Source: Escherichia phage ECML-134. Taken from it: a stretch of 64,000 nucleotides of DNA. The stretch lies in sequence record JX128259, one strand, 5' to 3'. The notes under the pieces were generated by a model. It ran no database searches, had not been told where the DNA came from, and worked only from the letters and a program-made list of their open reading frames with translations. Both the position numbers and the translations under genes were made by a program. Below are positions 1-64,000 of this stretch, one piece after another. Position 1 is the first letter of the stretch. Every line of letters starts with the position of its first letter.

Positions 1-305
1 CTGTCCATTGGATTTTTTATAAAAAAGTAAAATACGAACGATGATATAGGAAGACTAATGATATACCACAGAAGAACCTTCTTATCTGTGAACCAATCAG
101 CATTCGTTAACTTAGCGCGACCATTTTGAATACACACGAATTTATCATCTGTTACAGTAAATGGCTTAGTTACTTGATATCCCATTCTAAACTCCCTAAT
201 TAATCGTTTCTTTGTATCTTCGGAACAACCATTCCAGTCAACTCTATCAACTGAAATGCCATCATCCCCATCATCTAAATCATACCAGCGAGTTTTTAAA
301 ATCAT
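1..305 (-). CDS. hypothetical protein, N-terminal part only (ORF runs off the window start)
   Basis: ATG at 303-305 (minus) overlapping stop of 302..664; open frame to position 1 (about 101 codons, no stop). Confidence 0.4.
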   Translation of the reverse strand, partial: MILKTRWYDLDDGDDGISVDRVDWNGCSEDTKKRLIREFRMGYQVTKPFTVTDDKFVCIQNGRAKLTNADWFTDKKVLLWYIISLPISSFVFYFFIKNPMD

Positions 306-664
306 TTAATTTTCCTGCAATCACTCACAAACTCTTTCATTGCTTCATTTTCAATATAAGAAATGTAGCTATTATATTCTTTTAATTGTATTTTGTAATC
401 CTTTTTTCTTTGCCAATTTATTTTAAAATTATCATAATGAAAATATAAAATGATACCAAAGAATGAAAACAATGAAATAATTTTAGTATAACAAAGCTCA
501 CTCCAAACTTCTATTATATCTACTGTACCACTGATTTTTAAAATAAAACAGTCAATTAATAGTCCAATAAGACTACCTGTAAGAGCTGCAGCCAACGCCA
601 CAGCAAAAATTAAAAATGACTCAGGAAGCGAATATTTGACTTTATTTAGTTTTGGCTTTTGCAT
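302..664 (-). CDS. small membrane protein (paralog of 646..1059)
   Basis: 120 aa ORF; hydrophobic helices; C-terminal W-x-K...EY...MKEFV...CRK region shared with neighbour. Confidence 0.6.
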   Translation of the reverse strand: MQKPKLNKVKYSLPESFLIFAVALAAALTGSLIGLLIDCFILKISGTVDIIEVWSELCYTKIISLFSFFGIILYFHYDNFKINWQRKKDYKIQLKEYNSYISYIENEAMKEFVSDCRKIK

Positions 665-1059
665 CGTGATTCCTTAACAAATTTCATAATTTCATTAAAT
701 TCATACTCAGCAAGTTTAATCTGGTGTTCCTTTTTAATGTTTTTGCACTGTGCTTTCCAATCACGTACGCGTTTACGATAATGTCTTCCTTGATACCAGT
801 ATCCTACCCAATTTACGGGTACTAATAAAAGTGGAACTATTAATGGAAGAATTAGCATTAACACAAGTATTTCGCCAGAATCAATATCAGTCATAACATC
901 TAAAACACCTCCAATAATCAATAGAATTACAAATGATATGAGTATAACAGGACCTATTAACACATCAGTAGAAATTATCTGACGCTTTAATTCATACTTC
1001 AACGGTTTACTTGGAAGGTATAGTGATGGTTTTGACATATTCTCTACATTCCTTAACAA
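646..1059 (-). CDS. small membrane protein (paralog of 302..664)
   Basis: 137 aa ORF; two hydrophobic segments; C-terminal region similar to 302..664. Confidence 0.6.
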   Translation of the reverse strand: MLRNVENMSKPSLYLPSKPLKYELKRQIISTDVLIGPVILISFVILLIIGGVLDVMTDIDSGEILVLMLILPLIVPLLLVPVNWVGYWYQGRHYRKRVRDWKAQCKNIKKEHQIKLAEYEFNEIMKFVKESRCKSQN

Positions 1060-1615
1060 ATTTTTCTAGTAATAAATCACTTTCAAAATTAGGATTTTCC
1101 ACTAATTTATCAAAAAGATCATCAACAATAGTTAAGATATTCTTTTTACTAAGAATACGTTTATTTTCATGCTTCGTTTCAGAATCAACTATAAGAGTAA
1201 AGAAATATTTCTTTCCCTGAAATTTTACAGTAGTATCAATATAAAATAAATTTGACTTTTGTAAATTACGTTTAAACCATGCGTCACTTAAACTATAAAC
1301 ACCGAGATAATCAAAATCGTCGTTTAAATAACAAACTGTCCATTCAGGAGAAATGAAATCAGTAAATTCAACATCAAAATCGCATGTCAATGAATAAATT
1401 GATTCAATACTGTTAATAAGTATTCCAGGACGTATTAAAGACTTTTTACCTCTGGAAAATCTTCCAGAAAGACTTTCATCAGTTTCATATGAAGAACCCC
1501 AATAATAATTACGTCCTTCTGCCATACGTTTAAGAGCATTTAGCAATTGGTCTGGAACATCAACCTGTCTTTGGAACTCTTCAAACATTGAATTGAAATC
1601 ACTTTGCATTTTCAT
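1007..1615 (-). CDS. hypothetical protein
   Basis: 202 aa ORF, no recognisable motif. Confidence 0.55.
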   Translation of the reverse strand: MKMQSDFNSMFEEFQRQVDVPDQLLNALKRMAEGRNYYWGSSYETDESLSGRFSRGKKSLIRPGILINSIESIYSLTCDFDVEFTDFISPEWTVCYLNDDFDYLGVYSLSDAWFKRNLQKSNLFYIDTTVKFQGKKYFFTLIVDSETKHENKRILSKKNILTIVDDLFDKLVENPNFESDLLLEKFVKECREYVKTITIPSK

Positions 1616-1631
1616 TCCTATTTACTCCAAG

Positions 1632-1650
1632 TAATAGGGGCCGAAGCCCC
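1632..1650 (-). terminator. C(UUCG)G-type stable hairpin between genes (weak terminator or RNA stabiliser)
   Basis: minus-strand GGGGC-UUCG-GCCCC directly after stop of 1657..2250; no U-run. Confidence 0.35.
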
Positions 1651-1656
1651 TTATCA

Positions 1657-2250
1657 TTATTTCAGAGAATTAATGTATTCCTGAACATCGGCAGAGGTAG
1701 TTTCAACCCCAGAAATATTACCATTAAAGGTTTCAACTCGAGCAAGAGTATCTTCAATATCAACCTTAGTCAGCGCTGCAATTTCAACTACATCATCGGC
1801 AGTACTAATTCCAAGGGCATTCGCTGCACGAGTTTCACGGATATATTCCAATTTAACTGCAAGTTCTTGGCGAGCATCATCTAACTCAACTACTTTCTTA
1901 GCGATTTCAATTCGCATTTCAGCATAACCATCAGCTTTAGTAGTCAGCTGTTCAGCTGTTCGACGATATAGCAAACCGAGTTTAGCATGCATTGTTACAT
2001 CTTGACCTTCGGAAAGAAGCTTGCGAATTTCACGCTCTTTTGATTCAGCCTGTTTATTCTTTTCAACAATAAGTTCACGAATACGTTTTTCTTCATTAAT
2101 AGATTTAACAGAAGCAGTTTTTAGGTCTTTAATTTTATCAAGCAGTTTTGCTGCTGCGACAGTATACTGTTCTTCAACAGATAGATTTTTAGCCATAGCA
2201 GAACCAAGTTTAGTGCGAATAAACTCAACAATTTTCTTCAGTGTGTTCAT
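1657..2250 (-). CDS. PspA/IM30-like coiled-coil protein (tentative)
   Basis: 197 aa; helical, charged heptad-rich sequence; segments resemble remembered E. coli PspA. Confidence 0.5.
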
Positions 2251-2327
2251 AGTATTTCCTTAGGTTGATTAAGATTTAAAATCCGTGAGAGTATTAGTAT
2301 TATACTCTATCTTCAAGTTATGGGCTC

Positions 2328-2357
2328 ATAATATCTCAATCATGAGCCCGTGTAAAC
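2328..2357 (-). promoter_or_regulatory. sigma70-type early promoter (GTTTACA-17-TATTAT) with spacer inside a palindrome
   Basis: minus-strand -35 at 2351-2357, -10 at 2328-2333; palindrome GGGCTCAT/ATGAGCCC 2322-2349. Confidence 0.5.
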
Positions 2358-2621
2358 TTATTTCATATTATTGAAATATTCTTCTACGATTTCATCGTTA
2401 TCATGGTAAACTTTAGAAGACAGTTTAACATAACCTTCAGCAGTGAACATGTTAATCACAACCTTTACAGTATACCACTGACCGTCTTCATTACCCATTA
2501 CTGCATAGGTTTCAAACATCGGATGGTCAGGACCGATAACTTTAATATCATTCACTGTACGACCAAAATCTTCTGAAACACATTTCATAAAGAAGTTGAA
2601 CAGTTCGCCGTAATTATCCAT
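2358..2621 (-). CDS. hypothetical protein
   Basis: 87 aa from internal ATG preceded by GGAG; track ORF 2358..2675 has an upstream extension. Confidence 0.55.
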   Translation of the reverse strand: MDNYGELFNFFMKCVSEDFGRTVNDIKVIGPDHPMFETYAVMGNEDGQWYTVKVVINMFTAEGYVKLSSKVYHDNDEIVEEYFNNMK

Positions 2622-2665
2622 TTCGTTCTCCAAGTTGTTTTTCTGTATCAGTAGTTGATAGTTGT

Positions 2666-2695
2666 ATAGTACCATGGAAGAACAGGGATGTAAAC
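2666..2695 (-). promoter_or_regulatory. sigma70-type early promoter (GTTTACA-17-TACTAT)
   Basis: minus-strand -35 at 2689-2695, -10 at 2666-2671, upstream of 2358..2621. Confidence 0.5.
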
Positions 2696-2861
2696 AGTTT
2701 TGTGAAAAAATTTTTAAAAAGTTTTGGGGAATTCTAGGGCGGGGAGGGGCAATTAAAGGATAGGATAATATATTATAAAGGGTATAAACTAAATGATGCC
2801 TAGAGAGGTCCAGAAAGGCCTAGATACCAAAAAGCCCTATCATTTAGATAGGGATTTAAAA

Positions 2862-3425
2862 TTATTTACCTAGTTTAGTTATTATAGCTTCTGCAGCAGC
2901 TTTTAGCTTAGATGCAGTGTTAATACGATTTTTAATTTCAGTATACGCATCGCCAAGAACATCAAGGCTATCAGAATAAACACTTACACTATTGCGTTCG
3001 CTATTTGAAATAGAACCTTTAGTTTTACGATCAAAATCGGTGTACACGTCTTGAAGATCGCGGGCTGCCTTCTTTGCATCATCCAATGCATCAAGAGCTT
3101 TATTCAAAGCATTGACATATTTTTTAGTGTCAAACATATTCTTAGAAATTTTAACAGGTACACGTTCAGGAGTAGCTAATGCAGATTTAGGAACCTGAGC
3201 GCCAGATGCCAATTTCTTAGAAATTTTGAAAAATGCTTTATTAAAACTATTTTCTTGGCTCATCGTAAAAGAACTGTTATCGATGTTATACATTTCAATA
3301 GCTTTAGCTTTCCACTTAAGAAAATCGCCGCGGTCTTTTGGGTCCAAGTGGAAGAATACTTTAGTAAGATCTGCTTCAGATGGTAATTTTGCTGCTTCGG
3401 TTAAAAATTCTGCATAGGTTTTCAT
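2862..3425 (-). CDS. internal head protein with capsid targeting sequence (IPIII-like)
   Basis: 187 aa; N-terminus MKTYAEFLTEA matches the T4 internal-protein CTS ending in a gp21 cleavage site (L-x-E). Confidence 0.7.
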   Translation of the reverse strand: MKTYAEFLTEAAKLPSEADLTKVFFHLDPKDRGDFLKWKAKAIEMYNIDNSSFTMSQENSFNKAFFKISKKLASGAQVPKSALATPERVPVKISKNMFDTKKYVNALNKALDALDDAKKAARDLQDVYTDFDRKTKGSISNSERNSVSVYSDSLDVLGDAYTEIKNRINTASKLKAAAEAIITKLGK

Positions 3426-3515
3426 TTAAAATCCTTGAAATAATCTATCGGTTGGTTATTAATTATTTATTACTTTGTTATTATCCGTAACAGCGTTATC
3501 CGAGTGATTCAAACT

Positions 3516-3542
3516 AAAAAGCCCCAACCTTTCGGCTGGGGC
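3516..3542 (-). terminator. intrinsic terminator
   Basis: minus-strand GC-rich hairpin (GCCCCAGCCGAAAGGTTGGGGC) followed by UUUUU; downstream of 3551..4024. Confidence 0.65.
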
Positions 3543-3550
3543 TAAGAATG

Positions 3551-4024
3551 TTATTTGATTTGTTTAGCAGACCAAATGCGGTCTTTAATAATTTTTTGGA
3601 TGTCTTCAACATACTCAAGAGAGTGAGCATGTGGGTTATCTTTGAAACTATAAGCACGAGCTAGCTTTTGACCTTCGGTTTTGATTACTAAAAGCTCTTT
3701 AAGGATAGCTTCATATTTAGCGATAATTCCTTTAACGATATTTTTTTCTTGTGCAGCTTTAGGATCTGCTTTAGGAGCAGGTTTACCCGAAGCCTTTGCA
3801 AAAGCAGCGCCAGTAGCAACTAGACTTTTCCAGGCCATACTAACCGCATTTCCTGTAAATCCTTCTGCTTTCATGTCACGAGCAAATTGGAATCGCGATT
3901 CGTCAGAAGCATCTTTATAAGAATATTTACCCGCTGCAATGGCTGCTTTTGCGACAGCTTGAATTTCGGTGCTAGATGCTTCATTTAACACCGCTTCATT
4001 TAAAAATTGAGTATATGATTTCAT
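3551..4024 (-). CDS. internal head protein with capsid targeting sequence
   Basis: 157 aa; N-terminus MKSYTQFLNEA (CTS-like). Confidence 0.65.
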   Translation of the reverse strand: MKSYTQFLNEAVLNEASSTEIQAVAKAAIAAGKYSYKDASDESRFQFARDMKAEGFTGNAVSMAWKSLVATGAAFAKASGKPAPKADPKAAQEKNIVKGIIAKYEAILKELLVIKTEGQKLARAYSFKDNPHAHSLEYVEDIQKIIKDRIWSAKQIK

Positions 4025-4064
4025 CTTATTTCCTGTTTTAATTCGTGGATTTAATATACTACTA

Positions 4065-4072
4065 TATTTATA
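4065..4072 (-). promoter_or_regulatory. T4-type late promoter core (TATAAATA)
   Basis: plus TATTTATA = minus TATAAATA, about 40 nt upstream of the ATG at 4024. Confidence 0.5.
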
Positions 4073-4074
4073 CC

Positions 4075-4101
4075 AAAAAGCCCCAACCTTTCGGTCGGGG
4101 C
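4075..4101 (-). terminator. intrinsic terminator ending the tRNA/stable-RNA transcription unit
   Basis: near-identical copy of the 3516..3542 hairpin plus U-run, minus strand. Confidence 0.65.
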
Positions 4102-4104
4102 TAA

Positions 4105-4418
4105 GCCTTGCGGCAACCTTGTCGGGGTTCCACCTGCTAAGGCAAGTGTTTGTACGAAACGCCGGGATTCGAACCCGGTTATTAAGTAGTTGACGCTACT
4201 CAATATTTTTAAAAGGCCATATCTCGACCATATCCGAACGTTCCGTCAAAAACGCTACTCGGCTTATGGCAAAGATATTTCCTCGAATCGATAATTCGGT
4301 GCGCCGTTTCTGCTGTGATATAAGGGGGCATTAACAAAACATAAAGATTTATTAATGCCAGTCCTTAAACAGGGAACATCAGTCCGACGACTTGCCGGTA
4401 GCGACCCGGCTTCTTGTC
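4105..4418 (-). ncRNA. putative stable small RNA(s) with tRNA-like T-arm (species 1/2-like)
   Basis: no ORF; sits between tRNA-Arg and the terminator; T-arm-like CCGGG-TTCGAAT-CCCGG (plus 4162-4178); repeated GAGTAGCGT motif; no canonical cloverleaf. Confidence 0.35.
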
Positions 4419-4494
4419 TGGTCGAGGCAGTAGGGATCGAACCTACGACCCAGGACTTAGAAGGTCCTTGCTCTTCCTTCTGAGCTATGCCTCG
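4419..4494 (-). tRNA. tRNA-Arg (anticodon TCT)
   Basis: manual cloverleaf: acceptor CGAGGCA/TGCCTCG, loop CTTCTAA, T-loop TTCGATC, encoded CCA. Confidence 0.8.
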
Positions 4495-4498
4495 TATT

Positions 4499-4573
4499 TG
4501 GCGGACGTGATAGGATTCGAACCTATAACCAATCGCTTAACAGGCGATCGCTCTGCCATTGAGCTACACATCC
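4499..4573 (-). tRNA. tRNA-Asn (anticodon GTT)
   Basis: manual cloverleaf: acceptor GGATGTG/CACGTCC (one G-U), loop CTGTTAA, T-loop TTCGAAT, CCA. Confidence 0.75.
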
Positions 4574-4577
4574 AAAT

Positions 4578-4664
4578 TGGTGGGGAGTGGTGGAGTCGAA
4601 CCACCCGAGTCGCAATGACAATGGATTTACAGTCCACACCGCTACCTCTACGGGATAACTCCCC
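4578..4664 (-). tRNA. tRNA-Tyr (anticodon GTA), long variable arm
   Basis: manual cloverleaf: acceptor GGGGAGT/ACTCCCC, loop CTGTAAA, long variable arm, CCA. Confidence 0.7.
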
Positions 4665-4673
4665 AAATTAATT

Positions 4674-4748
4674 TGGTGGCCCTGGGTGGAATTGAACCAC
4701 CATCTGGCGATTATGAGTCGCTTGCTTGAACCTTCCAGCTACAGGGCC
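4674..4748 (-). tRNA. tRNA with CAT anticodon (Ile2-type or Met)
   Basis: manual cloverleaf: acceptor GGCCCTG/CAGGGCC, loop CTCATAA, CCA. Confidence 0.75.
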
Positions 4749-4749
4749 T

Positions 4750-4825
4750 TGGTGCTGATTGACGGAATCGAACCGCCGACCTTCTCATTACAAGTGAGTT
4801 GCTCTACCTACTGAGCTAAATCAGC
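4750..4825 (-). tRNA. tRNA-Thr (anticodon TGT)
   Basis: manual cloverleaf: acceptor GCTGATT/AATCAGC, loop CTTGTAA, T-loop TTCGATT, CCA. Confidence 0.8.
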
Positions 4826-4830
4826 AAAAC

Positions 4831-4920
4831 TGGCGGAGGCGATAGGATTTGAACCTATGAGTCGCCGGAGCGACTTCCGGTTTTCAAGACCGGTGCATTA
4901 AACCACTCTGCCACGCCTCC
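4831..4920 (-). tRNA. tRNA-Ser (anticodon TGA), long variable arm
   Basis: manual cloverleaf: acceptor GGAGGCG/CGCCTCC, loop CTTGAAA, long variable arm, CCA. Confidence 0.8.
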
Positions 4921-4926
4921 AAATAT

Positions 4927-5577
4927 TTATATATTGTTAATTTGATTTAGAATTCTTTTTGCTTGAGTATGACTTACGCCAATATGCTTAGCATATTTAG
5001 ATAATTCACCACGTTTAGAAAAATCATATAATTTAGAAATTTCTATTCTTCTTTTTCTTTCATCCGCAGAAACTTTTGCTTCGTTTGCTTTTGCTATTTT
5101 ACGTTTAGCTTCTTGAGAATGAGTTTTACCAGCAAAGCCATTCTTCATTAATCCATTTGAAGACCATCCTTTTAATTTTCCGTTAGAATGTGCCTTTTTA
5201 ACACCCAATGAAATTAATTCGCGTTGCTGGTCTGTCATAGGATAATTATTTATATGATCCCATCCACCTTCACCGCCAAGTTTTAAATTATACACATCTG
5301 GTCTATTTAAAAACTCTTCTGTAACAATATTTTTCTCGGCTTTAAGCATAGATTCTTTATCATCAAAATACTCTAATATTTCTTTAGAAAAATTTTCTAT
5401 GCCATACTTATCTTGGGCTCTTTTTAATAATTTACCAGAACCCATATATCCATCATCTAAATTTTCGGTAGAATGCACACCAATATAAATTTTATTATTA
5501 ATTTTATTTGTTATTTTATAAAGATAAAAATGCATATCAGTCCCTAATAAAGAACTGAGCGTCTCACGACGAGTCAT
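4927..5577 (-). CDS. segB: GIY-YIG homing endonuclease (SegB-like) inside the tRNA cluster
   Basis: 216 aa; N-terminal GIY-YIG module (YLYKITNKINNKIYIGVHS, NxxxGG); position between tRNA sub-clusters. Confidence 0.8.
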   Translation of the reverse strand: MTRRETLSSLLGTDMHFYLYKITNKINNKIYIGVHSTENLDDGYMGSGKLLKRAQDKYGIENFSKEILEYFDDKESMLKAEKNIVTEEFLNRPDVYNLKLGGEGGWDHINNYPMTDQQRELISLGVKKAHSNGKLKGWSSNGLMKNGFAGKTHSQEAKRKIAKANEAKVSADERKRRIEISKLYDFSKRGELSKYAKHIGVSHTQAKRILNQINNI

Positions 5578-5581
5578 AAAT

Positions 5582-5655
<74 letters not shown>

Positions 5656-5660
5656 AAATT

Positions 5661-5747
5661 TGGTGCGAGAAGTGGGACTCGAACCCACAAGGAAATCATT
5701 CCGCAGCATTTTAAGTGCTGTGCCTTTACCAATTTGACCATTCTCGC
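5661..5747 (-). tRNA. tRNA-Leu (anticodon TAA), long variable arm
   Basis: manual cloverleaf: acceptor GCGAGAA/TTCTCGC, loop CTTAAAA, long variable arm, CCA. Confidence 0.8.
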
Positions 5748-5748
5748 G

Positions 5749-5821
5749 CTGGGAATAAAGGACTCGAACCTTTGCATCCTGGAATCAAAATCCAGTGCCT
5801 TACCAACTTGGCTAATTCCCA
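5749..5821 (-). tRNA. tRNA-Gln (anticodon TTG), CCA not encoded
   Basis: manual cloverleaf: acceptor TGGGAAT/ATTCCCA, loop TTTTGAT; 3' end abuts tRNA-Leu. Confidence 0.75.
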
Positions 5822-5918
5822 ATTATTAACAAAGGCTCTCTAACAAGAACCCTTGATGATAGAGGGTATTAATCAGTGCGGTATGAGTTAATAATAACAA
5901 ATAATTCTTAAAGCATAT

Positions 5919-6206
5919 TTACCATTTATGATAATACGTATTTACGATACATTCAAGACTTAAAGGATTCTTGAAAATATCATATTCAAGAGGACCTTTT
6001 TCTGTTTCAATAAAGAAATCAAAATTTACTGTATTAAATTTACGGTCTTCCTTCACTAATTTAACCTGAGAAGATGAACGGTCAATGTAAACCTTTTCAA
6101 CTTCAAAACATGTTAAAATGCCATAATCATCAATCAAGGCTTTAGCTGCTTCTTGATCATATTTATATCCATTTTCAACGGATGATACTTTCGCATAAAG
6201 AATCAT
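5919..6206 (-). CDS. hypothetical protein
   Basis: 95 aa ORF. Confidence 0.5.
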   Translation of the reverse strand: MILYAKVSSVENGYKYDQEAAKALIDDYGILTCFEVEKVYIDRSSSQVKLVKEDRKFNTVNFDFFIETEKGPLEYDIFKNPLSLECIVNTYYHKW

Positions 6207-6208
6207 TA

Positions 6209-6592
6209 TCAGCCTTCATCAACAATAGTATGAGTATGGGCATTTACGATTTGCCACCAATCAAAGCGATTAGAACCATACATCGGTTTGTTTTCATTTT
6301 CTTTGATAATATCACGGAGTTCATCTTCGGTAGCGGCTTTCGCGATTAAATCAGCATATCCACCACGAGGATAATAATTATCACCTGCAAAAAGTAAAAA
6401 ATTTGGTGTAATATTATTGAACTCTTCAAGAGTAATAACTGTTCCTGATGGTAGTTGAACAATCTCTACATAGTTATATCCTAATTTTTGAGCAGCATCT
6501 ACTGCTTCAAGCAGAGTATCATGAGCCCGTCCTATTTGGCAATTTGGCTTTTTAGATGGATTAGCCTGATAATCCGCGTACACTTTATACAT
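6209..6592 (-). CDS. hypothetical protein
   Basis: 127 aa from ATG preceded by AAGGTG; track ORF 6209..6631 has an upstream extension. Confidence 0.55.
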   Translation of the reverse strand: MYKVYADYQANPSKKPNCQIGRAHDTLLEAVDAAQKLGYNYVEIVQLPSGTVITLEEFNNITPNFLLFAGDNYYPRGGYADLIAKAATEDELRDIIKENENKPMYGSNRFDWWQIVNAHTHTIVDEG

Positions 6593-6593
6593 T

Positions 6594-6779
6594 CTATTCA
6601 CCTTTAGAAATTTTATCCATAGCAATAGCAATTAAACCAATTAAAAATGCTACTACAAGTGAAAACACATTTTCTGCTGTAGTTAATAATCCGCATATAA
6701 ATCCAACAAACATTGAAAAACTAAAAGCGGAAGCAGAAATTGCAATAGCAACATTTCGAATTAATTCACAGCGTTTCAT
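6594..6779 (-). CDS. small hydrophobic membrane protein
   Basis: 61 aa, two hydrophobic helices. Confidence 0.5.
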   Translation of the reverse strand: MKRCELIRNVAIAISASAFSFSMFVGFICGLLTTAENVFSLVVAFLIGLIAIAMDKISKGE

Positions 6780-6807
6780 TTTATTCTCCTCAGTAGTTGA
6801 TAGGGTA

Positions 6808-6837
6808 ATAGTATCACTACCCTATCTAAAAGTAAAC
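6808..6837 (-). promoter_or_regulatory. early promoter embedded in palindrome GATAGGGTA...TACCCTATC
   Basis: minus-strand -35 GTTTAC(T) at 6831-6837, -10 TACTAT at 6808-6813; palindrome arms 6799-6807 and 6818-6826. Confidence 0.5.
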
Positions 6838-7071
6838 TTATTTTTTACGAAAAATTGATTTATTTTCTGCTGCCCATTTTTCAATAACTGCAGCAGGACC
6901 AGTAACAACAATTTTATCACCGTAATCTTCTGCAGCGAGTTGACCGAAATTATCTAATGCATCACGAAGAACTCCATGAGGCATTTCGCCCATTTTATCT
7001 TTCTTGCCAATGTAAATAAACTCAACTTTTACATCAGCAGCTTCAGCAATAAATTCTTGATACGTTTTCAT
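6838..7071 (-). CDS. internal head protein with capsid targeting sequence (IPI-locus type)
   Basis: 77 aa from MKTYQEFIAEA (canonical CTS); GGAG upstream; track ORF starts 6 codons earlier. Confidence 0.7.
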   Translation of the reverse strand: MKTYQEFIAEAADVKVEFIYIGKKDKMGEMPHGVLRDALDNFGQLAAEDYGDKIVVTGPAAVIEKWAAENKSIFRKK

Positions 7072-7107
7072 TTTATTCTCCAATTTCACATTTGTTTTGA
7101 TAGGGTA

Positions 7108-7137
7108 ATAGTATCACTACTAAAACCCCGTGTAAAC
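7108..7137 (-). promoter_or_regulatory. early promoter (GTTTACA-17-TACTAT), half-palindrome copy
   Basis: minus-strand -35 at 7131-7137, -10 at 7108-7113; shares the core TAATAGTATCACTA. Confidence 0.55.
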
Positions 7138-7156
7138 AACTTTGTGAAATTGTTTA

Positions 7157-7447
7157 TTACAAAAGATTTTTAGCAATAATCTTGAGATGTGCTGCAGAAA
7201 TGTGTTTAGCTTTAAACAACGCAGTTTCTTCGGCAGGAGAGATAACGATTGTAGCACCATCCTTTTTAGCAGACCACCCATCACCTAGGTAAACAGTACC
7301 TTTGATTTCTTCGCCATCAACCAGACTAATCATTGGTTTACCTTCTCGTCCTTTATTTGCTTTAATAACTTCAGAAGTAAGAGTAGCTTCGGTAATGGTA
7401 GAAACCGGGGTAGTTGTAGTAGAAGTAAATTCTTTAAATGTTTTCAT
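7157..7447 (-). CDS. internal head protein with capsid targeting sequence
   Basis: 96 aa; N-terminus MKTFKEF... (CTS-like). Confidence 0.65.
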   Translation of the reverse strand: MKTFKEFTSTTTTPVSTITEATLTSEVIKANKGREGKPMISLVDGEEIKGTVYLGDGWSAKKDGATIVISPAEETALFKAKHISAAHLKIIAKNLL

Positions 7448-7478
7448 TTTTATTTTCCTAATTAATTTTGATGAGGTA

Positions 7479-7508
7479 ATAGTATCACTACCTCATCAGT
7501 ATGTAAAC
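7479..7508 (-). promoter_or_regulatory. early promoter embedded in palindrome GATGAGGTA...TACCTCATC
   Basis: minus-strand -35 GTTTACA at 7502-7508, -10 TACTAT at 7479-7484; palindrome arms 7470-7478 and 7489-7497. Confidence 0.55.
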
Positions 7509-7520
7509 AACTTTGTGAAA

Positions 7521-8217
<697 letters not shown>

Positions 8218-8218
<1 letters not shown>

Positions 8219-8943
8219 TATAGTACCTTTAGTGTATTTTTAATTTTAGAAAAAAGTTCTTCAAGAGAACCATCGTTTGTAATTACTAAATCGCCATCAC
8301 GAATTGGCAATCCAGCTTCTGTAATATGTGTATCATTGGATTTTTGACCAGGACGAACTACATGAATTACTGTAGCACCCATCGCCCTAGCCGCATCCAT
8401 TTCATGATCTTGACGGGTATCAGGAACGATATAATAATCATAACCTGAGTTAAATTTATCAAGATAATCTAAAGCAAATAATTTTACCCAGTACATGCGG
8501 TCGAAGTTATTAACAATCAAATCCGTACCTAGGGCTTGCATCAGACGACGGACTGACCATTGATCTTCAATATTATTTATAACGTCAGTAATTTTGTTAA
8601 ATGCTACGAAATTAACTGATTCTTTTCCTTCGTCATCAAAAACAAACACACCTTTAATTGGGCTTTTACCATTAAGATAGCAAAATGCTTGTTCCATAAT
8701 CGTGATTACTTCTAATTTAGTCAGATTTAAATTAGTCTCACGATCATAGTCAATTCCTTCAAACTCTTTACGAGTTAAGCAAGGATAGTCAGTGTTTGCT
8801 GCAAATACTCCCCATGCATAAGCCAATGCATCCTTAATAGGACCAGCAAGTTGGTATTTAACTGCAGAATAATTGCTCATGATAAAATCGGCAGTAGTAT
8901 CTTTTCCACTACGCTTTACACCGCTTAAAAAGATTAGTTTCAT
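8218..8943 (-). CDS. 1: deoxynucleoside monophosphate kinase gp1
   Basis: 241 aa from MKLIFLSG; P-loop GVKRSGKDT; T4 gene order. Confidence 0.85.
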
Positions 8944-8992
8944 GTGTTTCTCCTCAAATTTAATTAAGATTATAACACACAAAACTGAAGCA

Positions 8993-9523
8993 TTAAACTT
9001 CTGCTATAATTTTTCCATCTTTTTCTACTTGAAAATAGGTGTAAGGAATCGTAGCTGTACATACTAAAGCCGGGTCTGAATCTTCCGTATAGCTAAATTC
9101 TACTTCAGATAGGTCAGAAACCCAAGGCTTATAAAAATTTATTGACATCACGATTTCAGTTTTGCTATTATCTAAGATGTAAAGCGTAATGTACTCAGGA
9201 CCTGTTTTTTGGGCAGTATTTTCACCTGTAAGATAGTTGCTAGTTCCTAGCATCCATTCATACATTCCTATCCATGACTTAAGTTCTTCATCAACTATAA
9301 ATCTCACAATGAGTGGATCGTACTCAAATGTAGCACCCGGTCGTTGTGCTCGACCTAGTCCAAACGGCCCAGTCACGGTATCAGTAACAGGTATTCTAAT
9401 TCCCGGAATAGGAACTGACTGAGCATTTAAAGTAAAAGCAGATGTAGTATTACTATGTGGTATTGATACTACAAAGTTAGTTGTATTTGCTTGGTTAAAA
9501 ATTTGTTGCAGAGCTTGCGACAT
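8993..9523 (-). CDS. 3: gp3 tail sheath stabiliser/tail completion protein
   Basis: 176 aa from internal start MSQALQQ; T4 order 1-3-2-4. Confidence 0.8.
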   Translation of the reverse strand: MSQALQQIFNQANTTNFVVSIPHSNTTSAFTLNAQSVPIPGIRIPVTDTVTGPFGLGRAQRPGATFEYDPLIVRFIVDEELKSWIGMYEWMLGTSNYLTGENTAQKTGPEYITLYILDNSKTEIVMSINFYKPWVSDLSEVEFSYTEDSDPALVCTATIPYTYFQVEKDGKIIAEV

Positions 9524-9629
9524 ATATTCCTCATAATGCTTTATAATTGTTGGTGGTATAATGGGTCTAAGTCCCTTCCATTCAATTCCATTTAGAACAA
9601 ACAACAGAAAAGAATGGAAGATAATAGAA

Positions 9630-10454
9630 TTAGATATTTGACCAGACTTTGTTTGCAGAGAAACGTTTTCCTTTTGAAACGAACTGCTGAAGTGGCATCA
9701 ACACAACGTTCGCCCAGTCTTTCGGGGCGATTTCAACAAGGCTACCCATAATATTACCAGGTATATATGCCTTAATCATTTGGTCTGCACCCCTAAATCC
9801 TTTCACTTGACTCCAATCAATTTTTAATTTCGTTTTATTAGTAATAGTAGGTGTATTTGCATATTGCTTTAAAAGCTCTTCTAGAAACTGTTGACGAGCT
9901 TTAGGTGGAATATAGTGCAAGTTTAATCCGTACATTAAATTATGCTTACCTAAACCAAGGTAAATTATCAAAGGAAATTTATCCCAGTAAGGAAGAGTTT
10001 CCTTGCGTTTAGCATCATAAGCAAAAGCATATATTCGTCCCGGCTGCGGGCGAACAACTTTATGTCCTTTTACTTGCTTAATAGTTTCAGCAAACCATTT
10101 TCTGGTTTTATTATTAATTGCTGCACCTTCATTACGAATTTTATCGCGCAATGTTTGTCTGAATGAATTTATCATAAGCAGTTGTCTTTCTTGCTTATTG
10201 AGTTTATTCATTGGTTTTGATTCAAGCTTTTGAATCTTTTCAGCTGTTTTAATTCCTGAAGCATATTTTGACATTGCCGAAGTAAACGTAGAATATTTAA
10301 TTCCTCTTTCTTCAGCAAATTGCTTTCCTGTCATTCCTTTTGCTTTGGCCTTTTTGTATTCAAGACCTATCTGAATCCATTTCTTTTCGTTTAATGATTG
10401 CTTAACCTTTGGAACTTGGGGAGTGCTTTCATTAATTATTTGAAAAATAGCCAT
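9630..10454 (-). CDS. 2: gp2 DNA end-protector protein
   Basis: 274 aa basic protein; T4 gene order. Confidence 0.8.
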
Positions 10455-10906
10455 TATGCCCCCTTAAAGCCAAGAGCTCGTAATCCATCTTCTGTTAGAA
10501 TTCTAAATTTTATTCCACGCTTTTCAGCTAAAGATTGCGCTGCTTTCCATTTGTCAGTATTAACTGAATATGTATAAATTTCATTCATAAATCTTTTCTT
10601 CGCTGCGGTTGTTAGATGTGCTGGTTTAACCGGTGGTTGTGTTTCTTTTTTAGGTTTTATTTCAATAAAAAATTCTTGTCCAGAAGAATCTTTCATCCAA
10701 ATATCCATGAAGTATCTACGTTTTTTCCCTTCTGCATTACAAAAATAAGGAATTACTGCTGTTTCACTACCCCATGCAATAATTTCTGGATTTTTATCTA
10801 ACCATTCAAAAAAGAATTTTTCCCAATTTGATCTATACGTAATTTTTTTAGGGTCACCTCTATACTTTGATATATTTTTAGGAACCCATTTTCCAGAATA
10901 TGCCAT
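10454..10906 (-). CDS. 4: gp4 head completion protein
   Basis: 150 aa; T4 gene order. Confidence 0.8.
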
Positions 10907-10915
10907 TGGATTCTC

Positions 10916-10923
10916 CTTATAAA
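10916..10923 (+). promoter_or_regulatory. late promoter TATAAATA for gene 53
   Basis: exact TATAAATA about 30 nt upstream of the ATG at 10954. Confidence 0.6.
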
Positions 10924-10932
10924 TAGATAATA

Positions 10933-10940
10933 TATTTATA
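10933..10940 (-). promoter_or_regulatory. late promoter TATAAATA (minus strand) for gene 4
   Basis: plus TATTTATA = minus TATAAATA, about 27 nt upstream of the gene 4 start at 10906. Confidence 0.55.
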
Positions 10941-10953
10941 AACAGGAGGGCCC

Positions 10954-11544
10954 ATGCTCTTTACATTTTTTGATCCGATTGAATATGCGGCCAAAACGGT
11001 GAATAAAAACGCGCCGACTATTCCTATGACAGATATTTTTAGAAACTATAAAGACTATTTTAAACGCGCTCTTGCGGGATACCGCTTACGTACTTATTAT
11101 ATTAAAGGTTCACCACGCCCGGAAGAATTAGCAAATACTATATATGGAAATCCACAGTTGTATTGGGTTTTATTGATGTGTAATGATAATTATGATCCAT
11201 ATTATGGATGGATTACTTCGCAAGAAGCTGCTTATCAAGCATCTATACAAAAATACAAAAATGTAGGTGGAGACCAAATAGTATATCATGTGAATGAGAA
11301 CGGTGAAAAATTTTATAATTTAATATCATACGATGACAATCCATATGTTTGGTATGACAAAGGTGATAAAGCTAGAAAATATCCTCAATATGAAGGAGCA
11401 CTTGCTGCGGTCGATACGTATGAAGCTGCTGTTCTTGAAAATGAAAAACTTCGTCAAATAAAAATAATAGCAAAATCAGACATCAATTCATTTATGAACG
11501 ACCTTATACGTATAATGGAGAAATCTTATGGAAATGATAAGTAA
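10954..11544 (+). CDS. 53: gp53 baseplate wedge protein
   Basis: 196 aa; T4 gene order. Confidence 0.8.
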   Translation: MLFTFFDPIEYAAKTVNKNAPTIPMTDIFRNYKDYFKRALAGYRLRTYYIKGSPRPEELANTIYGNPQLYWVLLMCNDNYDPYYGWITSQEAAYQASIQKYKNVGGDQIVYHVNENGEKFYNLISYDDNPYVWYDKGDKARKYPQYEGALAAVDTYEAAVLENEKLRQIKIIAKSDINSFMNDLIRIMEKSYGNDK

Positions 11545-13255
11545 TAACCTTAATTGGTTTGTTGGTGTTGTTGAAGATAGAATGGACCCATTAAAATTAG
11601 GTCGTGTTCGTGTTCGTGTGGTTGGTTTGCATCCACCTCAAAGAGCACAAGGTGATGTAATGGGTATTCCAACTGAAAAATTACCATGGATGTCAGTTAT
11701 TCAACCTATAACTTCTGCAGCAATGTCAGGAATTGGAGGTTCTGTTACAGGACCAGTAGAAGGAACTAGAGTTTATGGTCATTTTTTAGACAAATGGAAA
11801 ACTAACGGAATTGTCCTTGGCACGTATGGTGGAATAGTTCGCGAAAAGCCTAATAGACTTGAAGGATTTTCTGACCCAACTGGGCAGTATCCTAGACGTC
11901 TAGGAAATGATACTAACGTATTAAACCAAGGCGGAGAAGTAGGATATGATTCGTCTTCTAATATTATCCAAGATAGTAATCTAGACACTGCAATAAATCC
12001 CGATGATAGACCACTATCAGAAATTCCAACTGATGATAATCCAAATATGTCAATGGCTGAAATGCTTCGCCGCGATGAAGGATTAAGACTAAAAGTTTAT
12101 TGGGATACCGAAGGATATCCGACAATTGGTATTGGTCATCTTATCATGAAGCAGCCAGTTCGTGATATGGCTCAAATTAATAAAGTTTTATCAAAACAAG
12201 TTGGTCGTGAAATTACAGGAAATCCGGGTTCTATTACAATGGAAGAAGCGACGACTTTATTTGAGCGTGATTTGGCTGATATGCAACGGGACATTAAATC
12301 ACATTCTAAAGTAGGACCAGTCTGGCAAGCTGTTAACCGTTCTCGTCAAATGGCGTTAGAAAATATGGCATTTCAGATGGGTGTTGGTGGTGTAGCTAAA
12401 TTTAACACAATGTTAACTGCTATGTTAGCAGGAGATTGGGAAAAAGCATATAAAGCCGGTCGTGATTCATTGTGGTATCAACAAACAAAAGGCCGTGCAT
12501 CCCGTGTTACCATGATTATTCTTACGGGGAATTTGGAATCATATGGTGTTGAAGTGAAAACCCCAGCTAGGTCTCTATCAGCAATGGCTGCTACTGTAGC
12601 TAAATCTTCTGACCCTGCTGACCCTCCTATTCCAAATGACTCGAGAATTTTATTCAAAGAACCAGTTTCTTCATATAAAGGTGAATATCCTTATGTGCAT
12701 ACAATGGAAACTGAAAGCGGACATATTCAGGAATTTGATGATACCCCTGGGCAAGAACGATACAGATTAGTTCATCCAACTGGAACTTATGAAGAAGTAT
12801 CACCGTCAGGAAGAAGAACAAGAAAAACTGTTGATAATTTGTATGATATAACCAACGCTGATGGTAATTTTTTGGTAGCCGGTGATAAAAAGACTAACGT
12901 CGGTGGATCAGAAATTTATTACAACATGGATAATCGTCTTCACCAGATAGATGGAAGCAATACAATATTTGTGCGTGGCGATGAAACTAAGACGGTTGAA
13001 GGTAATGGAACTATCCTAGTTAAAGGTAATGTTACTATTATAGTTGAAGGCAATGCTGACATTACAGTTAAAGGAGATGCTACCACTTTAGTTGAAGGTA
13101 ATCAGACTAATACAGTAAATGGAAATCTTTCTTGGAAAGTTGCTGGGACAGTTGATTGGGACGTTGGTGGTGATTGGACAGAAAAAATGGCATCTATGAG
13201 TTCTATTTCATCCGGTCAATACACAATTGATGGATCGAGGATTGACATTGGCTAA
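11528..13255 (+). CDS. 5: gp5 baseplate hub/tail lysozyme with C-terminal beta-helix spike
   Basis: 575 aa; lysozyme motif DTEGYPTIGIGH; C-terminal VxGxxxxx repeats. Confidence 0.9.
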   Translation: MEMISNNLNWFVGVVEDRMDPLKLGRVRVRVVGLHPPQRAQGDVMGIPTEKLPWMSVIQPITSAAMSGIGGSVTGPVEGTRVYGHFLDKWKTNGIVLGTYGGIVREKPNRLEGFSDPTGQYPRRLGNDTNVLNQGGEVGYDSSSNIIQDSNLDTAINPDDRPLSEIPTDDNPNMSMAEMLRRDEGLRLKVYWDTEGYPTIGIGHLIMKQPVRDMAQINKVLSKQVGREITGNPGSITMEEATTLFERDLADMQRDIKSHSKVGPVWQAVNRSRQMALENMAFQMGVGGVAKFNTMLTAMLAGDWEKAYKAGRDSLWYQQTKGRASRVTMIILTGNLESYGVEVKTPARSLSAMAATVAKSSDPADPPIPNDSRILFKEPVSSYKGEYPYVHTMETESGHIQEFDDTPGQERYRLVHPTGTYEEVSPSGRRTRKTVDNLYDITNADGNFLVAGDKKTNVGGSEIYYNMDNRLHQIDGSNTIFVRGDETKTVEGNGTILVKGNVTIIVEGNADITVKGDATTLVEGNQTNTVNGNLSWKVAGTVDWDVGGDWTEKMASMSSISSGQYTIDGSRIDIG

Positions 13256-13784
13256 TATACTTCCAATGAGCGCTGATTTAGGAGAATCCATGGAAGGTTC
13301 TTCTATCGACGTCACCTTTACCGCTCAATTAGAAACAGGTGAAACGTTAGTATCTATAAATATAACTAGTTATGAAGAAACTCCTGGGGTTTTAGTAGAA
13401 GAAAATCGCTTATATGGAACATATGAATCTGTATTTGGTTTCGGAAATGACGCGTTGAAATATCGTTTAGGCGATGAATTTAAAACTGCTGCTTCATGGG
13501 AAGAACTTCCTACTGATTCTGATACTCAGTTGTATTTGTGGAAAGCTCCTCAGAATCTCCAGAAGACATTCACTTACGAAGTAACATTAATATATGACTA
13601 TCAAGAACAAAGTGAATCTGGAGGTTCTGGTAGTAATTCTAGGTCATCTTCTGATACTACTGAACCGACGGATCCTCCTGCTCCAGTGAGAAAAACTCTC
13701 GTTAAAAATTATACTAAAACTATAGTTGGAAATTGGAGTCGTTGGGCTAATAAATTAAGAAGCTATGTGTATGAGAGGCCATAA
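13227..13784 (+). CDS. 5.1: gp5.1-like protein
   Basis: 185 aa ORF after gene 5; true start may be internal. Confidence 0.6.
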
Positions 13785-14078
13785 ATGTCAGGATTAAGTT
13801 ATGATAAGTGTGTTACTGCTGGCCATGAAGCGTGGCCTCCAACAGTTGTGAATGCTACGCAAAGTAAAGTATTCACTGGAGGAATTGCTGTTCTCGTAGC
13901 AGGCGATCCAATTACAGAACATACAGAAATTAAAAAGCCGTATGAAACACATGGCGGAGTGACACAACCTCGAACTTCTAAGGTATATGTCACTGGAAAG
14001 AAAGCTGTTCAAATGGCTGATCCAATATCATGCGGTGATACTGTGGCTCAGGCATCATCTAAAGTATTCATTAAATAG
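13785..14078 (+). CDS. 5.4: gp5.4 PAAR-repeat spike-tip protein
   Basis: 97 aa; position between gene 5 and gene 6. Confidence 0.75.
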
Positions 14079-14086
14079 GATTTAAA

Positions 14087-16069
14087 ATGGCAAATACCCC
14101 TGTAAATTATCAATTAACAAGAACAGCAAATGCTATTCCCGAGATATTCGTCGGGGGTACGTTTGCTGAAATAAAACAAAACCTCATTGAATGGCTTAAT
14201 GGCCAAAATGAATTTTTGGATTATGATTTTGAAGGCTCAAGATTAAACGTTCTGTGTGACCTTTTAGCTTATAATACATTATACATTCAGCAGTTTGGTA
14301 ATGCTGCTGTGTATGAAAGCTTTATGCGTACTGCTAACTTACGAAGTTCAGTTGTTCAAGCTGCGCAAGATAACGGATATTTACCTACTTCAAAATCCGC
14401 TGCGCAGACCGAAATTATGTTAACATGCACCGACGCATTGAATAGGAATTACATTACTATTCCTCGCGGAACTCGCTTTTTAGCATATGCAAAAGATACT
14501 TCTGTTAATCCATATAACTTCGTTTCTACCGAAGACGTTATTGCTATTCGTGATAAAAATAACCAATATTTTCCGCGTTTAAAATTGGCCCAGGGACGTA
14601 TAGTAAGAACTGAAATCATTTATGATAAATTAACACCTATTATCATTTATGATAAAAATATTGATAGAAACCAGGTTAAATTATATGTTGATGGAGCGGA
14701 ATGGATTAACTGGACGAGAAAGTCAATGGTTCATGCTGGTTCAACATCAACGATTTACTATATGCGTGAAACTATTGATGGAAACACTGAATTCTATTTT
14801 GGTGAAGGTGAAATTTCTGTTAATGCTTCTGAAGGAGCTTTGACCGCTAATTATATCGGAGGTCTTAAACCTACTCAGAACTCTACGATTGTCATTGAGT
14901 ACATCAGTACTAATGGTGCTGACGCGAACGGAGCAGTCGGATTTTCATACGCAGATACATTAACAAATATAACTGTCATCAATATTAATGAAAATCCAAA
15001 CGATGACCCAGATTTTGTTGGGGCAGATGGCGGCGGTGATCCAGAAGATATTGAGCGTATTCGCGAATTGGGTACTATTAAACGCGAAACCCAGCAACGC
15101 TGCGTAACTGCAACTGACTATGATACATTCGTTTCAGAGAGATTTGGTTCTATTATTCAAGCTGTTCAAACTTTCACTGATTCTACTAAACCTGGGTATG
15201 CATTCATTGCTGCTAAACCTAAATCAGGTCTGTATTTAACTACCGTACAGCGTGAAGATATTAAAAATTATCTCAAAGACTATAATTTAGCTCCTATTAC
15301 GCCATCAATTATTTCTCCTAATTATCTTTTTATTAAGACTAATTTAAAAGTCACATATGCTTTAAATAAACTGCAAGAATCCGAACAGTGGCTTGAAGGT
15401 CAAATAATTGATAAAATTGATCGCTATTATACCGAAGATGTAGAAATTTTTAACTCGTCTTTCGCTAAATCTAAGATGTTGACATATGTAGATGATGCAG
15501 ATCATTCTGTCATTGGTTCATCAGCGACTATTCAAATGGTTCGTGAAGTACAAAACTTCTATAAAACGCCTGAAGCGGGTATTAAATACAATAATCAAAT
15601 AAAAGACCGTTCTATGGAATCTAATACGTTTTCATTTAATTCTGGACGAAAGGTTGTAAATCCTGATACTGGTTTAGAAGAAGATGTATTATATGACGTT
15701 CGTATAGTATCAACAGACCGAGATTCTAAAGGAATTGGTAAAGTTATTATTGGTCCATTTGCTTCTGGCGATGTTACAGAAAATGAAAACATTCAGCCGT
15801 ATACAGGCAACGATTTTAACAAATTAGCAAATTCTGATGGACGCGACAAATACTATGTTATCGGTGAAATAAATTATCCAGCTGATGTGATTTATTGGAA
15901 TATCGCTAAAATTAATTTAACATCTGAAAAATTTGAAGTTCAGACCATTGAATTATATTCTGACCCAACTGATGATGTTATCTTTACTCGCGATGGTTCA
16001 CTGATTGTATTTGAAAATGACTTACGTCCACAATACTTAACTATCGATTTGGAGCCTATATCACAATGA
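14087..16069 (+). CDS. 6: gp6 baseplate wedge protein
   Basis: 660 aa; T4 order and size. Confidence 0.85.
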   Translation: MANTPVNYQLTRTANAIPEIFVGGTFAEIKQNLIEWLNGQNEFLDYDFEGSRLNVLCDLLAYNTLYIQQFGNAAVYESFMRTANLRSSVVQAAQDNGYLPTSKSAAQTEIMLTCTDALNRNYITIPRGTRFLAYAKDTSVNPYNFVSTEDVIAIRDKNNQYFPRLKLAQGRIVRTEIIYDKLTPIIIYDKNIDRNQVKLYVDGAEWINWTRKSMVHAGSTSTIYYMRETIDGNTEFYFGEGEISVNASEGALTANYIGGLKPTQNSTIVIEYISTNGADANGAVGFSYADTLTNITVININENPNDDPDFVGADGGGDPEDIERIRELGTIKRETQQRCVTATDYDTFVSERFGSIIQAVQTFTDSTKPGYAFIAAKPKSGLYLTTVQREDIKNYLKDYNLAPITPSIISPNYLFIKTNLKVTYALNKLQESEQWLEGQIIDKIDRYYTEDVEIFNSSFAKSKMLTYVDDADHSVIGSSATIQMVREVQNFYKTPEAGIKYNNQIKDRSMESNTFSFNSGRKVVNPDTGLEEDVLYDVRIVSTDRDSKGIGKVIIGPFASGDVTENENIQPYTGNDFNKLANSDGRDKYYVIGEINYPADVIYWNIAKINLTSEKFEVQTIELYSDPTDDVIFTRDGSLIVFENDLRPQYLTIDLEPISQ

Positions 16070-19000
16070 CAGTAAAAGCACCTTCAGTCACTAGTCTCAG
16101 AATTTCCAAGTTATCCGCAAATCAGGTGCAAGTACGCTGGGATGACGTTGGTGCTAATTTCTACTATTTTGTAGAAATCGCTGAGACAAAAACAAACTCG
16201 GGGGAAAAACTCCCGAGTAATCAATATCGTTGGATTAATTTAGGATATACAGCAAATAATAGTTTCTTTTTTGATGATGCTGATCCATTAACAACATACA
16301 TTATTAGAGTAGCCACAGCTGCGCAAGATTTTGAGCAGTCTGATTGGATTTATACCGAAGAGTTTGAAACTTTTGCTACAAATGCTTATACATTTCAAAA
16401 CATGATTGAAATGCAATTAGCCAATAAATTCATTCAGGAAAAATTTACTCTTAATAATTCTGATTATGTTAATTTTAATAATGATACTATAATGGCTGCA
16501 TTGATGAATGAATCATTCCAATTCAGCCCATCGTATGTTGATGTTTCATCAATAAGTAATTTTATTATTGGTGAAAATGAGTATCATGAAATACAAGGTT
16601 CTATTCAGCAAGTATGTAAGGATATTAATCGAGTTTATTTGATGGAATCAGAAGGAATTCTATATCTTTTTGAGCGCTATCAACCTGTAGTTAAAGTATC
16701 CAATGATAAAGGACAAACCTGGAAAGCTGTAAAGCTCTTCAATGACCGTGTAGGATATCCTTTATCTAAGACAGTATATTACCAATCTGCGAACACAACA
16801 TACGTTCTAGGATACGACAAGATTTTCTATGGCCGCAAATCTACTGATGTTAGATGGTCAGCCGATGATGTCAGATTTAGTTCTCAGGATATAACATTTG
16901 CTAAACTTGGCGACCAATTACATCTAGGATTTGATGTAGAAATTTTTGCCACTTACGCGACTTTACCAGCGAATGTATACCGCATTGCAGAAGCTATTAC
17001 TTGCACCGATGATTACATTTACGTTGTCGCCAGAGACAAAGTTAGATACATAAAAACGAGTAATGCACCTATAGATTCTGATCCATTATCTCCAACATAT
17101 TCGGAAAGACTTTTTGAACCTGATACCATGACTATAACCGGAAATCCTAAAGCAGTATGCTATAAAATGGATTCTATCGGTGATAAAGTTTTTGCTCTTA
17201 TTATTGGTGAAGTTGAAACATTAAATGCTAATCCTAGAACATCAAAAATAATTGATTCCGCTGATAAAGGAATATATGTTTTAAATCATGACGAAAAAAC
17301 ATGGAAAAGAGTTTTTGGTAATACCGAAGAAGAAAGAAGACGTATTCAACCCGGATATGCGAATATGTCAACTGACGGTAAATTAGTTTCTCTGTCTTCG
17401 AGCAATTTTAAATTTTTAAGTGATAATGTTGTTAATGACCCTGAAACTGCAGCAAAATATCAGTTAATTGGTGCTGTCAAATATGAATTTCCTCGTGAAT
17501 GGTTAGCTGATAAGCATTATCATATGATGGCATTTATAGCGGATGAAAAATCTGATTGGGAAACTTTTACGCCTCAGCCAATGAAATACTACGCAGAACC
17601 GTTCTTTAACTGGTCTAAAAAATCTAACACACGTTGTTGGATAAACAACTCTGATAGAGCTGTAGTAGTTTATGCTGATTTAAAATACACTAAAGTTATA
17701 GAAAATATTCCGGAAACATCACCAGATAGATTAGTTCATGAATACTGGGATGATGGTGATTGCACTATAGTAATGCCAAATGTCAAATTCACTGGATTTA
17801 AAAAATATGCATCTGGGATGCTTTTCTATAAAGCCTCCGGTGAAATAATTTCTTACTATGATTTTAACTATCGTGTGAGAGATACAGTAGAAATTATTTG
17901 GAAGCCAACTGAAGTATTTTTAAAAGCATTTTTACAAAACCAAGAGCATGAGACTCCTTGGTCACCAGAAGAAGAGCGTGGATTAGCTGACCCCGATTTA
18001 AGGCCATTAATTGGCACAATGATGCCTGATTCTTATTTGTTACAGGATTCGAATTTTGAGGCATTTTGCGAAGCATATATTCAATATCTTTCTGATGGAT
18101 ATGGAACTCAGTATAACAATTTACGAAATTTAATTCGTAATCAGTATCCTAGAGAAGAGCATGCATGGGAATATTTGTGGTCAGAGATATATAAAAGAAA
18201 CATTTATTTAAATGCTGATAAACGCGATGCTGTTGCGAGATTCTTTGAATCACGTAGCTATGATTTTTATTCTACTAAAGGAATTGAAGCATCATACAAG
18301 TTTCTTTTTAAAGTTCTTTATAATGAAGAAGTTGAAATTGAAATTGAATCTGGGGCTGGTACTGAATATGATATAATCGTTCAATCTGATTCTTTGACTG
18401 AAGACTTAGTAGGACAAACGATTTATACGGCAACAGGAAGATGTAATGTTACTTATATAGAAAGAAGCTATTCTAATGGTAAATTGCAATGGACCGTAAC
18501 TATTCATAATCTTTTGGGACGATTAATTGCTGGTCAAGAAGTTAAAGCAGAAAGACTTCCTAGTTTTGAAGGCGAAATTATTCGTGGGGTTAAAGGAAAG
18601 GATTTGCTTCAAAACAATATAGACTATATTAATAGAAGTAGATCATACTATGTAATGAAAATTAAATCCAATTTACCTTCTTCCCGCTGGAAATCTGACG
18701 TTATTCGTTTTGTTCATCCAGTAGGATTTGGATTTATAGCAATTACTCTTTTAACAATGTTTATTAATGTTGGTTTAACTCTTAAACATACAGAGACTAT
18801 AATTAATAAATACAAAAACTATAAATGGGATTCTGGATTGCCTACTGAATATGCCGACAGAATAGCTAAATTAACTCCAACCGGTGAAATTGAGCATGAT
18901 TCAGTAACAGGCGAAGCAATTTATGAGCCTGGCCCAATGGCTGGTGTAAAATATCCTCTTCCTGATGACTATAATGCTGAAAATAATAATTCAATATTTC

Positions 19001-19164
19001 AAGGTCAATTGCCGTCTGAACGACGTAAATTAATGAGTCCTTTATTTGATGCATCTGGAACAACATTTGCGCAATTTAGAGATTTAGTTGATAAACGTCT
19101 AAAAGATAATATAGGAAATCCAAGAGACCCTGAAAATCCAACACAGGTTAAAATAGATGAATGA
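16066..19164 (+). CDS. 7: gp7 baseplate wedge initiator
   Basis: 1032 aa; T4 order and size. Confidence 0.85.
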   Translation: MTVKAPSVTSLRISKLSANQVQVRWDDVGANFYYFVEIAETKTNSGEKLPSNQYRWINLGYTANNSFFFDDADPLTTYIIRVATAAQDFEQSDWIYTEEFETFATNAYTFQNMIEMQLANKFIQEKFTLNNSDYVNFNNDTIMAALMNESFQFSPSYVDVSSISNFIIGENEYHEIQGSIQQVCKDINRVYLMESEGILYLFERYQPVVKVSNDKGQTWKAVKLFNDRVGYPLSKTVYYQSANTTYVLGYDKIFYGRKSTDVRWSADDVRFSSQDITFAKLGDQLHLGFDVEIFATYATLPANVYRIAEAITCTDDYIYVVARDKVRYIKTSNAPIDSDPLSPTYSERLFEPDTMTITGNPKAVCYKMDSIGDKVFALIIGEVETLNANPRTSKIIDSADKGIYVLNHDEKTWKRVFGNTEEERRRIQPGYANMSTDGKLVSLSSSNFKFLSDNVVNDPETAAKYQLIGAVKYEFPREWLADKHYHMMAFIADEKSDWETFTPQPMKYYAEPFFNWSKKSNTRCWINNSDRAVVVYADLKYTKVIENIPETSPDRLVHEYWDDGDCTIVMPNVKFTGFKKYASGMLFYKASGEIISYYDFNYRVRDTVEIIWKPTEVFLKAFLQNQEHETPWSPEEERGLADPDLRPLIGTMMPDSYLLQDSNFEAFCEAYIQYLSDGYGTQYNNLRNLIRNQYPREEHAWEYLWSEIYKRNIYLNADKRDAVARFFESRSYDFYSTKGIEASYKFLFKVLYNEEVEIEIESGAGTEYDIIVQSDSLTEDLVGQTIYTATGRCNVTYIERSYSNGKLQWTVTIHNLLGRLIAGQEVKAERLPSFEGEIIRGVKGKDLLQNNIDYINRSRSYYVMKIKSNLPSSRWKSDVIRFVHPVGFGFIAITLLTMFINVGLTLKHTETIINKYKNYKWDSGLPTEYADRIAKLTPTGEIEHDSVTGEAIYEPGPMAGVKYPLPDDYNAENNNSIFQGQLPSERRKLMSPLFDASGTTFAQFRDLVDKRLKDNIGNPRDPENPTQVKIDE

Positions 19165-20161
19165 TTCAAGTGTTATCTATCGTGCGATAGTTACTTCAAA
19201 ATTTAGAACAGAAAAAATGTTGAATTTTTATAATTCAATTGGAAGTGGTCCGGATAAAAACACTATCTTTATCACATTTGGAAGATCAGAACCATGGTCA
19301 TCAAATGAAAATGAGGTGGGCTTTGCCCCACCTTATCCAACCGATTCTGTATTAGGCGTAACTGACATGTGGACGCATATGATGGGAACCGTAAAGGTTC
19401 TTCCATCAATGCTTGATGCAGTTATTCCTCGTCGAGATTGGGGAGATACTAGATATCCGGATCCGTATACATTTAGAATTAACGATATTGTAGTGTGTAA
19501 CTCAGCTCCTTACAACGCTACTGAATCAGGCGCAGGCTGGTTAGTATATCGTTGTTTAGATGTTCCTGATACCGGAATGTGCTCAATAGCATCTTTAACT
19601 GATAAGGATGAATGCCTTAAATTAGGCGGAAAATGGACACCTTCTGTTAGGTCAATGACTCCTCCTGAAGGTCGAGGAGATGCTGAAGGAACAATTGAAC
19701 CTGGGGACGGGTATGTATGGGAATATCTATTTGAGATTCCACCCGATGTATCTATAAATAGATGCACGAATGAATATATCGTGGTTCCTTGGCCTGAGGA
19801 ATTAAAAGAAGACCCGACTAGATGGGGATATGAAGATAATCTCACTTGGCAACAAGATGATTTTGGATTAATTTACCGTGTTAAGGCAAATACTATCCGT
19901 TTTAAAGCATATTTAGATTCAGTTTATTTTCCTGAGGCTGCATTGCCGGGAAATAAAGGATTTAGACAAATATCAATAATCACGAATCCTCTTGAAGCTA
20001 AAGCTCATCCAAATGACCCAAACGTTAAAGCTGAAAAGGATTATTATGACCCAGAAGATTTAATGAGGCATTCGGGTGAAATGATTTATATGGAAAATAG
20101 GCCACCTATTATTATGGCAATGGATCAAACAGAAGAAATCAATATTCTGTTTACATTTTAA
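19157..20161 (+). CDS. 8: gp8 baseplate wedge protein
   Basis: 334 aa; T4 order and size. Confidence 0.85.
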   Translation: MNDSSVIYRAIVTSKFRTEKMLNFYNSIGSGPDKNTIFITFGRSEPWSSNENEVGFAPPYPTDSVLGVTDMWTHMMGTVKVLPSMLDAVIPRRDWGDTRYPDPYTFRINDIVVCNSAPYNATESGAGWLVYRCLDVPDTGMCSIASLTDKDECLKLGGKWTPSVRSMTPPEGRGDAEGTIEPGDGYVWEYLFEIPPDVSINRCTNEYIVVPWPEELKEDPTRWGYEDNLTWQQDDFGLIYRVKANTIRFKAYLDSVYFPEAALPGNKGFRQISIITNPLEAKAHPNDPNVKAEKDYYDPEDLMRHSGEMIYMENRPPIIMAMDQTEEINILFTF

Positions 20162-20166
20162 ATTAA

Positions 20167-20190
20167 GGGAGCCCATGGGCTCCCTTTTTC
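20167..20190 (+). terminator. intrinsic terminator after gene 8
   Basis: GGGAGCCCATGGGCTCCC hairpin followed by TTTTT. Confidence 0.65.
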
Positions 20191-20192
20191 TT

Positions 20193-20200
20193 TATAAATA
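20193..20200 (+). promoter_or_regulatory. late promoter TATAAATA for gene 9
   Basis: exact TATAAATA 24 nt upstream of the ATG at 20225. Confidence 0.6.
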
Positions 20201-20224
20201 CTATAAACTCATAAGGAAACCGCT

Positions 20225-21091
20225 ATGTTCATTCAAGAACCAAAGAAATTGATTGATACCGGCGAAATTGGTAACGCTTCTACTGGTGATATCTTATTCG
20301 ACGGTGGTAATAAAATTAATAGTGATTTTAACGCAATTTATAATGCGTTTGGCGATCAGCGTAAAATGGCAGTAGCAAATGGCACTGGAGCAGATGGTCA
20401 AATTATCCATGCTACTGGATATTATCAAAAACACTCTATTGCGGAGTACGCAACTCCAGTAAAAGTTGGCACTAGACATGATATTGATACCTCTACTGTA
20501 GGTGTTAAAGTTATCATTGAAAGAGGCGAACTTGGCGACTGCGTTGAATTTATTAATTCAAATGGATCTATATCAGTTACTAATCCTTTAACAATTCAAG
20601 CTATTGATTCAATTAAAGGTGTTTCGGGTAATTTAGTAGTAACTAGTCCATATAGTAAAGTAACTTTACGCTGTATTTCATCTGATAATTCTACATCGGT
20701 TTGGAATTATTCTATTGAAAGTATGTTTGGGCAAAAGGAATCACCAGCTGAAGGTACATGGAATATTTCTACGTCCGGATCAGTTGATATTCCACTATTT
20801 CATCGCACTGAATATAATATGGCTAAATTGCTAGTTACGTGCCAATCGGTAGATGGAAGAAAAATTAAAACGGCAGAAATAAATATTCTTGTAGATACTG
20901 TTAATTCAGAAGTCATTTCTTCTGAATATGCTGTCATGCGAGTTGGAAATGAAACAGAAGAAGACGAAATCGCTAATATTGCATTTAGTATTAAAGAAAA
21001 TTATGTAACGGCAACTATAAGTTCTTCAACTGTCGGTATGAGAGCAGCAGTTAAAGTTATCGCTACGCAGAAAATCGGGGTGGCTCAATAA
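20225..21091 (+). CDS. 9: gp9 baseplate protein (long tail fibre socket)
   Basis: 288 aa; T4 order and size. Confidence 0.85.
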   Translation: MFIQEPKKLIDTGEIGNASTGDILFDGGNKINSDFNAIYNAFGDQRKMAVANGTGADGQIIHATGYYQKHSIAEYATPVKVGTRHDIDTSTVGVKVIIERGELGDCVEFINSNGSISVTNPLTIQAIDSIKGVSGNLVVTSPYSKVTLRCISSDNSTSVWNYSIESMFGQKESPAEGTWNISTSGSVDIPLFHRTEYNMAKLLVTCQSVDGRKIKTAEINILVDTVNSEVISSEYAVMRVGNETEEDEIANIAFSIKENYVTATISSSTVGMRAAVKVIATQKIGVAQ

Positions 21092-22896
21092 TGAAACAAA
21101 ATATTAATATCGGTAATGTTGTAGATGATGGTACCGGTGACTACCTGCGTAAAGGTGGTATAAAAATAAATGAAAACTTTGATGAGCTTTATTACGAGCT
21201 TGGTGATGGAGATGTTCCATATTCAGCCGGTGCCTGGAAAACTTATAATGCTTCATCAGGACAAACATTAACAGCAGAATGGGGAAAATCATATGCCATT
21301 AATACTTCGTCTGGAAGAGTAACTCTACAACTTCCTAAAGGAACTGTTAATGATTACAACAAGGTAATTAGAGCTAGAGACGTATTCGCTACATGGAACA
21401 TCAATCCAGTTACACTAGTAGCTGCTTCCGGAGATACAATTAAAGGGTCGTCATCGTCAGTTGAAATTAATATTCAATTTAGTGATTTAGAGCTCGTTTA
21501 TTGCGCTCCAGGACGCTGGGAGTATGTCAAAAATAAGCAAATTGATAAAATTATTAGTTCAGACATTAGTAATGTAGCTCGTAAAGAATTTTTAGTCGAA
21601 GTTCAAGGGCAAACAGACTTTTTAGATGTTTTTAATGGAACTAGTTATAATGCCAATAACATCAGAGTAAAACATCGTGGTAACGAATTGTATTACGGTG
21701 ATGTATTTAGCGAAAACAGTGACTTTGGCTCTCCGGGCGAAAATGAAGGCGAATTAGTTCCTCTTGATGGATTTAATATTCGATTAAGACAGCCTTGTAA
21801 TATTGGTGACACCGTTCAAATTGAAACATTTATGGATGGTGTATCACAATGGAGAAGTTCATATACAAGACGCCAAATAAAAGTACTGGATTCAAAACTA
21901 ACGTCAAAAACTTCTTTAGAAGGAAGTATTTACGTTACTGATTTATCAACAATGAAATCAATTCCATTCTCTGCATTTGGATTAATTCCTGGAGAACCCA
22001 TTAATCCTAACTCTCTTGAGGTTCGTTTTAATGGAATTTTACAGCAGCAGGCTGGAACAGCTGGATATCCTCTGTTTTTGTGTGAAGGCGCTAATTCAGA
22101 TACGCAAGAAGGATGTATATCTCTTGGTGGCGAATGGAAAGAATCAAACACCGATTATTCTATAGAATATGAAGACGGAAAACCTATCAGTCTTTTATTT
22201 GATAGAAAATTTGAATCCGGTGACATTATCGTTATAACATGGTTCAATAATGATTTAGGAACTCTTTTAGAAAAAGATGACATCATTGAATTGACTGATG
22301 ATCGTTATGTTAGTAAAGGATCATCTACTGAAGTTACTGGTGATGTGGCCTTAACAGATTTTGATAAAATCGGTTGGCCAAATGTTGAAAAAGTTGATTC
22401 TTATACTAGAACGTATAATTCAATATCATCTATTTTCGACAGCATTTATCCTGTTGGTTCAATTTATGAAAATGCTATAAACCCAAATAATCCGGTGACT
22501 TATATGGGATTTGGTTCATGGAAATTATTTGGTAAAGGACAAGTTTTAGTAGGATGGAATGATGATGTTACGGATCCAAACTTTGCTTTAAACAATAATG
22601 ATTTAGATTCTAGCGGAAATCCTTCACATACTGCCGGTGGAACGGTTGGAACAACATCAGTAACGCTTGAAAACGCAAATCTTCCTGCAACTAAAACCGA
22701 CGAAAGAGTTTTAATTGAAGACGAAAATGGATCGGTTATTATTGGAGGTTGCCAATATGACCCAGATGAAACTGGTCCTATATATACAAAATATCGTGAA
22801 GACTACGCAACAACAAACTCTTCACATACTCCTCCTGCTAATATTAGTAATATTCAACCGTCTATTACTGTATACCGTTGGATAAGGATTGCATAA
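21091..22896 (+). CDS. 10: gp10 baseplate wedge protein
   Basis: 601 aa; T4 order and size. Confidence 0.85.
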
Positions 22897-23555
22897 TGAG
22901 TTTACTTAATAATAAAGCGGGAGTTATTTCCCGCTTAGCAGATTTTCTTGGTTTTAGAACTAAGAAAAATGATATTTCGGTTATGAATAATCAGCCAGTA
23001 GGCGCTGTGACAATTTCACAAATAGCAAAAGGTTTTTATGACCCAAATGTAGAATCTGCTATTAATGATGTTAGAAATATGGCAGAGCAACAGGTTGGAG
23101 CTGTATTAGTTAATATAAGCGGCGTATCTCCTACTGGCGTGCAGCAGACAGACTATTGGTCATTTGAAGGAACTGTTACTGATACTTCAGCCAAACCAGG
23201 TGACCCAGTTATTGTTAACATGTTTGGTATTCCAGTTAAAGCTACTAATGGAATGACTTCAATCGAATTCACAAGTGCCGTTAGAACAGCTCTACAGGAA
23301 ATGGTTGCAAAATTTATTGCAATTGATTCATTTGAAGACCATCCTACCATAGGAAATAAAATACAAGTTAAGTATTTAGATAACCAAGAACATATCTTAG
23401 AACAATACTCCGATAAAGGAATTACTTTCAAACAAGAAATAATTTCTCCTTCTAAACCTGGATATGGAACTTGGCAATTATTGGGTGCGCAAACTGTTAC
23501 GCTAGATAGTCACACACAACCTACAGTATTTTATTATTTTGAGAGAATAGCATGA
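22896..23555 (+). CDS. 11: gp11 baseplate protein (short tail fibre attachment)
   Basis: 219 aa from [10 protein letters not shown]; ATGA overlap with the gene 10 stop. Confidence 0.8.
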
Positions 23556-25102
23556 GTAATAATACATATCAGCACGTATCAAATGAATCAAAATATGTTA
23601 AATTCGATCCAGTAGGATCGAATTTTCCTGACACTGTTACGACAGTGCAGTCTGCATTATCAAAAATAAGTAATATTGGCGTAAATGGTATTCCTGATGC
23701 AACTATGGAAGTTAAAGGAATAGCAATGATTGCGTCAGAGCAAGAGGTTTTAGATGGAACTAATAATTCTAAAATCGTTACACCCGCTACATTAGCAACA
23801 AGATTATTGTATCCAAATGCTACTGAAACTAAATATGGTTTAACACGCTATTCAACAAATGAAGAAACGTTAGAAGGCTCAGATAATAATTCATCAATAA
23901 CACCACAAAAACTGAAATACCACACTGACGATGTGTTCCAAAATAGATATTCGTCTGAGTCGTCAAACGGGGTTATTAAAATATCATCTACACCTGCAGC
24001 TTTGGCTGGAGTTGATGATACTACGGCAATGACTCCATTAAAAACCCAAAAACTTGCAATAAAATTAATTTCACAAATAGCTCCTTCCGAAGATACTGCA
24101 TCAGAATCTGTGAGAGGTGTAGTTCAATTATCTACTGTTGCGCAAACTCGTCAAGGAACTCTCCGCGAAGGATATGCAATTTCTCCGTATACCTTTATGA
24201 ATTCTGTTGCAACACAAGAATATAAGGGTGTTATACGTTTAGGAACACAATCGGAAATTAACAGTAATTTAGGAGATGTTGCAGTAACAGGTGAAACATT
24301 AAATGGTCGAGGAGCTACTGGTTCTATGCGTGGAGTAGTTAAATTAACGACGCAAGCCGGTATTGCCCCCGAAGGTGATGGCTCTGGAGCATTAGCATGG
24401 AACGCAGATGTAATTAATACTCGCGGTGGACAAACTATTAACGGTTCTTTAAATTTAGACCATCTTACAGCAAATGGAATTTGGTCACGCGGCGGTATGT
24501 GGAAAAATGGCGATCAACCTGTTGCCACTGAAAGATATGCGTCCGAAAGGGTTCCAGTTGGAACTATTATGATGTTTGCGGGTGATTCTGCACCTCCAGG
24601 TTGGATTATGTGTCATGGTGGAACTGTGTCAGGAGACCAATATCCTGATTATAGAAACACAGTTGGAGCAAGATTTGGTGGTGATTGGAATAACCCCGGC
24701 ATTCCTGATATGAGAGGTCTTTTCGTTAGAGGAGCTGGAACAGGCGGTCATATTTTAAATCAACGAGGACAAGATGGTTACGGGAAGGATAGACTTGGCG
24801 TAGGATGTGACGGAATGCATGTTGGTGGTGTCCAGGCACAACAAATGTCATACCATAAACACGCTGGTGGATGGGGAGAATACCAAAGACATGAAGCTCC
24901 ATTTGGCGCGTCCGTTTATCAAGGATATCTTGGAACTAGAAAATATTCCGACTGGGATAATGCTTCATACTTCACTAATGATGGATTTGAATTAGGTGGA
25001 CCGAGAGATGCCCTTGGTACACTTAATCGTGAAGGATTAATTGGTTATGAAACTAGACCATGGAATATATCATTAAACTATATTATTAAAATTCATTACT
25101 AA
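23552..25102 (+). CDS. 12: gp12 short tail fibre
   Basis: 516 aa; repetitive beta-rich sequence; C-terminal His-rich region [14 protein letters not shown]. Confidence 0.85.
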
Positions 25103-25111
25103 GGATTACAA

Positions 25112-26569
25112 ATGATTGAATTAAAAGATTTACCTTTTGTTGATAGCGTTCCTGGCGAAGGTCAGGAACGTATTTCATGGATTAAAAATGGTGAAGAAAT
25201 ACTAGGAGCTAGTACTAAGTATGGAAACGATGGATCAATGAATAGACCAACTGTTTCTGTGTTTAAAAACGTCGAGGTTCTTGATGAAAATGTGGGAATT
25301 CTTAAAACTGCCATTGAAACATCGCAGAAAGATATTAAAACAATTCAAGGAGTTTTAGATGTATCAGGAGATATAGAAGCACTATCGCAGATCAGTGTTA
25401 ATAAAAATGACATATCAAATTTAAAGACACTTACTAATGAACACACTGATATATTAACTGGAACTAATAATACAGTTGACAAAATTATTGCTGATATAGG
25501 TCCATTTAATGATGAAGAAAATTCTGTTTATAGAACAATTAGAAATGATTTATTGTGGATTAAACAGGAATTAGGACAATATTCTGGCCAAGATATTAAC
25601 GGTCTTCCTGTTGTTGGTAATGCTAGCACAGGAATGAAACACAGAATAATAACAAATAGTACATTATTATCTTCACAAGGCATTCGTTTAAGCGAATTAG
25701 AAAATAAATTTACTGAATCTGACGTAGGATCATTAACTGTTGAAGTTGGTAAATTACGTGATGAACTTGGTAATAAACCGGTAGATTTTGGACCAAATAT
25801 TTATAATAGATTAAACACTATAGATGATAAACAAACTTTAATAAATTCTGATATAGCAGAAATTAAATCTTCTATTGGATACCCAGAAAATGTTTCTATA
25901 ATAACAGAAATTAATAATAACAAAAGTAGCATTGAATCTATTAATAATGAATTAAATCAGAGTGAAGGTGTTAAACAGCGCTTAACGGCTATTGAAACTT
26001 CTATAGGTTCAGATGATATTCCTTCTAGTATTAAAGGAAAAATTAAAAATCACACAACTTCTATTGAGTCTTTAAACGGAATTGTTGGTGAAAACACTTC
26101 GTCTGGTTTAAGAGCGAATGTTTCGTGGTTAAATCAAATTGTTGGAACTGACTCCAGCGGAGGACAACCGTCTCCTTCTGGATCTCTATTAAATAAAGTT
26201 TCAGTGCTTGAAGGAGAAGTTTCAGTTTTAAACAATAATGTTCAAAATATACAAGTTGAAATAGGAAATAATAGAACAGGAATTAAAGGTCAAGTTATTG
26301 AACTTACTTCACTTATAAATGGAAATAATCCTGACGGATCAACTGTTGAAGAACGAGGATTAACTAATTCTGTAAAAACGAATGAAACCAACATTGCGGC
26401 AGTCACACATGAAGTAAATACAGCTAAAGACAATATATCCTCTTTACAGAGCAGCGTTCAAGCTCTACAAGAAGCAGGTTATATTCCTGAAGCTCCAAAA
26501 GATGGCCAAGCTTACGTTCGTAAAGACGGCGAATGGGTACTACTTTCTACCTTTTTATCACCAGCATAA
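25112..26569 (+). CDS. wac: fibritin (whisker) with C-terminal foldon
   Basis: 485 aa coiled-coil repeats; C-terminal foldon [27 protein letters not shown]. Confidence 0.9.
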
Positions 26570-26572
26570 CAT

Positions 26573-26588
26573 GGGGCCGCAAGGCCCC
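26573..26588 (+). other. GNRA-loop RNA hairpin after wac (GGGGCC-GCAA-GGCCCC)
   Basis: perfect 6-bp GC stem with GCAA loop, no U-run. Confidence 0.4.
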
Positions 26589-26600
26589 AAAGGATTTTAA

Positions 26601-28302
<1,702 letters not shown>

Positions 28303-28343
28303 TAAATATTATAAACTAATTAAAGCCCAGATTAGGAGAAATC

Positions 28344-31481
<3,138 letters not shown>

Positions 31482-31512
31482 ATATATTAAAGCATATTAA
31501 AGAGGATTAAAA

Positions 31513-33492
31513 ATGACTTTATTATCTCCGGGCATTGAGCTCAAAGAAACTACGGTTCAAAGCACCGTGGTTAATAACTCTACTGGTACAGCAGCTTTGG
31601 CCGGTAAATTCCAGTGGGGTCCTGCTTTTCAGATTAAACAGGTTACAAATGAAGTAGATTTAGTTAATACTTTTGGTCAACCAACCGCTGAAACTGCTGA
31701 CTATTTTATGTCTGCGATGAATTTCTTGCAGTACGGAAATGACTTACGAGTAGTTCGTGCTGTTGATAGAGATACCGCTAAAAACTCATCACCAATTGCT
31801 GGTAATATTGAATACACAATTTCTACCCCAGGTAGTAACTACGCGGTTGGAGATAAAATCACGGTCAAATATGTTTCAGACGATATTGAAACTGAAGGTA
31901 AAATTACTGAAGTAGACGCAGATGGAAAAATTAAGAAAATTAATATTCCTACTGCAAAAATTATCGCTAAAGCGAAAGAAGTAGGTGAATACCCGGAATT
32001 AGGTTCTAACTGGACTGCGGAAATTTCTTCGTCTTCCTCTGGTTTAGCTGCAGTAATAACCCTTGGAAAAATTATTACTGATTCTGGTATTTTATTGGCT
32101 GAAATTGAAAATGCTGAAGCTGCTATGACAGCGGTTGACTTTCAAGCAAATCTCGAAAAATACGGAATTCCAGGAGTAGTAGCTCTTTATCCAGGCGAAT
32201 TAGGCGATAAAATTGAAATTGAAATCGTATCTAAAGCTGACTATGCAAAAGGAGCTTCTGCATTACTCCCAATTTATCCAGGTGGTGGTACTCGTGCATC
32301 TACTGCCAAAGCAGTGTTTGGATATGGACCGCAAACTGATTCACAGTATGCTATTATAGTTCGTCGTAATGATGCTATTGTTCAAAGCGTTGTTCTTTCA
32401 ACTAAGCGTGGTGAAAAAGATATTTACGATAGTAACATCTATATCGATGACTTTTTCGCAAAAGGTGGTTCAGAATATATTTTTGCAACTGCACAAAACT
32501 GGCCAGAAGGCTTCTCTGGAATTTTAACTCTGTCTGGTGGATTATCATCAAATGCTGAAGTAACAGCAGGAGATTTGATGGAAGCTTGGGACTTTTTTGC
32601 TGACCGTGAATCTGTTGACGTTCAACTGTTTATTGCGGGTTCTTGTGCCGGTGAATCTTTAGAAACAGCATCTACTGTCCAAAAACATGTTGTTTCAATC
32701 GGGGATGCTCGTCAAGATTGCTTAGTATTGTGTTCTCCTCCGCGCGAAACTGTAGTTGGAATTCCTGTAACTCGTGCTGTTGATAACTTAGTCAATTGGA
32801 GAACTGCAGCAGGTTCATACACTGATAATAATTTTAATATCAGTTCAACCTATGCAGCAATCGACGGCAACTACAAATATCAGTATGACAAATATAATGA
32901 TGTGAATCGTTGGGTTCCATTAGCAGCTGATATTGCTGGTTTATGCGCAAGAACTGATAACGTATCTCAGACTTGGATGTCTCCAGCTGGTTATAATCGT
33001 GGCCAAATTTTGAACGTTATTAAACTTGCTATTGAAACTCGCCAGGCTCAGCGTGACCGTTTATACCAAGAAGCTATCAACCCAGTAACTGGTACAGGTG
33101 GTGATGGTTACGTATTGTATGGTGATAAAACAGCTACTTCTGTTCCTTCTCCATTTGATCGTATTAACGTTCGTCGTCTGTTTAATATGTTGAAAACGAA
33201 TATCGGACGTAGTTCAAAATATCGTTTGTTCGAATTAAACAACGCGTTTACTCGTTCATCATTCCGCACAGAAACTGCCCAATACTTACAGGGAATTAAA
33301 GCTCTCGGTGGAATTTATGAATATCGTGTAGTTTGCGATACAACAAATAACACTCCGTCAGTAATTGATAGAAATGAGTTTGTTGCAACATTCTACATCC
33401 AACCGGCTCGTAGTATAAATTATATCCAACTTAATTTCGTCGCAACTGCTACTGGTGCAGATTTTGATGAGTTAACTGGTCTTGCAGGTTAA
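31513..33492 (+). CDS. 18: gp18 contractile tail sheath protein
   Basis: 659 aa; T4 order and size. Confidence 0.9.
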   Translation: MTLLSPGIELKETTVQSTVVNNSTGTAALAGKFQWGPAFQIKQVTNEVDLVNTFGQPTAETADYFMSAMNFLQYGNDLRVVRAVDRDTAKNSSPIAGNIEYTISTPGSNYAVGDKITVKYVSDDIETEGKITEVDADGKIKKINIPTAKIIAKAKEVGEYPELGSNWTAEISSSSSGLAAVITLGKIITDSGILLAEIENAEAAMTAVDFQANLEKYGIPGVVALYPGELGDKIEIEIVSKADYAKGASALLPIYPGGGTRASTAKAVFGYGPQTDSQYAIIVRRNDAIVQSVVLSTKRGEKDIYDSNIYIDDFFAKGGSEYIFATAQNWPEGFSGILTLSGGLSSNAEVTAGDLMEAWDFFADRESVDVQLFIAGSCAGESLETASTVQKHVVSIGDARQDCLVLCSPPRETVVGIPVTRAVDNLVNWRTAAGSYTDNNFNISSTYAAIDGNYKYQYDKYNDVNRWVPLAADIAGLCARTDNVSQTWMSPAGYNRGQILNVIKLAIETRQAQRDRLYQEAINPVTGTGGDGYVLYGDKTATSVPSPFDRINVRRLFNMLKTNIGRSSKYRLFELNNAFTRSSFRTETAQYLQGIKALGGIYEYRVVCDTTNNTPSVIDRNEFVATFYIQPARSINYIQLNFVATATGADFDELTGLAG

Positions 33493-33499
33493 TTGATAA

Positions 33500-33513
33500 G
33501 GGGCTTCGGCCCC
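33500..33513 (+). other. C(UUCG)G stable hairpin after gene 18
   Basis: GGGGC-TTCG-GCCCC. Confidence 0.45.
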
Positions 33514-33530
33514 TATTCTCGAGGAATCAA

Positions 33531-34136
33531 GTGATTATTTCTAAGTTTGTTACAATAAAACCAAGAAATCATTCAAAAATGTGGTCGACAATTCTGGGAT
33601 ATAAAGTATCATATCATGATACAGTATCTGTTCCAATAGAATTAATGCCAAAGAATAGTAATAAAATAGTTGACGCTAAATGTGATTTGTGTGGTATTAA
33701 ATTTAGTAGAAGCATTCAGCTTTTAAATAGAACACCAACGCATGCATGTAGAAAATGTAGCATTAAACAAGTTGCTATTAAAAATTCGGAAGTTCAATCT
33801 GGAATAAGTAGACCATGGCAAAGAGGTGATAAACATCCTCGATGGACTGGTAAAAGAAAAGAGTTTGCATTATATGCTAGTAGAGTTCATTCTATAACTA
33901 AGTCAGCTAAAATAAGAAAAATCTGGTCAAAATGGCCAAATGCTGATAAAATAGGAGTGTGTGGCGTAGAAGGTGCTTACCAACTCGATCATAAAGTATC
34001 TATCAAATATGGATTTGATAATTTAATTCCGCCGGAAATTATAGCAAGCGTAAAAAATTTAGAAATAATCACTTGGGAATCTAACCGAGAAAAGTCAAAA
34101 AGAAATAGCGTAGATCTTTGGGATTTACTAGAATGA
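33531..34136 (+). CDS. HNH-family homing endonuclease (Mob-like) inserted between genes 18 and 19
   Basis: 201 aa; possible GTG start with GAGG upstream; Cys4 pattern CDLC...CRKC; HNH-like motif LDHKVSIKYGFDNL...N...WESNREK. Confidence 0.6.
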   Translation: MIISKFVTIKPRNHSKMWSTILGYKVSYHDTVSVPIELMPKNSNKIVDAKCDLCGIKFSRSIQLLNRTPTHACRKCSIKQVAIKNSEVQSGISRPWQRGDKHPRWTGKRKEFALYASRVHSITKSAKIRKIWSKWPNADKIGVCGVEGAYQLDHKVSIKYGFDNLIPPEIIASVKNLEIITWESNREKSKRNSVDLWDLLE

Positions 34137-34161
34137 TTCTAAAGGCCTGTTTCGGCAGGCC

Positions 34162-34169
34162 ATATAAAT
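34162..34169 (+). promoter_or_regulatory. late promoter TATAAATA (first of two copies upstream of gene 19)
   Basis: exact TATAAATA immediately after the HNH ORF. Confidence 0.45.
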
Positions 34170-34220
34170 ACACTATATCCTTAATTCTTTAATTCTATAT
34201 GCCCTAGGTTAAACATAGGG

Positions 34221-34228
34221 ATATAAAT
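34221..34228 (+). promoter_or_regulatory. late promoter TATAAATA for gene 19
   Basis: exact TATAAATA 16 nt upstream of GAGG and the ATG at 34244. Confidence 0.6.
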
Positions 34229-34243
34229 ACTACAGAGGCTAAT

Positions 34244-34735
34244 ATGTTTGTAGATGATGTAACACGAGCGTTTGAATCTGGTGATTTTGCTCGACCTAAC
34301 TTATTCCAAGTAGAAATTTCTTATCTTGGACAAAATTTTACGTTTCAATGTAAAGCCACTGCTTTACCAGCTGGTATTGTAGAAAAAATTCCAGTCGGAT
34401 TTATGAACCGTAAAATTAACGTAGCAGGCGATCGTACATTCGATGACTGGACTATTACAGTAATGAATGATGAGGCGCATGATGCACGCCAGAAGTTTGT
34501 TGACTGGCAAAGCATTGCTGCGGGGCAAGGAAACGAAATTACTGGTGGAAAACCTGCAGAGTATAAAAAGAGTGCTATTGTACGCCAATATGCTCGTGAC
34601 GCTAAAACTGTAACAAAAGAAGTCGAAATTAAAGGCCTGTGGCCTACTAACGTGGGTGAACTTCAGTTAGATTGGGATTCAAACAATGAAATCCAAACCT
34701 TTGAAGTAACTCTCGCTCTCGATTATTGGGAATAA
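34244..34735 (+). CDS. 19: gp19 tail tube protein
   Basis: 163 aa; T4 order and size. Confidence 0.9.
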   Translation: MFVDDVTRAFESGDFARPNLFQVEISYLGQNFTFQCKATALPAGIVEKIPVGFMNRKINVAGDRTFDDWTITVMNDEAHDARQKFVDWQSIAAGQGNEITGGKPAEYKKSAIVRQYARDAKTVTKEVEIKGLWPTNVGELQLDWDSNNEIQTFEVTLALDYWE

Positions 34736-34767
34736 AATGAATGGGGAGAAATCCCCATCCTGCTTAA

Positions 34768-36392
<1,625 letters not shown>

Positions 36393-36393
<1 letters not shown>

Positions 36394-36641
36394 TGGAAGG
36401 TTTAATTGAAGCTATTAAATCAAACGACCTCGTAGCCGCTCGTAAATTATTTGCTGAAGCCATGGCTGCAAGAACGATTGATTTAATTAAAGAAGAAAAA
36501 ATCGCTATCGCTCGTAATTTCTTAATCGAAGGTGAAGAACCTGAAGACGAGGATGATGACGAAGACGAAGATAGTGATGATAAAGACGACAAAAAAGACA
36601 AAGACTCTGACGAAGATGACGAAGACGAGGATGATGAATAA
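36393..36641 (+). CDS. 67: gp67 prohead core protein (acidic C-terminus)
   Basis: 82 aa; D/E-rich tail; T4 order. Confidence 0.8.
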
Positions 36642-37066
36642 TGCTTCTGATCCCTGAAACTCATGAATTAGTTCTCGAGAATGTCGAAGCACTTATTCCT
36701 GAAGCACAGGGTCGCTTTGACGAATTGTCTTCTGCTTTAGATAAAGACGATATAAATACAATTGTCGAGAATATGCTTGATGATGAAACTGATTTAGCAG
36801 TTGCATTAGCTTCTATTAATGAAAATATGCCGTTAAATGAATTCATTGTTAAGCACGTTTCAGCTCGTGGTGAAATTACACGTACTAAAGACCGCAAGAC
36901 GCGTGAACGTAATGCATTTCAAACCACCGGGCTGTCTAAAGCAAAACGTAGACAAATTGCTCGCAAAGCTACCAAAACGAAGATTGCCAATCCAGCAGGT
37001 CAATCTCGTGCTCAGCGTAAGCGTAAAAAAGCTCTTAAACGCCGTAAAGCATTAGGATTAAGCTAA
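36641..37066 (+). CDS. 68: gp68 prohead core protein
   Basis: 141 aa; T4 order. Confidence 0.8.
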
Positions 37067-37704
37067 TGAATGAACCCCAATTACTAATTGAAACTTGGGG
37101 TCAACCTGGCGAAATTATTGATGGTGTGCCAATGCTTGAATCCCACGATGGAAAAGACCTAGGCTTAAAACCTGGTTTATACATCGAAGGAATATTCATG
37201 CAAGCAGAAGTCGTCAATAGAAATAAACGTCTTTATCCAAAACGCATATTAGAAAAAGCGGTAAAAGACTATATTAATGAGCAAGTTTTAACTAAACAAG
37301 CTCTCGGAGAATTAAATCATCCTCCACGCGCTAATGTTGACCCGATGCAAGCCGCTATCATTATAGAAGATATGTGGTGGAAAGGAAATGACGTATACGG
37401 ACGAGCTCGTGTTATTGAAGGTGACCATGGTCCTGGAGATAAATTAGCAGCTAATATTCGTGCCGGATGGATTCCAGGAGTTTCTTCTCGTGGATTAGGT
37501 TCATTGACTGACACAAATAAAGGTTATCGTATCGTAAACGAAGGATTCAAATTAACTGTAGGTGTTGATGCAGTATGGGGTCCAAGTGCTCCAGATGCAT
37601 GGGTAACTCCTAAGGAAATTACCGAATCACAGACGGCGGAAGCCGATACAAGTGCCGATGACGCCTATATGGCTCTCGCAGAGGCCATGAAAAAAGCGTT
37701 ATAA
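37066..37704 (+). CDS. 21: gp21 prohead core protease
   Basis: 212 aa; T4 order and size. Confidence 0.85.
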   Translation: MNEPQLLIETWGQPGEIIDGVPMLESHDGKDLGLKPGLYIEGIFMQAEVVNRNKRLYPKRILEKAVKDYINEQVLTKQALGELNHPPRANVDPMQAAIIIEDMWWKGNDVYGRARVIEGDHGPGDKLAANIRAGWIPGVSSRGLGSLTDTNKGYRIVNEGFKLTVGVDAVWGPSAPDAWVTPKEITESQTAEADTSADDAYMALAEAMKKAL

Positions 37705-37707
37705 ATA
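37700..37707 (+). promoter_or_regulatory. late promoter TATAAATA for gene 22
   Basis: exact TATAAATA 28 nt upstream of the ATG at 37735. Confidence 0.55.
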
Positions 37708-37734
37708 TTATTATCTAAACAACAGGACTACAAA

Positions 37735-38544
37735 ATGCTTAAAGAACAACTGATTGCCGAAGCGCAAAAAATTGATGCTTCCGTTGCTCTTGATAGTATT
37801 TTCGAATCAGTTAATATTTCTCCGGAAGCAAAAGAAACTTTCGGCACTGTATTCGAAGCTACCGTCAAGCAGCACGCCGTTAAATTAGCTGAATCTCATA
37901 TCGCTAAAATTGCTGAAAAAGCAGAAGAAGAAGTAGAAAAAAATAAAGAAGAAGCCGAAGAAAAAGCCGAGAAGAAAATCGCTGAGCAAGCTTCTAAATT
38001 CATTGACCATCTTGCGAAAGAATGGCTCGCTGAAAATAAATTAGCAGTTGATAAAGGCATCAAAGCCGAACTGTTTGAATCCATGCTTGGTGGATTAAAA
38101 GAGCTCTTTGTTGAACACAACGTTGTTGTTCCAGAAGAATCAGTTGATGTTGTAGCTGAAATGGAAGAAGAGCTGCAAGAACATAAAGAAGAATCAGCTC
38201 GTCTGTTCGAAGAACTCAATATGCGCGACGCATATATCAATTATGTGCAGCGTGAAGTGGCATTGAGCGAAAGTACTAAAGATCTGACTGAGTCTCAAAA
38301 AGAAAAAGTCTCTGCTCTGGTCGAAGGTATGGATTATTCAGATGCATTCTCAAGTAAATTGAGTGCCATCGTAGAAATGGTGAAGAAGTCTAATAAAGAT
38401 GAAAGCACTATTACTGAGGGTATAAATACTCCTGATACTGAAGCAGCCGGACTGAATTTCGTCACTGAAGCTGTAGAAGATAAAGCTGCACCTGGTGCAG
38501 AAGATATTGTAAGTGTATATGCGAAAGTCGCATCTCGTTTCTAA
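37735..38544 (+). CDS. 22: gp22 prohead core scaffold protein
   Basis: 269 aa helical E/K-rich protein; T4 order. Confidence 0.85.
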   Translation: MLKEQLIAEAQKIDASVALDSIFESVNISPEAKETFGTVFEATVKQHAVKLAESHIAKIAEKAEEEVEKNKEEAEEKAEKKIAEQASKFIDHLAKEWLAENKLAVDKGIKAELFESMLGGLKELFVEHNVVVPEESVDVVAEMEEELQEHKEESARLFEELNMRDAYINYVQREVALSESTKDLTESQKEKVSALVEGMDYSDAFSSKLSAIVEMVKKSNKDESTITEGINTPDTEAAGLNFVTEAVEDKAAPGAEDIVSVYAKVASRF

Positions 38545-38562
38545 TTTTAAAGGTTAACACAA

Positions 38563-40128
38563 ATGACTATCAAAACTAAAGCTGAACTTTTGAACAAATG
38601 GAAGCCATTACTGGAAGGTGAAGGTTTACCGGAAATTGCTAATAGCAAACAAGCGATTATCGCTAAAATCTTTGAAAACCAGGAAAAAGATTTCCAGACA
38701 GCTCCAGAGTACAAAGACGAAAAAATCGCTCAGGCGTTCGGTTCTTTCTTAACAGAAGCTGAAATCGGCGGTGACCACGGTTACAATGCTACTAACATCG
38801 CTGCTGGTCAGACTTCTGGCGCAGTAACTCAGATTGGCCCAGCTGTTATGGGTATGGTACGTCGTGCTATTCCTAACCTGATTGCTTTCGATATTTGCGG
38901 TGTTCAGCCGATGAACAGCCCGACTGGTCAGGTATTCGCACTGCGCGCAGTATATGGTAAAGACCCAATCGCTGCCGATGCTAAAGAAGCATTCCACCCA
39001 ATGTATGGTCCAGATGCAATGTTCTCTGGTCAGGGTGCTGCTAAGAAATTCCCAGCTCTGGCTGCTAGCACACAAACCGTTGTAGGTGATATCTATACTC
39101 ACTTCTTCCAGGAAACTGGTACTGTGTATCTGCAGGCTTCCGCTGTAGTAACAATCGATGCTAGTGCATCTGACGCAGCTAAATTAGATGCTGAAATTAA
39201 GAAACAAATGGAAGCTGGCGTACTGGTAGAAATCGCTGAAGGTATGGCTACTTCTATCGCTGAACTTCAGGAAGGTTTCAACGGTTCTACCGATAACCCA
39301 TGGAATGAAATGGGCTTCCGTATCGATAAACAAGTTATCGAAGCTAAATCTCGTCAGCTGAAAGCTGCTTACTCTATCGAATTAGCACAAGACCTCCGCG
39401 CTGTTCACGGTATGGATGCTGATGCTGAACTGTCTGGTATTCTGGCTACCGAAATCATGCTGGAAATCAACCGTGAAGTTGTTGATTGGATTAACTACTC
39501 AGCTCAGGTTGGTAAATCTGGTATGACCCTGACTCCAGGTTCTAAAGCTGGTGTATTTGACTTCCAGGATCCGATTGATATTCGTGGTGCTCGCTGGGCG
39601 GGTGAATCCTTTAAAGCTCTGTTGTTCCAGATTGACAAAGAAGCAGTTGAAATTGCTCGTCAGACCGGTCGTGGTGAAGGTAACTTCATTATCGCTTCCC
39701 GTAACGTAGTTAACGTTCTGGCTTCAGTTGATACCGGCATTTCTTATGCTGCACAGGGTCTGGCTACCGGCTTCAACACTGATACTACCAAGTCAGTATT
39801 TGCTGGTGTTCTGGGTGGTAAATACCGCGTATATATCGACCAGTATGCTAAACAGGATTATTTCACTGTAGGTTATAAAGGTCCGAACGAAATGGATGCT
39901 GGTATTTACTATGCTCCATATGTAGCTCTGACTCCACTGCGTGGTTCCGATCCGAAGAACTTCCAACCGGTAATGGGATTCAAAACTCGTTACGGTATCG
40001 GTATCAACCCATTTGCAGAATCCGCTGCTCAGGCTCCGGCTTCTCGCATCCAGAGCGGTATGCCTTCTATTCTGAATAGCCTTGGTAAAAACGCTTACTT
40101 TAGACGTGTATATGTTAAAGGTATCTAA
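38563..40128 (+). CDS. 23: gp23 major capsid protein
   Basis: 521 aa; T4 order and size; E. coli-like codon usage typical of a highly expressed gene. Confidence 0.9.
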   Translation: MTIKTKAELLNKWKPLLEGEGLPEIANSKQAIIAKIFENQEKDFQTAPEYKDEKIAQAFGSFLTEAEIGGDHGYNATNIAAGQTSGAVTQIGPAVMGMVRRAIPNLIAFDICGVQPMNSPTGQVFALRAVYGKDPIAADAKEAFHPMYGPDAMFSGQGAAKKFPALAASTQTVVGDIYTHFFQETGTVYLQASAVVTIDASASDAAKLDAEIKKQMEAGVLVEIAEGMATSIAELQEGFNGSTDNPWNEMGFRIDKQVIEAKSRQLKAAYSIELAQDLRAVHGMDADAELSGILATEIMLEINREVVDWINYSAQVGKSGMTLTPGSKAGVFDFQDPIDIRGARWAGESFKALLFQIDKEAVEIARQTGRGEGNFIIASRNVVNVLASVDTGISYAAQGLATGFNTDTTKSVFAGVLGGKYRVYIDQYAKQDYFTVGYKGPNEMDAGIYYAPYVALTPLRGSDPKNFQPVMGFKTRYGIGINPFAESAAQAPASRIQSGMPSILNSLGKNAYFRRVYVKGI

Positions 40129-40154
40129 TCTCTAACGATAGAAACACAATTTTA

Positions 40155-40178
40155 GGGAGCCTTCGGGCTCCCTTTTTC
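40155..40178 (+). terminator. intrinsic terminator after gene 23
   Basis: GGGAGCC-TTCG-GGCTCCC hairpin followed by TTTTT. Confidence 0.7.
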
Positions 40179-40849
40179 TATTTTATACGATAGCAATCAG
40201 GCATATCATCCGCATTTATCCAATTGCGAATAGTTTTAGGACTAACTTTAAAATGCTCCGCTGCGTAATCAGGATTATCAAATTTAACGCCCTTTATACA
40301 TATTGGAATAAATTTTTTAATACCACCAAGTTTTTCAGAAATAGCTTTACGATGTGAAATCGATATAGGTTTATTTTTTCGTGGATGAACATGTGTTTTA
40401 TAATATTCATTGCGCCCTTTAACTCGCTTCGCAATAGTTTCATCAGATTGCTTAACGCCTGTTTTTGCCTTTGATATTTTTCGTTTAGCTTCCACAGTCA
40501 TTCCTTCTTTTGTTCGTATTGATAACATATTACGATATGAAGGATCTTGCAAATGAACTATAACTGGATTTCCTCTGCCACCAATAGCAGCATTATAGGT
40601 ATCAGTTCTCATAACGAATTCCTCATTGACTAGTAAAGCTTCCATTTTATACATCTCCTCAGATGAGGAGAAAGAATAAAGAATTTCTTTTTTAAAGTTA
40701 TGAATACCATATTTTTTGATGGATTTTTTGATGTTTACGCCAGAACCCATATAACCATCGTTTTCGTCAAGAGTAGCATGAGCTCCGATGTAAATTTTTC
40801 CATTGATGATATTAGTAATTTGATATATTAAATATTTCATTTTAAACAT
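40178..40849 (-). CDS. segD: GIY-YIG homing endonuclease (SegD-like)
   Basis: 223 aa from MFKMKY; GIY-YIG module YLIYQITNIINGKIYIGAHA; sits between genes 23 and 24 on the opposite strand. Confidence 0.8.
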   Translation of the reverse strand: MFKMKYLIYQITNIINGKIYIGAHATLDENDGYMGSGVNIKKSIKKYGIHNFKKEILYSFSSSEEMYKMEALLVNEEFVMRTDTYNAAIGGRGNPVIVHLQDPSYRNMLSIRTKEGMTVEAKRKISKAKTGVKQSDETIAKRVKGRNEYYKTHVHPRKNKPISISHRKAISEKLGGIKKFIPICIKGVKFDNPDYAAEHFKVSPKTIRNWINADDMPDCYRIK

Positions 40850-40904
40850 CGCTCCGTTTGTATATGAATATAATATCATATTACTTTGGTCTTGTAAATA
40901 ACTT

Positions 40905-40912
40905 TATAAATA
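40905..40912 (+). promoter_or_regulatory. late promoter TATAAATA for gene 24
   Basis: exact TATAAATA 28 nt upstream of the ATG at 40940. Confidence 0.55.
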
Positions 40913-40939
40913 GTATTATATTTCAACAAGGAAAATACA

Positions 40940-42223
40940 ATGGCTAAAATCAACGAACTTCTGCGCGAATCAACAACAACGAATAGCAACTCAATCGGTC
41001 GCCCAAATCTCGTTGCTTTGACTCGCGCTACCACTAAATTAATATATTCTGACATTGTAGCAACGCAAAGAACTAATCAACCTGTTGCTGCTTTTTATGG
41101 TATCAAATACCTTAACCCAGACAATGAATTTACATTTAAAACTGGTGCTACTTACGCTGGCGAAGCTGGATATGTAGACCGAGAACAAATCACAGAATTA
41201 ACAGAAGAGTCTAAATTAACTCTCAATAAAGGCGATTTATTCAAATATAATAATATCGTTTATAAAGTATTAGAAGATACTCCATTTGCTGATATTGAAG
41301 AAAGCGATTTAGAATTAGCTCTTCAGATTGCAATTGTTCTTTTAAAGGTTCGTCTATTTTCTGACGCAGCGTCAACAAGCAAATTTGAAAGCTCTGATAG
41401 CGAAATTGCGGATGCTAGATTCCAGATTAATAAATGGCAAACCGCAGTTAAATCTCGTAAACTTAAAACTGGTATCACAGTTGAATTAGCACAAGATTTA
41501 GAAGCAAATGGATTCGATGCTCCTAATTTCTTGGAAGATTTGCTTGCAACTGAAATGGCGGATGAAATTAATAAAGATATTCTGCAGTCTTTGATTACAG
41601 TATCAAAACGCTATAAAGTTACAGGAATTACTGATAGTGGATTCATCGATTTGAGTTATGCATCTGCTCCTGAAGCTGGTCGTTCATTATACCGAATGGT
41701 ATGTGAAATGGTTTCGCATATCCAAAAAGAATCAACTTATACAGCAACGTTCTGTGTTGCTTCAGCTCGTGCTGCTGCGATTCTTGCTGCATCAGGTTGG
41801 TTAAAACATAAACCAGAAGATGATAAATATCTTTCACAAAATGCCTACGGGTTCTTAGCTAATGGTTTACCGCTTTATTGCGATACTAACAGCCCATTAG
41901 ATTATGTAATCGTTGGCGTAGTAGAAAATATCGGTGAAAAAGAAATTGTTGGTTCAATTTTCTATGCTCCGTATACAGAAGGTCTTGACTTAGATGACCC
42001 TGAACATGTGGGTGCATTTAAAGTTGTTGTTGATCCAGAAAGCTTACAACCGTCTATCGGTTTATTAGTTAGATATGCTTTATCAGCAAATCCTTATACT
42101 GTAGCAAAAGATGAAAAAGAAGCAAGAATAATTGACGGTGGAGACATGGATAAAATGGCAGGTCGTTCAGATTTGTCTGTTTTATTAGGTGTTAAATTAC
42201 CAAAAATTATTATTGATGAATAA
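40940..42223 (+). CDS. 24: gp24 capsid vertex protein
   Basis: 427 aa; gp23-like fold; T4 order. Confidence 0.85.
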   Translation: MAKINELLRESTTTNSNSIGRPNLVALTRATTKLIYSDIVATQRTNQPVAAFYGIKYLNPDNEFTFKTGATYAGEAGYVDREQITELTEESKLTLNKGDLFKYNNIVYKVLEDTPFADIEESDLELALQIAIVLLKVRLFSDAASTSKFESSDSEIADARFQINKWQTAVKSRKLKTGITVELAQDLEANGFDAPNFLEDLLATEMADEINKDILQSLITVSKRYKVTGITDSGFIDLSYASAPEAGRSLYRMVCEMVSHIQKESTYTATFCVASARAAAILAASGWLKHKPEDDKYLSQNAYGFLANGLPLYCDTNSPLDYVIVGVVENIGEKEIVGSIFYAPYTEGLDLDDPEHVGAFKVVVDPESLQPSIGLLVRYALSANPYTVAKDEKEARIIDGGDMDKMAGRSDLSVLLGVKLPKIIIDE

Positions 42224-42229
42224 AGCAAA

Positions 42230-42251
42230 GGGACCTTTCGGTCCCTTTTTA
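42230..42251. terminator. terminator hairpin between convergent gene 24 and rnlB
   Basis: GGGACC-TTTCGG-TCCC hairpin followed by TTTTT. Confidence 0.6.
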
Positions 42252-42252
42252 T

Positions 42253-43257
42253 TTAACTTACCAATTCAATCCAAGCCGGACGAAGTACATCTTGTACCAT
42301 TTTAACTAATTCCTTCTTAATCAAAGAAGGATTATCCGCTTGAGTTAGAATAATACCTTCACGAGAAGTTTCTTCCAAAATATCTTGAACAGTTAGTCCC
42401 ATCACCTTTCCAAAATCTTTAGGACCAATTTCGCCAATTTTAGAAATAACGTTATTTACCCGGTTCAGTGTAACGTAACAAGCTAAAATCCCCACCAATT
42501 TGTTATCAGCTTCTGACAGTTCAACTTTAGCTTTAATAGGCTTATCAGACTTTTTCTTTTCACTAAATTTAGAGTTCTTGCATTTAATCGCCACACGATT
42601 GCGATTAGGCAGCCAAGAAGGATAACAAGGTTTCAATACATATCCTTCAGCAGTAAATACTTCGCCTTTTGCTTCGGCATTCCAAATGCATTTATTTGCA
42701 TCAACTAATCCGGCATGGTCTACTGTAAAATTATAATCTTGGACGACAGAATCTAAATCATTTGGCAATTTAATAAGCTCTTCAAATTTACCGCGACCTA
42801 AAAGTGGAGCCATTTTAAATTTAAACGTATTACAGAATGATTCCATCATATAATCATCGACATAAGTCACATCACCACTTTCTGTAGTAACAATAATGTC
42901 AAATACATAAAAATCTTTATCACCATAATCGACATTCTTCTGAATGCCAGGTCCAGCAAATTCGCCAAAGACTTGATAAGATACAACTGCCGAAGTTTCC
43001 ATAATATCTTGTACTGCTTTAATGGAATCAGCGTAATTCTTTAGAATAATTTCATACCCAAAGAAATCTTCAGCAGGAAGAATAGGACCAGTACGTTTAG
43101 CGCAAGTCACTTTATCGCGTTCAATAATCAGTGAGAAATTTGTGCCATGAATCTTTTCACGAGCTACCCATTCGCCGCCAGTCAATCCTAAGCTGTAAAG
43201 TTTTTCAATGAATTTAGAATTGTAATGATTTTCAAGACTGCTATACTTTTTAAACAT
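42253..43257 (-). CDS. rnlB: RNA ligase 2 (RnlB)
   Basis: 334 aa; nucleotidyltransferase motif KIHGTNF; T4 order. Confidence 0.85.
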
Positions 43258-43266
43258 AATTAATCC

Positions 43267-43545
43267 TCAAAATGTAATTTCTAACCAATCACCATCACGC
43301 TGATCGCTATTGACTTTAAAGCTAAATCCTTCTTTTCTCAGCCAATCACCAATTTCTTCAGTAATCAATTTATCGCGAGCAGTACAATAATAATTAAAAT
43401 GTGTTTTACCTTGTTCAGCTGCTTTATTAGCAAGTTCCGAAAAATCTTTAATAAAGCACTCTAGTTTAAACTGTTTACTTTTGAATGCTTTTTCGCGTAA
43501 TTGATTAGCAAAAGATTCATTTTCATAAAGATCATACTGTTCCAT
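43267..43545 (-). CDS. hypothetical protein (24.2-like)
   Basis: 92 aa ORF. Confidence 0.6.
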   Translation of the reverse strand: MEQYDLYENESFANQLREKAFKSKQFKLECFIKDFSELANKAAEQGKTHFNYYCTARDKLITEEIGDWLRKEGFSFKVNSDQRDGDWLEITF

Positions 43546-43747
43546 TTTTCACCTTTTTATTGATATGTCTTTTTCTATAGACAACTTTTTCTCGAGTTTC
43601 AAATTTATTCTTAGCAGTCATAGCTCGAGCCCATAATACAGCCACTTCTTTCGCCTGTAAGTTTAATTCACGAGCAATTTCAATGAATGACTTTCCAGAC
43701 TCATGAAGAGTAAACACCACAACCTCAGTTCTCATAATCAATCTCAT
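43532..43747 (-). CDS. small helix-turn-helix-like protein (24.3-like)
   Basis: 71 aa basic ORF. Confidence 0.55.
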   Translation of the reverse strand: MRLIMRTEVVVFTLHESGKSFIEIARELNLQAKEVAVLWARAMTAKNKFETREKVVYRKRHINKKVKNGTV

Positions 43748-43836
43748 GTTATCGAGTTGGTGCCATTATATACATCATTTTCTGAGTGTGTTTTGTGTGC
43801 TTTTAAAATGAAGAAAGGGGCCGAAGCCCCTTATGA

Positions 43837-44967
43837 TTATGGATAGGTATAGATGATACCAGTTTCTAAAGCAGTTTTATGAATGATATATCCATTACGT
43901 GATTCTTGGACATCAACTTCTGGATAGTCTTTCATCATCTTCTGAAGAGTGTAACGATGCAGGTAGTATTTACTATCTGGATCTTCAGTTTTCCAATCTT
44001 TACCTTCTTCAGTCATTTTTTGGATTTCATCCATAACCCACCAACCGCACTAGATGTAAGCTGAGCTACGGTGTGGAAGAGGATGAACATAAGGTAATTC
44101 ACCTTCTGGTTCTGGAGCAACTTTATCAGTTACCTGAACTTGACCTGTGGCTTTAACTGTTTTACTATCATAGTCAGTTGCTGTAACGACAGCAGTAACT
44201 TCAATAGTTTGACTTCCAATAGATGAGGTATCAACAGTATATACGTTAGTTGACCCTTCCACAGGAGAAGAATCTTTCTTCCATGAGTAAGTAATTTGTG
44301 CTGCTTCAGGTGCGCCAGTAACATTAGCAGTAAATGTAGCCGAAGTATCTTGCTGAACATTAATAGAAGGAGGAGTCAATGTAACCTGTGGATTCATTGT
44401 CTTCTTATTAACTGTCAATGATACTTCATTGGAAGTAACTTCTTTTGCATCATAATCTGTCGCGGTTACTTGAGCCACACACTTAATTGTTTTAACTCCG
44501 CTTGTGGTAGGAGTGTAATTGAATGTAGCAGAAGTTGCTTCGCCCACAGGAGAACCGTCAACGTACCATTGATACGTAGCAGATGCACCTGGTGGCTGCG
44601 AAGCTAAGGCAGCGGTAAATTCAATAGCTGTTCCAATTACTCCAGCGTCAGGGCTATTAGGAGTTACAGCTAGGGTAGTCGTTTGTGTCTTATTTTGAAC
44701 TGTGATAGTTGTAGAAGCTTCTGCTGTTTCAGCTTCAGCTTCTGGAACTGGGTTTGTTGCAACTACTTTAATAGTCTTTTGACCGGCAGGTCCTTTTAGT
44801 ACATAGCTAAAAGTTGCTGACGTTTCTTCCTGCGGAGCGTCGTCTACAGTCCAAGCATATGTAATAGGTCCATCTCCAGTTTGACCACTGGGTGTAGCAG
44901 TAAACTGCTGAGTCTGATCTATAACTCCAGTAGGTGTTTTAGGAGTTATATCAACGGTAAAAGCCAT
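43837..44967 (-). pseudogene. hoc: hoc (outer capsid decoration protein) interrupted by an in-frame TAG stop
   Basis: 305-aa Ig-like N-terminal ORF (44050..44967) and 65-aa C-terminal ORF (43837..44034) are in one frame, separated by TAG (plus 44050-44052) plus 5 codons; total 376 codons. Confidence 0.7.
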
Positions 44968-44976
44968 AAGTTATCC

Positions 44977-45657
44977 TTATTTTAATGTTATGAAAGAAGA
45001 ATTGCGTGTTTCACGAATTAGAACTGATCCGTCACGATTAATGTAGTAAATTAAGCTAAATAAAGTTTGGTGTGCCGACGCGTGTTCAAAACTAGTTGGG
45101 TGAGATTTCCAATCCGGAGTTTCAGCAATCCACTGGTAAATCCACCAAGGAACAGTGCAGAATCCTGGATTTTTTCCAATCAGCTGAAGATTCGGACTAA
45201 AGTTTTCCGGAAGAGTAAATACAGACGGCTTTTCAGATTCAATAATCTCAGCTACAGCCTGTTCGAATTTTTCTTCAACAAAAGGAGTATCTTCAATCAA
45301 AACATCGGTATTTTCAGGAATTTTATCCGTTTCTATGACTTCAATTTTAATGTCAGATTTAACCGGAGAATCAATCAGAAGTGCTGCTTCTGGATTGACT
45401 TCTTCATCGTCATATTTTAATCCCTCTGCAGCATCTGCAGCATCGATTAAGTCTTTAATAGATAACCCATCAGTCTCTGGCATAGGTTCACTAGCGAGCT
45501 TCTGGAGGGCTTCTTCAATATCAATAACGATATTATCAAAAGATTTATTCTTTTTGACCTTTATACCAAACTGTTCAGCATATTCAGCTAATTTAGCTTT
45601 AGCTTCTTTATTATCATCAAGAGCCTTCAACTCTGCAATATAATCTTTATCTATCAT
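44977..45657 (-). CDS. inh: Inh, inhibitor of prohead protease
   Basis: 226 aa; T4 order (hoc-inh-segE). Confidence 0.75.
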   Translation of the reverse strand: MIDKDYIAELKALDDNKEAKAKLAEYAEQFGIKVKKNKSFDNIVIDIEEALQKLASEPMPETDGLSIKDLIDAADAAEGLKYDDEEVNPEAALLIDSPVKSDIKIEVIETDKIPENTDVLIEDTPFVEEKFEQAVAEIIESEKPSVFTLPENFSPNLQLIGKNPGFCTVPWWIYQWIAETPDWKSHPTSFEHASAHQTLFSLIYYINRDGSVLIRETRNSSFITLK

Positions 45658-45670
45658 AATATTTCCTCAG

Positions 45671-45678
45671 TATAAATA
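45671..45678 (+). promoter_or_regulatory. late promoter TATAAATA upstream of segE
   Basis: exact TATAAATA 28 nt upstream of the ATG at 45707. Confidence 0.45.
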
Positions 45679-45706
45679 TAGATATATTTATTACTCGGAA
45701 AATAGT

Positions 45707-46324
45707 ATGTACCACTTTGTATATGAAACAACAAATCTAATAAATGGTAAAAAGTATATAGGAAAACACTCTACTGATGACTTGAATGATGGTTACCTTG
45801 GTTCCGGTAAGGCAATTCAGCAGGCTATAAAGAAGTATGGTGAAAACAATTTCTCTAGAACAATACTAAAAGAGTTTAAAACTTCCGAAGAAGCGTACAT
45901 GTATGAAGAAGAAATTATAACTCCTGAAATAATAAAAAGCAAAAATTATTATAATATGAAACCTGGTGGAATTGGTGGAATTGTTATGACTACAGAGGTT
46001 ATAGCAAAGATGAAAGAATCTTCCGCTAAGAGATTTGAAAACTCACCGGGCACGGTATTAGGTACAACTTGTTACACTAATGGAACTAAAAATATTTTTA
46101 TTAAACCTGGAGAACTTGTTCCAGAAGGATTTGTAAAAGGGATGGTTCATCCTAATAGAAAGTCCAGAAAAGGATGTAAAGTCAAACCGACTACCACAGG
46201 AACTTTTTGGGTCAATAATGGCGCAATAAATAAATTAATACAACCAGACGGTATTATTCCCGACGGATTTATTAAAGGTCGTCTCATGAAAAGAGATTCT
46301 AAAGGCAAATTTAGTAAGGCATAA
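45707..46324 (+). CDS. segE: GIY-YIG homing endonuclease (SegE-like)
   Basis: 205 aa; GIY-YIG module FVYETTNLINGKKYIGKHS; between inh and uvsW. Confidence 0.8.
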   Translation: MYHFVYETTNLINGKKYIGKHSTDDLNDGYLGSGKAIQQAIKKYGENNFSRTILKEFKTSEEAYMYEEEIITPEIIKSKNYYNMKPGGIGGIVMTTEVIAKMKESSAKRFENSPGTVLGTTCYTNGTKNIFIKPGELVPEGFVKGMVHPNRKSRKGCKVKPTTTGTFWVNNGAINKLIQPDGIIPDGFIKGRLMKRDSKGKFSKA

Positions 46325-46326
46325 TT

Positions 46327-47835
46327 ATGGATATTAAAGTACATTTTCACGACTTCAGTCATGTACGCATCGATTGTGAAGAGAGCACGTTCCACGAATT
46401 AAGAGATTTCTTTTCGTTTGAGGCCGATGGATATAGATTTAATCCTCGCTTCAGATATGGCAACTGGGATGGACGAATCCGTCTTTTAGATTATAATCGC
46501 CTTCTTCCGTTCGGCTTAGTTGGGCAAATTAAAAAGTTCTGTGATAACTTTGGCTATAAAGCCTGGATTGACCCACAAATTAACGAAAAAGAAGAATTAT
46601 CAAGAAAAGATTTTGATGAATGGCTTTCTAAATTAGAAATCTATTCAGGAAATAAAAGAATTGAACCACATTGGTATCAAAAAGATGCAGTGTTCGAAGG
46701 ATTAGTTAATCGTCGCAGAATTCTTAATCTTCCAACATCCGCAGGTAAATCTTTAATTCAAGCTTTGCTTGCTCGGTATTATTTGGAAAATTATGAAGGT
46801 AAAATTCTTATCATTGTTCCAACAACTGCTCTAACAACTCAGATGGCTGATGACTTTGTTGACTATCGTTTATTCAGTCATGCAATGATAAAGAAAATCG
46901 GTGGCGGAGCATCAAAAGATGATAAATATAAAAATGATGCACCAGTCGTTGTTGGTACATGGCAAACTGTAGTAAAACAACCAAAAGAATGGTTCTCACA
47001 GTTTGGAATGATGATGAATGATGAATGCCATCTTGCTACAGGAAAAAGTATTTCATCTATCATATCAGGTTTAAATAACTGCATGTTCAAATTCGGTTTG
47101 TCTGGTTCATTACGAGATGGCAAAGCCAATATCATGCAGTATGTTGGAATGTTTGGTGAAATATTTAAGCCAGTAACGACTTCTAAATTAATGGAAGATG
47201 GACAAGTAACTGAGCTAAAAATTAATAGTATTTTTCTTCGCTATCCCGATGAGTTCACTACTAAATTAAAGGGAAAAACTTACCAAGAAGAAATAAAAAT
47301 TATTACTGGGCTTAGTAAAAGAAATAAATGGATCGCTAAATTAGCTATTAAGCTTGCGCAAAAAGATGAAAACGCTTTTGTCATGTTTAAACATGTATCG
47401 CATGGTAAAGCTATTTTCGATTTAATTAAAAATGAATACGATAAAGTTTATTACGTATCAGGGGAAGTTGATACCGAAACCCGCAATATAATGAAAACCT
47501 TAGCTGAAAATGGTAAAGGAATAATTATAGTAGCGAGTTATGGCGTATTTTCTACTGGTATTTCAGTTAAAAATCTGCATCACGTTGTTTTAGCGCACGG
47601 TGTTAAATCAAAAATCATTGTATTACAAACAATCGGTCGTGTATTACGTAAGCATGGTTCTAAAACAATCGCAACGGTCTGGGACCTCATAGATGATTGT
47701 GGTGTTAAGCCAAAATCTGCTAATACGAAAAAGAAATATGTTCATTTGAACTATCTTTTAAAACACGGCATTGATCGTATTCAGCGCTACGCAGATGAAA
47801 AATTTAATTACGTAATGAAAACAGTTAATTTATAA
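46327..47835 (+). CDS. uvsW: UvsW helicase
   Basis: 502 aa; Walker A LPTSAGKS and DECH box. Confidence 0.85.
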   Translation: MDIKVHFHDFSHVRIDCEESTFHELRDFFSFEADGYRFNPRFRYGNWDGRIRLLDYNRLLPFGLVGQIKKFCDNFGYKAWIDPQINEKEELSRKDFDEWLSKLEIYSGNKRIEPHWYQKDAVFEGLVNRRRILNLPTSAGKSLIQALLARYYLENYEGKILIIVPTTALTTQMADDFVDYRLFSHAMIKKIGGGASKDDKYKNDAPVVVGTWQTVVKQPKEWFSQFGMMMNDECHLATGKSISSIISGLNNCMFKFGLSGSLRDGKANIMQYVGMFGEIFKPVTTSKLMEDGQVTELKINSIFLRYPDEFTTKLKGKTYQEEIKIITGLSKRNKWIAKLAIKLAQKDENAFVMFKHVSHGKAIFDLIKNEYDKVYYVSGEVDTETRNIMKTLAENGKGIIIVASYGVFSTGISVKNLHHVVLAHGVKSKIIVLQTIGRVLRKHGSKTIATVWDLIDDCGVKPKSANTKKKYVHLNYLLKHGIDRIQRYADEKFNYVMKTVNL

Positions 47836-47848
47836 GGGCTTCGGCCCT

Positions 47849-48091
47849 TTGGAGAAAAAGATGTTACTAGAATTTAAACAATTTCTTTATGAAGCTTCTA
47901 TTGATGAATTTATGGGTAAAATTGCCTCTTGTCAAACATTAGAAGGTTTAGAAGAACTTGAAGCTTATTATAAGAAAAGAGTTAAAGAAACTGAATTAAA
48001 AGATACTGATGACATCTCTGTAAGAGATGCTTTGGCAGGAAAAAGAGCTGAATTAGAAGATTCAGACGATGAAGTAGAAGAAAGCTTTTAA
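47849..48091 (+). CDS. uvsW.1: UvsW.1-like small acidic protein
   Basis: 80 aa ORF directly after uvsW. Confidence 0.65.
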   Translation: MEKKMLLEFKQFLYEASIDEFMGKIASCQTLEGLEELEAYYKKRVKETELKDTDDISVRDALAGKRAELEDSDDEVEESF

Positions 48092-48146
48092 ATTAAAAAA
48101 GGCCCAACCAAAAAGGAAGGGCCAAAACTATAGACTAAAGGTCACA

Positions 48147-48314
48147 CTATAGCAAAAGTTGTGTTTCATTTAATTGTTCTTCCGAACTTTCTGAAACTGG
48201 TAGTTCTTTAATGTAATTATAGCAAGGCCCAGGATGTACAGGACCTTTGTCTGTTTCAACAACCAATGCAGAATCGATTGGAGTTTTACAGACAACACAA
48301 ATCTTATCTGACAT
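48147..48314 (-). CDS. small Cys-containing protein (uvsY.-1-like), below the ORF-track cutoff
   Basis: 55 aa (MSDKICVVCKTP...GPC...); ATG at 48312-48314, TAG stop at 48147-48149. Confidence 0.4.
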   Translation of the reverse strand: MSDKICVVCKTPIDSALVVETDKGPVHPGPCYNYIKELPVSESSEEQLNETQLLL

Positions 48315-48342
48315 GATTGTCTCCTCTGAATTATATATCTAT

Positions 48343-48567
48343 TTATACAACTCTCATATGCATATCAATGCCCATATCTTTAGAATAAAAATATTCATCA
48401 AGATATCCGGCAAATTTTCCTTTAATATAAAGGACGTCTTCACCACACGGGTGGTCGGCCAGGATACGAATATCCTGACGCTTAAGATTATACTTTTTCA
48501 TTAAGAATTGAATCTCAGTTTCAAATTCTTCTTCATAATTAAAAGCATCATCAATGCTATATCCCAT
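48343..48567 (-). CDS. hypothetical protein (uvsY.-2-like)
   Basis: 74 aa ORF, stop overlaps the uvsY region. Confidence 0.55.
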   Translation of the reverse strand: MGYSIDDAFNYEEEFETEIQFLMKKYNLKRQDIRILADHPCGEDVLYIKGKFAGYLDEYFYSKDMGIDMHMRVV

Positions 48568-48980
48568 TATTTTCCAGCCTCAAATGCCCGCATGTCTTGA
48601 ATATGCTTAATAGCAAATCCTCGTGATTTAATAGCATCAAGAGCTCCGCTACAGAAATCTAATAAAATCCCCCAATACTGTAACGAGGTATCAACCTTTA
48701 AAACATCCTTATCAGCTGATAGAACTGTCTTCATTTCTGATTTCTCGTAACGATCCATACTAAATTCATCACCATCTCCTCGTCCCGAGTAGTAGTCTAA
48801 TTTAGCTTTAAGAGCAACTTTTTTCTGTGCGTCAATTCTAAGCATTTCCTTTTTAATACTTGAATGCTTATTAAGCCATTTACTATATAACATCACATTA
48901 TTAGCTGCTTCATACTGTAATTTAGTCGAATCTATAAACACATCTTTCTTCAATTCTTCTTGAAGATCTTCTAATCTCAT
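48567..48980 (-). CDS. uvsY: UvsY recombination mediator
   Basis: 137 aa; T4 order and size. Confidence 0.85.
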   Translation of the reverse strand: MRLEDLQEELKKDVFIDSTKLQYEAANNVMLYSKWLNKHSSIKKEMLRIDAQKKVALKAKLDYYSGRGDGDEFSMDRYEKSEMKTVLSADKDVLKVDTSLQYWGILLDFCSGALDAIKSRGFAIKHIQDMRAFEAGK

Positions 48981-49046
48981 ATTGTTCTCTATTCAATTGT
49001 TATTGGATGGACTTAGATTCATTATACCACGTTTTAACGTGAAGCA

Positions 49047-49445
49047 TTATACCCTATTACTCGAAGCCAGTTGCAGTTTTATCTGCTCAATATCATCAGG
49101 GTTATCGATGACCGAAAAGCGTATTTCTACTATCAGAGTATAATCATCATAAACCGGTATTACATTAACTGCTAATTTATCAATACGTGGCTCGTAGTTT
49201 CTTACTGCGCTTTCGATATTACGCTCAACTGTGTCAGCAGTAAGAGGAGTCATATTTTCAAAAAGTTGATCAGATAAATCGCATCCAAATTCTGGGTCAA
49301 ATGGCCTTGACCCTTTTCTGGTTGTAATAATTCCCAAAAGGCTATTTTTAATTGACCTTAATCCAAGAGATCTAGAAACATCTTTGTCCCAATCCATTTT
49401 CATTTCTGGGTCAATGTCAGAATAAAGCTTATTAATATTTGCCAT
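49047..49445 (-). CDS. 25: gp25 baseplate wedge protein (gpW/lysozyme-like fold)
   Basis: 132 aa; T4 order and size. Confidence 0.9.
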   Translation of the reverse strand: MANINKLYSDIDPEMKMDWDKDVSRSLGLRSIKNSLLGIITTRKGSRPFDPEFGCDLSDQLFENMTPLTADTVERNIESAVRNYEPRIDKLAVNVIPVYDDYTLIVEIRFSVIDNPDDIEQIKLQLASSNRV

Positions 49446-50071
49446 TACAATAGCTCAAAGAATTCTTTGAGTCCTCTTATTACATGAGCGTGAGATTTTC
49501 CACACTCTGGACACTTAATTGGAACAGCCAAATAAACAGTAGGCTTTAAAAGCATATCTTTTATAGCTACAATATCTGACTCTGTGATGATAGAATATAA
49601 ATCTTCCAACTCTTTTTCATTCAAGTCTTCAATTGGAATGCTTTCCCCGTTAGCATGAATCGTTTCTATGCATGATACTATCATATGGGCTATATTTTTA
49701 TCATCAAAAATTTTAGGGTATCGGAATTTAATTTTAATGTCACCCAGTGTATACCAGAGGTCTTCTGGTGCATCTATTTGCGTATGTAATAGATTTATAT
49801 GGGTTGGTATTTCAGTTCCACAGGTGCACTTCCAGGAGTTTTCGTGATTAACTTCGCCGAGAGAATGTGCCCATAAATGAATCAACAATAGTTCTGATTC
49901 TTGGCGGTTTAAATCTTTTGCATTTGTGCAGTCTTTGATTAGCTTTTTAACAATTACTTCTACAGAACCATTATTTTTGGCAGTAATAAGTTCTAGATAT
50001 TCTTTAAGCGTGAATGCGCGACAATTGATTATTTTAGAACCAACTCTCACATCAAATTTGTATTCATACAT
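49445..50071 (-). CDS. 26: gp26 baseplate hub protein
   Basis: 208 aa; T4 order. Confidence 0.8.
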
Positions 50072-50092
50072 ATTTAGCTCCTTTATTTATCA

Positions 50093-50100
50093 TATTTATA
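50093..50100 (-). promoter_or_regulatory. late promoter TATAAATA (minus) for genes 26-25
   Basis: plus TATTTATA = minus TATAAATA, 22 nt upstream of the start at 50071. Confidence 0.55.
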
Positions 50101-50104
50101 AATA
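50097..50104 (+). promoter_or_regulatory. late promoter TATAAATA (plus) for gene 51
   Basis: exact TATAAATA overlapping the minus-strand copy; 18 nt upstream of the ATG at 50122. Confidence 0.55.
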
Positions 50105-50121
50105 GAATAAAAGGAGCATCT

Positions 50122-50871
50122 ATGGCAAACATTATTCGTTGTAAATTACCAGATGGTGTTCATCGTTTTAAACCATTTACGGTAGAAGATTATCGAGATT
50201 TTTTGTTAGTTCGAAACGATATAGAACATCGGTCACCACAAGAACAAAAAGAAATAATTGCTGATTTAATTGCCGATTATTTTGGAGACTATCCGAAGAC
50301 TTGGCAACCATTTATATTTTTGCAGGTATTTGTAGGGTCAATAGGTAAAACAAAAGTACCGGTCACATTTGTATGTCCAAAATGTAAAAAAGAAAAGACA
50401 GTTCCATTTGAAATATATCAAAAAGAATTAAAGGAACCTGTTTTTGATGTAGCTAATGTTAAAATTAAATTAAAGTTTCCTTCTGAGTTTTATGAAAATA
50501 AAGCAAAGATGATTACTGAAAATATTCATTCTGTTCAAGTAGATGAAACATGGTACGATTGGAAGGAAATTAGCGAATCAAGTCAAATAGAACTTGTTGA
50601 CGCCATCGAGATAGAAACATTAGAAAAAATTCTCGATTCAATGAATCCTATTAATTTAACATTGCACATGTCGTGTTGTAATAAGTATGTAAAAAAATAC
50701 ACTGATATAGTAGATGTGTTTAAGCTATTAGTTAACCCAGATGAAATATTTACTTTTTATCAAATTAATCACACACTTGTAAAAAGTAATTATAGCTTAA
50801 ATTCAATAATGAAAATGATTCCTGCCGAGCGCGGATTCGTATTAAAACTGATTGAGAAGGATAAACAATAA
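50122..50871 (+). CDS. 51: gp51 baseplate hub assembly protein
   Basis: 249 aa; T4 order. Confidence 0.8.
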
Positions 50872-52046
50872 TGAGTATGTTGCAACGCCCAGGATATCCA
50901 AATCTCAGCGTTAAATTATTTGATAGCTACGACGCTTGGAGTAATAATAGATTTGTTGAATTAGCTGCTACTATTACCACATTAACTATGCGGGATTCTC
51001 TTTATGGCCGAAATGAAGGAATGCTGCAGTTTTATGATTCTAAAAACATTCATACAAAAATGGATGGAAATGAAATAATTCAGATTTCTGTAGCTAATGC
51101 AAATGATATTAATAATGTTAAAACACGAATTTATGGATGTAAGCATTTTTCCGTGTCAGTAGATTCAAAAGGTGATAACATCATTGCTATTGAATTGGGA
51201 ACTATTCATTCTATAGAAAATCTTAAATTTGGTAGACCATTTTTCCCTGATGCAGGTGAATCTATAAAAGAAATGCTTGGTGTCATTTATCAAGACCGTA
51301 CATTATTAACTCCAGCGATAAATGCTATAAATGCTTATGTTCCTGATATTCCATGGACTAGCACATTTGAAAACTATTTGTCATATGTAAGAGAAGTTGC
51401 TCTAGCTGTAGGAAGCGACAAATTTGTATTTGTATGGCAAGACATCATGGGAGTTAACATGATGGACTATGATATGATGATAAATCAAGAACCATATCCA
51501 ATGATTGTCGGTGAGCCATCTTTAATAGGTCAATTTGTCCAAGAATTAAAATATCCATTAGCATATGATTTCGTTTGGTTGACTAAATCGAATCCTCACA
51601 AACGTGACCCAATGAAAAATGCTACTATCTATGCTCATTCATTTTTAGATTCTTCATTGCCAATGATTACTACAGGAAAGGGCGAAAACTCTATTGTAGT
51701 GTCAAGATCAGGTGCTTATTCTGAAATGACTTATAGGAATGGATATGAAGAAGCTATTCGTCTTCAAACTATGGCACAATATGACGGCTATGCTAAATGT
51801 TCTACTGTCGGTAATTTTAACTTGACTCCTGGTGTTAAAATTATTTTTAATGATAGTAAAAACCAATTTAAAACAGAATTTTACGTTGATGAAGTTATCC
51901 ATGAATTATCCAATAATAATTCAGTAACTCATCTATATATGTTCACTAATGCAACGAAACTGGAAACAATAGACCCAGTTAAGGTTAAAAATGAATTTAA
52001 ATCTGATACTACCACTGAAGAAAGTAGTTCTTCCAATAAGCAATAA
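50871..52046 (+). CDS. 27: gp27 baseplate hub protein
   Basis: 391 aa; T4 order. Confidence 0.85.
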
Positions 52047-52524
52047 AGAAGTTTCTATTCCTAAAATGGGTCTTAAACATTATAACATTTTAAAAGATGT
52101 TAAAGGTCCTGATGAAAATTTAAAACTTCTTATTGATTCTATTTGTCCGAATTTATCACCGGCAGAAGTTGATTTCGTTTCTATTCATTTATTGGAATTT
52201 AATGGAAAGATTAAATCTCGTAAAGAAATAGATGGCTATACTTATGACATTAATGATGTCTATGTATGCCAAAGATTGGAATTTCAATACCAAGGAAATA
52301 CATTTTATTTTAGACCTCCTGGAAAATTTGAACAATTTTTAACGGTGAGCGATATGTTATCTAAATGCTTGCTTAAGGTCAATGATGAAGTTAAAGAAAT
52401 TAATTTTCTTGAGATGCCAGCATTCGTTTTAAAATGGGCAAATGACATTTTTACAACTTTAGCAATTCCTGGCCCTAATGGTCCAATAACCGGAATTGGC
52501 AATATTATTGGATTATTTGAATGA
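51991..52524 (+). CDS. 28: gp28 baseplate hub distal subunit
   Basis: 177 aa; overlaps the gene 27 end. Confidence 0.75.
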
Positions 52525-54293
52525 AAAAGCCACAAGAAATGCAAACGATGCGTAGAAAAGTTATTTCAGATAATAAACCAACACAGGAAGCGGCTAAATC
52601 CGCTTCTAACACTTTATCTGGACTTAATGATATATCTACGAAATTGGATGATGCTCAAGCTGCGTCTGAATTAATAGCTCAAACTGTCGAAGAAAAATCG
52701 AATGAAATAGTTGGAGCAATTGACAACGTAGAAAGCGCAGTGAGTGATACTACTGCTGGTTCTGAGTTAATTGCTGAAACTGTCGAAATTGGCAACAATA
52801 TTAATAAAGAAATCGGTGAATCACTCGGGAGCAAATTAGATAAATTAACAAGTTTACTAGAGCAAAAAATTCAGACAGCTGGAATTCAACAAACAGGAAC
52901 CAGTTTAGCCACGGTTGAAAGCGCTATTCCTGTTAAAGTTGTTGAGGATGATACTGCCGAATCTGTGGGTCCTTTATTACCAGCTCCCGAAGCAGTTAAT
53001 AATGATCCTGACGCTGATTTTTTCCCTACCCCTCAACCAGTTGAACCCAAACAAGAATCGCCAGAAGAAAAACAGAAAAAAGAAGCATTTAACTTAAAAT
53101 TATCTCAAGCTTTAGATAAATTAACAAAGACTGTTGATTTTGGATTTAAGAAATCCATTTCAATTAGTGATAAAATATCAAGCATGTTATTTAAGTACAC
53201 CATAAGTGCTGCTATTGAAGCTGCTAAAATGACTGCAATGATATTGGCTGTTGTTGTTGGAATAGACCTTTTGATGGTTCATTTTAAATACTGGTCAGAT
53301 AAATTTTCAAAAGCCTGGGATTTATTTAATACTGACTTTACTAAATTCTCTAGCGAAACCGGAACATGGGGTCCTTTATTACAGAGCATCTTTAGTTCTA
53401 TTGATGAAATTAAAAAGTTTTGGGAAGCCGGAGATTGGGGTGGATTGACAGTAGCTATTGTTGAAGGGCTTGGAAAGGTTCTTTATAATTTAGGAGAACT
53501 TATTCAATTAGGTATGGCTAAATTATCTGCGGCAATTCTTCGAGTTATTCCTGGTATGAAGGATACTGCTGATGAAGTAGAAGGAAGAGCACTAGAAAAT
53601 TTCCAAAATTCTACTGGAGCATCTCTCAGTAAAGAAGACCAAGAAAAAGTAGCAAATTATCAAGATAAACGAATGAATGGAGACCTCGGTCCAATAGCAG
53701 AAGGACTAGATAAAATTGCGAACTGGAAAACTCGTGCATCTAACTGGATTCGTGGTGTTGATAATAAAGAAGCATTGACAACTGACGAAGAACGTGCAGC
53801 GGAAGAAGAAAAATTAAAGCAACTTTCACCTGAAGAAAGAAAAAATGCTTTAATGAAAGCTAATGAAGCTCGTGCCGCGATGATTCGTTTTGAACAATAT
53901 GCCGATTCAGCTGATATGAGTAAAGACTCAACGGTTAAATCAGTTGAAGCTGCCTATGAAGACCTTAAAAAACGGATGGATGACCCGGATTTAAATAATT
54001 CACCGGCAGTTAAAAAAGAACTTGCTGCTAGATTTTCTAAAATTGATGCTACTTATCAAGAGCTCAAGAAAAATCAGCCTAATGCCAAACCTGAAACTTC
54101 TGCTAAATCACCAGAAGCGAAACAAGTCCAGGTGATTGAAAAGAACAAAGCACAGCAAGCTCCTGTTCAACAAGCATCTCCTTCAATCAATAATACTAAT
54201 AATGTTATTAAGAAAAATACTGTCGTTCATAATATGACACCTGTAACGAGCACGACTGCTCCTGGTGTATTTGATGCGACTGGAGTTAATTAA
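52521..54293 (+). CDS. 29: gp29 tail tape-measure/hub protein
   Basis: 590 aa; T4 order. Confidence 0.85.
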   Translation: MKKPQEMQTMRRKVISDNKPTQEAAKSASNTLSGLNDISTKLDDAQAASELIAQTVEEKSNEIVGAIDNVESAVSDTTAGSELIAETVEIGNNINKEIGESLGSKLDKLTSLLEQKIQTAGIQQTGTSLATVESAIPVKVVEDDTAESVGPLLPAPEAVNNDPDADFFPTPQPVEPKQESPEEKQKKEAFNLKLSQALDKLTKTVDFGFKKSISISDKISSMLFKYTISAAIEAAKMTAMILAVVVGIDLLMVHFKYWSDKFSKAWDLFNTDFTKFSSETGTWGPLLQSIFSSIDEIKKFWEAGDWGGLTVAIVEGLGKVLYNLGELIQLGMAKLSAAILRVIPGMKDTADEVEGRALENFQNSTGASLSKEDQEKVANYQDKRMNGDLGPIAEGLDKIANWKTRASNWIRGVDNKEALTTDEERAAEEEKLKQLSPEERKNALMKANEARAAMIRFEQYADSADMSKDSTVKSVEAAYEDLKKRMDDPDLNNSPAVKKELAARFSKIDATYQELKKNQPNAKPETSAKSPEAKQVQVIEKNKAQQAPVQQASPSINNTNNVIKKNTVVHNMTPVTSTTAPGVFDATGVN

Positions 54294-54301
54294 GGAATAA
54301 T

Positions 54302-55396
54302 ATGGCAATTGTTAAAGAAATAACTGCTGATTTAATTAAAAAGTCCGGTGAGAAAATTTCAGCCGGACAGAGTACTAAATCAGAAGTAGGAACTAAAACA
54401 TACACTGCCCAGTTTCCAACTGGGCGTGCTAGTGGTAATGACACTACAGGGGACTTCCAGGTAACAGATCTATATAAGAATGGATTATTATTTACTGCAT
54501 ACAATATGTCATCTAGGGATTCTGGAAGTCTTAGATCGATGAGATCTAACTACTCTTCTTCATCTTCGAGTATTTTACGTACAGCTAGAAACACTATTAG
54601 TAGTACAGTATCAAAACTATCAAATGGATTAATATCAAATAATAATTCAGGAACAATAAGTAAATCTCCTATCGCAAACACTCTTTTACCGAGATCTAAA
54701 TCTGATGTTGATACATCATCACATAGATTTAATGATGTTCAAGAAAGCCTTATCAGTAGAGGCGGAGGTACTGCTACTGGTGTGCTAAGTAATATTGCTT
54801 CAACCGCAGTATTTGGGGCGCTGGAAAGTATAACACAAGGCATAATGGCTGATAATAATGAACAGATTTATACGACAGCCAGAAGTATGTATGGTGGTGC
54901 TGAAAATAGAACTAAAGTGTTTACATGGGATTTGACTCCACGTTCAACAGAAGATTTAATGGCTATTATTAATATCTATCAATATTTTAACTATTTTTCT
55001 TATGGTGAAACTGGTAAATCTCAATATGCTGCTGAAATAAAGGGGTATTTAGATGATTGGTATCGTTCTACGTTAATTGAACCTTTATCTCCAGAAGACG
55101 CAGCTAAAAATAAAACACTATTTGAGAAAATGACATCGAGTTTAACTAACGTTCTAGTAGTTTCAAACCCGACAGTTTGGATGGTGAAAAACTTTGGCGC
55201 AACATCTAAGTTTGATGGAAAAACGGAAATATTTGGTCCATGTCAAATACAGAGCATTAGATTTGATAAAACACCTAATGGTAACTTTAACGGATTAGCT
55301 ATTGCTCCAAACCTCCCTAGTACATTTACTCTCGAGATTACTATGAGAGAAATTATCACGTTAAACCGTGCTTCTTTATATGCGGGGACTTTTTAA
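54302..55396 (+). CDS. 48: gp48 baseplate tail-tube junction protein
   Basis: 364 aa; T4 order. Confidence 0.85.
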   Translation: MAIVKEITADLIKKSGEKISAGQSTKSEVGTKTYTAQFPTGRASGNDTTGDFQVTDLYKNGLLFTAYNMSSRDSGSLRSMRSNYSSSSSSILRTARNTISSTVSKLSNGLISNNNSGTISKSPIANTLLPRSKSDVDTSSHRFNDVQESLISRGGGTATGVLSNIASTAVFGALESITQGIMADNNEQIYTTARSMYGGAENRTKVFTWDLTPRSTEDLMAIINIYQYFNYFSYGETGKSQYAAEIKGYLDDWYRSTLIEPLSPEDAAKNKTLFEKMTSSLTNVLVVSNPTVWMVKNFGATSKFDGKTEIFGPCQIQSIRFDKTPNGNFNGLAIAPNLPSTFTLEITMREIITLNRASLYAGTF

Positions 55397-56361
55397 TGTA
55401 TTCTTTAGAGGAATTTAATAATCAAGCAATAAACGCAGATTTCCAACGTAATAATATGTTTAGCTGCGTTTTTGCAACAACTCCATCAACTAAAAGCTCT
55501 TCGTTGATAAGTTCAATTAGCAACTTTTCTTATAATAACTTGGGCCTAAATTCAGATTGGTTAGGATTAACTCAAGGCGATATTAATCAGGGAATTACCA
55601 CGCTAATTACAGCTGGCACACAAAAACTGATAAGAAAATCAGGAGTTAGTAAATATCTTATTGGTGCCATGAGTCAACGTACAGTTCAAAGTTTATTAGG
55701 ATCATTTACAGTTGGTACATATTTAATTGACTTCTTTAACATGGCATATAACTCATCTGGATTGATGATATATTCTGTAAAAATGCCAGAGAATAGATTA
55801 TCCTATGAAACTGACTGGAACTACAACTCTCCTAATATTCGTATAACTGGGAGAGAATTAGACCCTTTGGTTATTTCATTTAGAATGGATTCAGAAGCTT
55901 GTAACTATCGTGCAATGCAAGACTGGGTTAACTCTGTTCAAGACCCAGTAACTGGATTACGTGCTTTGCCGCAAGATGTCGAGGCAGATATTCAGGTTAA
56001 TCTTCATTCTCGCAATGGATTACCTCATACTGCGGTGATGTTCACCGGATGCATTCCAATATCAGTGAGCGCTCCTGAGTTATCATATGATGGAGATAAC
56101 CAAATAACTACATTTGATGTTACTTTTGCGTACAGAGTGATGCAGGCTGGAGCAGTTGATAGGCAAGCTGCGCTTGAATGGCTTGAATCTGCTGCTATAA
56201 ATGGTATTCAAAGCGTTCTCGGAAATAGTGGAGGTGTTACTGGACTATCTAATTCGCTTTCACGACTTAGTAGATTAGGAGGAACTGCAGGAAGCATTTC
56301 AAACATTAATACTATGACAGGAATTGTCAATTCGCAGAGTAAAATATTAGGAGCAATATAA
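55396..56361 (+). CDS. 54: gp54 baseplate tail-tube initiator
   Basis: 321 aa; T4 order. Confidence 0.85.
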   Translation: MYSLEEFNNQAINADFQRNNMFSCVFATTPSTKSSSLISSISNFSYNNLGLNSDWLGLTQGDINQGITTLITAGTQKLIRKSGVSKYLIGAMSQRTVQSLLGSFTVGTYLIDFFNMAYNSSGLMIYSVKMPENRLSYETDWNYNSPNIRITGRELDPLVISFRMDSEACNYRAMQDWVNSVQDPVTGLRALPQDVEADIQVNLHSRNGLPHTAVMFTGCIPISVSAPELSYDGDNQITTFDVTFAYRVMQAGAVDRQAALEWLESAAINGIQSVLGNSGGVTGLSNSLSRLSRLGGTAGSISNINTMTGIVNSQSKILGAI

Positions 56362-56366
56362 CAATG

Positions 56367-56392
56367 GGGACCTTTCGGTCCCCATATTTTTA
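56367..56392. terminator. terminator hairpin between convergent gene 54 and 56390..56680
   Basis: GGGGACC-TTTCGG-TCCCC followed by a T-rich run. Confidence 0.55.
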
Positions 56393-56680
56393 TTTACGGA
56401 ATGAAATGAAAGCAGCAACTGAAGCAACTAAACTGTCTTCAATATAAACTTCAATTTTTACCGGAGCTTCTGACTCAAATTTACCTGTTACTACACCCTG
56501 AAAAATACTTTCAGTCTGTTCTGGCTTTGAAAAATTTTCAGAAGGAAAAATTCCGAACTTTTTATCTGTTCCAAAAATTTTGATAAATTCATCATAAACT
56601 GCTTCATTAAAAGCATTATCAGCAGGAATAACGCCTTCAACTACAAGTTCTTGACCTAAAAAGCGTAAAGAAGATTTCAT
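56390..56680 (-). CDS. hypothetical protein (alt-upstream ORF)
   Basis: 96 aa ORF. Confidence 0.55.
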   Translation of the reverse strand: MKSSLRFLGQELVVEGVIPADNAFNEAVYDEFIKIFGTDKKFGIFPSENFSKPEQTESIFQGVVTGKFESEAPVKIEVYIEDSLVASVAAFISFRK

Positions 56681-56740
56681 TTTGTGTTCCTCATGTTATG
56701 TCAGTAAGACTACTATAACACAACATAAGGAACTTGTAAA

Positions 56741-58804
56741 CTACATCTTGAACTTTTTAGACATTCCGTTGATGTTAACCAAAGAAGCTAAGATTTGAGA
56801 AACTTCGTTTTCCTCTTCTTTTGATTCTTCTACAAGGAATTGATTAAATCCAGCCATTGGACGAACTTCACCAGTTTCCATTAGATGGTCTCCATCATAT
56901 ACTGATTCTTCTAATTGTTCAGAAGGAGGAACGATTGTACCTTCGATTAGATACTTGTTATAAGCAGTTTCTTTCATAAAGTACGTACTTACTTTATTAA
57001 TCTTCAGTAAAATTCCACGCGGTAGAATAACTTCAGCTTCTGATGGAAATCCTGATAAATGACCTGGAACGATAACTTTGATTCGCTCAGCTCCTTTAAT
57101 TACCATACCCACGCTAGTTTCAGCATCTTCATTGGCATATGTAGAATGACTACCCATATGCATTAAATCTTCTGCATCAACGGAACCTTCTCCTTCGCCA
57201 GAAAATACTGCGCCGGAATCATCTAGAGCCATATAGTTTTTACCATGCTCACCGAAGATATTTGGTTTAAGTGATGTCGATACGAAGTTCTTGAAATAGA
57301 ACATTTTATTTTCAATGTTATGACGCAAAGTTTTAAAGGTAACTTCTTGTCCACGGTAAAGTGTAGTTCCTGGAGGAAGAACTGATCCTTTGGCAAAGGC
57401 AGAATCTAACGTCTCGATGTGCTTAATAGCTCGTTCCATGTATTCTTCACGGGTAGAATCTGGTTTACCCAAAAGGAACGAGTTCATTTCAACATATGAA
57501 TCTGCACAATAATCTTCAATTACATCAGATTCAGCCTGAGTCAGTCCTTTTGGAGTTACTTCGGTGCTTGCGTATTCATATGCCTGAGCAGCAGATTCAT
57601 TAATCAATTTATAAATGCCATTCATTACAAATTGAATAATAGCTGTCTTTTCATCTGACGTAGCTTTAGAACCTTTAACTAAATCATTGATAATTTTCTT
57701 AATAACATCAAAGCTATTAGAAATATTAATGTCAGCAAGATCGCTTAAAATTTTATCAGTTTTATAATCAAAGAATTCTTTATTCTTTAAATATTCTTGA
57801 GAACCTTGATATGTTATATCGCTCTGCAGCTTGATAGATGGATCGCGTAAACGTGCATGGGCTAATGCAATATGATTTCGGAAACTTTCTAGTTCATAAT
57901 CATTAGATTTAAAACGAGAAGCACTTCTCATACCACCGATAGCTCCTTTGCTGAAGTTTGAACCAATCTGGATAACGCCAGAGTTCATTGGTCCTTCTGC
58001 TTTATATACCGGAACTTTAGATTCAAACTCTTGATATTTCTTGGCAGCGAAGCTATCACCCTGAAGTGAAGCATCAACAGTAGAATATTGAGCTTGTGCT
58101 GCTAATCGACGACTAATTTTAGTTTTCTGAATAACAGCTTGATCAGTGCGCTTATCATTTTCTAAAGCAATAGAAGCAGCAACAGCGACAGCTTTAGGAA
58201 CAGCATTACCTGTTTTAACGTCTACATAAACATCACCAACCTTTGATTCAACTTTTGTGAATAACTCAGTTGAAATAGGAGGTACACCTGGAATGTCTTC
58301 TAAATTGGCATTTTTACGGTAAACCATAATATATGCATACTTTTTATCGTAATCCCAGAGTTCCTTAAGAAGGACGTATCTGCCACCTGAACGACTACGG
58401 ATAAGTCTATCAGCAATAACTTGAATTTGTCGAGCTTGGCCAGCAGTTTTAGACTTAAGAATACGAAGCATACAAGCATCAATTTTATATTGACGCATTG
58501 TTTGCATTGCAACAGTAAAAACTGAATTGATATAATTAATTGGGCTTGGACCAAGACCTTTTAATTTAGCAATTGAACCTTTAGCAGTTAATGTAAAAGG
58601 AACAATATGCATCATTTTGTCGCCCATTTTTAAATCGCGATTAGTATCACCTCCAGATGTATAGGTACATAAACGAAAGCCTGGTTGTTCAATTGCATCA
58701 TCAACATGAACTGAAAAAATTTGTGGTATTTTCTTCTTTGGATTTAAGTTTGTAATCGGAAGAGTAGTATCTTCGTCAAATAATTCTGTAATGAGTTCCA
58801 TCAT
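56741..58804 (-). CDS. alt: Alt, capsid-packaged ADP-ribosyltransferase
   Basis: 687 aa; position between gene 54 and gene 30 as in T4. Confidence 0.75.
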   Translation of the reverse strand: MMELITELFDEDTTLPITNLNPKKKIPQIFSVHVDDAIEQPGFRLCTYTSGGDTNRDLKMGDKMMHIVPFTLTAKGSIAKLKGLGPSPINYINSVFTVAMQTMRQYKIDACMLRILKSKTAGQARQIQVIADRLIRSRSGGRYVLLKELWDYDKKYAYIMVYRKNANLEDIPGVPPISTELFTKVESKVGDVYVDVKTGNAVPKAVAVAASIALENDKRTDQAVIQKTKISRRLAAQAQYSTVDASLQGDSFAAKKYQEFESKVPVYKAEGPMNSGVIQIGSNFSKGAIGGMRSASRFKSNDYELESFRNHIALAHARLRDPSIKLQSDITYQGSQEYLKNKEFFDYKTDKILSDLADINISNSFDVIKKIINDLVKGSKATSDEKTAIIQFVMNGIYKLINESAAQAYEYASTEVTPKGLTQAESDVIEDYCADSYVEMNSFLLGKPDSTREEYMERAIKHIETLDSAFAKGSVLPPGTTLYRGQEVTFKTLRHNIENKMFYFKNFVSTSLKPNIFGEHGKNYMALDDSGAVFSGEGEGSVDAEDLMHMGSHSTYANEDAETSVGMVIKGAERIKVIVPGHLSGFPSEAEVILPRGILLKINKVSTYFMKETAYNKYLIEGTIVPPSEQLEESVYDGDHLMETGEVRPMAGFNQFLVEESKEEENEVSQILASLVNINGMSKKFKM

Positions 58805-58824
58805 ATCCTCTCTAGTGTTTATTC

Positions 58825-58832
58825 TATTTATA
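58825..58832 (-). promoter_or_regulatory. late promoter TATAAATA (minus) for alt
   Basis: plus TATTTATA = minus TATAAATA, about 21 nt upstream of the alt start. Confidence 0.5.
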
Positions 58833-58853
58833 AAATTAAAGGCCCGAAGGCCT

Positions 58854-59042
58854 TTAATAATCTATTGGTAAGAGAGTACGATATATTTCAAACTTTGGAC
58901 CTTTTTCATAGGCATCAAATGTTTCTGTGAATTTATTATAAGCATATGCATCTATAAATTCAATCATGATTTGTGATACAGAAGTAGAAACATCTCCACC
59001 TTCTTTTTGAGCCACGACAATTGTTTCTAAGTAAGCTTTCAT
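58854..59042 (-). CDS. hypothetical small protein
   Basis: 62 aa ORF overlapping the gene 30 stop. Confidence 0.5.
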   Translation of the reverse strand: MKAYLETIVVAQKEGGDVSTSVSQIMIEFIDAYAYNKFTETFDAYEKGPKFEIYRTLLPIDY

Positions 59043-60502
59043 AAACCAGTTACCTCATGAAAATTACCAAATACATCCTCGAATGTATTAGCTTTAGTTT
59101 TATCTTCACGCAAACGAATCGCAATCGGAAGAAATAATTTAACGTAATCAGTGCGGCCATCAGATTTTAACCAACCGTTGCATTCGCACTCTAGAATTTT
59201 TCCAATATAATAATTTTGGTTTTCCATAATGCGAGTACGGTCAAGTTCATGCGATTTTACACCGGCTTTATCTTTTAAGCCTGAACCAGCATTTACTTTA
59301 ATTTTTCCACACTCTGACTCAAGAATAAATCCACCTGCTTTAGTAGGGTCTTTACGGTGAGGATAAATTCCTACAATTTTTAAATCAACATCAATTACTT
59401 CTTTAAATTTATAGAGATTTTTTGAACGAGCATTTTCCCATAATCCATCGATATTTTTGAGAATAATACCTTCAAGACCTTGGTCAATATACTTTTTATA
59501 AATTACCTTAGCTTCATCTAGGTTATTTACTATCTGGTTTTCAATTAAAATTACTTTATCATAGCCTGATGTCATTTGTTCTAGTTTAGAAAAACGTACA
59601 TCATATTTTAAACGAAATGCTGGAAGACCGTATATTTCTACTAATGGAACATAGTCCCAGACCTGAAACTTCATGCATTGTGCTTCTTTTTCAGAAATGG
59701 TTCCCTTTAAAGATTTATTAGCGATTCCATTAGAAGCAGTACGTGATTCAGCTACTTCGGCGAATTCTTTAGCTTTACTAATTTCAGGATAAGCATCAAA
59801 AAGAAAATCTAGGCCTTCTGGTTCCTTTTCAACTTGCTCATGGTATACCAATTCGCCATCAATTAATACACCTTCTGGATGAATCTGGCGGGCTTCAGCA
59901 GTCATTTTGATTAACTCTTCCTTAAGAAGATCTAATCCTAGATATTCATTGCCAGCTCGTGATAAAAGACGAACATCATCTAATTCATCACCTCTGACTT
60001 CGGCAAAGCACCGAGCTCCATCAGCTTTTAACTGGGCAAAGGCTGGAAATTTGATATTCTTATTAATGCCTTTTTCATCATAAGAACTTGCAAGCATTTG
60101 AGGTTGTTCAGGAATTAAACCTGGCCAAACTTTGTTCGCAATAGATACTGAAGCGCCACATTCAAGATCTCGCATCATCACTCGACGCAAAACTTCAACA
60201 TCATCTTTTTTACCATCGGTGATGTATCCAGTTAATTCCTCAATCGCCGCATTTCCAGTCAATTTCCGAGTAGCTAACGTGAATTCAATGAAGTCAAACA
60301 TATCGGTAAGAGTCAACATTCCAAAACTCTGGGTAGCAATACCAGGTTTAGGCCATTTCTTGATATAATACTGTAACCCACGAGAATAAGTCAGACGATA
60401 TACTCGTTTAAGCAATTCATTATCTTTATTCTTTTCAAGAATTGCTTGCTTCTGCTTAGTTGAACCAATAGATGCTATTTCGTTCAGAATTTTAAGAATC
60501 AT
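59039..60502 (-). CDS. 30: ATP-dependent DNA ligase gp30
   Basis: 487 aa; adenylation motif KADGARC; T4 order. Confidence 0.9.
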   Translation of the reverse strand: MILKILNEIASIGSTKQKQAILEKNKDNELLKRVYRLTYSRGLQYYIKKWPKPGIATQSFGMLTLTDMFDFIEFTLATRKLTGNAAIEELTGYITDGKKDDVEVLRRVMMRDLECGASVSIANKVWPGLIPEQPQMLASSYDEKGINKNIKFPAFAQLKADGARCFAEVRGDELDDVRLLSRAGNEYLGLDLLKEELIKMTAEARQIHPEGVLIDGELVYHEQVEKEPEGLDFLFDAYPEISKAKEFAEVAESRTASNGIANKSLKGTISEKEAQCMKFQVWDYVPLVEIYGLPAFRLKYDVRFSKLEQMTSGYDKVILIENQIVNNLDEAKVIYKKYIDQGLEGIILKNIDGLWENARSKNLYKFKEVIDVDLKIVGIYPHRKDPTKAGGFILESECGKIKVNAGSGLKDKAGVKSHELDRTRIMENQNYYIGKILECECNGWLKSDGRTDYVKLFLPIAIRLREDKTKANTFEDVFGNFHEVTGL

Positions 60503-60768
60503 TGTTCATCCTTTAGAGTTTGGTTTACAGCTCTATTATAAATCAATTCATCATTAAGCTCAGTCAAAGACCTGTGGTACGTGGTTCTAACTTTATTTCC
60601 TTGCATCCAGTGCTTGACGTAAATGAAACCTTGCTCTACACATTTTTTAAAAATTCGTTCGTCTTTTTGAGCTCGGAATTCTGGATTGCATCTAAAAAAT
60701 TGATTTACGTGACCGTAATCACGTGTAGTATTACCTTCATTTTCATAAATAGTGTGAACGACAAACAT
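60499..60768 (-). CDS. hypothetical protein (30.1-like)
   Basis: 89 aa ORF. Confidence 0.6.
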   Translation of the reverse strand: MFVVHTIYENEGNTTRDYGHVNQFFRCNPEFRAQKDERIFKKCVEQGFIYVKHWMQGNKVRTTYHRSLTELNDELIYNRAVNQTLKDEQ

Positions 60769-61622
60769 TAGAATGCTCCTTGGAAAATATTATCACCACT
60801 ACCACTAGTAAGTCTATTAAAATACCCTGCATCACCAGGCTTAATATAACTCCATGTATGGAATGGATGCATCTGATGTGAGTGCGTATAATATGGATGA
60901 TATGGATTATAAGGATTAAATCCAGGAGTTCTCCAGGTAGTGTTCCAACGAAAAGAATCGTTTTTAATCATCTTTTCAATTACATCTTTTATAGCTTTTT
61001 CACTATCAAAACTTTCTTTATTTTCCTTTGGTGGAAAAAGCTTATTCTCTACATCATTCCATGTATAAACTCGCTGAGCGGTTTTTGGAATACTGTCACG
61101 CTCCCCTCGAGCCATCCAATAAACAGGAACATTTAATATTTCACTTGCATGATCGCAGTGGTGAGCGAGATCGTCAATATAACAAATTACGTTATATTTC
61201 TCTTTTGCCTTTTTGAACAACTCTTCTTTTGAAGAATCATGACCACACATCAATACTTCTGAGAAGGCACCAGGAAAAAGAGCATTCAAATTAAATTGAC
61301 GATTCAGCAGAGCGTCAATAGAATCACCCAATGCTGTAACAGCTACAAAATTATAATCTTCTTTTAATTTGTTAATTACACACAGGGCATCTTTATATGG
61401 AGACAAGTAACGAATAAAATCTGAACGATTGTATTTTTCAATTAACTTGACGCCAAGTTCTTCATCACAATTAAAGAGTTTACCAGGAGAAATAAATTTC
61501 TCATCTTGGATCATTTTTAAAATATGTTCTAACGGAAGATTATATTTCTGAGCAAAATAAGGAAGGCCTGATTGCCAGCTTAAACATACTCCATCAATAT
61601 CAGTCAAAATAGTAGGCTTCAT
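60768..61622 (-). CDS. HAD-superfamily hydrolase-like protein (30.2-like) with His/Pro/Tyr-rich C-terminal tail
   Basis: 284 aa; HAD motif I ILTDIDGV near the N-terminus; tail NPYNPYHPYYTHSHQMHPFHTW. Confidence 0.6.
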   Translation of the reverse strand: MKPTILTDIDGVCLSWQSGLPYFAQKYNLPLEHILKMIQDEKFISPGKLFNCDEELGVKLIEKYNRSDFIRYLSPYKDALCVINKLKEDYNFVAVTALGDSIDALLNRQFNLNALFPGAFSEVLMCGHDSSKEELFKKAKEKYNVICYIDDLAHHCDHASEILNVPVYWMARGERDSIPKTAQRVYTWNDVENKLFPPKENKESFDSEKAIKDVIEKMIKNDSFRWNTTWRTPGFNPYNPYHPYYTHSHQMHPFHTWSYIKPGDAGYFNRLTSGSGDNIFQGAF

Positions 61623-62083
61623 AGAGAGTCTCTTAATAGGTTTAACACATCAATAAATTCAGCTTCGGTTAGTATTGTATCATCTTTTGTTAGACCACTA
61701 GCCATGCTGTGCTTCAAAACTTTTCCTTTTGAGGCTTGTAAGGCATCACGAAACCCCTTGTTTTGAATCGCTGCTTCAAAATATGCATTTGTATACAACT
61801 CTTTCCACGCTGGGGAGTATCTTGAAAATGGAACTCCCAGCCAGAAGAGGGTCCCACGGTCCTGAGCTCTTGCATAAGACCTTCCAGCTTGTTGGGCGGC
61901 AAGCCCGGATAACCCAAATATACGTCTTTGCTGCTCAACATTTTTCACCTTGCATCCTTGGAGGAATCCTTCGAGACCTCCAAATTGGATACCATCCATA
62001 ACAAAAGGCCATTGGGCGAAATTACTTAATGCGCATGATGGCCATCTAAAATTGCTTCTAATCTCTAACTCAGACATTTTCAA
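61619..62083 (-). CDS. NADAR-domain-like protein (30.3-like)
   Basis: 154 aa; LSNFAQWPFVMDGIQF...EGFLQ resembles remembered YbiA/NADAR core. Confidence 0.5.
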   Translation of the reverse strand: MKMSELEIRSNFRWPSCALSNFAQWPFVMDGIQFGGLEGFLQGCKVKNVEQQRRIFGLSGLAAQQAGRSYARAQDRGTLFWLGVPFSRYSPAWKELYTNAYFEAAIQNKGFRDALQASKGKVLKHSMASGLTKDDTILTEAEFIDVLNLLRDSL

Positions 62084-62276
62084 TACTTATAATTTCAACA
62101 TCAGCCCAATGACCATAGCAAGGAAGACGAAATTCAACTGGCCAGTTAGGGTCCTTTTCTAATATAATAGACTTAACTTGTGGTTCTTCATGTTCATCAG
62201 TATATGGATTTTTATCTGTTACTTTATATGTGACCTTAATGTACTGAATTCCAAAAATCTTATTAATTATATTCAT
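62070..62276 (-). CDS. hypothetical small protein
   Basis: 68 aa ORF in a tight minus-strand array. Confidence 0.5.
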   Translation of the reverse strand: MNIINKIFGIQYIKVTYKVTDKNPYTDEHEEPQVKSIILEKDPNWPVEFRLPCYGHWADVEIISIENV

Positions 62277-62470
62277 ACTAATTCCTTTAATCCGTAAATA
62301 GGAGATAATTCATCACCCATACGAAGGTCTTCATTTCCATCTACCCAGGAAACAATATAAGCCTCTTTTATTTGAACACCACTCCATTTAAATGGAGGTA
62401 GAACCTTAGAAATTAATCCAGGTATACCAACTCCCTTTAATTCAACAGTTTGACCTAAAAAGAATTTCAT
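62273..62470 (-). CDS. hypothetical small protein
   Basis: 65 aa ORF; overlaps the upstream stop. Confidence 0.5.
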   Translation of the reverse strand: MKFFLGQTVELKGVGIPGLISKVLPPFKWSGVQIKEAYIVSWVDGNEDLRMGDELSPIYGLKELV

Positions 62471-62757
62471 TAGAACCTCATCTGAAAGCCGTGTGATTTA
62501 ACATTACCACCGCCAATATCAGAAATGTTAATTTCACTCGCAATTGAAGGGTCAATGTCAATTTCACGATTGAGTTTAGTGATAGCTAAAGTATCACGCC
62601 CATTTACTGTACGGAATTCTAAAGGACAAACCACATCAACGTAATTTTTAATCGATTCACTAGTAGGTTGCAAATGAGCAGGAAGGTCTTTGGGCGCCTT
62701 TGAGAAAACCACTTCACAGAAATTTTTACGGGTATCAAAATAAGTAGTCATAAACAT
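62470..62757 (-). CDS. hypothetical protein
   Basis: 95 aa ORF. Confidence 0.55.
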   Translation of the reverse strand: MFMTTYFDTRKNFCEVVFSKAPKDLPAHLQPTSESIKNYVDVVCPLEFRTVNGRDTLAITKLNREIDIDPSIASEINISDIGGGNVKSHGFQMRF

Positions 62758-62798
62758 GGTATTTTCCTCAGTAAGGGGCCGAAGCCCCTCATTTTATT

Positions 62799-63164
62799 TT
62801 AAATATCAAATTCATTAAGAACTACATCAAAGATTGCTTCGAGATGTTCAGGTTTAGCTCTGTTACTCAGAATATGACGAATCCAAGTTTTAACCAAAAG
62901 CTTGCGATTAGCACCATTCCAACAAGGATGAGTCCCTAAATCGCGTTGACGAAAATCATCATCCAGAGCGATTTTAAAGTTGGAACCTTCCATTGTGATT
63001 GAAACCGTGATGCCATTTTCAAATCGCATATAAACGTAATTAGGAGTCATATACTGTTCAATTTCGCATACTGATCCATTTTGATGTTTCCAAAGGCAAA
63101 TAGTATCAATAGAACCTGCAATACCATTAGAAACATATTTACGTTCAAAGTTGATGTAGTTCAT
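62799..63164 (-). CDS. hypothetical protein
   Basis: 121 aa ORF. Confidence 0.55.
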   Translation of the reverse strand: MNYINFERKYVSNGIAGSIDTICLWKHQNGSVCEIEQYMTPNYVYMRFENGITVSITMEGSNFKIALDDDFRQRDLGTHPCWNGANRKLLVKTWIRHILSNRAKPEHLEAIFDVVLNEFDI

Positions 63165-63232
63165 TTTTATTCTCCGTGATGTTTAATTGCGGTACAGGTA
63201 TATAATATCATATCCTGTACCAAAGTAAACAA

Positions 63233-63565
63233 TTATTTTACTACTTTCCAATGCTTCATGTCAAGTTTACCAACTTTTTTCATCTTCTCAATTAAGCGTT
63301 CGGCACGTTGGCGAGCTGTAACATAATACCATTCACCTAATTCATTTTGTTCAATTTTTCCAACGATTACTGTATTCAATTCATAAATCCAACCGGTAAA
63401 GAAATTATGAACTTGAATTGTAAAGGTGAAATCTGTTCCCATACCTTCTGTTGTTTCTACTTCAATAATATCACCTTCAACTGCCATTAAGAACCACATA
63501 GTTTCATTATATTTACCATTGAAGCATTTAGTTTTAACTGCAGCGTTCAGATTAATCGTTTTCAT
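63233..63565 (-). CDS. hypothetical protein
   Basis: 110 aa ORF with early promoter upstream. Confidence 0.55.
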   Translation of the reverse strand: MKTINLNAAVKTKCFNGKYNETMWFLMAVEGDIIEVETTEGMGTDFTFTIQVHNFFTGWIYELNTVIVGKIEQNELGEWYYVTARQRAERLIEKMKKVGKLDMKHWKVVK

Positions 63566-63592
63566 TTTATTCTCCTTTGTTTGTGTAAGATA

Positions 63593-63622
63593 ATACTATC
63601 ACAAAGGAACCATATTGTAAAC
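63593..63622 (-). promoter_or_regulatory. early promoter (GTTTACA-17-TAGTAT)
   Basis: minus-strand -35 at 63616-63622, -10 at 63593-63598; same CAAAGTTGTTTACA upstream block as the IP promoters. Confidence 0.5.
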
Positions 63623-63675
63623 AACTTTGTGCAATCTTTGGAAAATAAAAAAGGACTCCCGAAGGAGTCCTCAAC

Positions 63676-63894
63676 TTATGCTTTCTGCTTACCAAAACGA
63701 GAAGCATCATCTCGAAGAACCGCACGTGCTCGGCGCATGATCTTCTCAACAGTTTGATTGATACGAGAGTTCGACCCACGCTTGTAGCCAGCGCGTTTAG
63801 AATCACCAACTTTCTTTTCAACTGCTTTCTTTGCTTTAACTTGTTTTGCCATTATAAATTCTCTTTTAAATGAAAATGCAGGACTTATTGGCAT
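63676..63894 (-). CDS. small basic protein (true start possibly the internal ATG at 63850-63852)
   Basis: K/R-rich MAKQVKAKKAVEKK...; followed by a UUCG hairpin at 63651-63675. Confidence 0.5.
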   Translation of the reverse strand: MPISPAFSFKREFIMAKQVKAKKAVEKKVGDSKRAGYKRGSNSRINQTVEKIMRRARAVLRDDASRFGKQKA

Positions 63895-64000
63895 TGCCTG
63901 CGCAAGCCCTCAAGGGGGTACTTAGGTTTTGAATATTTACCGACAGGATAACCATAAACCTCGTCATCATACCACCAAGACTTACACAGATAACACTTTT

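What the first reader, a model, noticed from the sequence alone, without database searches (positions are those of the whole stretch)
2862..7447. Four CTS-bearing internal-protein genes flank the tRNA cluster, with no lysozyme-e block between them
Four ORFs (2862..3425, 3551..4024, 6838..7071, 7157..7447) begin with MK[TS][YF]x[EQ]F[ILT]xE-type N-termini, the capsid targeting sequence that directs T4 internal proteins into the head for injection. Their bodies are unrelated to each other, as expected for diversifying injected effectors such as anti-restriction proteins. Unlike the T4 order I recall, no e-lysozyme/nudE block lies between the IPIII-like gene and the tRNAs.
Basis: partly seen in the sequence, partly recalled or inferred. 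Interest (0 to 1): 0.5.

Follow-up and report, generated by a model that had tools for sequence, protein, structure and literature searches.

The report
T4-type injected internal-protein genes
The four genes are real internal head-protein genes of a T4-like coliphage: two are already characterised anti-restriction proteins, two are unannotated members of the same kind, and the supposedly missing lysozyme block simply lies just off the left edge of the window.

Summary
Observation confirmed. Interpretation partly right. All four ORFs are on the minus strand. They are the only ORFs in 64 kb that start with MK[TS][YF]x[EQ]F (4 found, 0.015 expected by chance).

- **7157-7447** is T4 IPI (99% identical), the GmrSD inhibitor.
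- **6838-7071** is Ip6. It is 97% identical to Bas37_0260, recently shown to inhibit McrBC.
- **2862-3425 and 3551-4024** are annotated "hypothetical" in all listed GenBank records (163 and 510 matches). Each carries the capsid targeting residues (Y4, F7, L8, E10-Ala) and a basic, lysine-rich body.

The last two form a 1.2 kb two-cassette insertion, relative to T4, between e.8 and rnaC/tRNA-Arg. Each gene ends in a copy of one hairpin terminator, and 3551-4024 follows a perfect late promoter, TATAAATA. Their C-terminal halves are probably homologous (hhalign 83%), so their bodies are not fully unrelated.

The synteny claim fails. 2862-3425 is not ipIII. Genes e.3-e.8 occupy 302-2675. In relatives, nudE and e lie about 0.2-1.2 kb left of the window start, followed by ipIII where the relative carries it.

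This is a known kind of system. The modest novelty is a third, tRNA-adjacent, late-promoter internal-protein site shared by three Tevenvirinae genera.

The parts
7157..7447 (-). ipI: internal protein I precursor, 96 aa. Propeptide 1-20 ends ITE; mature IPI* is residues 21-96.
   Evidence: Pfam PF11634 IPI_T4 E = 7.5e-54. 99% identical to T4 IPI, with one extra Thr. PDB 2JUB chain matches residues 21-96. 289 phage records.
6838..7071 (-). ip6: 77-aa internal protein with the canonical CTS MKTYQEFIAE. Orthologue of the McrBC inhibitor Bas37_0260.
   Evidence: phrog_8111 'internal virion protein' E = 6e-52. 97.4% identical over 77 aa to Bas37_0260. Annotated ip6/ipVI in fHoEco02, JK08, PST and VR7; 244 records. 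Absent from T4, where it corresponds to an insertion at about 6818-7065.
3551..4024 (-). Unannotated CTS-bearing gene, 157 aa. The CTS is MKSYTQFLNE followed by a duplicated cleavage motif, VLNE. Orthologue of Bas37_0244 / RB32ORF133c.
   Evidence: phrog_2280 E = 5.5e-60. 510 phage records; every annotated record listed calls it hypothetical. The mature form is 15.4 kDa, pI 9.6, 14% Lys. The CTS positions are conserved in relatives down to 24-31% identity. AF2 mean pLDDT 72.9.
2862..3425 (-). Unannotated CTS-bearing gene, 187 aa, CTS MKTYAEFLTE. Orthologue of Bas37_0243 / RB69ORF148c-149c. It is not ipIII.
   Evidence: phrog_2280 E = 1.2e-53. 163 phage records; every annotated record listed calls it hypothetical. 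The mature form is 19.6 kDa, pI 9.5, 14% Lys. Only residues 1-13 align with T4 IPIII. The C-terminal domain aligns with the 3551-4024 family at 82.8% probability.
4065..4072 (-). Perfect T4 late-promoter consensus TATAAATA, starting 48 nt upstream of the ATG at 4024.
   Evidence: The same hairpin + TATAAATA + CTS-gene arrangement precedes the homologue KP1_122 in Klebsiella phage KP1.
4079..4102 (-). Hairpin terminator at the end of the rnaC homologue. It is the upstream boundary of the insertion.
   Evidence: Member of repeat family D4. It corresponds to the single hairpin in T4.
3520..3543 (-). Second copy of the same hairpin terminator, downstream of 3551-4024.
   Evidence: (D4, 88% between copies).
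2835..2853 (-). Terminator downstream of 2862-3425. Homology to T4 resumes at this point.
7468..7508 (-). Early sigma-70 promoter (TTTACA-17-TACTAT) overlapping a stem-loop, upstream of ipI. This is copy 1 of a repeated cassette.
   Evidence: Repeat families D2/D3. Promoter 7507-7479. Identical to the T4 ipI upstream region.
7097..7137 (-). Copy 2 of the early promoter/stem-loop cassette, upstream of ip6.
   Evidence: promoter 7136-7108.
6797..6837 (-). Copy 3 of the cassette, upstream of trna.4 (6594-6779).
37066..37704 (+). Gene 21 prohead protease, the enzyme expected to remove the CTS.
   Evidence: Pfam Peptidase_S77 E = 1.5e-111.
37735..38544 (+). Gene 22 scaffolding core protein, the structure to which the CTS targets internal proteins.
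   Evidence: Pfam T4_CASP E = 9.5e-90.
302..2675 (-). Context: e.3, e.4, e.5, e.6 and e.8 (e.7 is absent).
   Evidence: 92-99% identity to the T4 proteins. T4 gene order.

Best explanation
The window comes from a Tequatrovirus (T4-like coliphage). The four ORFs are internal head-protein (ip) genes at two accessory sites that flank the tRNA cluster.

Site 1 lies between 57B and trna.4 and is the classical polymorphic ipI locus. It holds T4-type ipI plus ip6. Each gene sits behind a copy of a repeated early-promoter/stem-loop cassette.

Site 2 lies between e.8 and rnaC/tRNA-Arg. Relative to T4 it holds a 1.2 kb insertion of two cassettes. Each cassette is one CTS gene followed by a copy of a hairpin terminator. 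The first gene follows a canonical late promoter.

Mechanism, established for T4 and inferred here:
1. The N-terminal decapeptide (aromatic at position 4, Phe at 7) binds the gp22 scaffolding core, so the protein is built into the prohead.
2. The gp21 protease cuts after the Glu of the (L/I)-x-E motif. That is position 10 in three proteins and position 20 in IPI.
3. The propeptide leaves the head and the mature protein stays with the DNA.
4. The mature protein is injected with the DNA and is therefore present before any phage gene is expressed.

The injected IPI blocks a GmrSD type IV restriction enzyme, and Ip6 blocks McrBC. The two unannotated proteins most likely act the same way, as injected first-response counter-defence proteins whose targets are unknown.
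For: Shown here:
- The motif is specific: 4 observed against 0.015 expected.
- Identity of IPI and of Ip6/Bas37_0260.
- gp20, gp21, gp22 and gp23 are encoded in the same window.
- Insertion boundaries and terminator repeats.
- Late promoter TATAAATA upstream of 3551-4024, with the same hairpin-promoter-gene layout in a Jiaodavirus homologue.
- The same site is occupied in RB69 (Mosigvirus) and KP1 (Jiaodavirus).
- The mature products of 2862-3425 and 3551-4024 match T4 IPII/IPIII in size, pI (9.5-9.6) and Lys content (14%).
- In the 3551-4024 family, M1 and F7 are invariant, L8 is nearly so, position 4 is always Tyr or Phe, and the Glu that ends the leader is kept, while bodies fall to 24-31% identity.

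From the literature:
- The CTS is MKTYQEFIAE and is sufficient to package foreign proteins (PMC8442874).
- Residues 4 and 7 serve targeting; residues 8 and 10 serve processing (PMC9026906).
- Ip1, Ip2 and Ip3 each inhibit a distinct GmrSD (PMC12373910).
- Bas37_0260 inhibits McrBC (bioRxiv 10.1101/2025.11.20.689424).
Against: - There is no direct evidence (virion proteomics, processing, injection) for 2862-3425 or 3551-4024 or their orthologues. No paper I could search names them.
- 2862-3425 has only an imperfect late-promoter match, AATAAATA at 3471.
- The structure models are moderate to poor (pLDDT 72.9 and 56.8), and fold searches gave no functional lead.
- Mature Ip6 is near-neutral (pI 6.8), so basic charge is not universal in the class.
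- Targets are inferred by analogy only.
Confidence: 0.85

Rival explanations
1. The two tRNA-adjacent proteins are packaged through their CTS but act mainly as structural or physical internal proteins. They would neutralise DNA charge and assist packaging or ejection rather than inhibit a specific host defence.
For: Both are basic (pI 9.5-9.6) and 14% Lys, like the bulk internal proteins. The review PMC3012670 reports that the lysines of internal proteins contact DNA phosphates. The 2862-3425 family is 95-99% identical in 161 of 163 records, which does not look like an arms-race target. Both are predicted to be helical domains joined by a disordered Lys/Pro/Ala-rich linker.
Against: T4 IPII and IPIII are just as basic, were long assumed to be structural, and now have specific GmrSD targets (PMC12373910). 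The genes are absent from T4 and T6 and patchy among relatives: 163 and 510 records against 1098 that carry e.6. That pattern is typical of accessory counter-defence cargo.
Confidence: 0.2
2. The N-terminal similarity of 2862-3425 and 3551-4024 is a by-product of cassette recombination or of a shared translation-initiation region. The proteins are not packaged.
For: The similarity extends to the DNA and includes the ribosome-binding region (repeat family D1). T4 gp61.1, which I did not find listed as an internal protein in the papers I read, also starts MKTFKEFIKE. So the motif can occur outside the recognised ip loci.
Against: The decapeptide alone suffices to package foreign proteins (PMC8442874, PMC9026906). 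The functionally critical positions 4, 7, 8 and 10 are the ones kept across distant family members whose DNA is no longer alignable. A late promoter fits synthesis during prohead assembly.
Confidence: 0.08
3. One reading: the phage has a rearranged gene order in which an IPIII-type gene sits next to the tRNAs and the e-lysozyme/nudE block has been lost or moved.
For: No lysozyme gene lies between 3425 and 4419.
Against: 2862-3425 shares only the CTS with IPIII. Genes e.3 to e.8 lie at 302-2675 in T4 order. The window's first 2400 bases are collinear with SCS4 at 97% identity and begin inside the e.2-like ORF. In SCS4, the nudE-like ORF, e (97% identical to T4) and ipIII (92%) follow immediately to the left. 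Phaginator, Bas37 and T4 likewise have nudE and e immediately to the left. Homology to T4 breaks exactly at one hairpin and resumes at another copy of it, which is the signature of an insertion.
Confidence: 0.03

Closest known systems
T4 internal protein I (IPI / IPI*, Pfam PF11634, PDB 2JUB), inhibitor of the GmrS/GmrD type IV restriction enzyme of E. coli CT596
   Same: 7157-7447 is the orthologue. It is 99% identical, sits at the same locus downstream of 57B, and has the same upstream early promoter/stem-loop. The mature part is identical in length to the solved structure.
   Different: One extra Thr in the propeptide, which is 20 rather than 19 residues.
Ip6 / Bas37_0260 of Escherichia phage KarlGJung (BASEL Bas37), a CTS-bearing inhibitor of McrBC (bioRxiv 10.1101/2025.11.20.689424)
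   Same: 6838-7071 is 97.4% identical over all 77 residues. It occupies the same position between trna.4 and the first gene of the ipI locus.
   Different: Its upstream neighbour here is T4-type ipI. In Bas37 and T6 the neighbour is a different 85-aa ip gene, phrog_3499 in Bas37.
T4 IPII and IPIII, bulk basic internal proteins that inhibit the GmrSD enzymes of ECOR21 and ECOR17 (PMC12373910)
   Same: 2862-3425 and 3551-4024 share the CTS, the cleavage motif, the size range, the pI and the Lys content.
   Different: There is no detectable homology beyond the CTS. The genomic site differs: the e.8/rnaC junction rather than the denV-e interval. The regulation also differs. These genes have a late promoter plus hairpin terminators, whereas T4 ipII/ipIII, read by eye, have an early-type promoter/stem-loop and no TATAAATA.
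Polymorphic ip loci with conserved flanking early-promoter repeats (Repoila et al. 1994, cited in PMC12373910) and PeSL cassettes (PMC2839356)
   Same: The ipI/ip6 pair is flanked by three copies of a 41-85 nt promoter/stem-loop repeat. This is what those papers propose as the substrate for cassette shuffling.
   Different: The tRNA-adjacent pair is bounded by copies of a hairpin terminator instead (family D4). I could not read Repoila 1994, so its description rests on my memory and on what citing papers say.
PHROG 2280 (unknown function)
   Same: Both tRNA-adjacent proteins, and their Klebsiella and Yersinia phage relatives, match it end to end.
   Different: The PHROG carries no functional label. 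The CTS, the late promoter and the tRNA-adjacent position are not recorded there.

Membership tests
T4-type internal proteins (CTS-bearing, gp21-processed, injected) | N-terminal capsid targeting decapeptide resembling MKTYQEFIAE, with an aromatic residue at position 4 and Phe at position 7 | tested here: met
   All four ORFs: Y/Y/Y/F at position 4 and F at position 7. Criteria from PMC9026906 and PMC8442874.
T4-type internal proteins (CTS-bearing, gp21-processed, injected) | gp21 cleavage motif (L/I)-x-E, followed by a small residue, at the end of the leader | tested here: met
   LTE-A, LNE-A (plus a second LNE-A at position 15), IAE-A, and ITE-A at position 20. For IPI the predicted mature end equals the start of PDB 2JUB.
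T4-type internal proteins (CTS-bearing, gp21-processed, injected) | The phage encodes the gp21 prohead protease and the gp22 scaffolding core | tested here: met
   Peptidase_S77 at 37066-37704 and T4_CASP at 37735-38544.
T4-type internal proteins (CTS-bearing, gp21-processed, injected) | Small, basic, Lys-rich mature protein | tested here: met
   pI 9.0-9.6 and 13-14% Lys for three of the four. Ip6 is the exception at pI 6.8.
T4-type internal proteins (CTS-bearing, gp21-processed, injected) | Physically present in the virion in processed form and injected with the DNA | not testable with these tools
   Needs virion mass spectrometry or injection assays. I found no published proteomics for the orthologues of 2862-3425 or 3551-4024.
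Classical polymorphic ip loci (ipI locus; ipII/ipIII locus) | Position between 57B and trna.4, or between denV and e, flanked by repeated early-promoter/stem-loop sequences | tested here: met
   Met for 7157-7447 and 6838-7071 only.
Classical polymorphic ip loci (ipI locus; ipII/ipIII locus) | The same feature, applied to 2862-3425 and 3551-4024 | tested here: not met
   They lie between e.8 and rnaC/tRNA-Arg. They are bounded by terminator repeats, with a late promoter upstream of 3551-4024.
IPI_T4 (PF11634) | Significant match to the family model over the mature domain | tested here: met
   7157-7447: E = 7.5e-54, 180 bits against a cut-off of 25.
IPIII of T4 (phrog_5341) | Sequence homology of the mature region | tested here: not met
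   For 2862-3425, BLAST aligns 12 residues (E = 0.14) and hhalign aligns 13 columns at 26% probability. Both fall inside the CTS. The true IPIII orthologue sits off-window in the relative SCS4.
Ip6 / Bas37_0260 McrBC inhibitor | Orthology to the experimentally tested protein | tested here: met
   6838-7071: 97.4% identity over 77 of 77 residues, at the same locus. The inhibition activity itself was not tested.

The most novel reading that the evidence does not exclude
The e.8/rnaC-tRNA junction is a third internal-protein locus of the Tevenvirinae. The recent literature I could read counts only two. This locus differs from the classical two in being late-transcribed and bounded by terminator repeats.

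It is occupied in Tequatrovirus, Mosigvirus (RB69) and Jiaodavirus (KP1). It encodes a modular family (phrog_2280) built as CTS, small helical N-domain, Lys/Pro/Ala linker, then a helical hairpin. Its members would be injected counter-defence proteins against host systems not yet assigned to any internal protein.
Probability: 0.5. Interest if true: 0.45.

Novelty: new member of a known kind. Interest (0 to 1): 0.25.

Why it matters
Injected internal proteins are a phage's first line of counter-defence, and each one characterised so far has identified a specific type IV restriction enzyme. Ip1, Ip2, Ip3 and Bas37_0260 now all have assigned targets. That makes any further CTS-bearing gene an obvious candidate inhibitor.

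The two tRNA-adjacent genes occur in hundreds of sequenced therapeutic and environmental T4-like phages, and every listed record calls them hypothetical. Labelling them as probable injected proteins would improve annotation. It would also give two ready candidates for host-range and defence-inhibition screens, and Bas37, which already has a transposon library, carries both.

For the scan itself, the lesson is that the apparent synteny anomaly was a window-edge and orthology error.

Tried and rejected
- **Rfam.** A scan of 2300-7600 found only tRNAs and sub-threshold noise. The rnaC/rnaD homologue at 4070-4418 has no Rfam family.
- **Pfam and NCBIfam.** Pfam gave nothing for three of the four proteins, apart from a sub-threshold cytochrome b562 hit for 2862-3425, which I dismissed as helical-bundle noise. 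NCBIfam gave nothing.
- **PDB sequence searches.** Nothing except 2JUB for IPI.
- **Structure.** Foldseek of the 3551-4024 model against PDB and BFVD returned only self-family hits and non-significant helical proteins. The 2862-3425 model (pLDDT 56.8) was too poor to search.
- **Homology of the two bodies.** With shallow alignments hhalign gave only 27.6%, and pairwise BLAST to the Klebsiella and Yersinia relatives was not significant. After the exhaustive profile search added distant members, the C-terminal domains aligned at 82.8%. The N-domains remain unmatched.
- **Literature.** Repoila 1994 is not held. ORF names and leader peptides returned nothing relevant. One search was swamped by inositol-phosphate papers and another by generic proteomics. 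The primary fHe-Yen9-01 paper is not held. The HIDEN-SEQ main text does not mention bas37_0243 or bas37_0244. The review of T4-related genomes does not discuss internal proteins.
- **Rejected ideas.** I considered and rejected that 2862-3425 is a displaced ipIII, and that the e block is deleted.

Full report
**1. What the window is**

A megablast of 2300-7600 against 50,697 phage records finds 1046 matching records, nearly all T4-like phages of enterobacteria. The best is Escherichia phage vB_EcoM_SCS4 (Tequatrovirus), at 99.2% identity over the full 5.3 kb. Gene-by-gene comparison with T4 gives this map, all on the minus strand:

| Window coordinates | Gene |
|---|---|
| 302-664 | e.3 |
| 646-1059 | e.4 |
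| 1007-1615 | e.5 |
| 1657-2250 | e.6 |
| (absent) | e.7 |
| 2358-2621 | e.8 |
| 2862-3425, 3551-4024 | two extra ORFs |
| 4070-4418 | homologue of the small RNAs rnaC/rnaD |
| 4419-5821 | nine tRNA genes, interrupted by a GIY-YIG endonuclease gene |
| 5919-6779 | trna.2, trna.3, trna.4 |
| 6838-7071 | one extra ORF |
| 7157-7447 | ipI |
| 7521 onward | 57B, 57A, 1, 3, 2, 4, then 53 and 5 on the plus strand |

**2. The observation**

The four ORFs exist at the coordinates given. Their N-termini are MKTYAEFLTE, MKSYTQFLNE, MKTYQEFIAE and MKTFKEFTST...ITE. The motif MK[TS][YF]x[EQ]F occurs at exactly these four ORF starts in the whole 64 kb. Its core occurs only once more in six frames, and not at a start. 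Simulated sequences of the same first-order composition give 0.015 occurrences on average. The DNA encoding the leader is itself a four-member repeat family (D1).

**3. Identity of each gene**

- **7157-7447** is IPI: Pfam IPI_T4 E = 7.5e-54 and 99% identity to T4 IPI. The solved IPI* structure 2JUB corresponds to residues 21-96. This places the maturation cut after ITE20, as expected for gp21.
- **6838-7071** carries the canonical CTS MKTYQEFIAE (PMC8442874). It belongs to phrog_8111, 'internal virion protein'. Several records annotate it ip6/ipVI, and it is present in T6. It is 97.4% identical to Bas37_0260 of phage KarlGJung. A 2025 preprint showed Bas37_0260 to be a CTS-bearing inhibitor of McrBC (bioRxiv 10.1101/2025.11.20.689424).
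- **2862-3425 and 3551-4024** are orthologues of Bas37_0243 (97%) and Bas37_0244 (99%). They occur in 163 and 510 phage records. Every annotated record listed calls them hypothetical, including RB69ORF148c/149c and 'RB32ORF133c'. Both hit phrog_2280, which has no assigned function.

**4. Are the last two really internal proteins?**

No direct data exist, so this step is inference. The converging evidence is:

- (a) They keep the residues shown experimentally to matter: positions 4 and 7 for targeting, 8 and 10 for processing (PMC9026906). Ala follows the Glu.
- (b) An exhaustive profile search found relatives of 3551-4024 down to 24-31% identity. Their leaders (MLKFNEFLAE, MINFSDFLNE, MKSFSSFLNE, MKFKEFLAE) keep the same positions while the bodies diverge. 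M1 and F7 are invariant and L8 is nearly so.
- (c) The predicted mature proteins (19.6 kDa, pI 9.5; 15.4 kDa, pI 9.6; 14% Lys) resemble T4 IPIII (20.4 kDa, pI 9.65) and IPII.
- (d) A perfect T4 late promoter, TATAAATA, starts 48 nt upstream of the ATG of 3551-4024, directly after a hairpin terminator. The Klebsiella phage KP1 homologue has the same hairpin, TATAAATA and gene layout.
- (e) The gp21 protease and gp22 scaffold are encoded in the same window.

I put the probability that both are packaged and processed at about 0.75.

**5. Anatomy of the two sites**

Relative to T4, homology stops at window 2853 and resumes at 4070. The two ends map to overlapping T4 coordinates, at the single hairpin that follows rnaC. 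The intervening 1.2 kb is two units, each a CTS gene followed by a copy of the hairpin. Copies lie at 2820-2859, 3507-3546 and 4066-4105 (D4).

RB69 has only the 2862-3425 unit, again directly after the hairpin. Bas39 has only the 3551-4024 unit. T4 and T6 have neither. The units therefore behave as independent cassettes.

At the ipI locus, ip6 is a roughly 250-bp insertion relative to T4. Three copies of an early promoter (TTTACA-17-TACTAT) overlapping a stem-loop precede ipI, ip6 and trna.4. This matches what I recall of the conserved flanking repeat of Repoila et al. 1994, which I could not read, and the PeSL cassettes of PMC2839356.

**6. Relationship of the bodies**

Pairwise BLAST finds nothing beyond the leader. 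With shallow alignments hhalign gave 27.6%. With the enlarged family alignment, the C-terminal halves (2862-3425 residues 96-175; 3551-4024 residues 93-157) align at 82.8% probability, E = 9e-6.

The AF2 models agree on a common layout: a small helical N-domain, a disordered Lys/Pro/Ala linker and a long helical hairpin. Confidence is moderate for 3551-4024 (pLDDT 72.9) and low for 2862-3425 (56.8). 'Unrelated bodies' is therefore true for IPI and Ip6 against the rest, but probably not for the tRNA-proximal pair. Neither of that pair resembles IPIII beyond the leader.

**7. The synteny claim**

In T4 the order is tRNAs, rnaD, rnaC, e.8...e.2, nudE, e, ipIII, ipII. In fact e.8 to e.3 lie at 2675-302.

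The first 2400 bases of the window are collinear with SCS4 (97% identity) and start inside its e.2-like ORF. In SCS4 the nudE-like ORF ends about 180 bp to the left of that point and e (97% identical to T4) about 660 bp to the left. Next come ipIII (92%) and a further CTS gene in the ipII position. Phaginator and Bas37 likewise have nudE and e immediately to the left, although Bas37 has denV rather than an ip gene beyond e. The anomaly is a window-edge and orthology artefact.

The near-identical phage SCS4 thus carries at least six CTS genes at three sites.

**8. Mechanism and function**

Established for T4 (PMC5694885, PMC8442874, PMC9026906): the CTS docks proteins onto the scaffolding core; gp21 removes it after Glu; about 1000 internal-protein molecules stay in the head and are injected.

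Established targets: Ip1 inhibits GmrSD of CT596, Ip2 inhibits GmrSD of ECOR21, and Ip3 inhibits GmrSD of ECOR17 (PMC12373910; Srikant et al., PMC9391042). Bas37_0260 inhibits McrBC (bioRxiv 10.1101/2025.11.20.689424).

For this window, IPI and Ip6 inherit those functions by near-identity. For the other two, an injected counter-defence role is the best guess. A mainly DNA-associated structural role is the main rival.

**9. Novelty and verdict**

The class, its leader, its polymorphism and its anti-restriction role are all known, and two of the four genes are characterised. What I could not find in annotation or in the accessible literature is recognition of the two tRNA-adjacent genes as CTS proteins. 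PMC12373910 speaks of two Ip loci. I also found no mention of this site's late-promoter and terminator-repeat organisation, nor of its occupation in Tequatrovirus, Mosigvirus and Jiaodavirus.

I file the finding as new members of a known kind. Interest is low to moderate, at 0.25. One caveat: I could not read Repoila 1994 or Comeau 2007.

Noticed in passing
window 4419-5821 (minus strand): The tRNA cluster has nine genes: Arg, Asn, Tyr, Met(CAU), Thr, Ser, Gly, Leu, Gln. Compared with T4's eight, it gains Asn and Tyr and lacks Pro. The CAU tRNA sits where T4 annotates tRNA-Ile.
   Followed up: partly
window 4927-5577 (minus strand): A GIY-YIG homing-endonuclease gene lies between tRNA-Ser and tRNA-Gly, whereas T4 segB lies between tRNA-Arg and tRNA-Ile. 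The first ~110 residues of the SegB-like part are nearly identical to T4 SegB and the C-terminal half is unrelated (55% overall). This suggests a chimeric seg gene at a new insertion point.
   Followed up: partly
window 4070-4418: Homologue of the T4 stable RNAs rnaC and rnaD (species 1 and 2), 90% identical to T4. No Rfam family matched it.
   Followed up: partly
window 2251-2357: T4 gene e.7 is absent between e.6 and e.8. Only about 107 nt of spacer remain, containing a promoter/stem-loop related to the ipI-locus cassette (repeat D5, 2320-2357).
   Followed up: no
L011 5967-6131 (T4 gene 61.1); SCS4 record 17110-17274; both off-window: The 54-aa T4 protein gp61.1 starts MKTFKEFIKE-D, a CTS-like leader with the LxE/IxE-type cut motif. 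I did not see it listed among internal proteins in the papers I read. It could be a further packaged peptide or a coincidental leader.
   Followed up: partly
L013 3001-3563 (RB69, AY303349 73428-73990): The 2862-3425 homologue in RB69 (a Mosigvirus) is 97.6% identical at the protein level and sits at the same e.8/tRNA junction. It is annotated as two overlapping ORFs (148c/149c), which suggests a frameshift or sequencing error. The high identity suggests recent horizontal transfer.
   Followed up: partly
L003 3315-3788 (SCS4 61614-62087): In the closest relative, the T4 ipII/denV position is occupied by a different 157-aa CTS gene (phrog_3155, 'internal virion protein'). It has a weak BLAST similarity to T4 IPII (27% over 98 residues, E = 3e-5, small database, alignment includes the leader).
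   Followed up: partly
window 3980-4024 (codons 1-15 of 3551-4024): The leader has a tandem duplication of the cleavage motif: FLNE-A, then VLNE-A. Relatives have a single motif and 10-11-residue leaders. The propeptide here may be cut twice, or may be 15 residues long.
   Followed up: partly
P0023 and P0013 (metagenomic relatives): The C-terminal domain of 2862-3425 also occurs fused to a different N-terminus without a CTS (P0023). The C-terminal 32 residues of 3551-4024 occur fused to a trna.3-like N-terminus (P0013). Both point to domain shuffling, or to assembly chimeras, among these accessory genes.
   Followed up: no

Follow-up and report, generated by a model that had tools for sequence, protein, structure and literature searches.

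rnaD and rnaC orthologues at the 3' end of a T4-like phage tRNA operon, with covariation support for a tRNA-shaped rnaC fold

Introduction

The T4 genes rnaC and rnaD were mapped about fifty years ago, in the 1970s. Species 1 RNA is cleaved by RNase III, and a p2Sp1 precursor is known. T4 deletion phages that lack the entire tRNA region still grow on laboratory hosts, so any function of rnaC or rnaD would be accessory. In the T4 RefSeq record (NC_000866), rnaD ('small, stable RNA; species 2 RNA') and rnaC ('species 1 RNA') directly follow tRNA-Arg, and the record of the RB3 tRNA cluster (AJ884578) annotates a 'species II RNA' and a 'species I RNA'. In T4, the eight tRNAs and the species I and II RNAs all derive from one primary transcript of about 1.75 kb, and transcription of the cluster terminates after the species I gene (PMC2330249). 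RNAC has been detected by northern blot, and both RNAC and RNAD are classed as late RNAs (PMC9697503). Their function is called unknown in a 2010 review (PMC3014915), a 2022 omics study (PMC9697503) and a 2025 evolution study (PMC12685909). Some reviews of T4-family genomes do not mention rnaC or rnaD.

Several other RNAs borrow part of the tRNA architecture. The tRNA-like domain of tmRNA, the bacterial Y-RNA-like YrlA and the 3' tRNA-like structures of plant viruses each place an acceptor/T-arm mimic on some other functional domain, which gives them access to tRNA-processing enzymes. Here we describe a phage locus whose rnaC orthologue has an acceptor/T-arm module of this kind. Both rnaC and rnaD are already known genes and are not new. 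Our additions are incremental: a covariation-supported fold for rnaC, a candidate kissing loop within it, a modular distribution of the two genes across phage genera, and a note on their mis-annotation.

Results

The window (the whole stretch of DNA analysed here, 64,000 nt) comes from a Tequatrovirus (T4-like) phage. ARAGORN and Rfam identify nine minus-strand tRNAs in it: Gln, Leu and Gly, then Ser, Thr, Met(CAU), Tyr, Asn and Arg. Positions 4105-4418, on the same strand, hold orthologues of two annotated T4 genes, rnaD and rnaC, and align base for base with both as annotated in NC_000866 (Table 1). By blastn, 800 phage records match, nearly all of them from Tequatrovirus or close relatives, with rnaC annotated beneath the match; between 4060 and 4430 the identity to Escherichia phage vB_EcoM_SCS4 is 100%. 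Complete E. coli genomes gave zero blastn matches to the element, which is therefore not a host or prophage RNA. Homology places this segment at the 3' end of the phage tRNA operon, where rnaD, rnaC and a structured trailer lead to an intrinsic terminator. The original prediction, made from the letters alone, had described a single non-coding segment and suggested a stable RNA at the site where T4 encodes species 1 and 2. Homology to T4 rnaD and rnaC and to the RB3 record proves the latter proposal right. The non-coding stretch is likewise real, but it is not one element, as it holds two separate RNAs plus the trailer.

Table 1. Features of the tRNA operon 3' end, in window coordinates and in order of transcription
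Feature	Coordinates	Strand	Remarks
tRNA-Arg(UCU)	4419..4494	-	last tRNA of the cluster and immediate upstream neighbour; encoded CCA ends at 4419
rnaD (species 2 RNA) orthologue, 120 nt	4298..4417	-	homology; first base 2 nt past the tRNA-Arg CCA
Spacer between rnaD and rnaC, 6 nt, GAAUUA	4292..4297	-	mapped from T4 RefSeq annotation
rnaC (species 1 RNA) orthologue, 139 nt	4153..4291	-	T4 RefSeq boundaries
rnaC acceptor-like stem, 5' strand, nt 2-8, CGAUUCG	4284..4290	-	pairs with 4161..4155 (nt 131-137)
rnaC long arm, nt 9-78 (70 nt)	4214..4283	-	D-arm position; stacked helices, apical loop UUGACG
rnaC hairpin B, nt 87-112	4180..4205	-	anticodon-arm position; 10-bp stem, invariant 6-nt loop CGUCAA
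rnaC T-arm, nt 114-130, CCGGG-UUCGAAU-CCCGG	4162..4178	-	stem 114-118 with 126-130; covaries
rnaC acceptor 3' strand CGUUUCG and UACA tail	4151..4161 (4161..4155; 4154..4151)	-	UACA replaces NCCA
Conserved 3' trailer, about 50 nt	4103..4152	-	small hairpins; conservation among relatives
Intrinsic terminator, AGCCCCGACC-GAAA-GGUUGGGGCU + UUUUU	4074..4102 (hairpin 4102..4079)	-	end of the tRNA operon transcript

The rnaC orthologue is identical to T4 rnaC (NC_000866 70908..71046) at 137 of 139 positions when the two are mapped pairwise over their full length. T4 rnaC is likewise 139 nt long and lies between rnaD and the operon terminator, and the two substitutions that separate the sequences (G25A and U66C) are both compatible with the fold described below. 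The downstream neighbourhood differs from that of T4, with an extra ORF between duplicated terminators. The ends of rnaC depend slightly on the source, since the T4 RefSeq and RB3 annotations disagree by 1-2 nt at each of them: following RB3, the gene would lie at 4290..4151 (CGAUU...CGUACA), starting at C2 and ending in UACA. With the RB3 boundaries, the trailer shares 2 nt with the rnaC 3' end. The rnaD orthologue is 100% identical to RB3 rnaD (AJ884578 870..990) and about 86-87% identical to T4 rnaD (NC_000866 71053..71171); in both of those phages rnaD directly follows tRNA-Arg, as it does here. Compared with T4 rnaD, the 5' and 3' thirds match and the apical hairpin is a different variant.

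The terminator expected at the end of the segment lies just beyond its downstream edge. A 10-bp stem with seven G-C pairs, a GAAA loop and a following run of TTTTT qualify it as an intrinsic terminator, and the corresponding element is annotated as such in GiZh and fPS-2. Within the trailer, conservation of ACACUUGCCU..AGCAGGUGGAACCCCGACAAGG extends to Dhakavirus and Gaprivervirus.

Many GenBank records place a 'hypothetical protein' at this locus, which raises the question of whether the segment encodes small proteins. CDS features overlie the match in several deposited genomes, and ORFs of 22-50 aa are present on both strands. These ORFs are short, overlap one another on the two strands and mostly begin with TTG, and no ORF that touches 4060-4430 exceeds 50 aa. 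Homologues differ by 1-nt indels inside the conserved region, and substitutions occur as doubles that preserve base pairs, which is the signature of an RNA structure. These observations agree with the original prediction, which had described the segment as non-coding, and we give the coding interpretation almost no credence.

To define the structure of rnaC, we used an alignment of 19 distinct homologues from at least five named Tevenvirinae genera and from metagenomic contigs; the sources were Tequatrovirus, Gaprivervirus, Karamvirus (several subtypes), Moonvirus, Tegunavirus, phage EcS1 and several IMG/VR contigs. The length of the RNA ranges only from 138 to 141 nt among them. The consensus fold from RNAalifold agrees with the minimum free energy (MFE) fold of the single sequence. 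In this fold, 96.1% of alignment cells are standard pairs and 18 pairs show double compensatory changes; slid controls, in which pairing partners were displaced by 1-3 columns, gave 36-45% and 1-3 pairs, respectively. None of 500 shuffles matched the observed values for pairing and double changes. The MFE of rnaC is -50.6 kcal/mol (z = -5.2 vs shuffles), and a 350-nt precursor folds with z = -7.5 vs shuffles. Against the rnaC family covariance model (R1) the orthologue scores 165.5 bits, and it is the sole copy in the window. Covariation thus shows a predicted rnaC fold in the form of a tRNA-shaped four-way junction.

Each arm of this junction has comparative support. In the acceptor-like stem, A4-U135 is exchanged for G4-C135 (9 vs 10 sequences), and where the T4-type acceptor has its two U.U mismatches, Tegunavirus has U-A and C-G pairs. 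The position of the D-arm is taken by the long arm, a stack of helices at nt 9-11/76-78, 15-19/68-72, 22-27/60-65, 30-33/55-58 and 37-42/49-54. The second, third and fifth of these are 100% paired and include six pairs with compensatory changes; the 44-nt core of the arm (nt 22-65) is nearly invariant across homologues. An A/U-rich linker lies between the long arm and hairpin B. The stem of hairpin B (nt 87-96 with 103-112) has compensatory changes in eight of its ten pairs, and one unpaired base separates it from the T-arm. T-stem variants among the homologues are CCGGG/CCCGG, CCUGG/CCAGG and CUUGG/CCAAG. The T-loop of CIP9-like Karamvirus phages is UGCAUGC, which is not of the tRNA type, so not every homologue needs a complete tRNA-like elbow. 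In phage TG1, the tail at the UACA position reads UUCA.

All the sequence features from which the original prediction had started are present on the minus strand: the perfect T-arm, the adjoining 7-nt acceptor-like segment that ends without CCA (CGTTTCG, then TACA), and a repeated motif (GAGTAGCGT) whose two copies, at 4260..4252 and 4201..4193, are the only ones in the window. Strong hairpins were also foreseen, and the shuffle z-scores for rnaC, its precursor and rnaD (see below) bear this out. The view that no complete cloverleaf exists does not stand, because a cloverleaf-like four-way junction forms once the rnaC 5' end (4290..4284) serves as the 5' strand of the acceptor.

How close is rnaC to a tRNA? 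Perfect 5-bp hairpins around TTCRANN occur nine times in the window; seven are the T-arms of annotated tRNAs, one is that of rnaC, and one is a chance AAAAA/TTTTT match at 19229. Dinucleotide shuffles contain 0.71 such hairpins on average and 3 at most. With canonical tRNA (RF00005), rnaC shares a 7-bp acceptor beside a 5-bp T-stem, a UUCGAAU loop and a four-way junction; the acceptor and the T-stem/T-loop are of the tRNA (UUCRANY) type, with two U.U acceptor mismatches in T4-type sequences. When a genuine tRNA-Asn of an unrelated contig is aligned to the rnaC covariance model, the match spans the full model and lacks nothing but the 70-nt arm. The differences are equally clear. Unlike a tRNA, rnaC has that 70-nt arm in place of a D-arm, a hairpin with a 10-bp stem and 6-nt loop in place of a 5-bp stem and 7-nt anticodon loop, and a UACA tail in place of CCA.

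Standard searches do not assign rnaC to a described family. Within 4103-4418, RF00005 gave no match at E <= 10 (threshold 29 bits) and ARAGORN made no tRNA call. No Rfam family reached its gathering score in the region, and at E <= 10 there were only chance-level matches, among them a weak tRNA-Sec match to rnaC of 17-19 bits. For tmRNA, ARAGORN again made no call, and the permuted-tmRNA model matched the T-arm with only 10 bits (E = 9.7). YrlA (RF02553) had no match on rnaC at E <= 10, its only weak one (19 bits) being on the genuine tRNAs at 4468-4532. Neither sequence nor covariance models relate rnaC to tmRNA, YrlA or the plant-virus tRNA-like structures. It has no tag reading frame, and its architecture, in which a giant arm occupies the D position and a kissing loop is a candidate contact, is a different one.

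Another acceptor, of 8 bp, in which nt 46-53 (ACGGAACG) pair with nt 131-138, is implied both by the weak tRNA-Sec alignment and by ARAGORN, which calls the phage PG7 homologue a 'tRNA-Met'. We rejected this model. One of its pairs is A-C in Moonvirus and Karamvirus, three pairs are broken in Tegunavirus (TG1), and G49 covaries with U42, against the model. A fold constrained to the 8-bp acceptor reaches -36.9 kcal/mol as compared with -50.6 kcal/mol, which is 13.7 kcal/mol worse.

It could still be proposed that rnaC is aminoacylated, either as a tmRNA-type RNA or as an atypical tRNA whose D-arm holds an insertion or an intron. The 7-bp acceptor, the canonical T-arm and a 4-nt UACA or UUCA tail resembling NCCA would suit such a role, as would the 95-nt 'tRNA-Met' that ARAGORN reports in Karamvirus (PG7) and the tRNA-Sec match. 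The acceptor that underlies both of the latter is contradicted by the comparative data, though, and removal of the long arm leaves no D-arm, only a 6-nt loop. There is also no encoded CCA, tmRNA call, tag ORF, G3-U70 pair or other obvious identity element. A chargeable RNA is thus a very improbable reading of rnaC.

Two loops of rnaC may contact each other. UUGACG, which caps the long arm (4249..4244), is the exact reverse complement of CGUCAA, the loop of hairpin B (4195..4190), and the loops are complementary at 6/6 Watson-Crick positions in 19/19 rnaC sequences. In the Tegunavirus-type sequences TG1 and L022, both loops change jointly, to UUGAUG and CAUCAA, which converts a C-G pair to U-A. 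A 6-bp kissing interaction, intramolecular or intermolecular, is plausible on the basis of this complementarity and of one independent compensatory event. Such a contact may be sterically demanding, given a length of about 24 bp for the arm and of 10 bp for the hairpin.

The companion RNA, rnaD, is a separate molecule made up of a hairpin and a long stem; it is less conserved than rnaC and is not tRNA-like. Its 5' hairpin (GCCGG-GUCGCUA-CCGGC, 4410..4394) is followed by a long imperfect stem closed by GUCGUCG (4391..4385) with CGGCG-CAC (4306..4299). Across the 15 homologues on which the structure rests, the 5' hairpin has the form (A/G)CCGG-GUCGCUA-CCGG(U/C), with a covarying closing pair. 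The closing helix of the long stem is invariant, and the alignment speaks neither for nor against it. The RNAalifold fold contains 24 pairs. Six of them have double changes (0-1 for slid controls), and the share of paired cells is 97.5% (33-52% for slid controls). The MFE is -39.1 kcal/mol (z = -3.8 vs shuffles). The apical hairpin differs by lineage, with three unrelated versions among relatives. The earlier idea of a tRNA-derived element fits rnaC, in the sense of a tRNA-like architecture.

The two genes do not always travel together. In the Dhakavirus phages dhabil and JS10, rnaC is absent and rnaD is joined straight to the trailer. In Karamvirus, Moonvirus and Tegunavirus, rnaC occurs without rnaD inside tRNA arrays, at their middle or start. 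In PG7 and Moon, 6 nt separate the end of the upstream tRNA from rnaC C2; in PG7, Moon and TG1, the next tRNA begins 8-10 nt past the last acceptor base of rnaC. As judged from these gene orders, rnaC and rnaD occur independently and, given its tRNA-like spacing inside arrays without rnaD, rnaC behaves like a tRNA-gene cassette. Pattern scans of IMG/VR and metagenomes for more distant rnaC homologues returned only lineages already found, and a shorter pattern hit about 120 chance loci, none of them an rnaC match by the covariance model. With PG7 and TG1 rnaC as queries, blastn added no further named genus except for one record labelled Mosigvirus. Mis-annotation is recurrent, as the element is labelled tRNA-Met or 'hypothetical protein' in many deposited genomes.

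This patchy distribution bears on the proposal that the segment is functionless, either a decaying tRNA pseudogene or leftover spacer in which the T-arm is a relic. Each gene is evidently dispensable, rnaC being absent in Dhakavirus and rnaD in the three genera above, and the lack of a tRNA or tmRNA call, of an Rfam match at threshold and of an encoded CCA is what a decayed gene would show. Decay does not fit the 18 pairs kept by compensatory double changes across genera, the nearly invariant core of the long arm, the narrow range of lengths or a fold energy far below that of shuffles. Moreover, the T4 homologues accumulate as discrete RNAs (PMC9697503; 'small, stable RNA' in the T4 RefSeq record). 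The degenerate tRNA that the original prediction had entertained is likewise contradicted by strong purifying and compensatory selection across genera and by an ordered arm of non-tRNA type. We consider a functionless relic extremely improbable.

Discussion

Taken together, the best explanation of this locus joins four elements: the identity of the two RNAs as rnaD and rnaC, a tRNA-shaped rnaC fold, tRNA-like processing, and an accessory function. We hold this reading as a whole to be very probably correct, with the accessory function as its speculative part.

The shape of rnaC and its context suggest how it may be made. We propose that host tRNA-maturation machinery excises rnaC from the polycistronic transcript by way of its acceptor/T-arm module, as it does the neighbouring tRNAs. 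RNase P would cleave just 5' of C2 (with U as the -1 base), and exonucleases would trim the 3' side as far as the UACA tail. This single RNase P cleavage would also set the 3' side of rnaD, which could then be trimmed to its closing stem. More speculatively, the tRNA-like module would serve biogenesis and stability, and the working part would be the nearly invariant 44-nt core of the long arm, which may bind a host or phage factor, be it protein or RNA.

Alternatively, the segment could be a purely cis-acting module for processing and termination, which gives RNase P a place to enter, blocks exonucleases, supplies the terminator and releases the RNAs as inert by-products. Its site at the 3' end of the operon, directly before the terminator, is where such a module would be expected, and an acceptor/T-arm is a typical RNase P recognition shape. 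The 3' end of rnaD can also pair with the 3' strand of rnaC in the unprocessed precursor. Against a cis role, rnaC stands in the middle or at the start of arrays in Karamvirus, Moonvirus and Tegunavirus with its core sequence unchanged, and Dhakavirus has rnaD without rnaC. A near-invariant 44-nt arm and invariant complementary loops also exceed what punctuation needs. For these reasons we think a purely cis-acting module unlikely.

What these RNAs do can be approached from recent work on T4-like phages. When a T4-like phage was evolved on a semi-permissive host, 3/3 lines acquired the same rnaD SNP (PMC12685909), and the tRNA-Tyr of the cluster counteracts Septu, a tRNA-cleaving defence system (PMC13096335). 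These are hints that point to a host-specific role. One speculative possibility, to which we give limited weight, is that rnaC and rnaD are accessory RNAs that influence phage growth in a host-dependent way, perhaps as decoys for, or modulators of, host functions directed at tRNA or other RNA. A more specific version is decidedly doubtful: rnaC would represent a distinct class of phage tRNA mimic, in which a sequence-invariant 70-nt arm replaces the D-arm and a 6-bp kissing loop locks it to the counterpart of the anticodon arm. Such a mimic would work in trans, decoying or inhibiting some host function directed at tRNAs, and rnaD would be a second, independently mobile modulator of host range. 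Possible targets of the mimic include a tRNA-cleaving defence system and an enzyme of processing or repair. A simple decoy of anticodon nucleases is made less likely by the 6-nt loop of hairpin B, which does not mimic an anticodon loop, and the replaced T-loop sequence of CIP9-like Karamvirus phages also speaks against a simple decoy role.

As a gene finding, this result is minor, as the phage simply carries the long-known rnaC and rnaD. The comparative model nevertheless turns the label 'stable RNA' into specific, testable mutants. If the two RNAs are host-range or counter-defence factors, they would extend the view of phage tRNA clusters as anti-defence islands. Should the tRNA-mimic interpretation of rnaC prove true, the last two genes of the T-even tRNA cluster would be RNA-based counter-defence factors.

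The species 2 and species 1 stable RNAs, rnaD and rnaC, are independent modules. Both are sited 3' of tRNA-Arg in the tRNA operon of the window, and related genera carry either without the other. In Dhakavirus (phage dhabil, record L006, 1212-1440; phage JS10, record L032), the trailer, a conserved segment of about 50 nt that follows rnaC in the window, is joined directly to rnaD, and rnaC is absent. The tRNA arrays of Karamvirus, Moonvirus and Tegunavirus (records L005, L008, L009 and L010) contain rnaC and lack rnaD.

Loops of rnaC vary as well. In CIP9-like Enterobacter phages, a Karamvirus subgroup (records L014, 5960-6099, L027 and L029), the T-loop reads UGCAUGC rather than UUCGAAU, although the T-stem is preserved. 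Also remodelled in these phages is the basal internal loop of the long arm, which reads AA/GG in T4.

Both RNAs are misannotated in many records. The rnaC homologue of Enterobacter phage PG7 (L005, 1554-1648) is recorded as a 95-nt 'tRNA-Met', a label also present in SonariX, IME523, Q7622 and other Karamvirus records. ARAGORN reproduces this call, which we reject because it needs an acceptor pairing that comparative data contradict. In many Tequatrovirus records, rnaC and rnaD are covered by CDS features named 'hypothetical protein'.

Two complementarities between the RNAs were observed. The invariant loop and closing base of the rnaD 5' hairpin, GUCGCUAC (4399-4405, minus strand), are complementary to two copies of GUAGCG in rnaC (4253-4258 and 4194-4199, minus strand), each inside a repeated GAGUAGCGU motif. 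The match may lack significance, since rnaC retains the motif in genera without rnaD. In the minimum free energy fold of the unprocessed 350-nt precursor, GAAACG in the 3' segment of rnaD (4303-4308, minus strand) pairs with CGUUUC in the 3' strand of the rnaC acceptor (4156-4161, minus strand), in competition with the acceptor stem, which has two U.U mismatches. This predicted pairing may act as a switch in processing order.

Features in and near the tRNA operon, all on the minus strand
Feature	Position	Evidence
GIY-YIG homing-endonuclease-like ORF, free-standing, 216 aa	4927-5577	Pfam GIY-YIG, 26.1 bits; SegE_GIY-YIG; NUMOD3
tRNA-Tyr(GUA), phage	4578-4664	Rfam tRNA model, 30.3 bits
Terminator hairpin, upstream copy	4079-4102	nearly identical to downstream copy
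T4 late-promoter motif TATAAATA, ahead of 157-aa ORF	4072..4065	
ORF, 157 aa, bracketed by both terminator hairpins	3551-4024	
Terminator hairpin, downstream copy	3520-3543	nearly identical to upstream copy

Within the cluster, tRNA-Tyr scores close to the model threshold of 29 bits, whereas neighbouring tRNAs reach 59-74 bits. The T6 tRNA-Tyr of the same cluster is reported to be both the target of Septu defence and the counter-measure against it (2026; PMC13096335). The GIY-YIG ORF is flanked by tRNA-Gly and tRNA-Ser; in RB3 and GiZh its site is occupied by tRNA-Pro, which was not found in the window. T4 segB lies elsewhere, in the tRNA-Ile/tRNA-Arg interval.

Beyond the cluster, the 157-aa ORF has no Pfam match. 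Yersinia phage fPS-2 shares the terminator-ORF-terminator layout, whereas T4 lacks the ORF, which looks like an insertion via terminator duplication.

Follow-up and report, generated by a model that had tools for sequence, protein, structure and literature searches.

Early promoters overlapped by inverted repeats at the internal-protein locus of Escherichia phage ECML-134, with a probable role for the hairpins in read-through RNA

The DNA analysed here, a stretch of 64,000 nucleotides from Escherichia phage ECML-134 (Accession No. JX128259; hereafter the window), was identified as that of a Tequatrovirus and contains the gene 1/57A/57B/ipI/tRNA locus. The promoters at this locus and the genes that they precede lie on the minus strand (Table 1). 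The genes flanked by the promoters encode internal proteins (IPs) with a conserved N-terminal leader (MKTFKEF and MKTYQEFIAEA), and the match to T4 ipIII is limited to the leader-coding stretch. Each promoter belongs to a unit of ~70–85 bp placed between two small genes. The unit comprises an AT-rich upstream region followed by a strong sigma-70 early promoter (GTTTAC, 17 nt, TGn-TACTAT), together with a hairpin and the Shine-Dalgarno sequence and start codon. The spacing between the −35 and −10 elements is 17 nt in copies 1 and 3 (GTTTAC-N17-TACTAT), and the −10 element is followed by the consensus nnnCTTATCAA. Stop codons abut the −35 element at copy 3 and at the promoters at 2357 and 56741.

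Table 1. Promoters, hairpins, and associated genes identified in the window
Feature	Position	Strand	Details
Copy 1 promoter	7479..7508	-	-35 GTTTACA 7508-7502; -10 TACTAT 7484-7479; TGn-extended -10 GTGATACTAT 7488-7479; T4 P_E upstream of ipI, 'PE2' in X03016.1
Copy 1 hairpin	7469..7498	-	Arms TGATGAGGTA (7498-7489) / TACCTCATCA (7478-7469); 10 bp, 100% complementary, 10-nt loop
ipI, internal protein I precursor	7157..7447	-	96 aa, leader MKTFKEF; phrog_4363 internal virion protein, E = 5e-48; 98% identical to T4 ipI
Copy 2 promoter and residual pairing	7099..7137	-	-35 7137-7131; -10 7113-7108; GGGGT (7129-7125) / ACCCT (7106-7102); TAGTA (7122-7118) / TACTA (7113-7109)
Extra IP-type gene	6838..7071	-	77 aa, leader MKTYQEFIAEA; phrog_8111 internal virion protein, E = 7e-52
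Copy 3 promoter	6808..6837	-	-35 GTTTACT 6837-6831, directly abutting TAA stop of upstream gene; -10 TACTAT 6813-6808
Copy 3 hairpin	6799..6826	-	Arms GATAGGGTA (6826-6818) / TACCCTATC (6807-6799); 9 bp, 100% complementary
T4 trna.4 homologue, driven by copy 3	6594..6779	-	61 aa; phrog_1692
Separate early promoter and hairpin	2322..2357	-	-35 2357-2351; -10 TATTAT 2333-2328; arms GGGCTCATGAT (2349-2339) / ATTATGAGCCC (2332-2322); -10 within 3' arm
Further early promoter of the same design	63191..63230	-	-35 63230-63224; -10 TATTAT 63207-63202; arms GGTACAGG (63221-63214) / CCTGTACC (63198-63191)

All palindrome sequences quoted in a preliminary description of this DNA were found, each at the position given for it. 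In the sense RNA of copy 1, the loop closes further via G.U, U-A, and G.U pairs, generating a stem of ~13 bp with an AUAC tetraloop (−17.4 kcal/mol, z = −5.85), whereas the antisense RNA reaches only −13.7 kcal/mol. The corresponding values for copy 3 are −16.4 kcal/mol (z = −4.76) and −12.2 kcal/mol, and the hairpin of the 2357 promoter folds at −18.1 kcal/mol (z = −7.4). Copy 2, which had been described as having lost one arm, in fact retains GGGGU/ACCCU and UAGUA/UACUA pairing and folds at −12.9 kcal/mol (z = −3.4). Thus, the sense-RNA z-scores of the four copies are −5.9, −4.8, −3.4, and −7.4 when rounded, with 0–3 of 200 shuffles reaching these levels, and the sense RNA is more stable than the antisense RNA in all four. 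The different palindrome reported at the 2328–2357 promoter is present (GGGCTCAT/ATGAGCCC, extending as RNA to 11 bp, GGGCUCAUGAU/AUUAUGAGCCC); here the −10 element is the 3' arm itself and lies in neither spacer nor loop.

The element is already known: its annotation in T4 dates from 1985, and its description as a shuffling cassette from 1994. Repoila, Tetart, Bouet, and Krisch, in an article of that year (reportedly EMBO J 13:4181), are said to have analysed the flanking repeats of the IP locus in T-even phages and to have proposed a shuffling of IP genes. In GenBank record X03016.1 (T4 tRNA region, 1985), both T4 copies are annotated as stem-loops overlapping the −35/−10 elements of PE2 and PE1; a putative −35/−10 and a 'pot. 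stem-loop structure' are recorded for PE2, and the PE1 copy, located downstream of ipI, is labelled 'pot. IpI terminator'. Repoila (1994) is credited with the description of the element at IP loci in later papers, in which the class was named PeSL (Arbiol 2010, PMC2839356; Comeau 2014, PMC4122927), and the consensus presented for the T4/PST pair is TTTACW-N17-TAYWAT (Comeau 2014, PMC4122927). The preliminary description recognized neither that the element had been described nor that a mobile IP-gene cassette is delimited by the repeats.

The promoter-hairpin of copy 1 is identical in T4. The second T4 copy is a hybrid, the 5' half of which is the counterpart of copy 2, and its pairing is AUAGGGU/ACCCUAU around a larger loop. 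To judge from the accounts of the T-even IP-locus repeats (Repoila 1994; X03016.1), these agree with the elements in the window not only in the identical copy 1 but also in the locus, in the genes (57B, ipI, and trna.4), and in having IP genes with the MKT(Y/F)xEF leader flanked on either side by a T4-type early promoter with an overlapping inverted repeat; nothing essential differs, and relative to T4, ECML-134 has a single additional IP cassette. The elements in the window are composite early-promoter/stem-loop cassettes of T-even phages, of the type later called PeSL-like.

Alignment of the window with T4 revealed that the extra IP gene plus one repeat constitute a 300-bp cassette (repeat spacing, 300) that is bounded by the repeats and absent from T4. 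The two sequences are collinear up to GTGATACTATTACCCTATCAA of copy 2, after which T4 resumes with the sequence following copy 3. The junction of the indel lies within the repeat, at the loop and 3' arm, in a 22-bp stretch that is the longest run of identity shared by copies 2 and 3. Among ~1,050 records matching the locus, the cassette gene was found in 229 and ipI in 277; the number and identity of the IP genes between the repeats therefore vary among related phages, as both the 300-bp indel relative to T4 and this patchy distribution illustrate. In different phages, one and the same promoter-hairpin is located ahead of three distinct IP genes, and chimeric arms as well as an 18-bp slippage duplication were identified in relatives. 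The absence of the 300-bp cassette from T4 fits a recombinational shuffling of IP genes, to judge from the alignment. The indel and its junction in the repeat would likewise accord with the PeSL property that neighbouring elements recombine to give minicircles or deletions.

According to the descriptions of PeSLs in RB49/phi1, PST/T4, and nt-1/KVP40 (PMC2839356, PMC4122927), these elements share with those in the window the order of parts (AT-rich region, −35, 17 nt, −10, Shine-Dalgarno sequence, and ATG, within ~100 bp), a stem-loop located between the −35 and −10 elements or overlapping the latter, an intergenic position in hyperplastic regions next to variable genes, element-bounded indels, and degraded or slipped copies. 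They differ in that the RB49 stems are of the GGGG...CCCC type and were shown to lower downstream expression, whereas the T-even stems, as treated in the same papers, are AT-richer and variable. Homology to the RB49/phi1 PeSLs, with their near-consensus TTGACA/TATAAT promoters and GGGG...CCCC stems, was not found, the arms in the window being AT-rich and variable. An Rfam scan with E values up to 1 assigned no family to the promoters and matched the tRNA cluster alone. In T4 e, soc, 49, and I-TevI, as reviewed by Uzan & Miller (2010, PMC3014915), the promoter lies in the 5' strand of an RNA helix; transcription similarly starts within the helix, and the structure is present only in RNA initiated upstream; in these cases, however, the internal promoter is late and the 3' strand buries the Shine-Dalgarno sequence or AUG, whereas the Shine-Dalgarno sequence is accessible at copies 1 and 3 and at the 2357 and 63230 promoters.

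At these four sites, the Shine-Dalgarno sequence is accessible in both RNAs (probability of being unpaired, 0.72–0.79 versus 0.64–0.77), and it is buried only at copy 2 and the 56741 promoter. Masking of the Shine-Dalgarno sequence by the core hairpins was therefore rejected for the four. At copy 2, an outer helix is formed by CAATTTCACA/TGTGAAATTG, but it is not kept in locus L030, which has the same IP gene, and we have accordingly treated it as a probably lineage-specific feature. A possible middle-tier helix between TTGTTT of the −35 region and a downstream AAACAA was also rejected (Fisher p = 0.18; variable bases without covariation), and the upstream 15-mer CACAAAGTTGTTTAC was left unused as a probe of viral contigs, since it retrieved mostly unrelated contigs.

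The claim that the AG/CT to GA/TC change is compensatory was borne out: copies 1 and 3 differ at two positions per arm, and both differences are compensated (G-C/A-U in copy 1 versus A-U/G-C in copy 3). A sample of 92 copies, fetched from viral contigs without any constraint on the arms, was then used for comparison. Covariation in the aligned copies (n = 92) scored 0.273 versus 0.191, with 0 of 500 shuffles reaching the observed value. In the register of the preliminary description, 49.6% of cells in these 92 copies were paired, versus 42.9% in shuffles (0/500) and 36–42% in slid controls. As a further control, chimeras were assembled from 5' and 3' halves taken from different copies. Folds of −12 kcal/mol or below were obtained for 30 of 90 arm-unbiased copies (33%) and for 4.2% of the chimeras (0/5000 permutations); in a further comparison, pairing was counted for 48 of 150 promoters versus 3.5% of chimeras and, outside the class used for fetching the loci, for 17 of 74 versus 1.7%. 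Complementarity is thus 8–14 times commoner than in chimeras and is maintained over at least 40 distinct arm pairs, and G.U intermediates joining the two arm states exist in relatives (GAUGGGGUA/UACCCUAUC and UGAUGAGGUA/UAUCUCAUCA). What is conserved is complementarity, not arm sequence. These data agree with the earlier proposal that pairing is selected: the pairing of the inverted repeats is genuine and under selection, in all likelihood for a hairpin formed by read-through RNA.

Non-compensatory arm changes, which had been named as counter-evidence, do occur in part, as uncompensated chimeras exist (e.g. 5' AAAUAGGGUA with 3' UACCUCAUCA in locus L076 and in another locus). About two-thirds of the promoters of this type have no stem. 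Given how common stemless promoters are and that broken chimeras survive in natural phages, the hairpin can be regarded, as far as these natural copies tell, as dispensable, at least in the short term.

The placement of the −10 element in the loop is not invariant: it holds for only 19 of 40 distinct helices, and in 14 the 3' arm consists largely or entirely of the −10 hexamer. The promoter spacer contains the 5' arm, and the 3' arm lies over or just past the −10 element, covering the start site; loop length (4–20 nt) and register relative to the −10 element vary. As the 5' arm is absent from the promoter's own transcript, the hairpin can form only in RNA read through from upstream. Internal non-Watson-Crick positions on the sense strand comprise 21 G.T/T.G and 1 A.C/C.A, or 13 and 1 when collapsed by local context (p = 0.002), a count that rests on ~10–13 independent events. 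This excess of G.U-type over A.C-type positions points to selection on the read-through RNA. The strand-specific signature was not found in the literature surveyed on these elements and is possibly a new detail.

One function considered for the hairpins is intrinsic (factor-independent) termination of upstream transcription, which the PeSL papers assign to them and the 1985 T4 record suggests, given its 'pot. IpI terminator' label for the copy downstream of ipI; we consider this unlikely for the elements in the window. As in the Rho-independent terminators of E. coli and T4, a stable stem-loop is located just past a stop codon (0–25 nt past those of the upstream genes), but a U-tract is lacking and the tails are A-rich: the 10 nt after the 3' arm contain a mean of 2.2 T and 49% A. 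Efficient intrinsic termination is improbable with such tails, and they disfavour the 'read-through terminator' of the preliminary description in its canonical sense. The canonical terminators of the window have GC-rich stems followed by TTTT, and none of the 11 hits of a terminator consensus scan of the window falls at the promoter-hairpin sites. An RB49 PeSL stem-loop cut downstream lacZ expression about as much as rrnB T1, but, set against the GC-rich stems assayed there, those of the T-even phages are weaker, AT-richer analogues and not homologues (Arbiol 2010, PMC2839356). Furthermore, the T4 tRNA genes and trna.2-4 lie downstream of the post-ipI copy in the same orientation, and complete termination at this copy therefore seems unlikely.

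The remaining explanations place the function in DNA or deny it. A palindrome acting as DNA, either as a cruciform or hairpin for a structure- or sequence-specific recombination protein or by presenting a single-stranded −10 element to sigma-70, is quite improbable. The cassette junctions do map within the loop and 3' arm of the repeat, and in RB49 one crossover was mapped to the loop and a DNA-binding protein targeting the stem-loop was speculated upon (Arbiol 2010, PMC2839356), but plain homology (the 22-bp identical run of copies 2 and 3) explains the junction site equally well. G.T and A.C mismatches are equally disruptive in duplex DNA or a cruciform, yet the sense-strand ratio is 13 to 1; the loop lengths and shifting register fit cruciform extrusion or a fixed −10 presentation poorly, and unconserved arms argue against a sequence-specific protein. 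It is very improbable that pairing is a non-functional by-product of paralogous cassette recombination and templated quasi-palindrome repair. The stemless two-thirds of copies, the chimeric unpaired copies, the slippage duplications, and the overlap of the 3' arm with a region conserved in any case (nnnCTTATCAA after the −10 element) are compatible with such an origin, but at least 40 unrelated arm pairs all pair, at promoters of unrelated genes, with 8- to 14-fold enrichment over chimeras, and templated correction would yield perfect Watson-Crick palindromes, not wobble-only mismatches. It is hardly credible that a dimeric repressor switches off the early promoters by binding the inverted repeat as its operator; an operator was one of the functions suggested in the preliminary description. 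The site overlaps the spacer, −10 element, and start site, which is the classical operator position, but the arms of different copies share nothing except their complementarity, neither register nor loop length is constant, and the wobble pattern is strand-specific. To our knowledge, no T4 repressor of early promoters has such a site. None is described in the review by Hinton (2010).

Among the proposed functions, a boundary, processing, or stabilizing role at the RNA level appears to fit best. The explanation that we favour, and hold to be rather likely on the comparative evidence, joins three components: a T-even promoter/stem-loop cassette, a hairpin serving as a boundary element of read-through RNA and overlapping the promoter through compaction, and repeats serving as a homology patch. 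The hairpin would act on read-through sense RNA as a transcript-boundary element, either as a leaky attenuator without a U-tract or as a barrier to 3' exonucleases, or both, and would thereby define and stabilize the 3' end of the upstream message and insulate each small cassette. Given that stop codons abut the −35 element, extreme compaction may account for the overlap of promoter and hairpin. Insertion, deletion, and exchange of IP genes could proceed by recombination, with the conserved cassette as the homology patch. Promoters that lack an overlapping hairpin do not make up for it by a separate one in the 70 nt upstream (mean −9.9 versus −9.9 kcal/mol, p = 0.98), so that a universal need for a boundary structure is not supported; usable maps of T4 5' and 3' transcript ends were not found in the literature.

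A more far-reaching possibility, which we put forward tentatively, is that these are dual-coded elements, in which a single stretch of 40 nt would function both as a strong DNA promoter and, in read-through sense RNA, as a structure that tolerates wobble pairs and is kept by compensatory evolution. They would then represent a widespread boundary/stabilizer signal without a U-tract in T-even early regions, and in some of them, namely copy 2 and the promoter after alt, an extension of the helix may serve to silence translation of the read-through RNA.

Restriction systems are blocked by IPs: GmrSD by IPI and others by other IPs. The element is regarded as the linker by which T4-type phages can exchange these injected anti-defence proteins, and it gives each exchanged gene a promoter of its own, a view long present in the literature. 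The present analysis makes a modest addition: a quantification of the selection for complementarity over many unrelated arm sequences, a strand-specific wobble signature that favours a role in RNA over a DNA or operator role, and a correction of the view that the −10 element has to lie in the loop. If the boundary/stabilizer function is true, it would clarify how dense early cassettes are insulated without canonical terminators.

The region of the window is 95-99% identical to several hundred Tequatrovirus (T4-type) genomes, with the Escherichia phages vB_EcoM_SCS4 and vB_EcoM_Ozark as the closest matches, and its gene series from gene 1 to the tRNA cluster is ordered as in T4. The early promoters near the internal protein (IP) genes (copies 1-3) had been described as lying within inverted repeats, and for copies 1 and 3 this is borne out by the repeats and by the fold z-scores against dinucleotide shuffles, i.e. 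-5.9 (copy 1), -4.8 (copy 3), -3.4 (copy 2), and -7.4 (promoter 2357, named, like the others below, by its first coordinate). In copy 1, the 5' arm lies within the spacer and the 3' arm directly follows the -10. Two positions in each arm distinguish copy 1 from copy 3, and both changes are compensated, in agreement with the preliminary description. As RNA, the stem extends via G.U, U-A, and G.U pairs to ~13 bp, closed by an AUAC tetraloop. Copy 2 is not simply one-armed, as had been thought; it still pairs (GGGGU/ACCCU and UAGUA/UACUA) at -12.9 kcal/mol, and a hybrid copy in T4, the 5' half of which is the counterpart of copy 2, contains AUAGGGU/ACCCUAU with a larger loop.

Promoters, hairpins, and genes identified in the window
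Feature	Position	Strand	Description
Copy 1	-35 GTTTACA 7508-7502; 17 nt; -10 TACTAT 7484-7479	minus	perfect 10-bp inverted repeat TGATGAGGTA/TACCTCATCA
Copy 2	-35 7137-7131; -10 7113-7108	minus	3' arm sequence present, spacer different
Larger imperfect palindrome around copy 2	7081-7152	minus	outer helix CAATTTCACA (7152-7143)/TGTGAAATTG (7090-7081), then TTGTTT/AAACAA, GGGGT/ACCCT, TAGTA/TACTA
Copy 3	-35 6837-6831; -10 6813-6808	minus	9-bp repeat GATAGGGTA/TACCCTATC
Shine-Dalgarno sequences following copies 2 and 3	7078-7081, 6784-6787	minus	contain GGAG
Promoter 2357	2357-2328	minus	arms GGGCTCAT/ATGAGCCC
Promoter 56741 (early type)	56686-56743; -35 56741-56735; -10 TATAGT 56717-56712	minus	-35 overlaps alt TAG stop; 12-bp helix GTTCCTTATGTT/AACATGAGGAAC (one U.G) encloses start site
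96-aa ORF (phrog_1739)	56680-56390	minus	
Early promoter without overlapping hairpin	~63622-63593 (region 63593-63680)	minus	canonical terminator-like hairpin GACTCCTTCGGGAGTC and TTTTTT upstream
GAAA-tetraloop terminators	3520-3543, 4079-4102	minus	AGCCCCAGCC GAAA GGTTGGGGCT and AGCCCCGACC GAAA GGTTGGGGCT, then TTTT
Genes	1-11,000	minus	dNMP kinase (gene 1), 57A, 57B, ipI, extra IP-type gene, trna.4 homologue, tRNA cluster

The larger palindrome around copy 2 is predicted to bury, in read-through RNA, the Shine-Dalgarno of the 77-aa IP gene (unpaired probability, 0.05 versus 0.70 in self-initiated RNA). Its outer helix looks lineage-specific because it is missing from a viral-contig locus (L030) that carries the same gene.

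The window and T4 are collinear across copy 1, ipI, and copy 2 as far as GTGATACTATTACCCTATCAA, after which T4 continues with sequence that in the window comes after copy 3. This break, together with the 300-bp start-to-start distance between copies 3 and 2, indicates that a 300-bp unit, comprising one repeat and the 77-aa internal-virion-protein gene (phrog_8111), is present in the window and absent in T4; the cassette junction is located within the repeat. Of ~1,050 records matching the locus, 229 contain the cassette gene and 277 contain ipI. The match of the cassette gene to T4 ipIII is confined to the leader-coding 5' end, and the same promoter-hairpin is followed, depending on the phage, by one of three distinct IP genes. 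The cassette evidence, like the slippage duplication described next, fits recombination between repeats. On an IMG/VR contig (L076), the promoter preceding a 102-aa IP gene is chimeric: its 5' arm is of the type seen in copy 3, its 3' arm of that seen in copy 1, and the hairpin is broken. An 18-bp tandem duplication within this promoter (ATACTATTACCTCATCAA) has the look of a recombinational slippage footprint.

A scan of viral contigs with GTTTAC-N14-GTGATACTAT, which leaves both arms unconstrained, retrieved further copies (112 loci with 117 hits; 90 cores were unique), and chimeras joining the 5' half of one copy to the 3' half of another served as the control. Thirty of the 90 cores fold at -12 kcal/mol or better, compared with 4.2% of chimeras, and the observed folding values were reached in 0 of 5000 permutations. 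In a wider set of all GTTTAC-N18-TAnnnT sites with an AT-rich upstream region (n = 150 unique), the same level was reached by 32% of sites and 3.5% of chimeras, and by 23 versus 1.7% when sites outside the locus-fetching class were considered. In a 92-row ungapped alignment in the originally described register, 49.6% of cells are paired, compared with 42.9% in shuffles (0 of 500 reaching the observed value) and 36-42% with slid partners, and the covariation score is 0.273 versus 0.191. Complementarity is kept in at least 40 distinct arm pairs, and G.U intermediates linking both arm states of the window (GAUGGGGUA/UACCCUAUC and UGAUGAGGUA/UAUCUCAUCA) are found in relatives. On the chimera, covariation, arm-pair, and G.U-intermediate results, the proposed selection for pairing is well supported. 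Non-compensatory copies, named at the outset as potential counter-evidence, do occur: relatives contain uncompensated chimeras (e.g. 5' arm AAAUAGGGUA with 3' arm UACCUCAUCA) and approximately two-thirds of promoters of this type have no stem, which counts in part against the proposal. Such promoters show that the hairpin is not indispensable.

The -10 lies wholly in the loop, as first described, in 19 of 40 distinct helices, whereas 14 have a 3' arm that consists mostly or entirely of the -10 or contains most of it (e.g. GGUCUAUGGUA/UACUAUAGACC and promoter 2357); the loops are 3 to 20 nt long. Judged from these helices, the shared feature is a stable helix from the spacer to the -10/start-site region, and display of the -10 in the loop is not the constant. 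The start site is ~7 nt past the -10, within the 3' arm or downstream of it; a transcript from the promoter itself is therefore unable to form the helix, which is formed only by RNA initiated upstream.

The inverted repeat had also been suggested to be an operator, a role that the non-conserved arm sequences make unlikely, and both this reading and a DNA-level structure are argued against by strand asymmetry. Helices were defined by Watson-Crick runs only, with isolated mismatches allowed and G.T and A.C treated alike. On the sense strand, the non-Watson-Crick positions inside these helices comprised 21 G.T/T.G, 1 A.C/C.A, and 5 of the transversion type. Collapsed by local context, G.T-type exceeds A.C-type 13 to 1 (p = 0.002), or 9 to 1 under a stricter collapse; the null ratio is 1:1 because each Watson-Crick pair is one transition from either kind. 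Since G.T on the sense strand corresponds to an A.C mismatch in duplex DNA, a cruciform, or antisense RNA, this asymmetry points to the sense transcript as the probable paired form. In each of the four window copies, the sense RNA also folds more stably than the antisense RNA, i.e. -17.4/-13.7 (copy 1), -16.4/-12.2 (copy 3), -12.9/-8.6 (copy 2), and -18.1/-15.9 kcal/mol (promoter 2357). The proposed read-through terminator is unlikely to be of the canonical intrinsic type, because the 10 nt past the 3' arm are A-rich (49% A, mean 2.2 T) and the hairpin-promoter sites were not among the hits of a consensus scan of the window that detected canonical GC-stem/TTTT terminators. Nor do the core hairpins of copies 1 and 3 and promoters 2357 and 63230 (63230-63202) mask the Shine-Dalgarno, the unpaired probability of which is 0.72-0.79 in read-through and 0.64-0.77 in self-initiated RNA. 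Our best inference is that the hairpin would act as a transcript boundary in read-through RNA, by leaky attenuation and/or by shielding the upstream message from 3' exonucleases. At copy 3 and promoters 2357 and 56741, the -35 directly adjoins a stop codon; therefore, any structure at the 3' end of the upstream message must overlap the next promoter.

Several other elements were observed in the window. The GGAG downstream of copies 2 and 3 is the motif at which the T4 endoribonuclease RegB cleaves early mRNAs; the Shine-Dalgarno of copy 1 (ipI) reads AGGAA. One early promoter has no overlapping hairpin and a terminator-like one upstream, but upstream hairpins are no commoner at hairpin-less promoters overall. 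The two GAAA-tetraloop terminators are near-identical, differing solely in that the 5'-arm base making the G.U pair is swapped for another one, and may mark the small stable RNAs (rnaC and rnaD in T4) that lie downstream of the tRNA cluster.

The promoter-hairpin element is already known, although Rfam contains no family for it. A 1985 GenBank record of the T4 tRNA region (X03016.1) annotates, upstream of ipI, a 'pot. stem-loop structure' over the putative -35 and -10 of PE2 and, downstream of ipI, a 'pot. stem-loop structure pot. IpI terminator' over the -35 and -10 of PE1. Promoter-early stem-loops (PeSLs) were defined in RB49/phi1 by Arbiol et al. 2010 (PMC2839356), who demonstrated minicircles as well as activity as promoter and attenuator. 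The same authors credited Repoila et al. 1994 with PeSL-like sequences at both T-even IP loci, which have T4 early promoters and weaker, AT-richer stems of variable size, and regarded these as analogues, not homologues. Comeau et al. 2014 (PMC4122927), again crediting Repoila 1994, extended PeSLs to the T4/PST pair (TTTACW-N17-TAYWAT, variable stems). In T4 genes e, soc, 49, and I-TevI, a promoter also lies inside a helix formed only by read-through RNA, but these promoters are late and the helix masks the ribosome-binding site (PMC3014915). Promoter 56741 follows the logic of e, 49, and I-TevI, as its helix is predicted to bury the Shine-Dalgarno of the 96-aa ORF only in read-through RNA; it differs in being an early promoter downstream of alt. 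The preliminary description is thus confirmed as an observation, and its interpretation stands as regards selected pairing, not as regards the operator, the canonical terminator, or the -10-in-loop rule. The window represents one further instance of the element, one IP cassette apart from T4. The present analysis adds modestly to what is known by quantifying the covariation and by a wobble signature specific to one strand, both of which favour an RNA-level role.

What the first reader, a model, noticed from the sequence alone, without database searches (positions are those of the whole stretch)
43837..44967. hoc is split by a single in-frame TAG stop, with an ATG five codons downstream
The 305-codon N-terminal ORF ends ...HRSSAYI-TAG and the same frame continues CGWWV-MDEIQK... 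into the 65-codon C-terminal ORF; together they make 376 codons, the T4 Hoc length. This looks like a point nonsense change rather than a deletion. It would yield a truncated Hoc lacking the C-terminal part, and the downstream ATG could allow separate expression of that part. Hoc is non-essential, so this may be a natural or laboratory hoc-minus state, or amber read-through in a suppressor host.
Basis: partly seen in the sequence, partly recalled or inferred. Interest (0 to 1): 0.6.

Follow-up and report, generated by a model that had tools for sequence, protein, structure and literature searches.

The report
Amber stop codon inside phage hoc
The head-decoration gene hoc of this T4-like phage, identified here as ECML-134 from a commercial food-safety cocktail, carries one G-to-A change that turns tryptophan 306 into a stop codon, which most likely leaves the capsid without Hoc; this is an ordinary loss-of-function mutation in a dispensable gene.

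Summary
On the minus strand, hoc (44967..43837) is one 376-codon frame broken by a single TAG at 44052..44050. It aligns with T4 Hoc 1-376 without gaps, and the TAG replaces TGG (Trp306).

The window is Escherichia phage ECML-134 (JX128259), bases 64001-128000. GenBank and RefSeq already annotate the two pieces as separate CDSs.

[quoted passage not shown] The 305-aa product keeps the three Ig-like domains but loses the helix bundle, strands 3-4 and the ESRNG loop. It should not attach to capsids.

No other sequence carries a stop here (about 590 other alleles checked). TAG is a normal stop elsewhere in the window, and none of the nine phage tRNAs is a suppressor. hoc is the only one of about 85 T4-homologous genes here with a new in-frame stop.

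The one other record with this TAG (vB_EcoM_SCS4) is a consensus built on the ECML-134 reference, so it is not independent support.

Best explanation: a real, recent hoc-null amber allele, of the same kind as T4 HAP1. A sequencing error, rescue by suppression, and reinitiation at Met312 remain minor or untested options. Interest is low.

The parts
44050..44967 (-). hoc 5' ORF. It has 305 codons plus the premature TAG and encodes the three Ig-like domains and the first 25 residues (281-305) of the capsid-binding domain.
   Evidence: Pfam Ig_3, I-set and PKD hits. PHROG 1149, Hoc-like head decoration. The exact product equals AFO10703.1 / YP_009102652.1 of phage ECML-134.
44050..44052 (-). Amber codon TAG replacing TGG (Trp306 of T4 Hoc). 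The mutated base is at 44051.
   Evidence: alignment with four relatives. (only 1 of 548 phage records has this exact 70-mer). (0 TAA/TAG against 44 TGG in viral and metagenome contigs).
44035..44049 (-). Five in-frame codons (CGWWV) between the stop and Met312. They contain a GGTGG(G) Shine-Dalgarno-like run at 44042..44037. The sequence is identical to T4's.
   Evidence: Duplex with the 16S 3' end is -5.4 kcal/mol, against a median of -5.8 for 35 annotated starts in the window.
43837..44034 (-). hoc 3' ORF. It has 65 codons (residues 312-376) plus TAA and encodes the remainder of the capsid-binding domain. Its amino-acid sequence is identical to intact relatives.
   Evidence: PHROG 21694 and 1149. 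The exact product equals AFO10702.1 / YP_009102651.1 of ECML-134.
43815..43832 (-). GC-rich hairpin followed by a T run just after the hoc stop codon. It is the likely terminator of the inh-hoc transcript, so both pieces lie on one mRNA.
   Evidence: A terminator is annotated at the same place in phage ASO78A.
45685..45692 (-). AATAAATA, one mismatch from the T4 late-promoter consensus TATAAATA, upstream of inh. It is the inferred promoter of the inh-hoc late transcript.
   Evidence: An equivalent 1-mismatch late promoter is annotated in ASO78A. Inference only.

Best explanation
A genuine, evolutionarily recent G-to-A transition changed codon 306 of hoc from TGG (Trp) to TAG in the sequenced stock of phage ECML-134.

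In a non-suppressing host, translation stops at codon 306 and releases a roughly 32-kDa protein (approximate mass from its 305 residues). This protein has the three Ig-like domains and only strands 1-2 of the capsid-binding domain. It lacks Trp306, Trp309, Trp310, the three-helix bundle, strands 3-4 and the Glu355-Gly359 loop, so it cannot dock in the gp23* hexamer. Virions are therefore Hoc-less, or nearly so.

The phage remains fully viable because Hoc is dispensable.

Shown: the mutation, its uniqueness, its position inside the domain, the lack of a phage suppressor tRNA, and normal use of TAG as a stop. Inferred: loss of capsid binding and the Hoc-less phenotype.
For: - The TGG to TAG change is the only difference from T4 in 70 bases. 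The gene is colinear with T4 Hoc 1-376.
- T4 structure: the capsid-binding domain is residues 281-376, a four-stranded sheet plus a three-helix bundle. Trp306 sits on the docking sheet and helix 1 starts at Trp309/310. Mutations in loop 355-359 impair binding (PMC10385173).
- Residues 281-305 and 307-376 are identical in amino acid sequence to the intact Hoc proteins P0039 and P0040. There is no decay after the stop, so the event is recent.
- The stop is unique. One of 548 GenBank phage records has the exact 70-mer. TAA/TAG at this codon occurs 0 times against TGG 20 times in IMG/VR and 24 times in metagenome contigs.
- In 67 of 67 distant representatives the region homologous to the 65-aa piece is the C-terminal end of a longer protein, with no boundary at 306-312.
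- A gene-by-gene tblastn of about 85 T4 genes shows an in-frame stop only in hoc and at the known uvsW/uvsW.1 junction. There are no frameshifts, so the assembly is clean.
- TAG ends 6 other annotated genes in the window. The 9 phage tRNAs have wild-type anticodons and none is CUA.
- Precedents: hoc amber or deletion nulls are viable (PMC3012670). The spontaneous T4 mutant HAP1 (hoc Q166 ochre) lacks Hoc on the capsid (PMC10580926).
Against: - Only one primary record supports the base. The second record with the TAG (SCS4) is not independent.
- No reads are available. The exact 305-aa product occurs only in the two NCBI records and in no assembly built from a public sequencing run.
- Absence of Hoc from ECML-134 virions has never been measured. 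No held paper mentions both ECML-134 and Hoc.
- Low-level read-through, or propagation on a suppressor host, could still place some full-length Hoc on capsids.
Confidence: 0.8

Rival explanations
1. Base-call or assembly error in the ECML-134 record: the real phage has TGG and an intact 376-codon hoc.
For: There is a single primary record, sequenced by 2012, with no reads accessible. The only other record with the TAG copies the reference in this block. Some other deposited T4-like genomes have hoc lesions that look like sequencing artefacts. Examples are BYEP02, which also has a split rnlB, and the UNVERIFIED record OQ031495.
Against: The lesion is a substitution outside any homopolymer. The rest of the 64-kb window shows no frameshift or stop in about 85 conserved genes. 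A random error would have to land in, and make a stop in, one of the best-known dispensable genes. Real nonsense mutations are filtered by selection into exactly such genes.
Confidence: 0.1
2. Conditional allele: full-length Hoc is restored to a useful level by amber suppression in the propagation host (supE gives Gln, supF gives Tyr) or by near-cognate read-through. Virions would then carry some or all of their Hoc.
For: Position 306 tolerates exactly these residues in nature. Among 50 diverse Hoc homologues it is W in 40, Y in 4 and Q in 2. PMC10385173 does not list Trp306 among the highly conserved contact residues. Hoc binds with high affinity, so even sparse product would bind.
Against: The phage encodes no suppressor tRNA. 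TAG is the working stop of 6 other genes in the window. The production and isolation hosts are E. coli O157:H7-type strains, and I know of no suppressor in them (own knowledge, not tested). No read-through signal is known, and the stop is not conserved in any relative.
Confidence: 0.07
3. Functional split: ribosomes that terminate at UAG306 reinitiate at AUG312, 15 nt downstream. The phage would then make a free Ig-domain protein plus a 65-aa C-terminal fragment with some role, such as plugging the hexamer centre or reassembling with the N-terminal piece.
For: There is an SD-like GGTGG with near-typical pairing energy before AUG312. The stop-to-start distance is short, and reinitiation efficiency falls with distance (PMC9841429). 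Gene callers repeatedly call this 65-aa ORF, and PHROG 21694 is a family of such fragments.
Against: The ATG and the SD-like run are ancestral coding sequence (GWWVM), identical in T4, with no adaptation. Met312 is only 30 of 50 conserved, being L, I, F or V elsewhere, so it is an internal hydrophobic residue and not a start. The fragment lacks Tyr293, His295, Arg300, Tyr304, Trp306, Trp309 and Trp310 and half of the sheet. No relative has a stand-alone 65-aa homologue. The other '65-aa' calls come from contig ends or unrelated lesions.
Confidence: 0.03

Closest known systems
T4 HAP1 (T4 delta-Hoc), a spontaneous hoc nonsense mutant (C496T, Gln166 to ochre)
   Same: A single transition creates a premature stop in hoc. 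The phage is viable and virions lack Hoc (PMC10580926).
   Different: The codon (306 rather than 166) and the stop type (amber rather than ochre) differ. Here the three Ig-like domains are still translated and only the anchor domain is cut. It occurs in an environmental or commercial T4 relative, not in T4 itself. The phenotype has not been measured.
Classical T4 hoc amber and deletion mutants (Ishii and Yanagida 1977; the hoc- soc- display strains)
   Same: These are null alleles of a dispensable decoration gene with no effect on production, viability or infectivity (PMC3012670).
   Different: Those were isolated or engineered deliberately in T4. This allele sits in the deposited genome of a production phage and is annotated only as two CDSs.
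Other disrupted hoc genes in deposited T4-like genomes and contigs
   Same: They show sporadic, non-conserved lesions of the same gene. IME537 has a frameshift near codon 158. A Logan contig of ERR4622920 has a -1 shift in the A6 run at codons 315-317. An ENA contig has Glu286 to stop.
   Different: Each lesion is at a different site. None shares the Trp306 amber, and several may be sequencing artefacts.
Natural Hoc length variants (282, 376, 472 and 568 aa; up to 1,174 aa in phage Muldoon)
   Same: The same gene family shows modular change in the number of Ig-like domains (PMC10385173).
   Different: Those variants keep an intact C-terminal capsid-binding domain in one ORF. Here the anchor domain itself is interrupted.

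Membership tests
hoc (T4 highly immunogenic outer capsid protein gene) | Full-length colinear homology to T4 Hoc | tested here: met
   residues 1-376 align to 1-376 of PDB 5vf3 chain Z with no gaps, E = 4.8e-211; 86% amino-acid identity by tblastn.
hoc (T4 highly immunogenic outer capsid protein gene) | Conserved position between inh and gene 24.3, on the same strand | tested here: met
   the order rnlB, 24.2, 24.3, hoc, inh, segE, uvsW is the same as in T4.
hoc (T4 highly immunogenic outer capsid protein gene) | [quoted passage not shown] | tested here: met
   Pfam Ig_3, I-set and PKD hits. PHROG 1149 and 21694. The C-terminal domain differs from T4 by one residue apart from the stop.
hoc (T4 highly immunogenic outer capsid protein gene) | Single uninterrupted reading frame | tested here: not met
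   TAG at codon 306. It is therefore a disrupted allele of hoc, not a functional member.
Simple nonsense (null) allele of a dispensable gene | The stop arises by one substitution and is absent from relatives | tested here: met
Simple nonsense (null) allele of a dispensable gene | The stop codon is read as a stop in this genome, with no recoding and no cognate suppressor tRNA | tested here: met
   TAG ends 6 other annotated genes. The 9 tRNAs include no CUA anticodon. Rfam finds only those tRNAs.
Simple nonsense (null) allele of a dispensable gene | The protein is missing from the virion | not testable with these tools
   This needs SDS-PAGE, mass spectrometry or ELISA of ECML-134 particles.
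Programmed stop-codon read-through or recoding site | The in-frame stop is conserved among relatives | tested here: not met
   The stop occurs in 0 of 547 other phage records (exact 70-mer), 0 of 20 IMG/VR contigs and 0 of 24 metagenome contigs.
Naturally split (two-gene) Hoc | A gene boundary at or near residue 306-312 in homologues | tested here: not met
   In 67 of 67 representatives clustered at 50% identity, the homologous 65 residues are the C-terminus of a longer protein. The alignment is continuous through positions 288-320.

The most novel reading that the evidence does not exclude
The Trp306 amber allele is maintained rather than accidental. Inefficient termination or suppression at UAG306 would give a tunable, sub-stoichiometric Hoc coat, together with abundant free Ig-domain protein acting as a soluble decoy or adhesin, possibly with a reinitiated 65-aa anchor fragment. 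This would be a regulated decoration state and not a null. It would gain weight if the SCS4 phage from Kazakhstan really carries the same allele.
Probability: 0.04. Interest if true: 0.55.

Novelty: new member of a known kind. Interest (0 to 1): 0.2.

Why it matters
Scientifically this is routine. Hoc nonsense mutants have been known since the 1970s, and the split is already visible as two CDSs in GenBank and RefSeq.

The practical point is that ECML-134 is one of the three phages of EcoShield, a preparation cleared for use on food (PMC3530527).

If its capsids lack Hoc, several consequences follow.
- It lacks the most immunogenic T4-type surface protein.
- It lacks the Ig-like fibres implicated in mucus and cell-surface adherence and in particle dispersion (PMC10385173, PMC7602432).
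- It offers about 155 empty high-affinity sites per head that could be loaded in vitro with Hoc fusions.

The finding is also a cautionary example. The only apparent second occurrence (SCS4) turns out to be reference sequence carried into a consensus genome.

Tried and rejected
1. SCS4 as independent confirmation: rejected.
- The window and ON506924 differ by 1,217 substitutions, 0 indels and 49 single Ns over 64 kb. The two genomes have identical lengths.
- The longest identical run, 39937-46331, spans segD to segE including hoc.
- Just past it, SCS4 carries the uvsW 5' sequence typical of phages that lack segE (98% identical to ASO78A and FT, 86% to ECML-134 and T4). It nevertheless lacks their extra codon and keeps the reference's length.
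- The block is therefore most likely reference fill.

2. Phage-encoded suppressor tRNA: none found.

3. Genome-wide TAG reassignment: rejected, because TAG ends 6 other genes.

4. Natural gene boundary: rejected.

5. Other '65-aa Hoc fragments' in the protein collection: these trace to contig ends, an N-run, a frameshift or a different stop, not to this allele.

6. Direct retrieval of the ECML-134 record: it is not in the phage collection. The window's identity was instead established from exact protein matches.

7. Sathaliyawala 2010 (PMC2909354), the paper reporting Hoc binding-site mutagenesis, is not held. I relied on its summary in PMC10385173.

8. Structure prediction was not run, because a cryo-EM model of the nearly identical T4 domain is published.

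Full report
**What is there**

On the minus strand, an ORF of 305 codons (44967..44053) ends ...HRSSAYI. It is followed by TAG at 44052..44050. The same frame continues CGWWV and reaches ATG at 44034. That ATG opens a 65-codon ORF ending in TAA at 43839..43837. Read through, the frame is 376 codons. It aligns residue for residue with T4 Hoc, 1-376 to 1-376, with no gaps (E = 4.8e-211). A DNA alignment with T4 and three other T4-like phages shows TGG (Trp306) wherever the window has TAG. This is the only difference from T4 in the surrounding 70 bases.

**Where the window comes from**

The 305-aa and 65-aa products are exact matches to two CDSs of Escherichia phage ECML-134 (AFO10703/AFO10702; RefSeq YP_009102652/YP_009102651) and of phage vB_EcoM_SCS4. 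The window's gp12 product occurs exactly only in ECML-134. The window differs from the SCS4 record by 1.9%, which matches the 98.17% identity that the SCS4 authors report to ECML-134 (PMC9697832).

The window is therefore ECML-134 (JX128259), bases 64001-128000. ECML-134 is one of the three phages of the EcoShield food-safety cocktail (PMC3530527). The split is thus already present in public annotation. No held paper mentions both ECML-134 and Hoc.

**Is the stop special or shared?**

- Among 548 GenBank phage records matching the 70-mer, only SCS4 is identical.
- A degenerate pattern requiring TAA or TAG at this codon finds nothing in IMG/VR, the metagenome collection or the genome collection. 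The same pattern with TGG finds 20, 24 and 0.
- A search of 1.84 billion representative proteins with the 65-aa piece returns 67 homologues. In all of them the piece is the C-terminal end of a longer protein.
- An alignment of 50 of these is continuous across positions 288-320.

The site is therefore not a natural gene boundary, and the stop is not conserved.

**Where the stop falls in the protein**

In the published T4 model, residues 281-376 form the capsid-binding domain. [quoted passage not shown] Tyr293, His295, Tyr304, Trp306, Gln354 and Tyr360 on the sheet contact gp23*, as do Trp309 and Trp310 at the start of helix 1. Mutations in the Glu355-Gly359 loop impair binding (PMC10385173).

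Termination at codon 306 leaves three Ig-like domains (Pfam hits) plus strands 1-2 only. I infer that this product cannot bind capsids.

Residues 281-305 and 307-376 are identical to those of the intact relatives P0039 and P0040. Nothing has decayed since the mutation, so it is recent.

**Is the stop read as a stop?**

TAG terminates six other annotated genes in the window, against 59 TAA and 14 TGA. The phage tRNA cluster (4419-5821) holds nine tRNAs, all with ordinary anticodons and none CUA. There is no sign of recoding or of a phage-borne suppressor.

If a host suppressor were present, Gln (supE) or Tyr (supF) would be inserted. Both residues occur naturally at position 306 in distant Hoc homologues (W 40, Y 4, Q 2, R 2, V 2 of 50). 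Suppressed protein would therefore probably work.

**Is it real or an error?**

Reads are not available, and the exact product is absent from all assemblies built from public sequencing runs.

Indirect evidence favours a real mutation. Across about 85 T4 genes with homologues in the window, tblastn finds an in-frame stop only in hoc and at the uvsW/uvsW.1 junction. That junction is the normal arrangement: the identical 502-aa UvsW occurs on 109 contigs. There are no frameshifts. The lesion is a substitution outside any homopolymer, and it lies in a gene whose null mutants are fully viable (PMC3012670).

The SCS4 record cannot be counted as confirmation.
- It has the same length as ECML-134, with no indels and 49 isolated Ns over 64 kb.
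- Its longest identical run (39937-46331) covers segD through segE, including hoc.
- Immediately beyond, it carries the uvsW 5' sequence of phages that lack segE (98% identical to ASO78A and FT, where inh abuts uvsW). Yet it is missing their extra codon, so the reference length is preserved.

That is the signature of a consensus forced onto the ECML-134 reference, with uncovered stretches filled from it.

**Downstream ATG**

AUG312 lies 15 nt after the stop. It is preceded by GGTGG, whose pairing with the 16S 3' end (-5.4 kcal/mol) is close to the median of 35 real starts in the window (-5.8). Reinitiation after termination is favoured by short distances (PMC9841429). Some 65-aa product is therefore plausible.

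However, this sequence is simply the ancestral codons for GWWVM and is identical in T4. Met312 is L, I, F or V in 20 of 50 homologues. The fragment also lacks half the sheet and seven contact residues. I regard a function as unlikely.

Both pieces lie on one transcript. It is bounded by a near-consensus late promoter upstream of inh (45692..45685) and a hairpin terminator (43832..43815).

**Comparison with what is known**

The closest known case is T4 HAP1, a spontaneous hoc ochre mutant that lacks Hoc on the capsid (PMC10580926). The classical hoc amber and deletion strains are also close.

Other deposited T4-like sequences carry unrelated hoc lesions.
- IME537 has a frameshift near codon 158.
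- One assembly built from a public run has a -1 shift in the A6 run at codons 315-317.
- One metagenome contig has Glu286 to stop.

hoc disruption is therefore sporadic and not site-specific.

**Verdict**

This is a real feature, correctly read by the first stage. It is a new allele of a well-known kind, namely a loss-of-function nonsense mutation in a dispensable decoration gene. My confidence that it is a true mutation giving Hoc-less virions is about 0.8. Sequencing error is about 0.1, and rescue by suppression or a functional split together about 0.1.

Interest is low. The main value is practical, because it concerns the surface composition of a commercial phage. There is also a methodological caution about the SCS4 record.

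Noticed in passing
window 39937-46600; ON506924.1 (loci L034 and L035): The GenBank genome of vB_EcoM_SCS4 looks like a consensus forced onto the ECML-134 reference. It has the same length, no indels, 1,217 substitutions and 49 single Ns over 64 kb. Long blocks are identical, including segD to segE. Next to them sits a uvsW 5' end of the type found in phages that lack segE, but without their extra codon. Parts of that record, including its hoc and segE, may not belong to the phage that was sequenced.
   Followed up: yes
L029 2481-2488 = OQ031495.1 (UNVERIFIED, Escherichia phage MRostami-2023e): This record has an 8-base run of N exactly over hoc codons 305-307, the same spot as the amber codon here. 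It has a second N-run of 62 bases earlier in hoc. The record has many defects, including a split rnlB, so this is probably a coincidence. It remains unexplained.
   Followed up: partly
window 4419-5821 (minus strand): The tRNA cluster holds nine genes: Arg, Asn, Tyr, Met(CAT), Thr, Ser, Gly, Leu and Gln. T4 has eight. Here Asn and Tyr are extra and Pro is missing. A 216-aa GIY-YIG/NUMOD3 Seg-like ORF (4927-5577) sits between tRNA-Ser and tRNA-Gly, a different place from segB in T4. The SCS4 paper lists 0 tRNAs although its record is identical here.
   Followed up: partly
window 33531-34136 (+): A 201-aa ORF lies between the tail sheath (gp18) and tail tube (gp19) genes, where T4 has only a short spacer. 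It matches PHROG 5104 (unknown function) and, weakly (E = 4e-4), a homing-endonuclease PHROG. It has no Pfam hit. It is probably a mobile insertion.
   Followed up: partly
window 2862-3425 and 3551-4024 (minus strand): Two adjacent paralogous ORFs (187 and 157 aa) both match PHROG 2280 (unknown function). They lie between e.8 and the tRNA cluster and have no counterpart among the T4 genes compared.
   Followed up: no
window 21091-26569 and 56741-58801: There is a sharp mosaic pattern relative to T4. Neighbouring structural genes are 98-100% identical in protein. By contrast gp10 is 85%, gp11 68%, gp12 63%, fibritin 78% and Alt only 49% identical. The alt.-1/alt.-2 remnants are not separate genes here.
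   Followed up: no
window 46327-48091 (+): uvsW is a 502-codon ORF followed by a separate 76-codon uvsW.1. The T4 RefSeq entry used for comparison annotates one 587-codon gene. The identical 502-aa product is found on 109 contigs, so the two-gene form is the common one.
   Followed up: partly
L062 (Logan ERR4622920 contig), L032 (ERZ27277148 contig), L003 (IME537), PHROG 21694: Other independent hoc lesions exist: a -1 shift in the A6 run at codons 315-317, Glu286 to stop, and a frameshift near codon 158. PHROGs even holds a 66-position family made of stand-alone Hoc C-terminal fragments. Disrupted hoc genes recur in deposited T4-like sequences. How many are real is unknown.
   Followed up: partly

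What the first reader, a model, noticed from the sequence alone, without database searches (positions are those of the whole stretch)
60768..62083. HAD-like hydrolase and NADAR-like protein encoded next to alt and DNA ligase
ORF 60768..61622 has a HAD motif I (ILTDIDGV) and an unusual His/Pro/Tyr-rich tail. ORF 61619..62083 has an LSNFAQWPF...DG core resembling NADAR/YbiA-type proteins, a family linked to ADP-ribose processing, but a Glu of the remembered E-H-Y-F-Q motif appears shifted, so catalytic status is unclear. Proximity to an ADP-ribosyltransferase suggests a possible nucleotide or ADP-ribose processing module.
Basis: inference. Interest (0 to 1): 0.45.

Follow-up and report, generated by a model that had tools for sequence, protein, structure and literature searches.

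The report
T4 genes 30.2 and adfN
These are the T4-type phage genes 30.2, an uncharacterised phosphatase-like enzyme, and 30.3, the already characterised AdfN enzyme that strips ADP-ribose from phage DNA to defeat the bacterial DarTG1 defence, so the finding is correct but largely known.

Summary
Both ORFs are real. The window is a Tequatrovirus (T4-like phage), and the ORFs are T4 genes 30.2 and 30.3.

**Gene 30.3 (true ATG at 62077, 152 aa).** It is 151/152 identical to T4 gp30.3, which is AdfN. AdfN is a published NADAR-family DNA(guanine) ADP-ribosylglycohydrolase that neutralises the host DarTG1 defence. The Glu is not shifted: E36 and K43 sit in E-G-F-L-Q-x-x-K, which aligns with YbiA E-H-Y-F-Q-x-x-K. 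The real subgroup peculiarity is an invariant His123.

**Gene 30.2 (284 aa).** It has all four HAD motifs invariant (D8xD10, T96, K132, D150-D151), a confident C1-capped HAD fold and a disordered, indel-prone tail. Its nearest named family is NT5C (5'(3')-deoxyribonucleotidase). It passes no Pfam threshold and its substrate is unknown.

**The "module with alt" idea is not supported.**
- In published T4 transposon sequencing under DarTG1, only 30.3 and 30.4 are needed. Genes 30.2 and alt are neutral.
- Across T4-like phages, 30.2 stays next to DNA ligase (73 of 78 loci) far more often than next to the NADAR gene (37 of 78).

Low novelty. The open residue is the substrate of gp30.2.

The parts
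61619..62077 (-). Gene 30.3 = adfN, a NADAR-family DNA(guanine) ADP-ribosylglycohydrolase of 152 aa.
   Evidence: PF08010 E = 2.3e-70. 151/152 identical to T4 gp30.3. AlphaFold pLDDT 95.3. Foldseek top 3 are YbiA 2b3w, NADAR 8bat and 8bau. Function from PMC11825919.
61970..61972 (-). Codon of catalytic Glu36 of AdfN (GAA).
   Evidence: Invariant in 33 family members. Aligns with the Glu of YbiA SEHYFQ. E36A impairs T4 AdfN (PMC11825919).
61949..61951 (-). Codon of Lys43 of AdfN (AAG).
   Evidence: Conserved in at least 90% of family members. K43A impairs T4 AdfN.
61709..61711 (-). Codon of His123 (CAC), in the last beta-strand. This residue replaces the Glu/Asp of other NADARs in the phage gp30.3 subgroup.
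   Evidence: Invariant in 33 sequences. Strand 120-122 in the model. The subgroup rule is stated in PMC11125620.
61619..61666 (-). C-terminal helix of AdfN (about aa 138-151) plus stop codon. It is intact here. The RB69 allele that lacks the last 15 residues is defective.
   Evidence: Helix 138-151 in the model. Full length as in T4. RB69 truncation described in PMC11825919.
60768..61622 (-). Gene 30.2, a 284-aa HAD-superfamily phosphatase-like protein. Its start ATG overlaps the adfN stop (ATGA).
61023..61622 (-). HAD core plus C1 cap (aa 1-200). The cap helices lie at about aa 16-86, between motifs I and II.
61590..61601 (-). HAD motif I, D8-I-D10-G11. Asp8 is the nucleophile and Asp10 the Asp+2 general acid/base.
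   Evidence: D8, D10 and G11 are invariant in 35 homologues. D9 and D11 are invariant in 84 distant relatives.
61335..61337 (-). HAD motif II, Thr96.
   Evidence: Conserved in at least 90% of homologues.
61227..61229 (-). HAD motif III, Lys132.
   Evidence: Invariant.
61170..61175 (-). HAD motif IV, Asp150-Asp151 (Mg2+ ligands).
   Evidence: Invariant in 35 homologues. Codons GAC GAT read directly.
60771..61022 (-). Variable C-terminal extension of gp30.2 (aa 201-284). It has one helix (207-220) followed by a His/Pro/Tyr-rich disordered tail.
   Evidence: pLDDT below 50 for aa 244-284. Tail length ranges 0-132 aa across homologues. In-frame indels versus T4.

Best explanation
The region holds two independent early genes of a T4-type phage. 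They are co-transcribed and translationally coupled inside the 30.6 -> alt.1 chain of overlapping genes.

**Gene 30.3 is adfN.** It is a small NADAR-fold enzyme that hydrolyses the N-glycosidic bond between ADP-ribose and guanine in phage DNA. This reverses the modification made by the host DarT1 toxin and lets replication proceed in DarTG1-carrying hosts. The function is shown experimentally for the T4 protein, which differs here by one conservative residue (I125M).

**Gene 30.2 encodes a Mg2+-dependent phosphomonoesterase of the HAD superfamily.**
- It has an Asp8 nucleophile and an Asp10 acid/base.
- Its C1 cap closes over a small substrate.
- Its closest named relatives are the 5'(3')-deoxyribonucleotidases (NT5C), so the most likely substrate is a (deoxy)nucleoside monophosphate or a similar small phosphorylated nucleotide derivative. 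This is inferred, not shown.
- Its disordered tail probably carries a docking peptide in some lineages. This is also inferred.

**Relations between the genes.** The two genes do not depend on each other or on alt for DarTG1 resistance. The evolutionarily stable partner of 30.2 is the DNA ligase gene, not the NADAR gene.
For: **Identity**
- The region is 97-98% identical to Tequatrovirus genomes.
- Gene order matches T4: alt, alt.1, 30, 30.1, 30.2, 30.3, 30.4.

**AdfN**
- PF08010 at 235 bits against a cut-off of 36.
- 151/152 identical to T4.
- E36, K43 and H123 conserved.
- Model pLDDT 95. The only credible PDB matches are YbiA and two NADARs, with probability 0.99-1.00. The family profile hits YbiA at E = 0.0055.
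- Published genetics and biochemistry: PMC11825919 and PMC11125620.
- T4 Tn-seq under DarTG1 gives 30.3 log2FC -7.25, q = 0.

**gp30.2**
- Four HAD motifs invariant.
- Residues 1-200 are modelled with high confidence (ten-residue block means 81-98).
- The best sequence-profile hit in the PDB is mouse 5'(3')-deoxyribonucleotidase 2jao at E = 0.013. It aligns motif I and the cap, with the invariant W16 opposite its Phe.
- 35 of 84 distant family members hit Pfam NT5C, and these align to the gp30.2 profile at hhalign probability 100%.

**Independence**
- Gene 30.2 is neutral under DarTG1 (log2FC -0.12, 71 TA sites) and in M9 (-0.10). It is non-essential on K-12, with 72 of 72 sites hit.
- Ligase lies within 5 kb of 30.2 in 73 of 78 loci. 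The NADAR gene does so in 37 of 78.
- HAD lies within 5 kb of the NADAR gene in about 21 of 80 NADAR loci.
Against: - The substrate of gp30.2 is not established. The window protein itself passes no Pfam or NCBIfam HAD or NT5C threshold.
- The lack of a Tn-seq phenotype could hide redundancy.
- AdfN(T4) reportedly needs some T-even-specific factor that remains unidentified. Essential genes cannot be scored by Tn-seq.
- The HIDEN-SEQ data come from a preprint.
- The ligase linkage is seen almost only inside the T4 superfamily, where vertical synteny inflates such counts.
Confidence: 0.8

Rival explanations
1. One reading: 30.2, 30.3 and the nearby alt ADP-ribosyltransferase form one ADP-ribose or nucleotide processing module. 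For example, the NADAR enzyme would reverse or tidy up Alt products and the HAD enzyme would dephosphorylate the released ADP-ribose derivatives.
For: - The genes lie on one strand within 5.3 kb.
- In 37 of 78 loci the NADAR gene is within 5 kb upstream of the HAD gene.
Against: - The demonstrated AdfN substrate is guanine-ADP-ribose in DNA made by host DarT1, whereas Alt modifies host proteins.
- Under DarTG1, alt insertions are neutral (log2FC -0.01) and 30.2 insertions are neutral (-0.12).
- In many T4-like genomes 30.3 sits about 57 kb from 30.2, ligase and alt. The same IMG/VR contigs appear, for example 2974666281, 2974736276 and 638275429.
- alt is on the opposite strand in several loci.
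Confidence: 0.05
2. gp30.2 is the unidentified T-even-specific helper that AdfN(T4) needs for full activity in vivo.
For: - AdfN(T4) works in RB69 infection but not in uninfected cells or in T5 or Bas25 infection.
- 30.3 and 30.2 overlap by ATGA.
- The two genes have near-identical host-genus distributions in phage records.
Against: - In T4 Tn-seq under DarTG1, 71 TA sites in 30.2 give log2FC -0.12, p = 0.61. Only 2 genes are significant genome-wide, 30.3 and 30.4.
- Adjacency is lost in many T4-like genera.
Confidence: 0.04
3. gp30.2 works with the gp30 DNA ligase. It could be a nick- or end-cleaning 3'-phosphatase, or it could remove a nucleotide by-product of ligation or repair. The variable tail would dock it to a replication or repair protein.
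For: - Ligase lies within 5 kb in 73 of 78 gp30.2 loci and is usually immediately downstream.
- The pair persists with the order inverted and with different neighbours (EndoVII, PhoH, UvsY) in L156-L158 and L161.
- Where ligase is absent, the gene sits among gp32, gp59, UvsX, dCMP deaminase and PD-(D/E)XK nuclease genes.
- A semi-conserved C-terminal peptide, G-T-G-I-E-Y-L-x-x-Q-P-T, occurs in 8 of 35 homologues.
Against: - A roughly 70-residue C1 cap normally excludes macromolecular substrates, and DNA 3'-phosphatases of the HAD family are capless (established HAD knowledge).
- Ligase is essential in T4 while 30.2 is fully dispensable.
- Synteny within one virus superfamily is weak evidence.
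- The docking motif is degenerate in this very phage.
Confidence: 0.15

Closest known systems
T4 AdfN (gp30.3), anti-DarT factor NADAR (PMC11825919; in vitro activity in PMC11125620)
   Same: 151 of 152 residues identical. Same length, same genomic position, same catalytic E36, K43 and H123, and an intact C-terminal helix.
   Different: One substitution, I125M. Both residues are common in the family. No experiment has been done on this particular phage.
DarG1-type NADAR antitoxins and E. coli YbiA (PDB 8bat, 8bau, 2b3w)
   Same: Same fold (Foldseek probability 0.99-1.00, TM 0.56-0.66). Same Glu...Gln..Lys active-site segment. Same chemistry on guanine-ADP-ribose.
   Different: Only 15-18% identity. 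His replaces the Glu (YbiA) or Asp (DarT-linked) of the last strand. It is an orphan gene with no cognate toxin. It does not work as an antitoxin in uninfected cells.
NT5C family 5'(3')-deoxyribonucleotidases (Pfam PF06941; PDB 2jao, 2i7d, 3bwv)
   Same: HAD core with a helical C1 cap of similar size and a DxDG motif. An aromatic residue 8 positions after the nucleophile (W16 against Phe) aligns. This is the best sequence-profile hit in the PDB. Distant members of the gp30.2 family score above the NT5C cut-off, for example P0372 at 36.8 bits against 24.8.
   Different: The window protein itself has no NT5C hit at E <= 1. Identity to solved members is 14-20%. It carries an 84-residue extra tail. 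No activity is known.
T4 polynucleotide kinase/3'-phosphatase (PseT), HAD domain
   Different: The Pnk phosphatase is capless and acts on polynucleotide ends. gp30.2 has a C1 cap and no kinase domain.

Membership tests
NADAR superfamily (YbiA fold) | [quoted passage not shown] | tested here: met
   The model has pLDDT 95.3 and pTM 0.90, with five main helices of 7-17 residues plus small strand pairs. The top three PDB matches are YbiA 2b3w, NADAR 8bat and 8bau. All other matches have probability <= 0.04.
NADAR superfamily (YbiA fold) | Conserved catalytic Glu and Lys in the E-x-x-x-Q-x-x-K segment | tested here: met
   E36 and Q40 are invariant and K43 is conserved in at least 90% of 33 relatives. 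They align with YbiA S-E-H-Y-F-Q-A-Q-K. E36A and K43A impair T4 AdfN.
NADAR superfamily (YbiA fold) | [quoted passage not shown] | tested here: met
   H123 is invariant and sits at predicted strand 120-122. The His rule for the phage group is from PMC11125620. A residue-level superposition was not available.
NADAR superfamily (YbiA fold) | Match to the Pfam NADAR model PF08719 | tested here: inconclusive
   The window protein hits only the sister model PF08010. Four of the 120 listed relatives carry both PF08010 and PF08719. Clan membership was not checked.
NADAR superfamily (YbiA fold) | Hydrolysis of guanine-linked ADP-ribose on DNA | not testable with these tools
   Shown in vitro and in vivo for the T4 protein, which is 99% identical.
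AdfN / Pfam PF08010 Phage_30_3 | Full-length match above the curated cut-off | tested here: met
   235.2 bits against a cut-off of 36, covering profile positions 1-138 of 138.
AdfN / Pfam PF08010 Phage_30_3 | Intact C-terminal helix (the allele truncated by 15 aa in RB69 is defective) | tested here: met
   152 aa ending ...LLRDSL as in T4. Helix 138-151 in the model.
HAD superfamily phosphatases | Motif I DxD (nucleophile and Asp+2), motif II Thr/Ser, motif III Lys, motif IV DD | tested here: met
   D8, D10, K132, D150 and D151 are invariant and T96 is conserved in at least 90% of 35 homologues. The same pattern holds in 84 distant relatives.
HAD superfamily phosphatases | Rossmannoid core with a cap inserted after motif I (C1 type) | tested here: met
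HAD superfamily phosphatases | Match to a Pfam HAD model above its cut-off | tested here: inconclusive
   No hit for the window protein. Among 35 homologues, 9 hit PF00702 and 6 hit PF13419 at E<=1 (best E = 3.5e-4); whether any reaches the curated cut-off was not reported for these hits. The family is too divergent for these models.
NT5C 5'(3')-deoxyribonucleotidases (PF06941) | Match to PF06941 above its cut-off | tested here: not met
   No hit for the window protein at E <= 1. 5 of 35 close homologues hit at E <= 1. 35 of 84 distant relatives hit at E <= 1e-3. It is therefore a neighbouring family, not a member.
NT5C 5'(3')-deoxyribonucleotidases (PF06941) | Aromatic base-stacking residue 8 positions after the nucleophile | tested here: inconclusive
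   The invariant W16 aligns with the Phe of DGVLADF in 2jao. The stacking role of that Phe is recalled from the mdN/cdN literature and was not checked here.
NT5C 5'(3')-deoxyribonucleotidases (PF06941) | dNMP phosphatase activity | not testable with these tools
   No biochemical data were found. 'gp30.2' occurs in no searchable paper.
   In published T4 Tn-seq under DarTG1, 30.3 has log2FC -7.25 (q = 0), 30.2 has -0.12 (q = 1) and alt has -0.01 (q = 1).
   HAD lies within 5 kb of the NADAR gene in about 21 of 80 NADAR loci. The NADAR gene lies within 5 kb of HAD in 37 of 78 loci, against 73 of 78 for ligase.

The most novel reading that the evidence does not exclude
gp30.2 is a dedicated, ligase-linked nucleotide phosphatase of T4-like phages with a specific but so far unseen role. 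It might destroy a nucleotide-derived host immune signal or toxic nucleotide, or clean up a product of DNA repair or ligation. Its variable tail would dock it to the replication or repair machinery. It appears dispensable only because laboratory K-12 lacks the relevant challenge.
Probability: 0.15. Interest if true: 0.55.

Novelty: already known. Interest (0 to 1): 0.2.

Why it matters
The NADAR gene is a textbook-in-the-making example of a phage that co-opted an orphan antitoxin-like enzyme to undo DNA ADP-ribosylation by DarTG1. Finding it intact here only tells us that this phage should resist DarTG1.

The remaining open point is modest. gp30.2 is a catalytically intact HAD phosphatase present in about 1450 sequenced T4-like phages. 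It is almost always beside the DNA ligase gene, it has no known substrate, and it shows no phenotype in LB, in M9 or under DarTG1. Identifying its substrate could add one enzyme to phage nucleotide or repair metabolism, or to counter-defence.

Tried and rejected
1. **gp30.2 as the missing T-even helper of AdfN.** The ATGA overlap and matching host-genus distribution looked attractive. I rejected it because 30.2 insertions are neutral under DarTG1 and the adjacency is not conserved.
2. **The internal +1-frame ORF 30.3' (61714-61941) as a real overlapping gene.** It stays open for 76 codons in 14 of 15 sequences down to 79% nucleotide identity. Synonymous recoding of adfN gives an equally long open frame in 13-22% of trials, so this is not evidence of a gene.
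4. **Fusion partners of gp30.2 relatives (Rosetta-stone approach).** The longer relatives P0232, P0270, P0280, P0343 and P0107 have no recognisable extra Pfam domain.
5. **Literature on gp30.2.** There are no occurrences of 'gp30.2', and 'gene 30.2' appears only in the AdfN paper's figure legend.
6. **Promoter and terminator scan of 56-64 kb.** Counts are no higher than in shuffled sequence.
7. **NCBIfam.** It gave nothing for either protein apart from a noise-level thiamine diphosphokinase hit.
Full report
**What is there**

The window is a T4-like phage. The 1.9 kb around the finding is 97-98% identical to many Tequatrovirus genomes. On the minus strand the gene order is alt (56741-58804), alt.1, gene 30 DNA ligase (59039-60502), 30.1 (DUF3045), 30.2, 30.3, 30.4, and so on. 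This is exactly the order in T4.

The two ORFs of the finding are therefore T4 genes 30.2 (60768-61622, 284 aa) and 30.3. T4 annotation and the published residue numbering use the ATG at 62077, giving 152 aa. That ATG overlaps the stop of 30.4 (ATGTCTGA).

Other junctions in the chain also overlap:
- The 30.3 stop overlaps the 30.2 start (ATGA).
- The 30.2 stop overlaps the 30.1 start (TAATG).
- 30.1 overlaps gene 30 by 4 nt.

The genes thus sit in one tightly packed, translationally coupled chain. A consensus promoter and terminator scan found nothing above shuffled expectation.

**Gene 30.3 is adfN, a known NADAR enzyme**

Evidence from sequence and structure:
- The protein matches Pfam PF08010 (Phage_30_3) at 235 bits against a cut-off of 36.
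- It is 151/152 identical to T4 gp30.3.
- An AlphaFold model built on 33 relatives has pLDDT 95.3.
- The model's top three PDB matches are E. coli YbiA (2b3w), Geobacter lovleyi NADAR (8bat) and Phytophthora NADAR with ADP-ribose (8bau). Foldseek probabilities are 0.99-1.00, and every other match has probability <= 0.04.
- The family profile also finds YbiA by sequence at E = 0.0055.

Evidence from the literature:
- The Nature Communications paper PMC11825919 renamed T4 30.3 as adfN (anti-DarT factor NADAR).
- It showed that adfN is necessary and sufficient for resistance of T-even phages to the DarTG1 defence.
- It showed that the purified protein removes ADP-ribose from DarT1-modified DNA, that E36A and K43A impair it, and that the RB69 allele lacking the last 15 residues is defective.
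- PMC11125620 showed independently that gp30.3 hydrolyses guanine-linked but not thymine-linked ADP-ribose. It also notes that phage gp30.3 proteins carry a His where YbiA has Glu and DarT-linked NADARs have Asp, in the last strand.

In the window protein E36, K43 and H123 are all present and conserved across 33 relatives down to 35% identity. The C-terminal helix is intact. The single difference from T4 (I125M) is a substitution seen elsewhere in the family.

GLEGFLQGCK aligns position for position with YbiA's TSEHYFQAQK.

**Gene 30.2 is a divergent but catalytically complete HAD phosphatase**

Single-sequence scans give no Pfam or NCBIfam HAD hit. PHROGs gives only phrog_420, of unknown function. 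The HAD assignment rests on three other lines:

1. *Motifs.* An alignment of 35 homologues from many T4-like genera shows all four HAD motifs essentially invariant (T96 conserved in at least 90%, the other motif residues in all 35). These are D8-x-D10-G11 (nucleophile plus the Asp+2 that marks phosphatases and mutases), T96, K132 and D150-D151.
2. *Model.* The AlphaFold model is confident over residues 1-200. It shows a Rossmannoid core with a helical C1 cap (helices 16-86). One further helix (207-220) and a disordered tail (pLDDT below 50 for 244-284) follow.

Sequence relations are more informative about the nearest family:
- The best profile hit in the PDB is mouse cytosolic 5'(3')-deoxyribonucleotidase (2jao, E = 0.013). 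It aligns motif I and the cap, with the invariant W16 opposite the enzyme's Phe.
- An exhaustive HMMER search found 1484 cluster representatives at E <= 1e-3.
- Of 84 of the more distant representatives, 35 hit Pfam NT5C (PF06941; best E = 4.2e-10, with P0372 above the cut-off).
- These distant members align to the gp30.2 profile with hhalign probability 100% over 194 columns.

gp30.2 is thus a sister group of the NT5C deoxyribonucleotidases but not a scoring member. I infer a small nucleotide-like phosphomonoester as substrate. This is inference only.

**The tail**

Residues 223-262 are 40% His+Pro+Tyr against 12% in the core. Among homologues the extension beyond the core ranges from 0 to 132 residues. 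Relative to T4 and teqhad it differs by in-frame indels of 15, 3 and 6 nt.

Eight of 35 homologues from several genera share a C-terminal peptide, G-T-G-I-E-Y-L-x-x-Q-P-T. In this phage the peptide is degenerate (GDAGYFNRLTSGS). A docking function is possible but untested.

**Are the genes a module, and is alt involved?**

Three lines of evidence say no.

1. *Biochemistry.* AdfN's substrate is made by the host toxin DarT1 on DNA guanines, whereas Alt ADP-ribosylates host proteins.
2. *Genetics.* The HIDEN-SEQ preprint (10.1101/2025.11.20.689424) reports a saturated T4 transposon library challenged with DarTG1. Its sheet S6 lists only two significant genes.

| Gene | log2FC under DarTG1 | q |
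|---|---|---|
| 30.3 | -7.25 | 0 |
| 30.4 | -1.79 | 0.014 |
| 30.2 (71 TA sites) | -0.12 | 1 |
| alt | -0.01 | 1 |

   Gene 30.2 is also non-essential on K-12 (72 of 72 sites hit) and neutral in M9 against LB (-0.10).
3. *Comparative genomics.*
   - Both genes occur in about 1450-1500 phage records with the same host-genus profile.
   - Among 80 gp30.3-family loci, only about 21 have a gp30.2 homologue within 5 kb.
   - Several complete T4-like genomes carry the two genes about 57 kb apart. The same contigs appear.
   - By contrast, 73 of 78 gp30.2 loci have the DNA ligase gene within 5 kb, and only 37 have the NADAR gene.
   - The ligase-HAD pair persists even where the order is inverted and the neighbours differ: ligase, two small ORFs, HAD, UvsY, preceded by EndoVII and PhoH (L161, L156-L158).
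   - Where no ligase is found, the HAD gene still sits among replication, recombination and nucleotide genes: gp32, gp59, a PD-(D/E)XK nuclease, UvsX and dCMP deaminase.

This makes ligase, not NADAR or alt, the stable neighbour. Because almost all loci belong to one virus superfamily, I treat this only as a lead.

**A hypothesis I raised and then rejected**

The AdfN paper notes that AdfN(T4) is fully active only during T-even infection and may need another T-even protein. The overlapping downstream gene 30.2 was an obvious candidate, but the Tn-seq data argue clearly against it.

The only other hit under DarTG1, 30.4, lies immediately upstream and overlaps the adfN start. A polar or translational-coupling effect is the simplest reading, though a real helper role is not excluded.

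**Verdict**

- The family assignments are right.
- The uncertainty about catalytic residues is resolved in favour of an active enzyme.
- The proposed link to alt is not supported.
- The NADAR gene is already characterised. "HAD-like hydrolase" already appears as an annotation for 30.2 in some GenBank records, such as HY01 and teqhad.
- What remains unknown is the substrate and role of gp30.2.

Noticed in passing
window 61714-61941 (-): A 75-codon ATG ORF lies in the +1 frame inside adfN, corresponding to T4's annotated 30.3'. It stays open for 76 codons in 14 of 15 sequences checked (window included) down to 79% nucleotide identity, although its ATG is lost in some. Synonymous recoding of adfN yields an equally long open frame in 13-22% of trials, so the open frame alone is not evidence of a gene.
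   Followed up: yes
window 62070-62276 (-), gene 30.4: In the published T4 Tn-seq under DarTG1, 30.4 is the only gene besides adfN that is significantly depleted (log2FC -1.79, q = 0.014). It overlaps the adfN start by 8 nt, so a polar or coupling effect is likely. It could also be the unidentified T-even helper of AdfN.
   Followed up: partly
window 58854-62757 (-): There is an unbroken chain of start/stop overlaps running 30.6/30.5/30.4/30.3/30.2/30.1/30/alt.1, using ATGA, TAATG and ATGTCTGA junctions. This indicates translational coupling through the whole block.
   Followed up: partly
window 60771-60850 (-), C-terminus of gp30.2: A peptide G-T-G-I-E-Y-L-x-x-Q-P-T recurs near the C-terminus of gp30.2 homologues from several genera (8 of 35). 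It is GGIEYLYNRPT in T4 but degenerate here (GDAGYFNRLTSGS). It may be a docking motif that is being lost in this lineage.
   Followed up: partly
loci L156-L158, L161 and L083-L160: Across T4-like phages the gp30.2 HAD gene is within 5 kb of the ATP-dependent DNA ligase gene in 73 of 78 loci. This includes loci where the order is inverted and the neighbours are EndoVII, PhoH and UvsY.
   Followed up: partly
proteins P0134, P0220, P0225 and loci L018-L082: The PF08010 (gp30.3-type) NADAR family is much wider than T4-like phages. There are 4151 hits at E <= 1e-3. These include a protein on a 995-kb Bacteroides contig and non-T4 phages of Caulobacter, Brevundimonas, Rhizobium, Desulfovibrio and Ralstonia, none with a gp30.2 neighbour.
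   Followed up: partly
window 56364-56385 (both strands): A perfect 9-bp GC-rich hairpin with T-runs on both sides lies between the converging gene ending at 56361 (+) and alt.-3 (56390-56680, -). It looks like a bidirectional intrinsic terminator.
   Followed up: no
window 56390-58804 (-) compared with L002 and L001: This phage has a single alt gene directly followed by alt.-3. T4 carries the alt.-1/alt.-2 remnants of a partial alt duplication, and phage teqhad carries two full alt paralogues.
   Followed up: no
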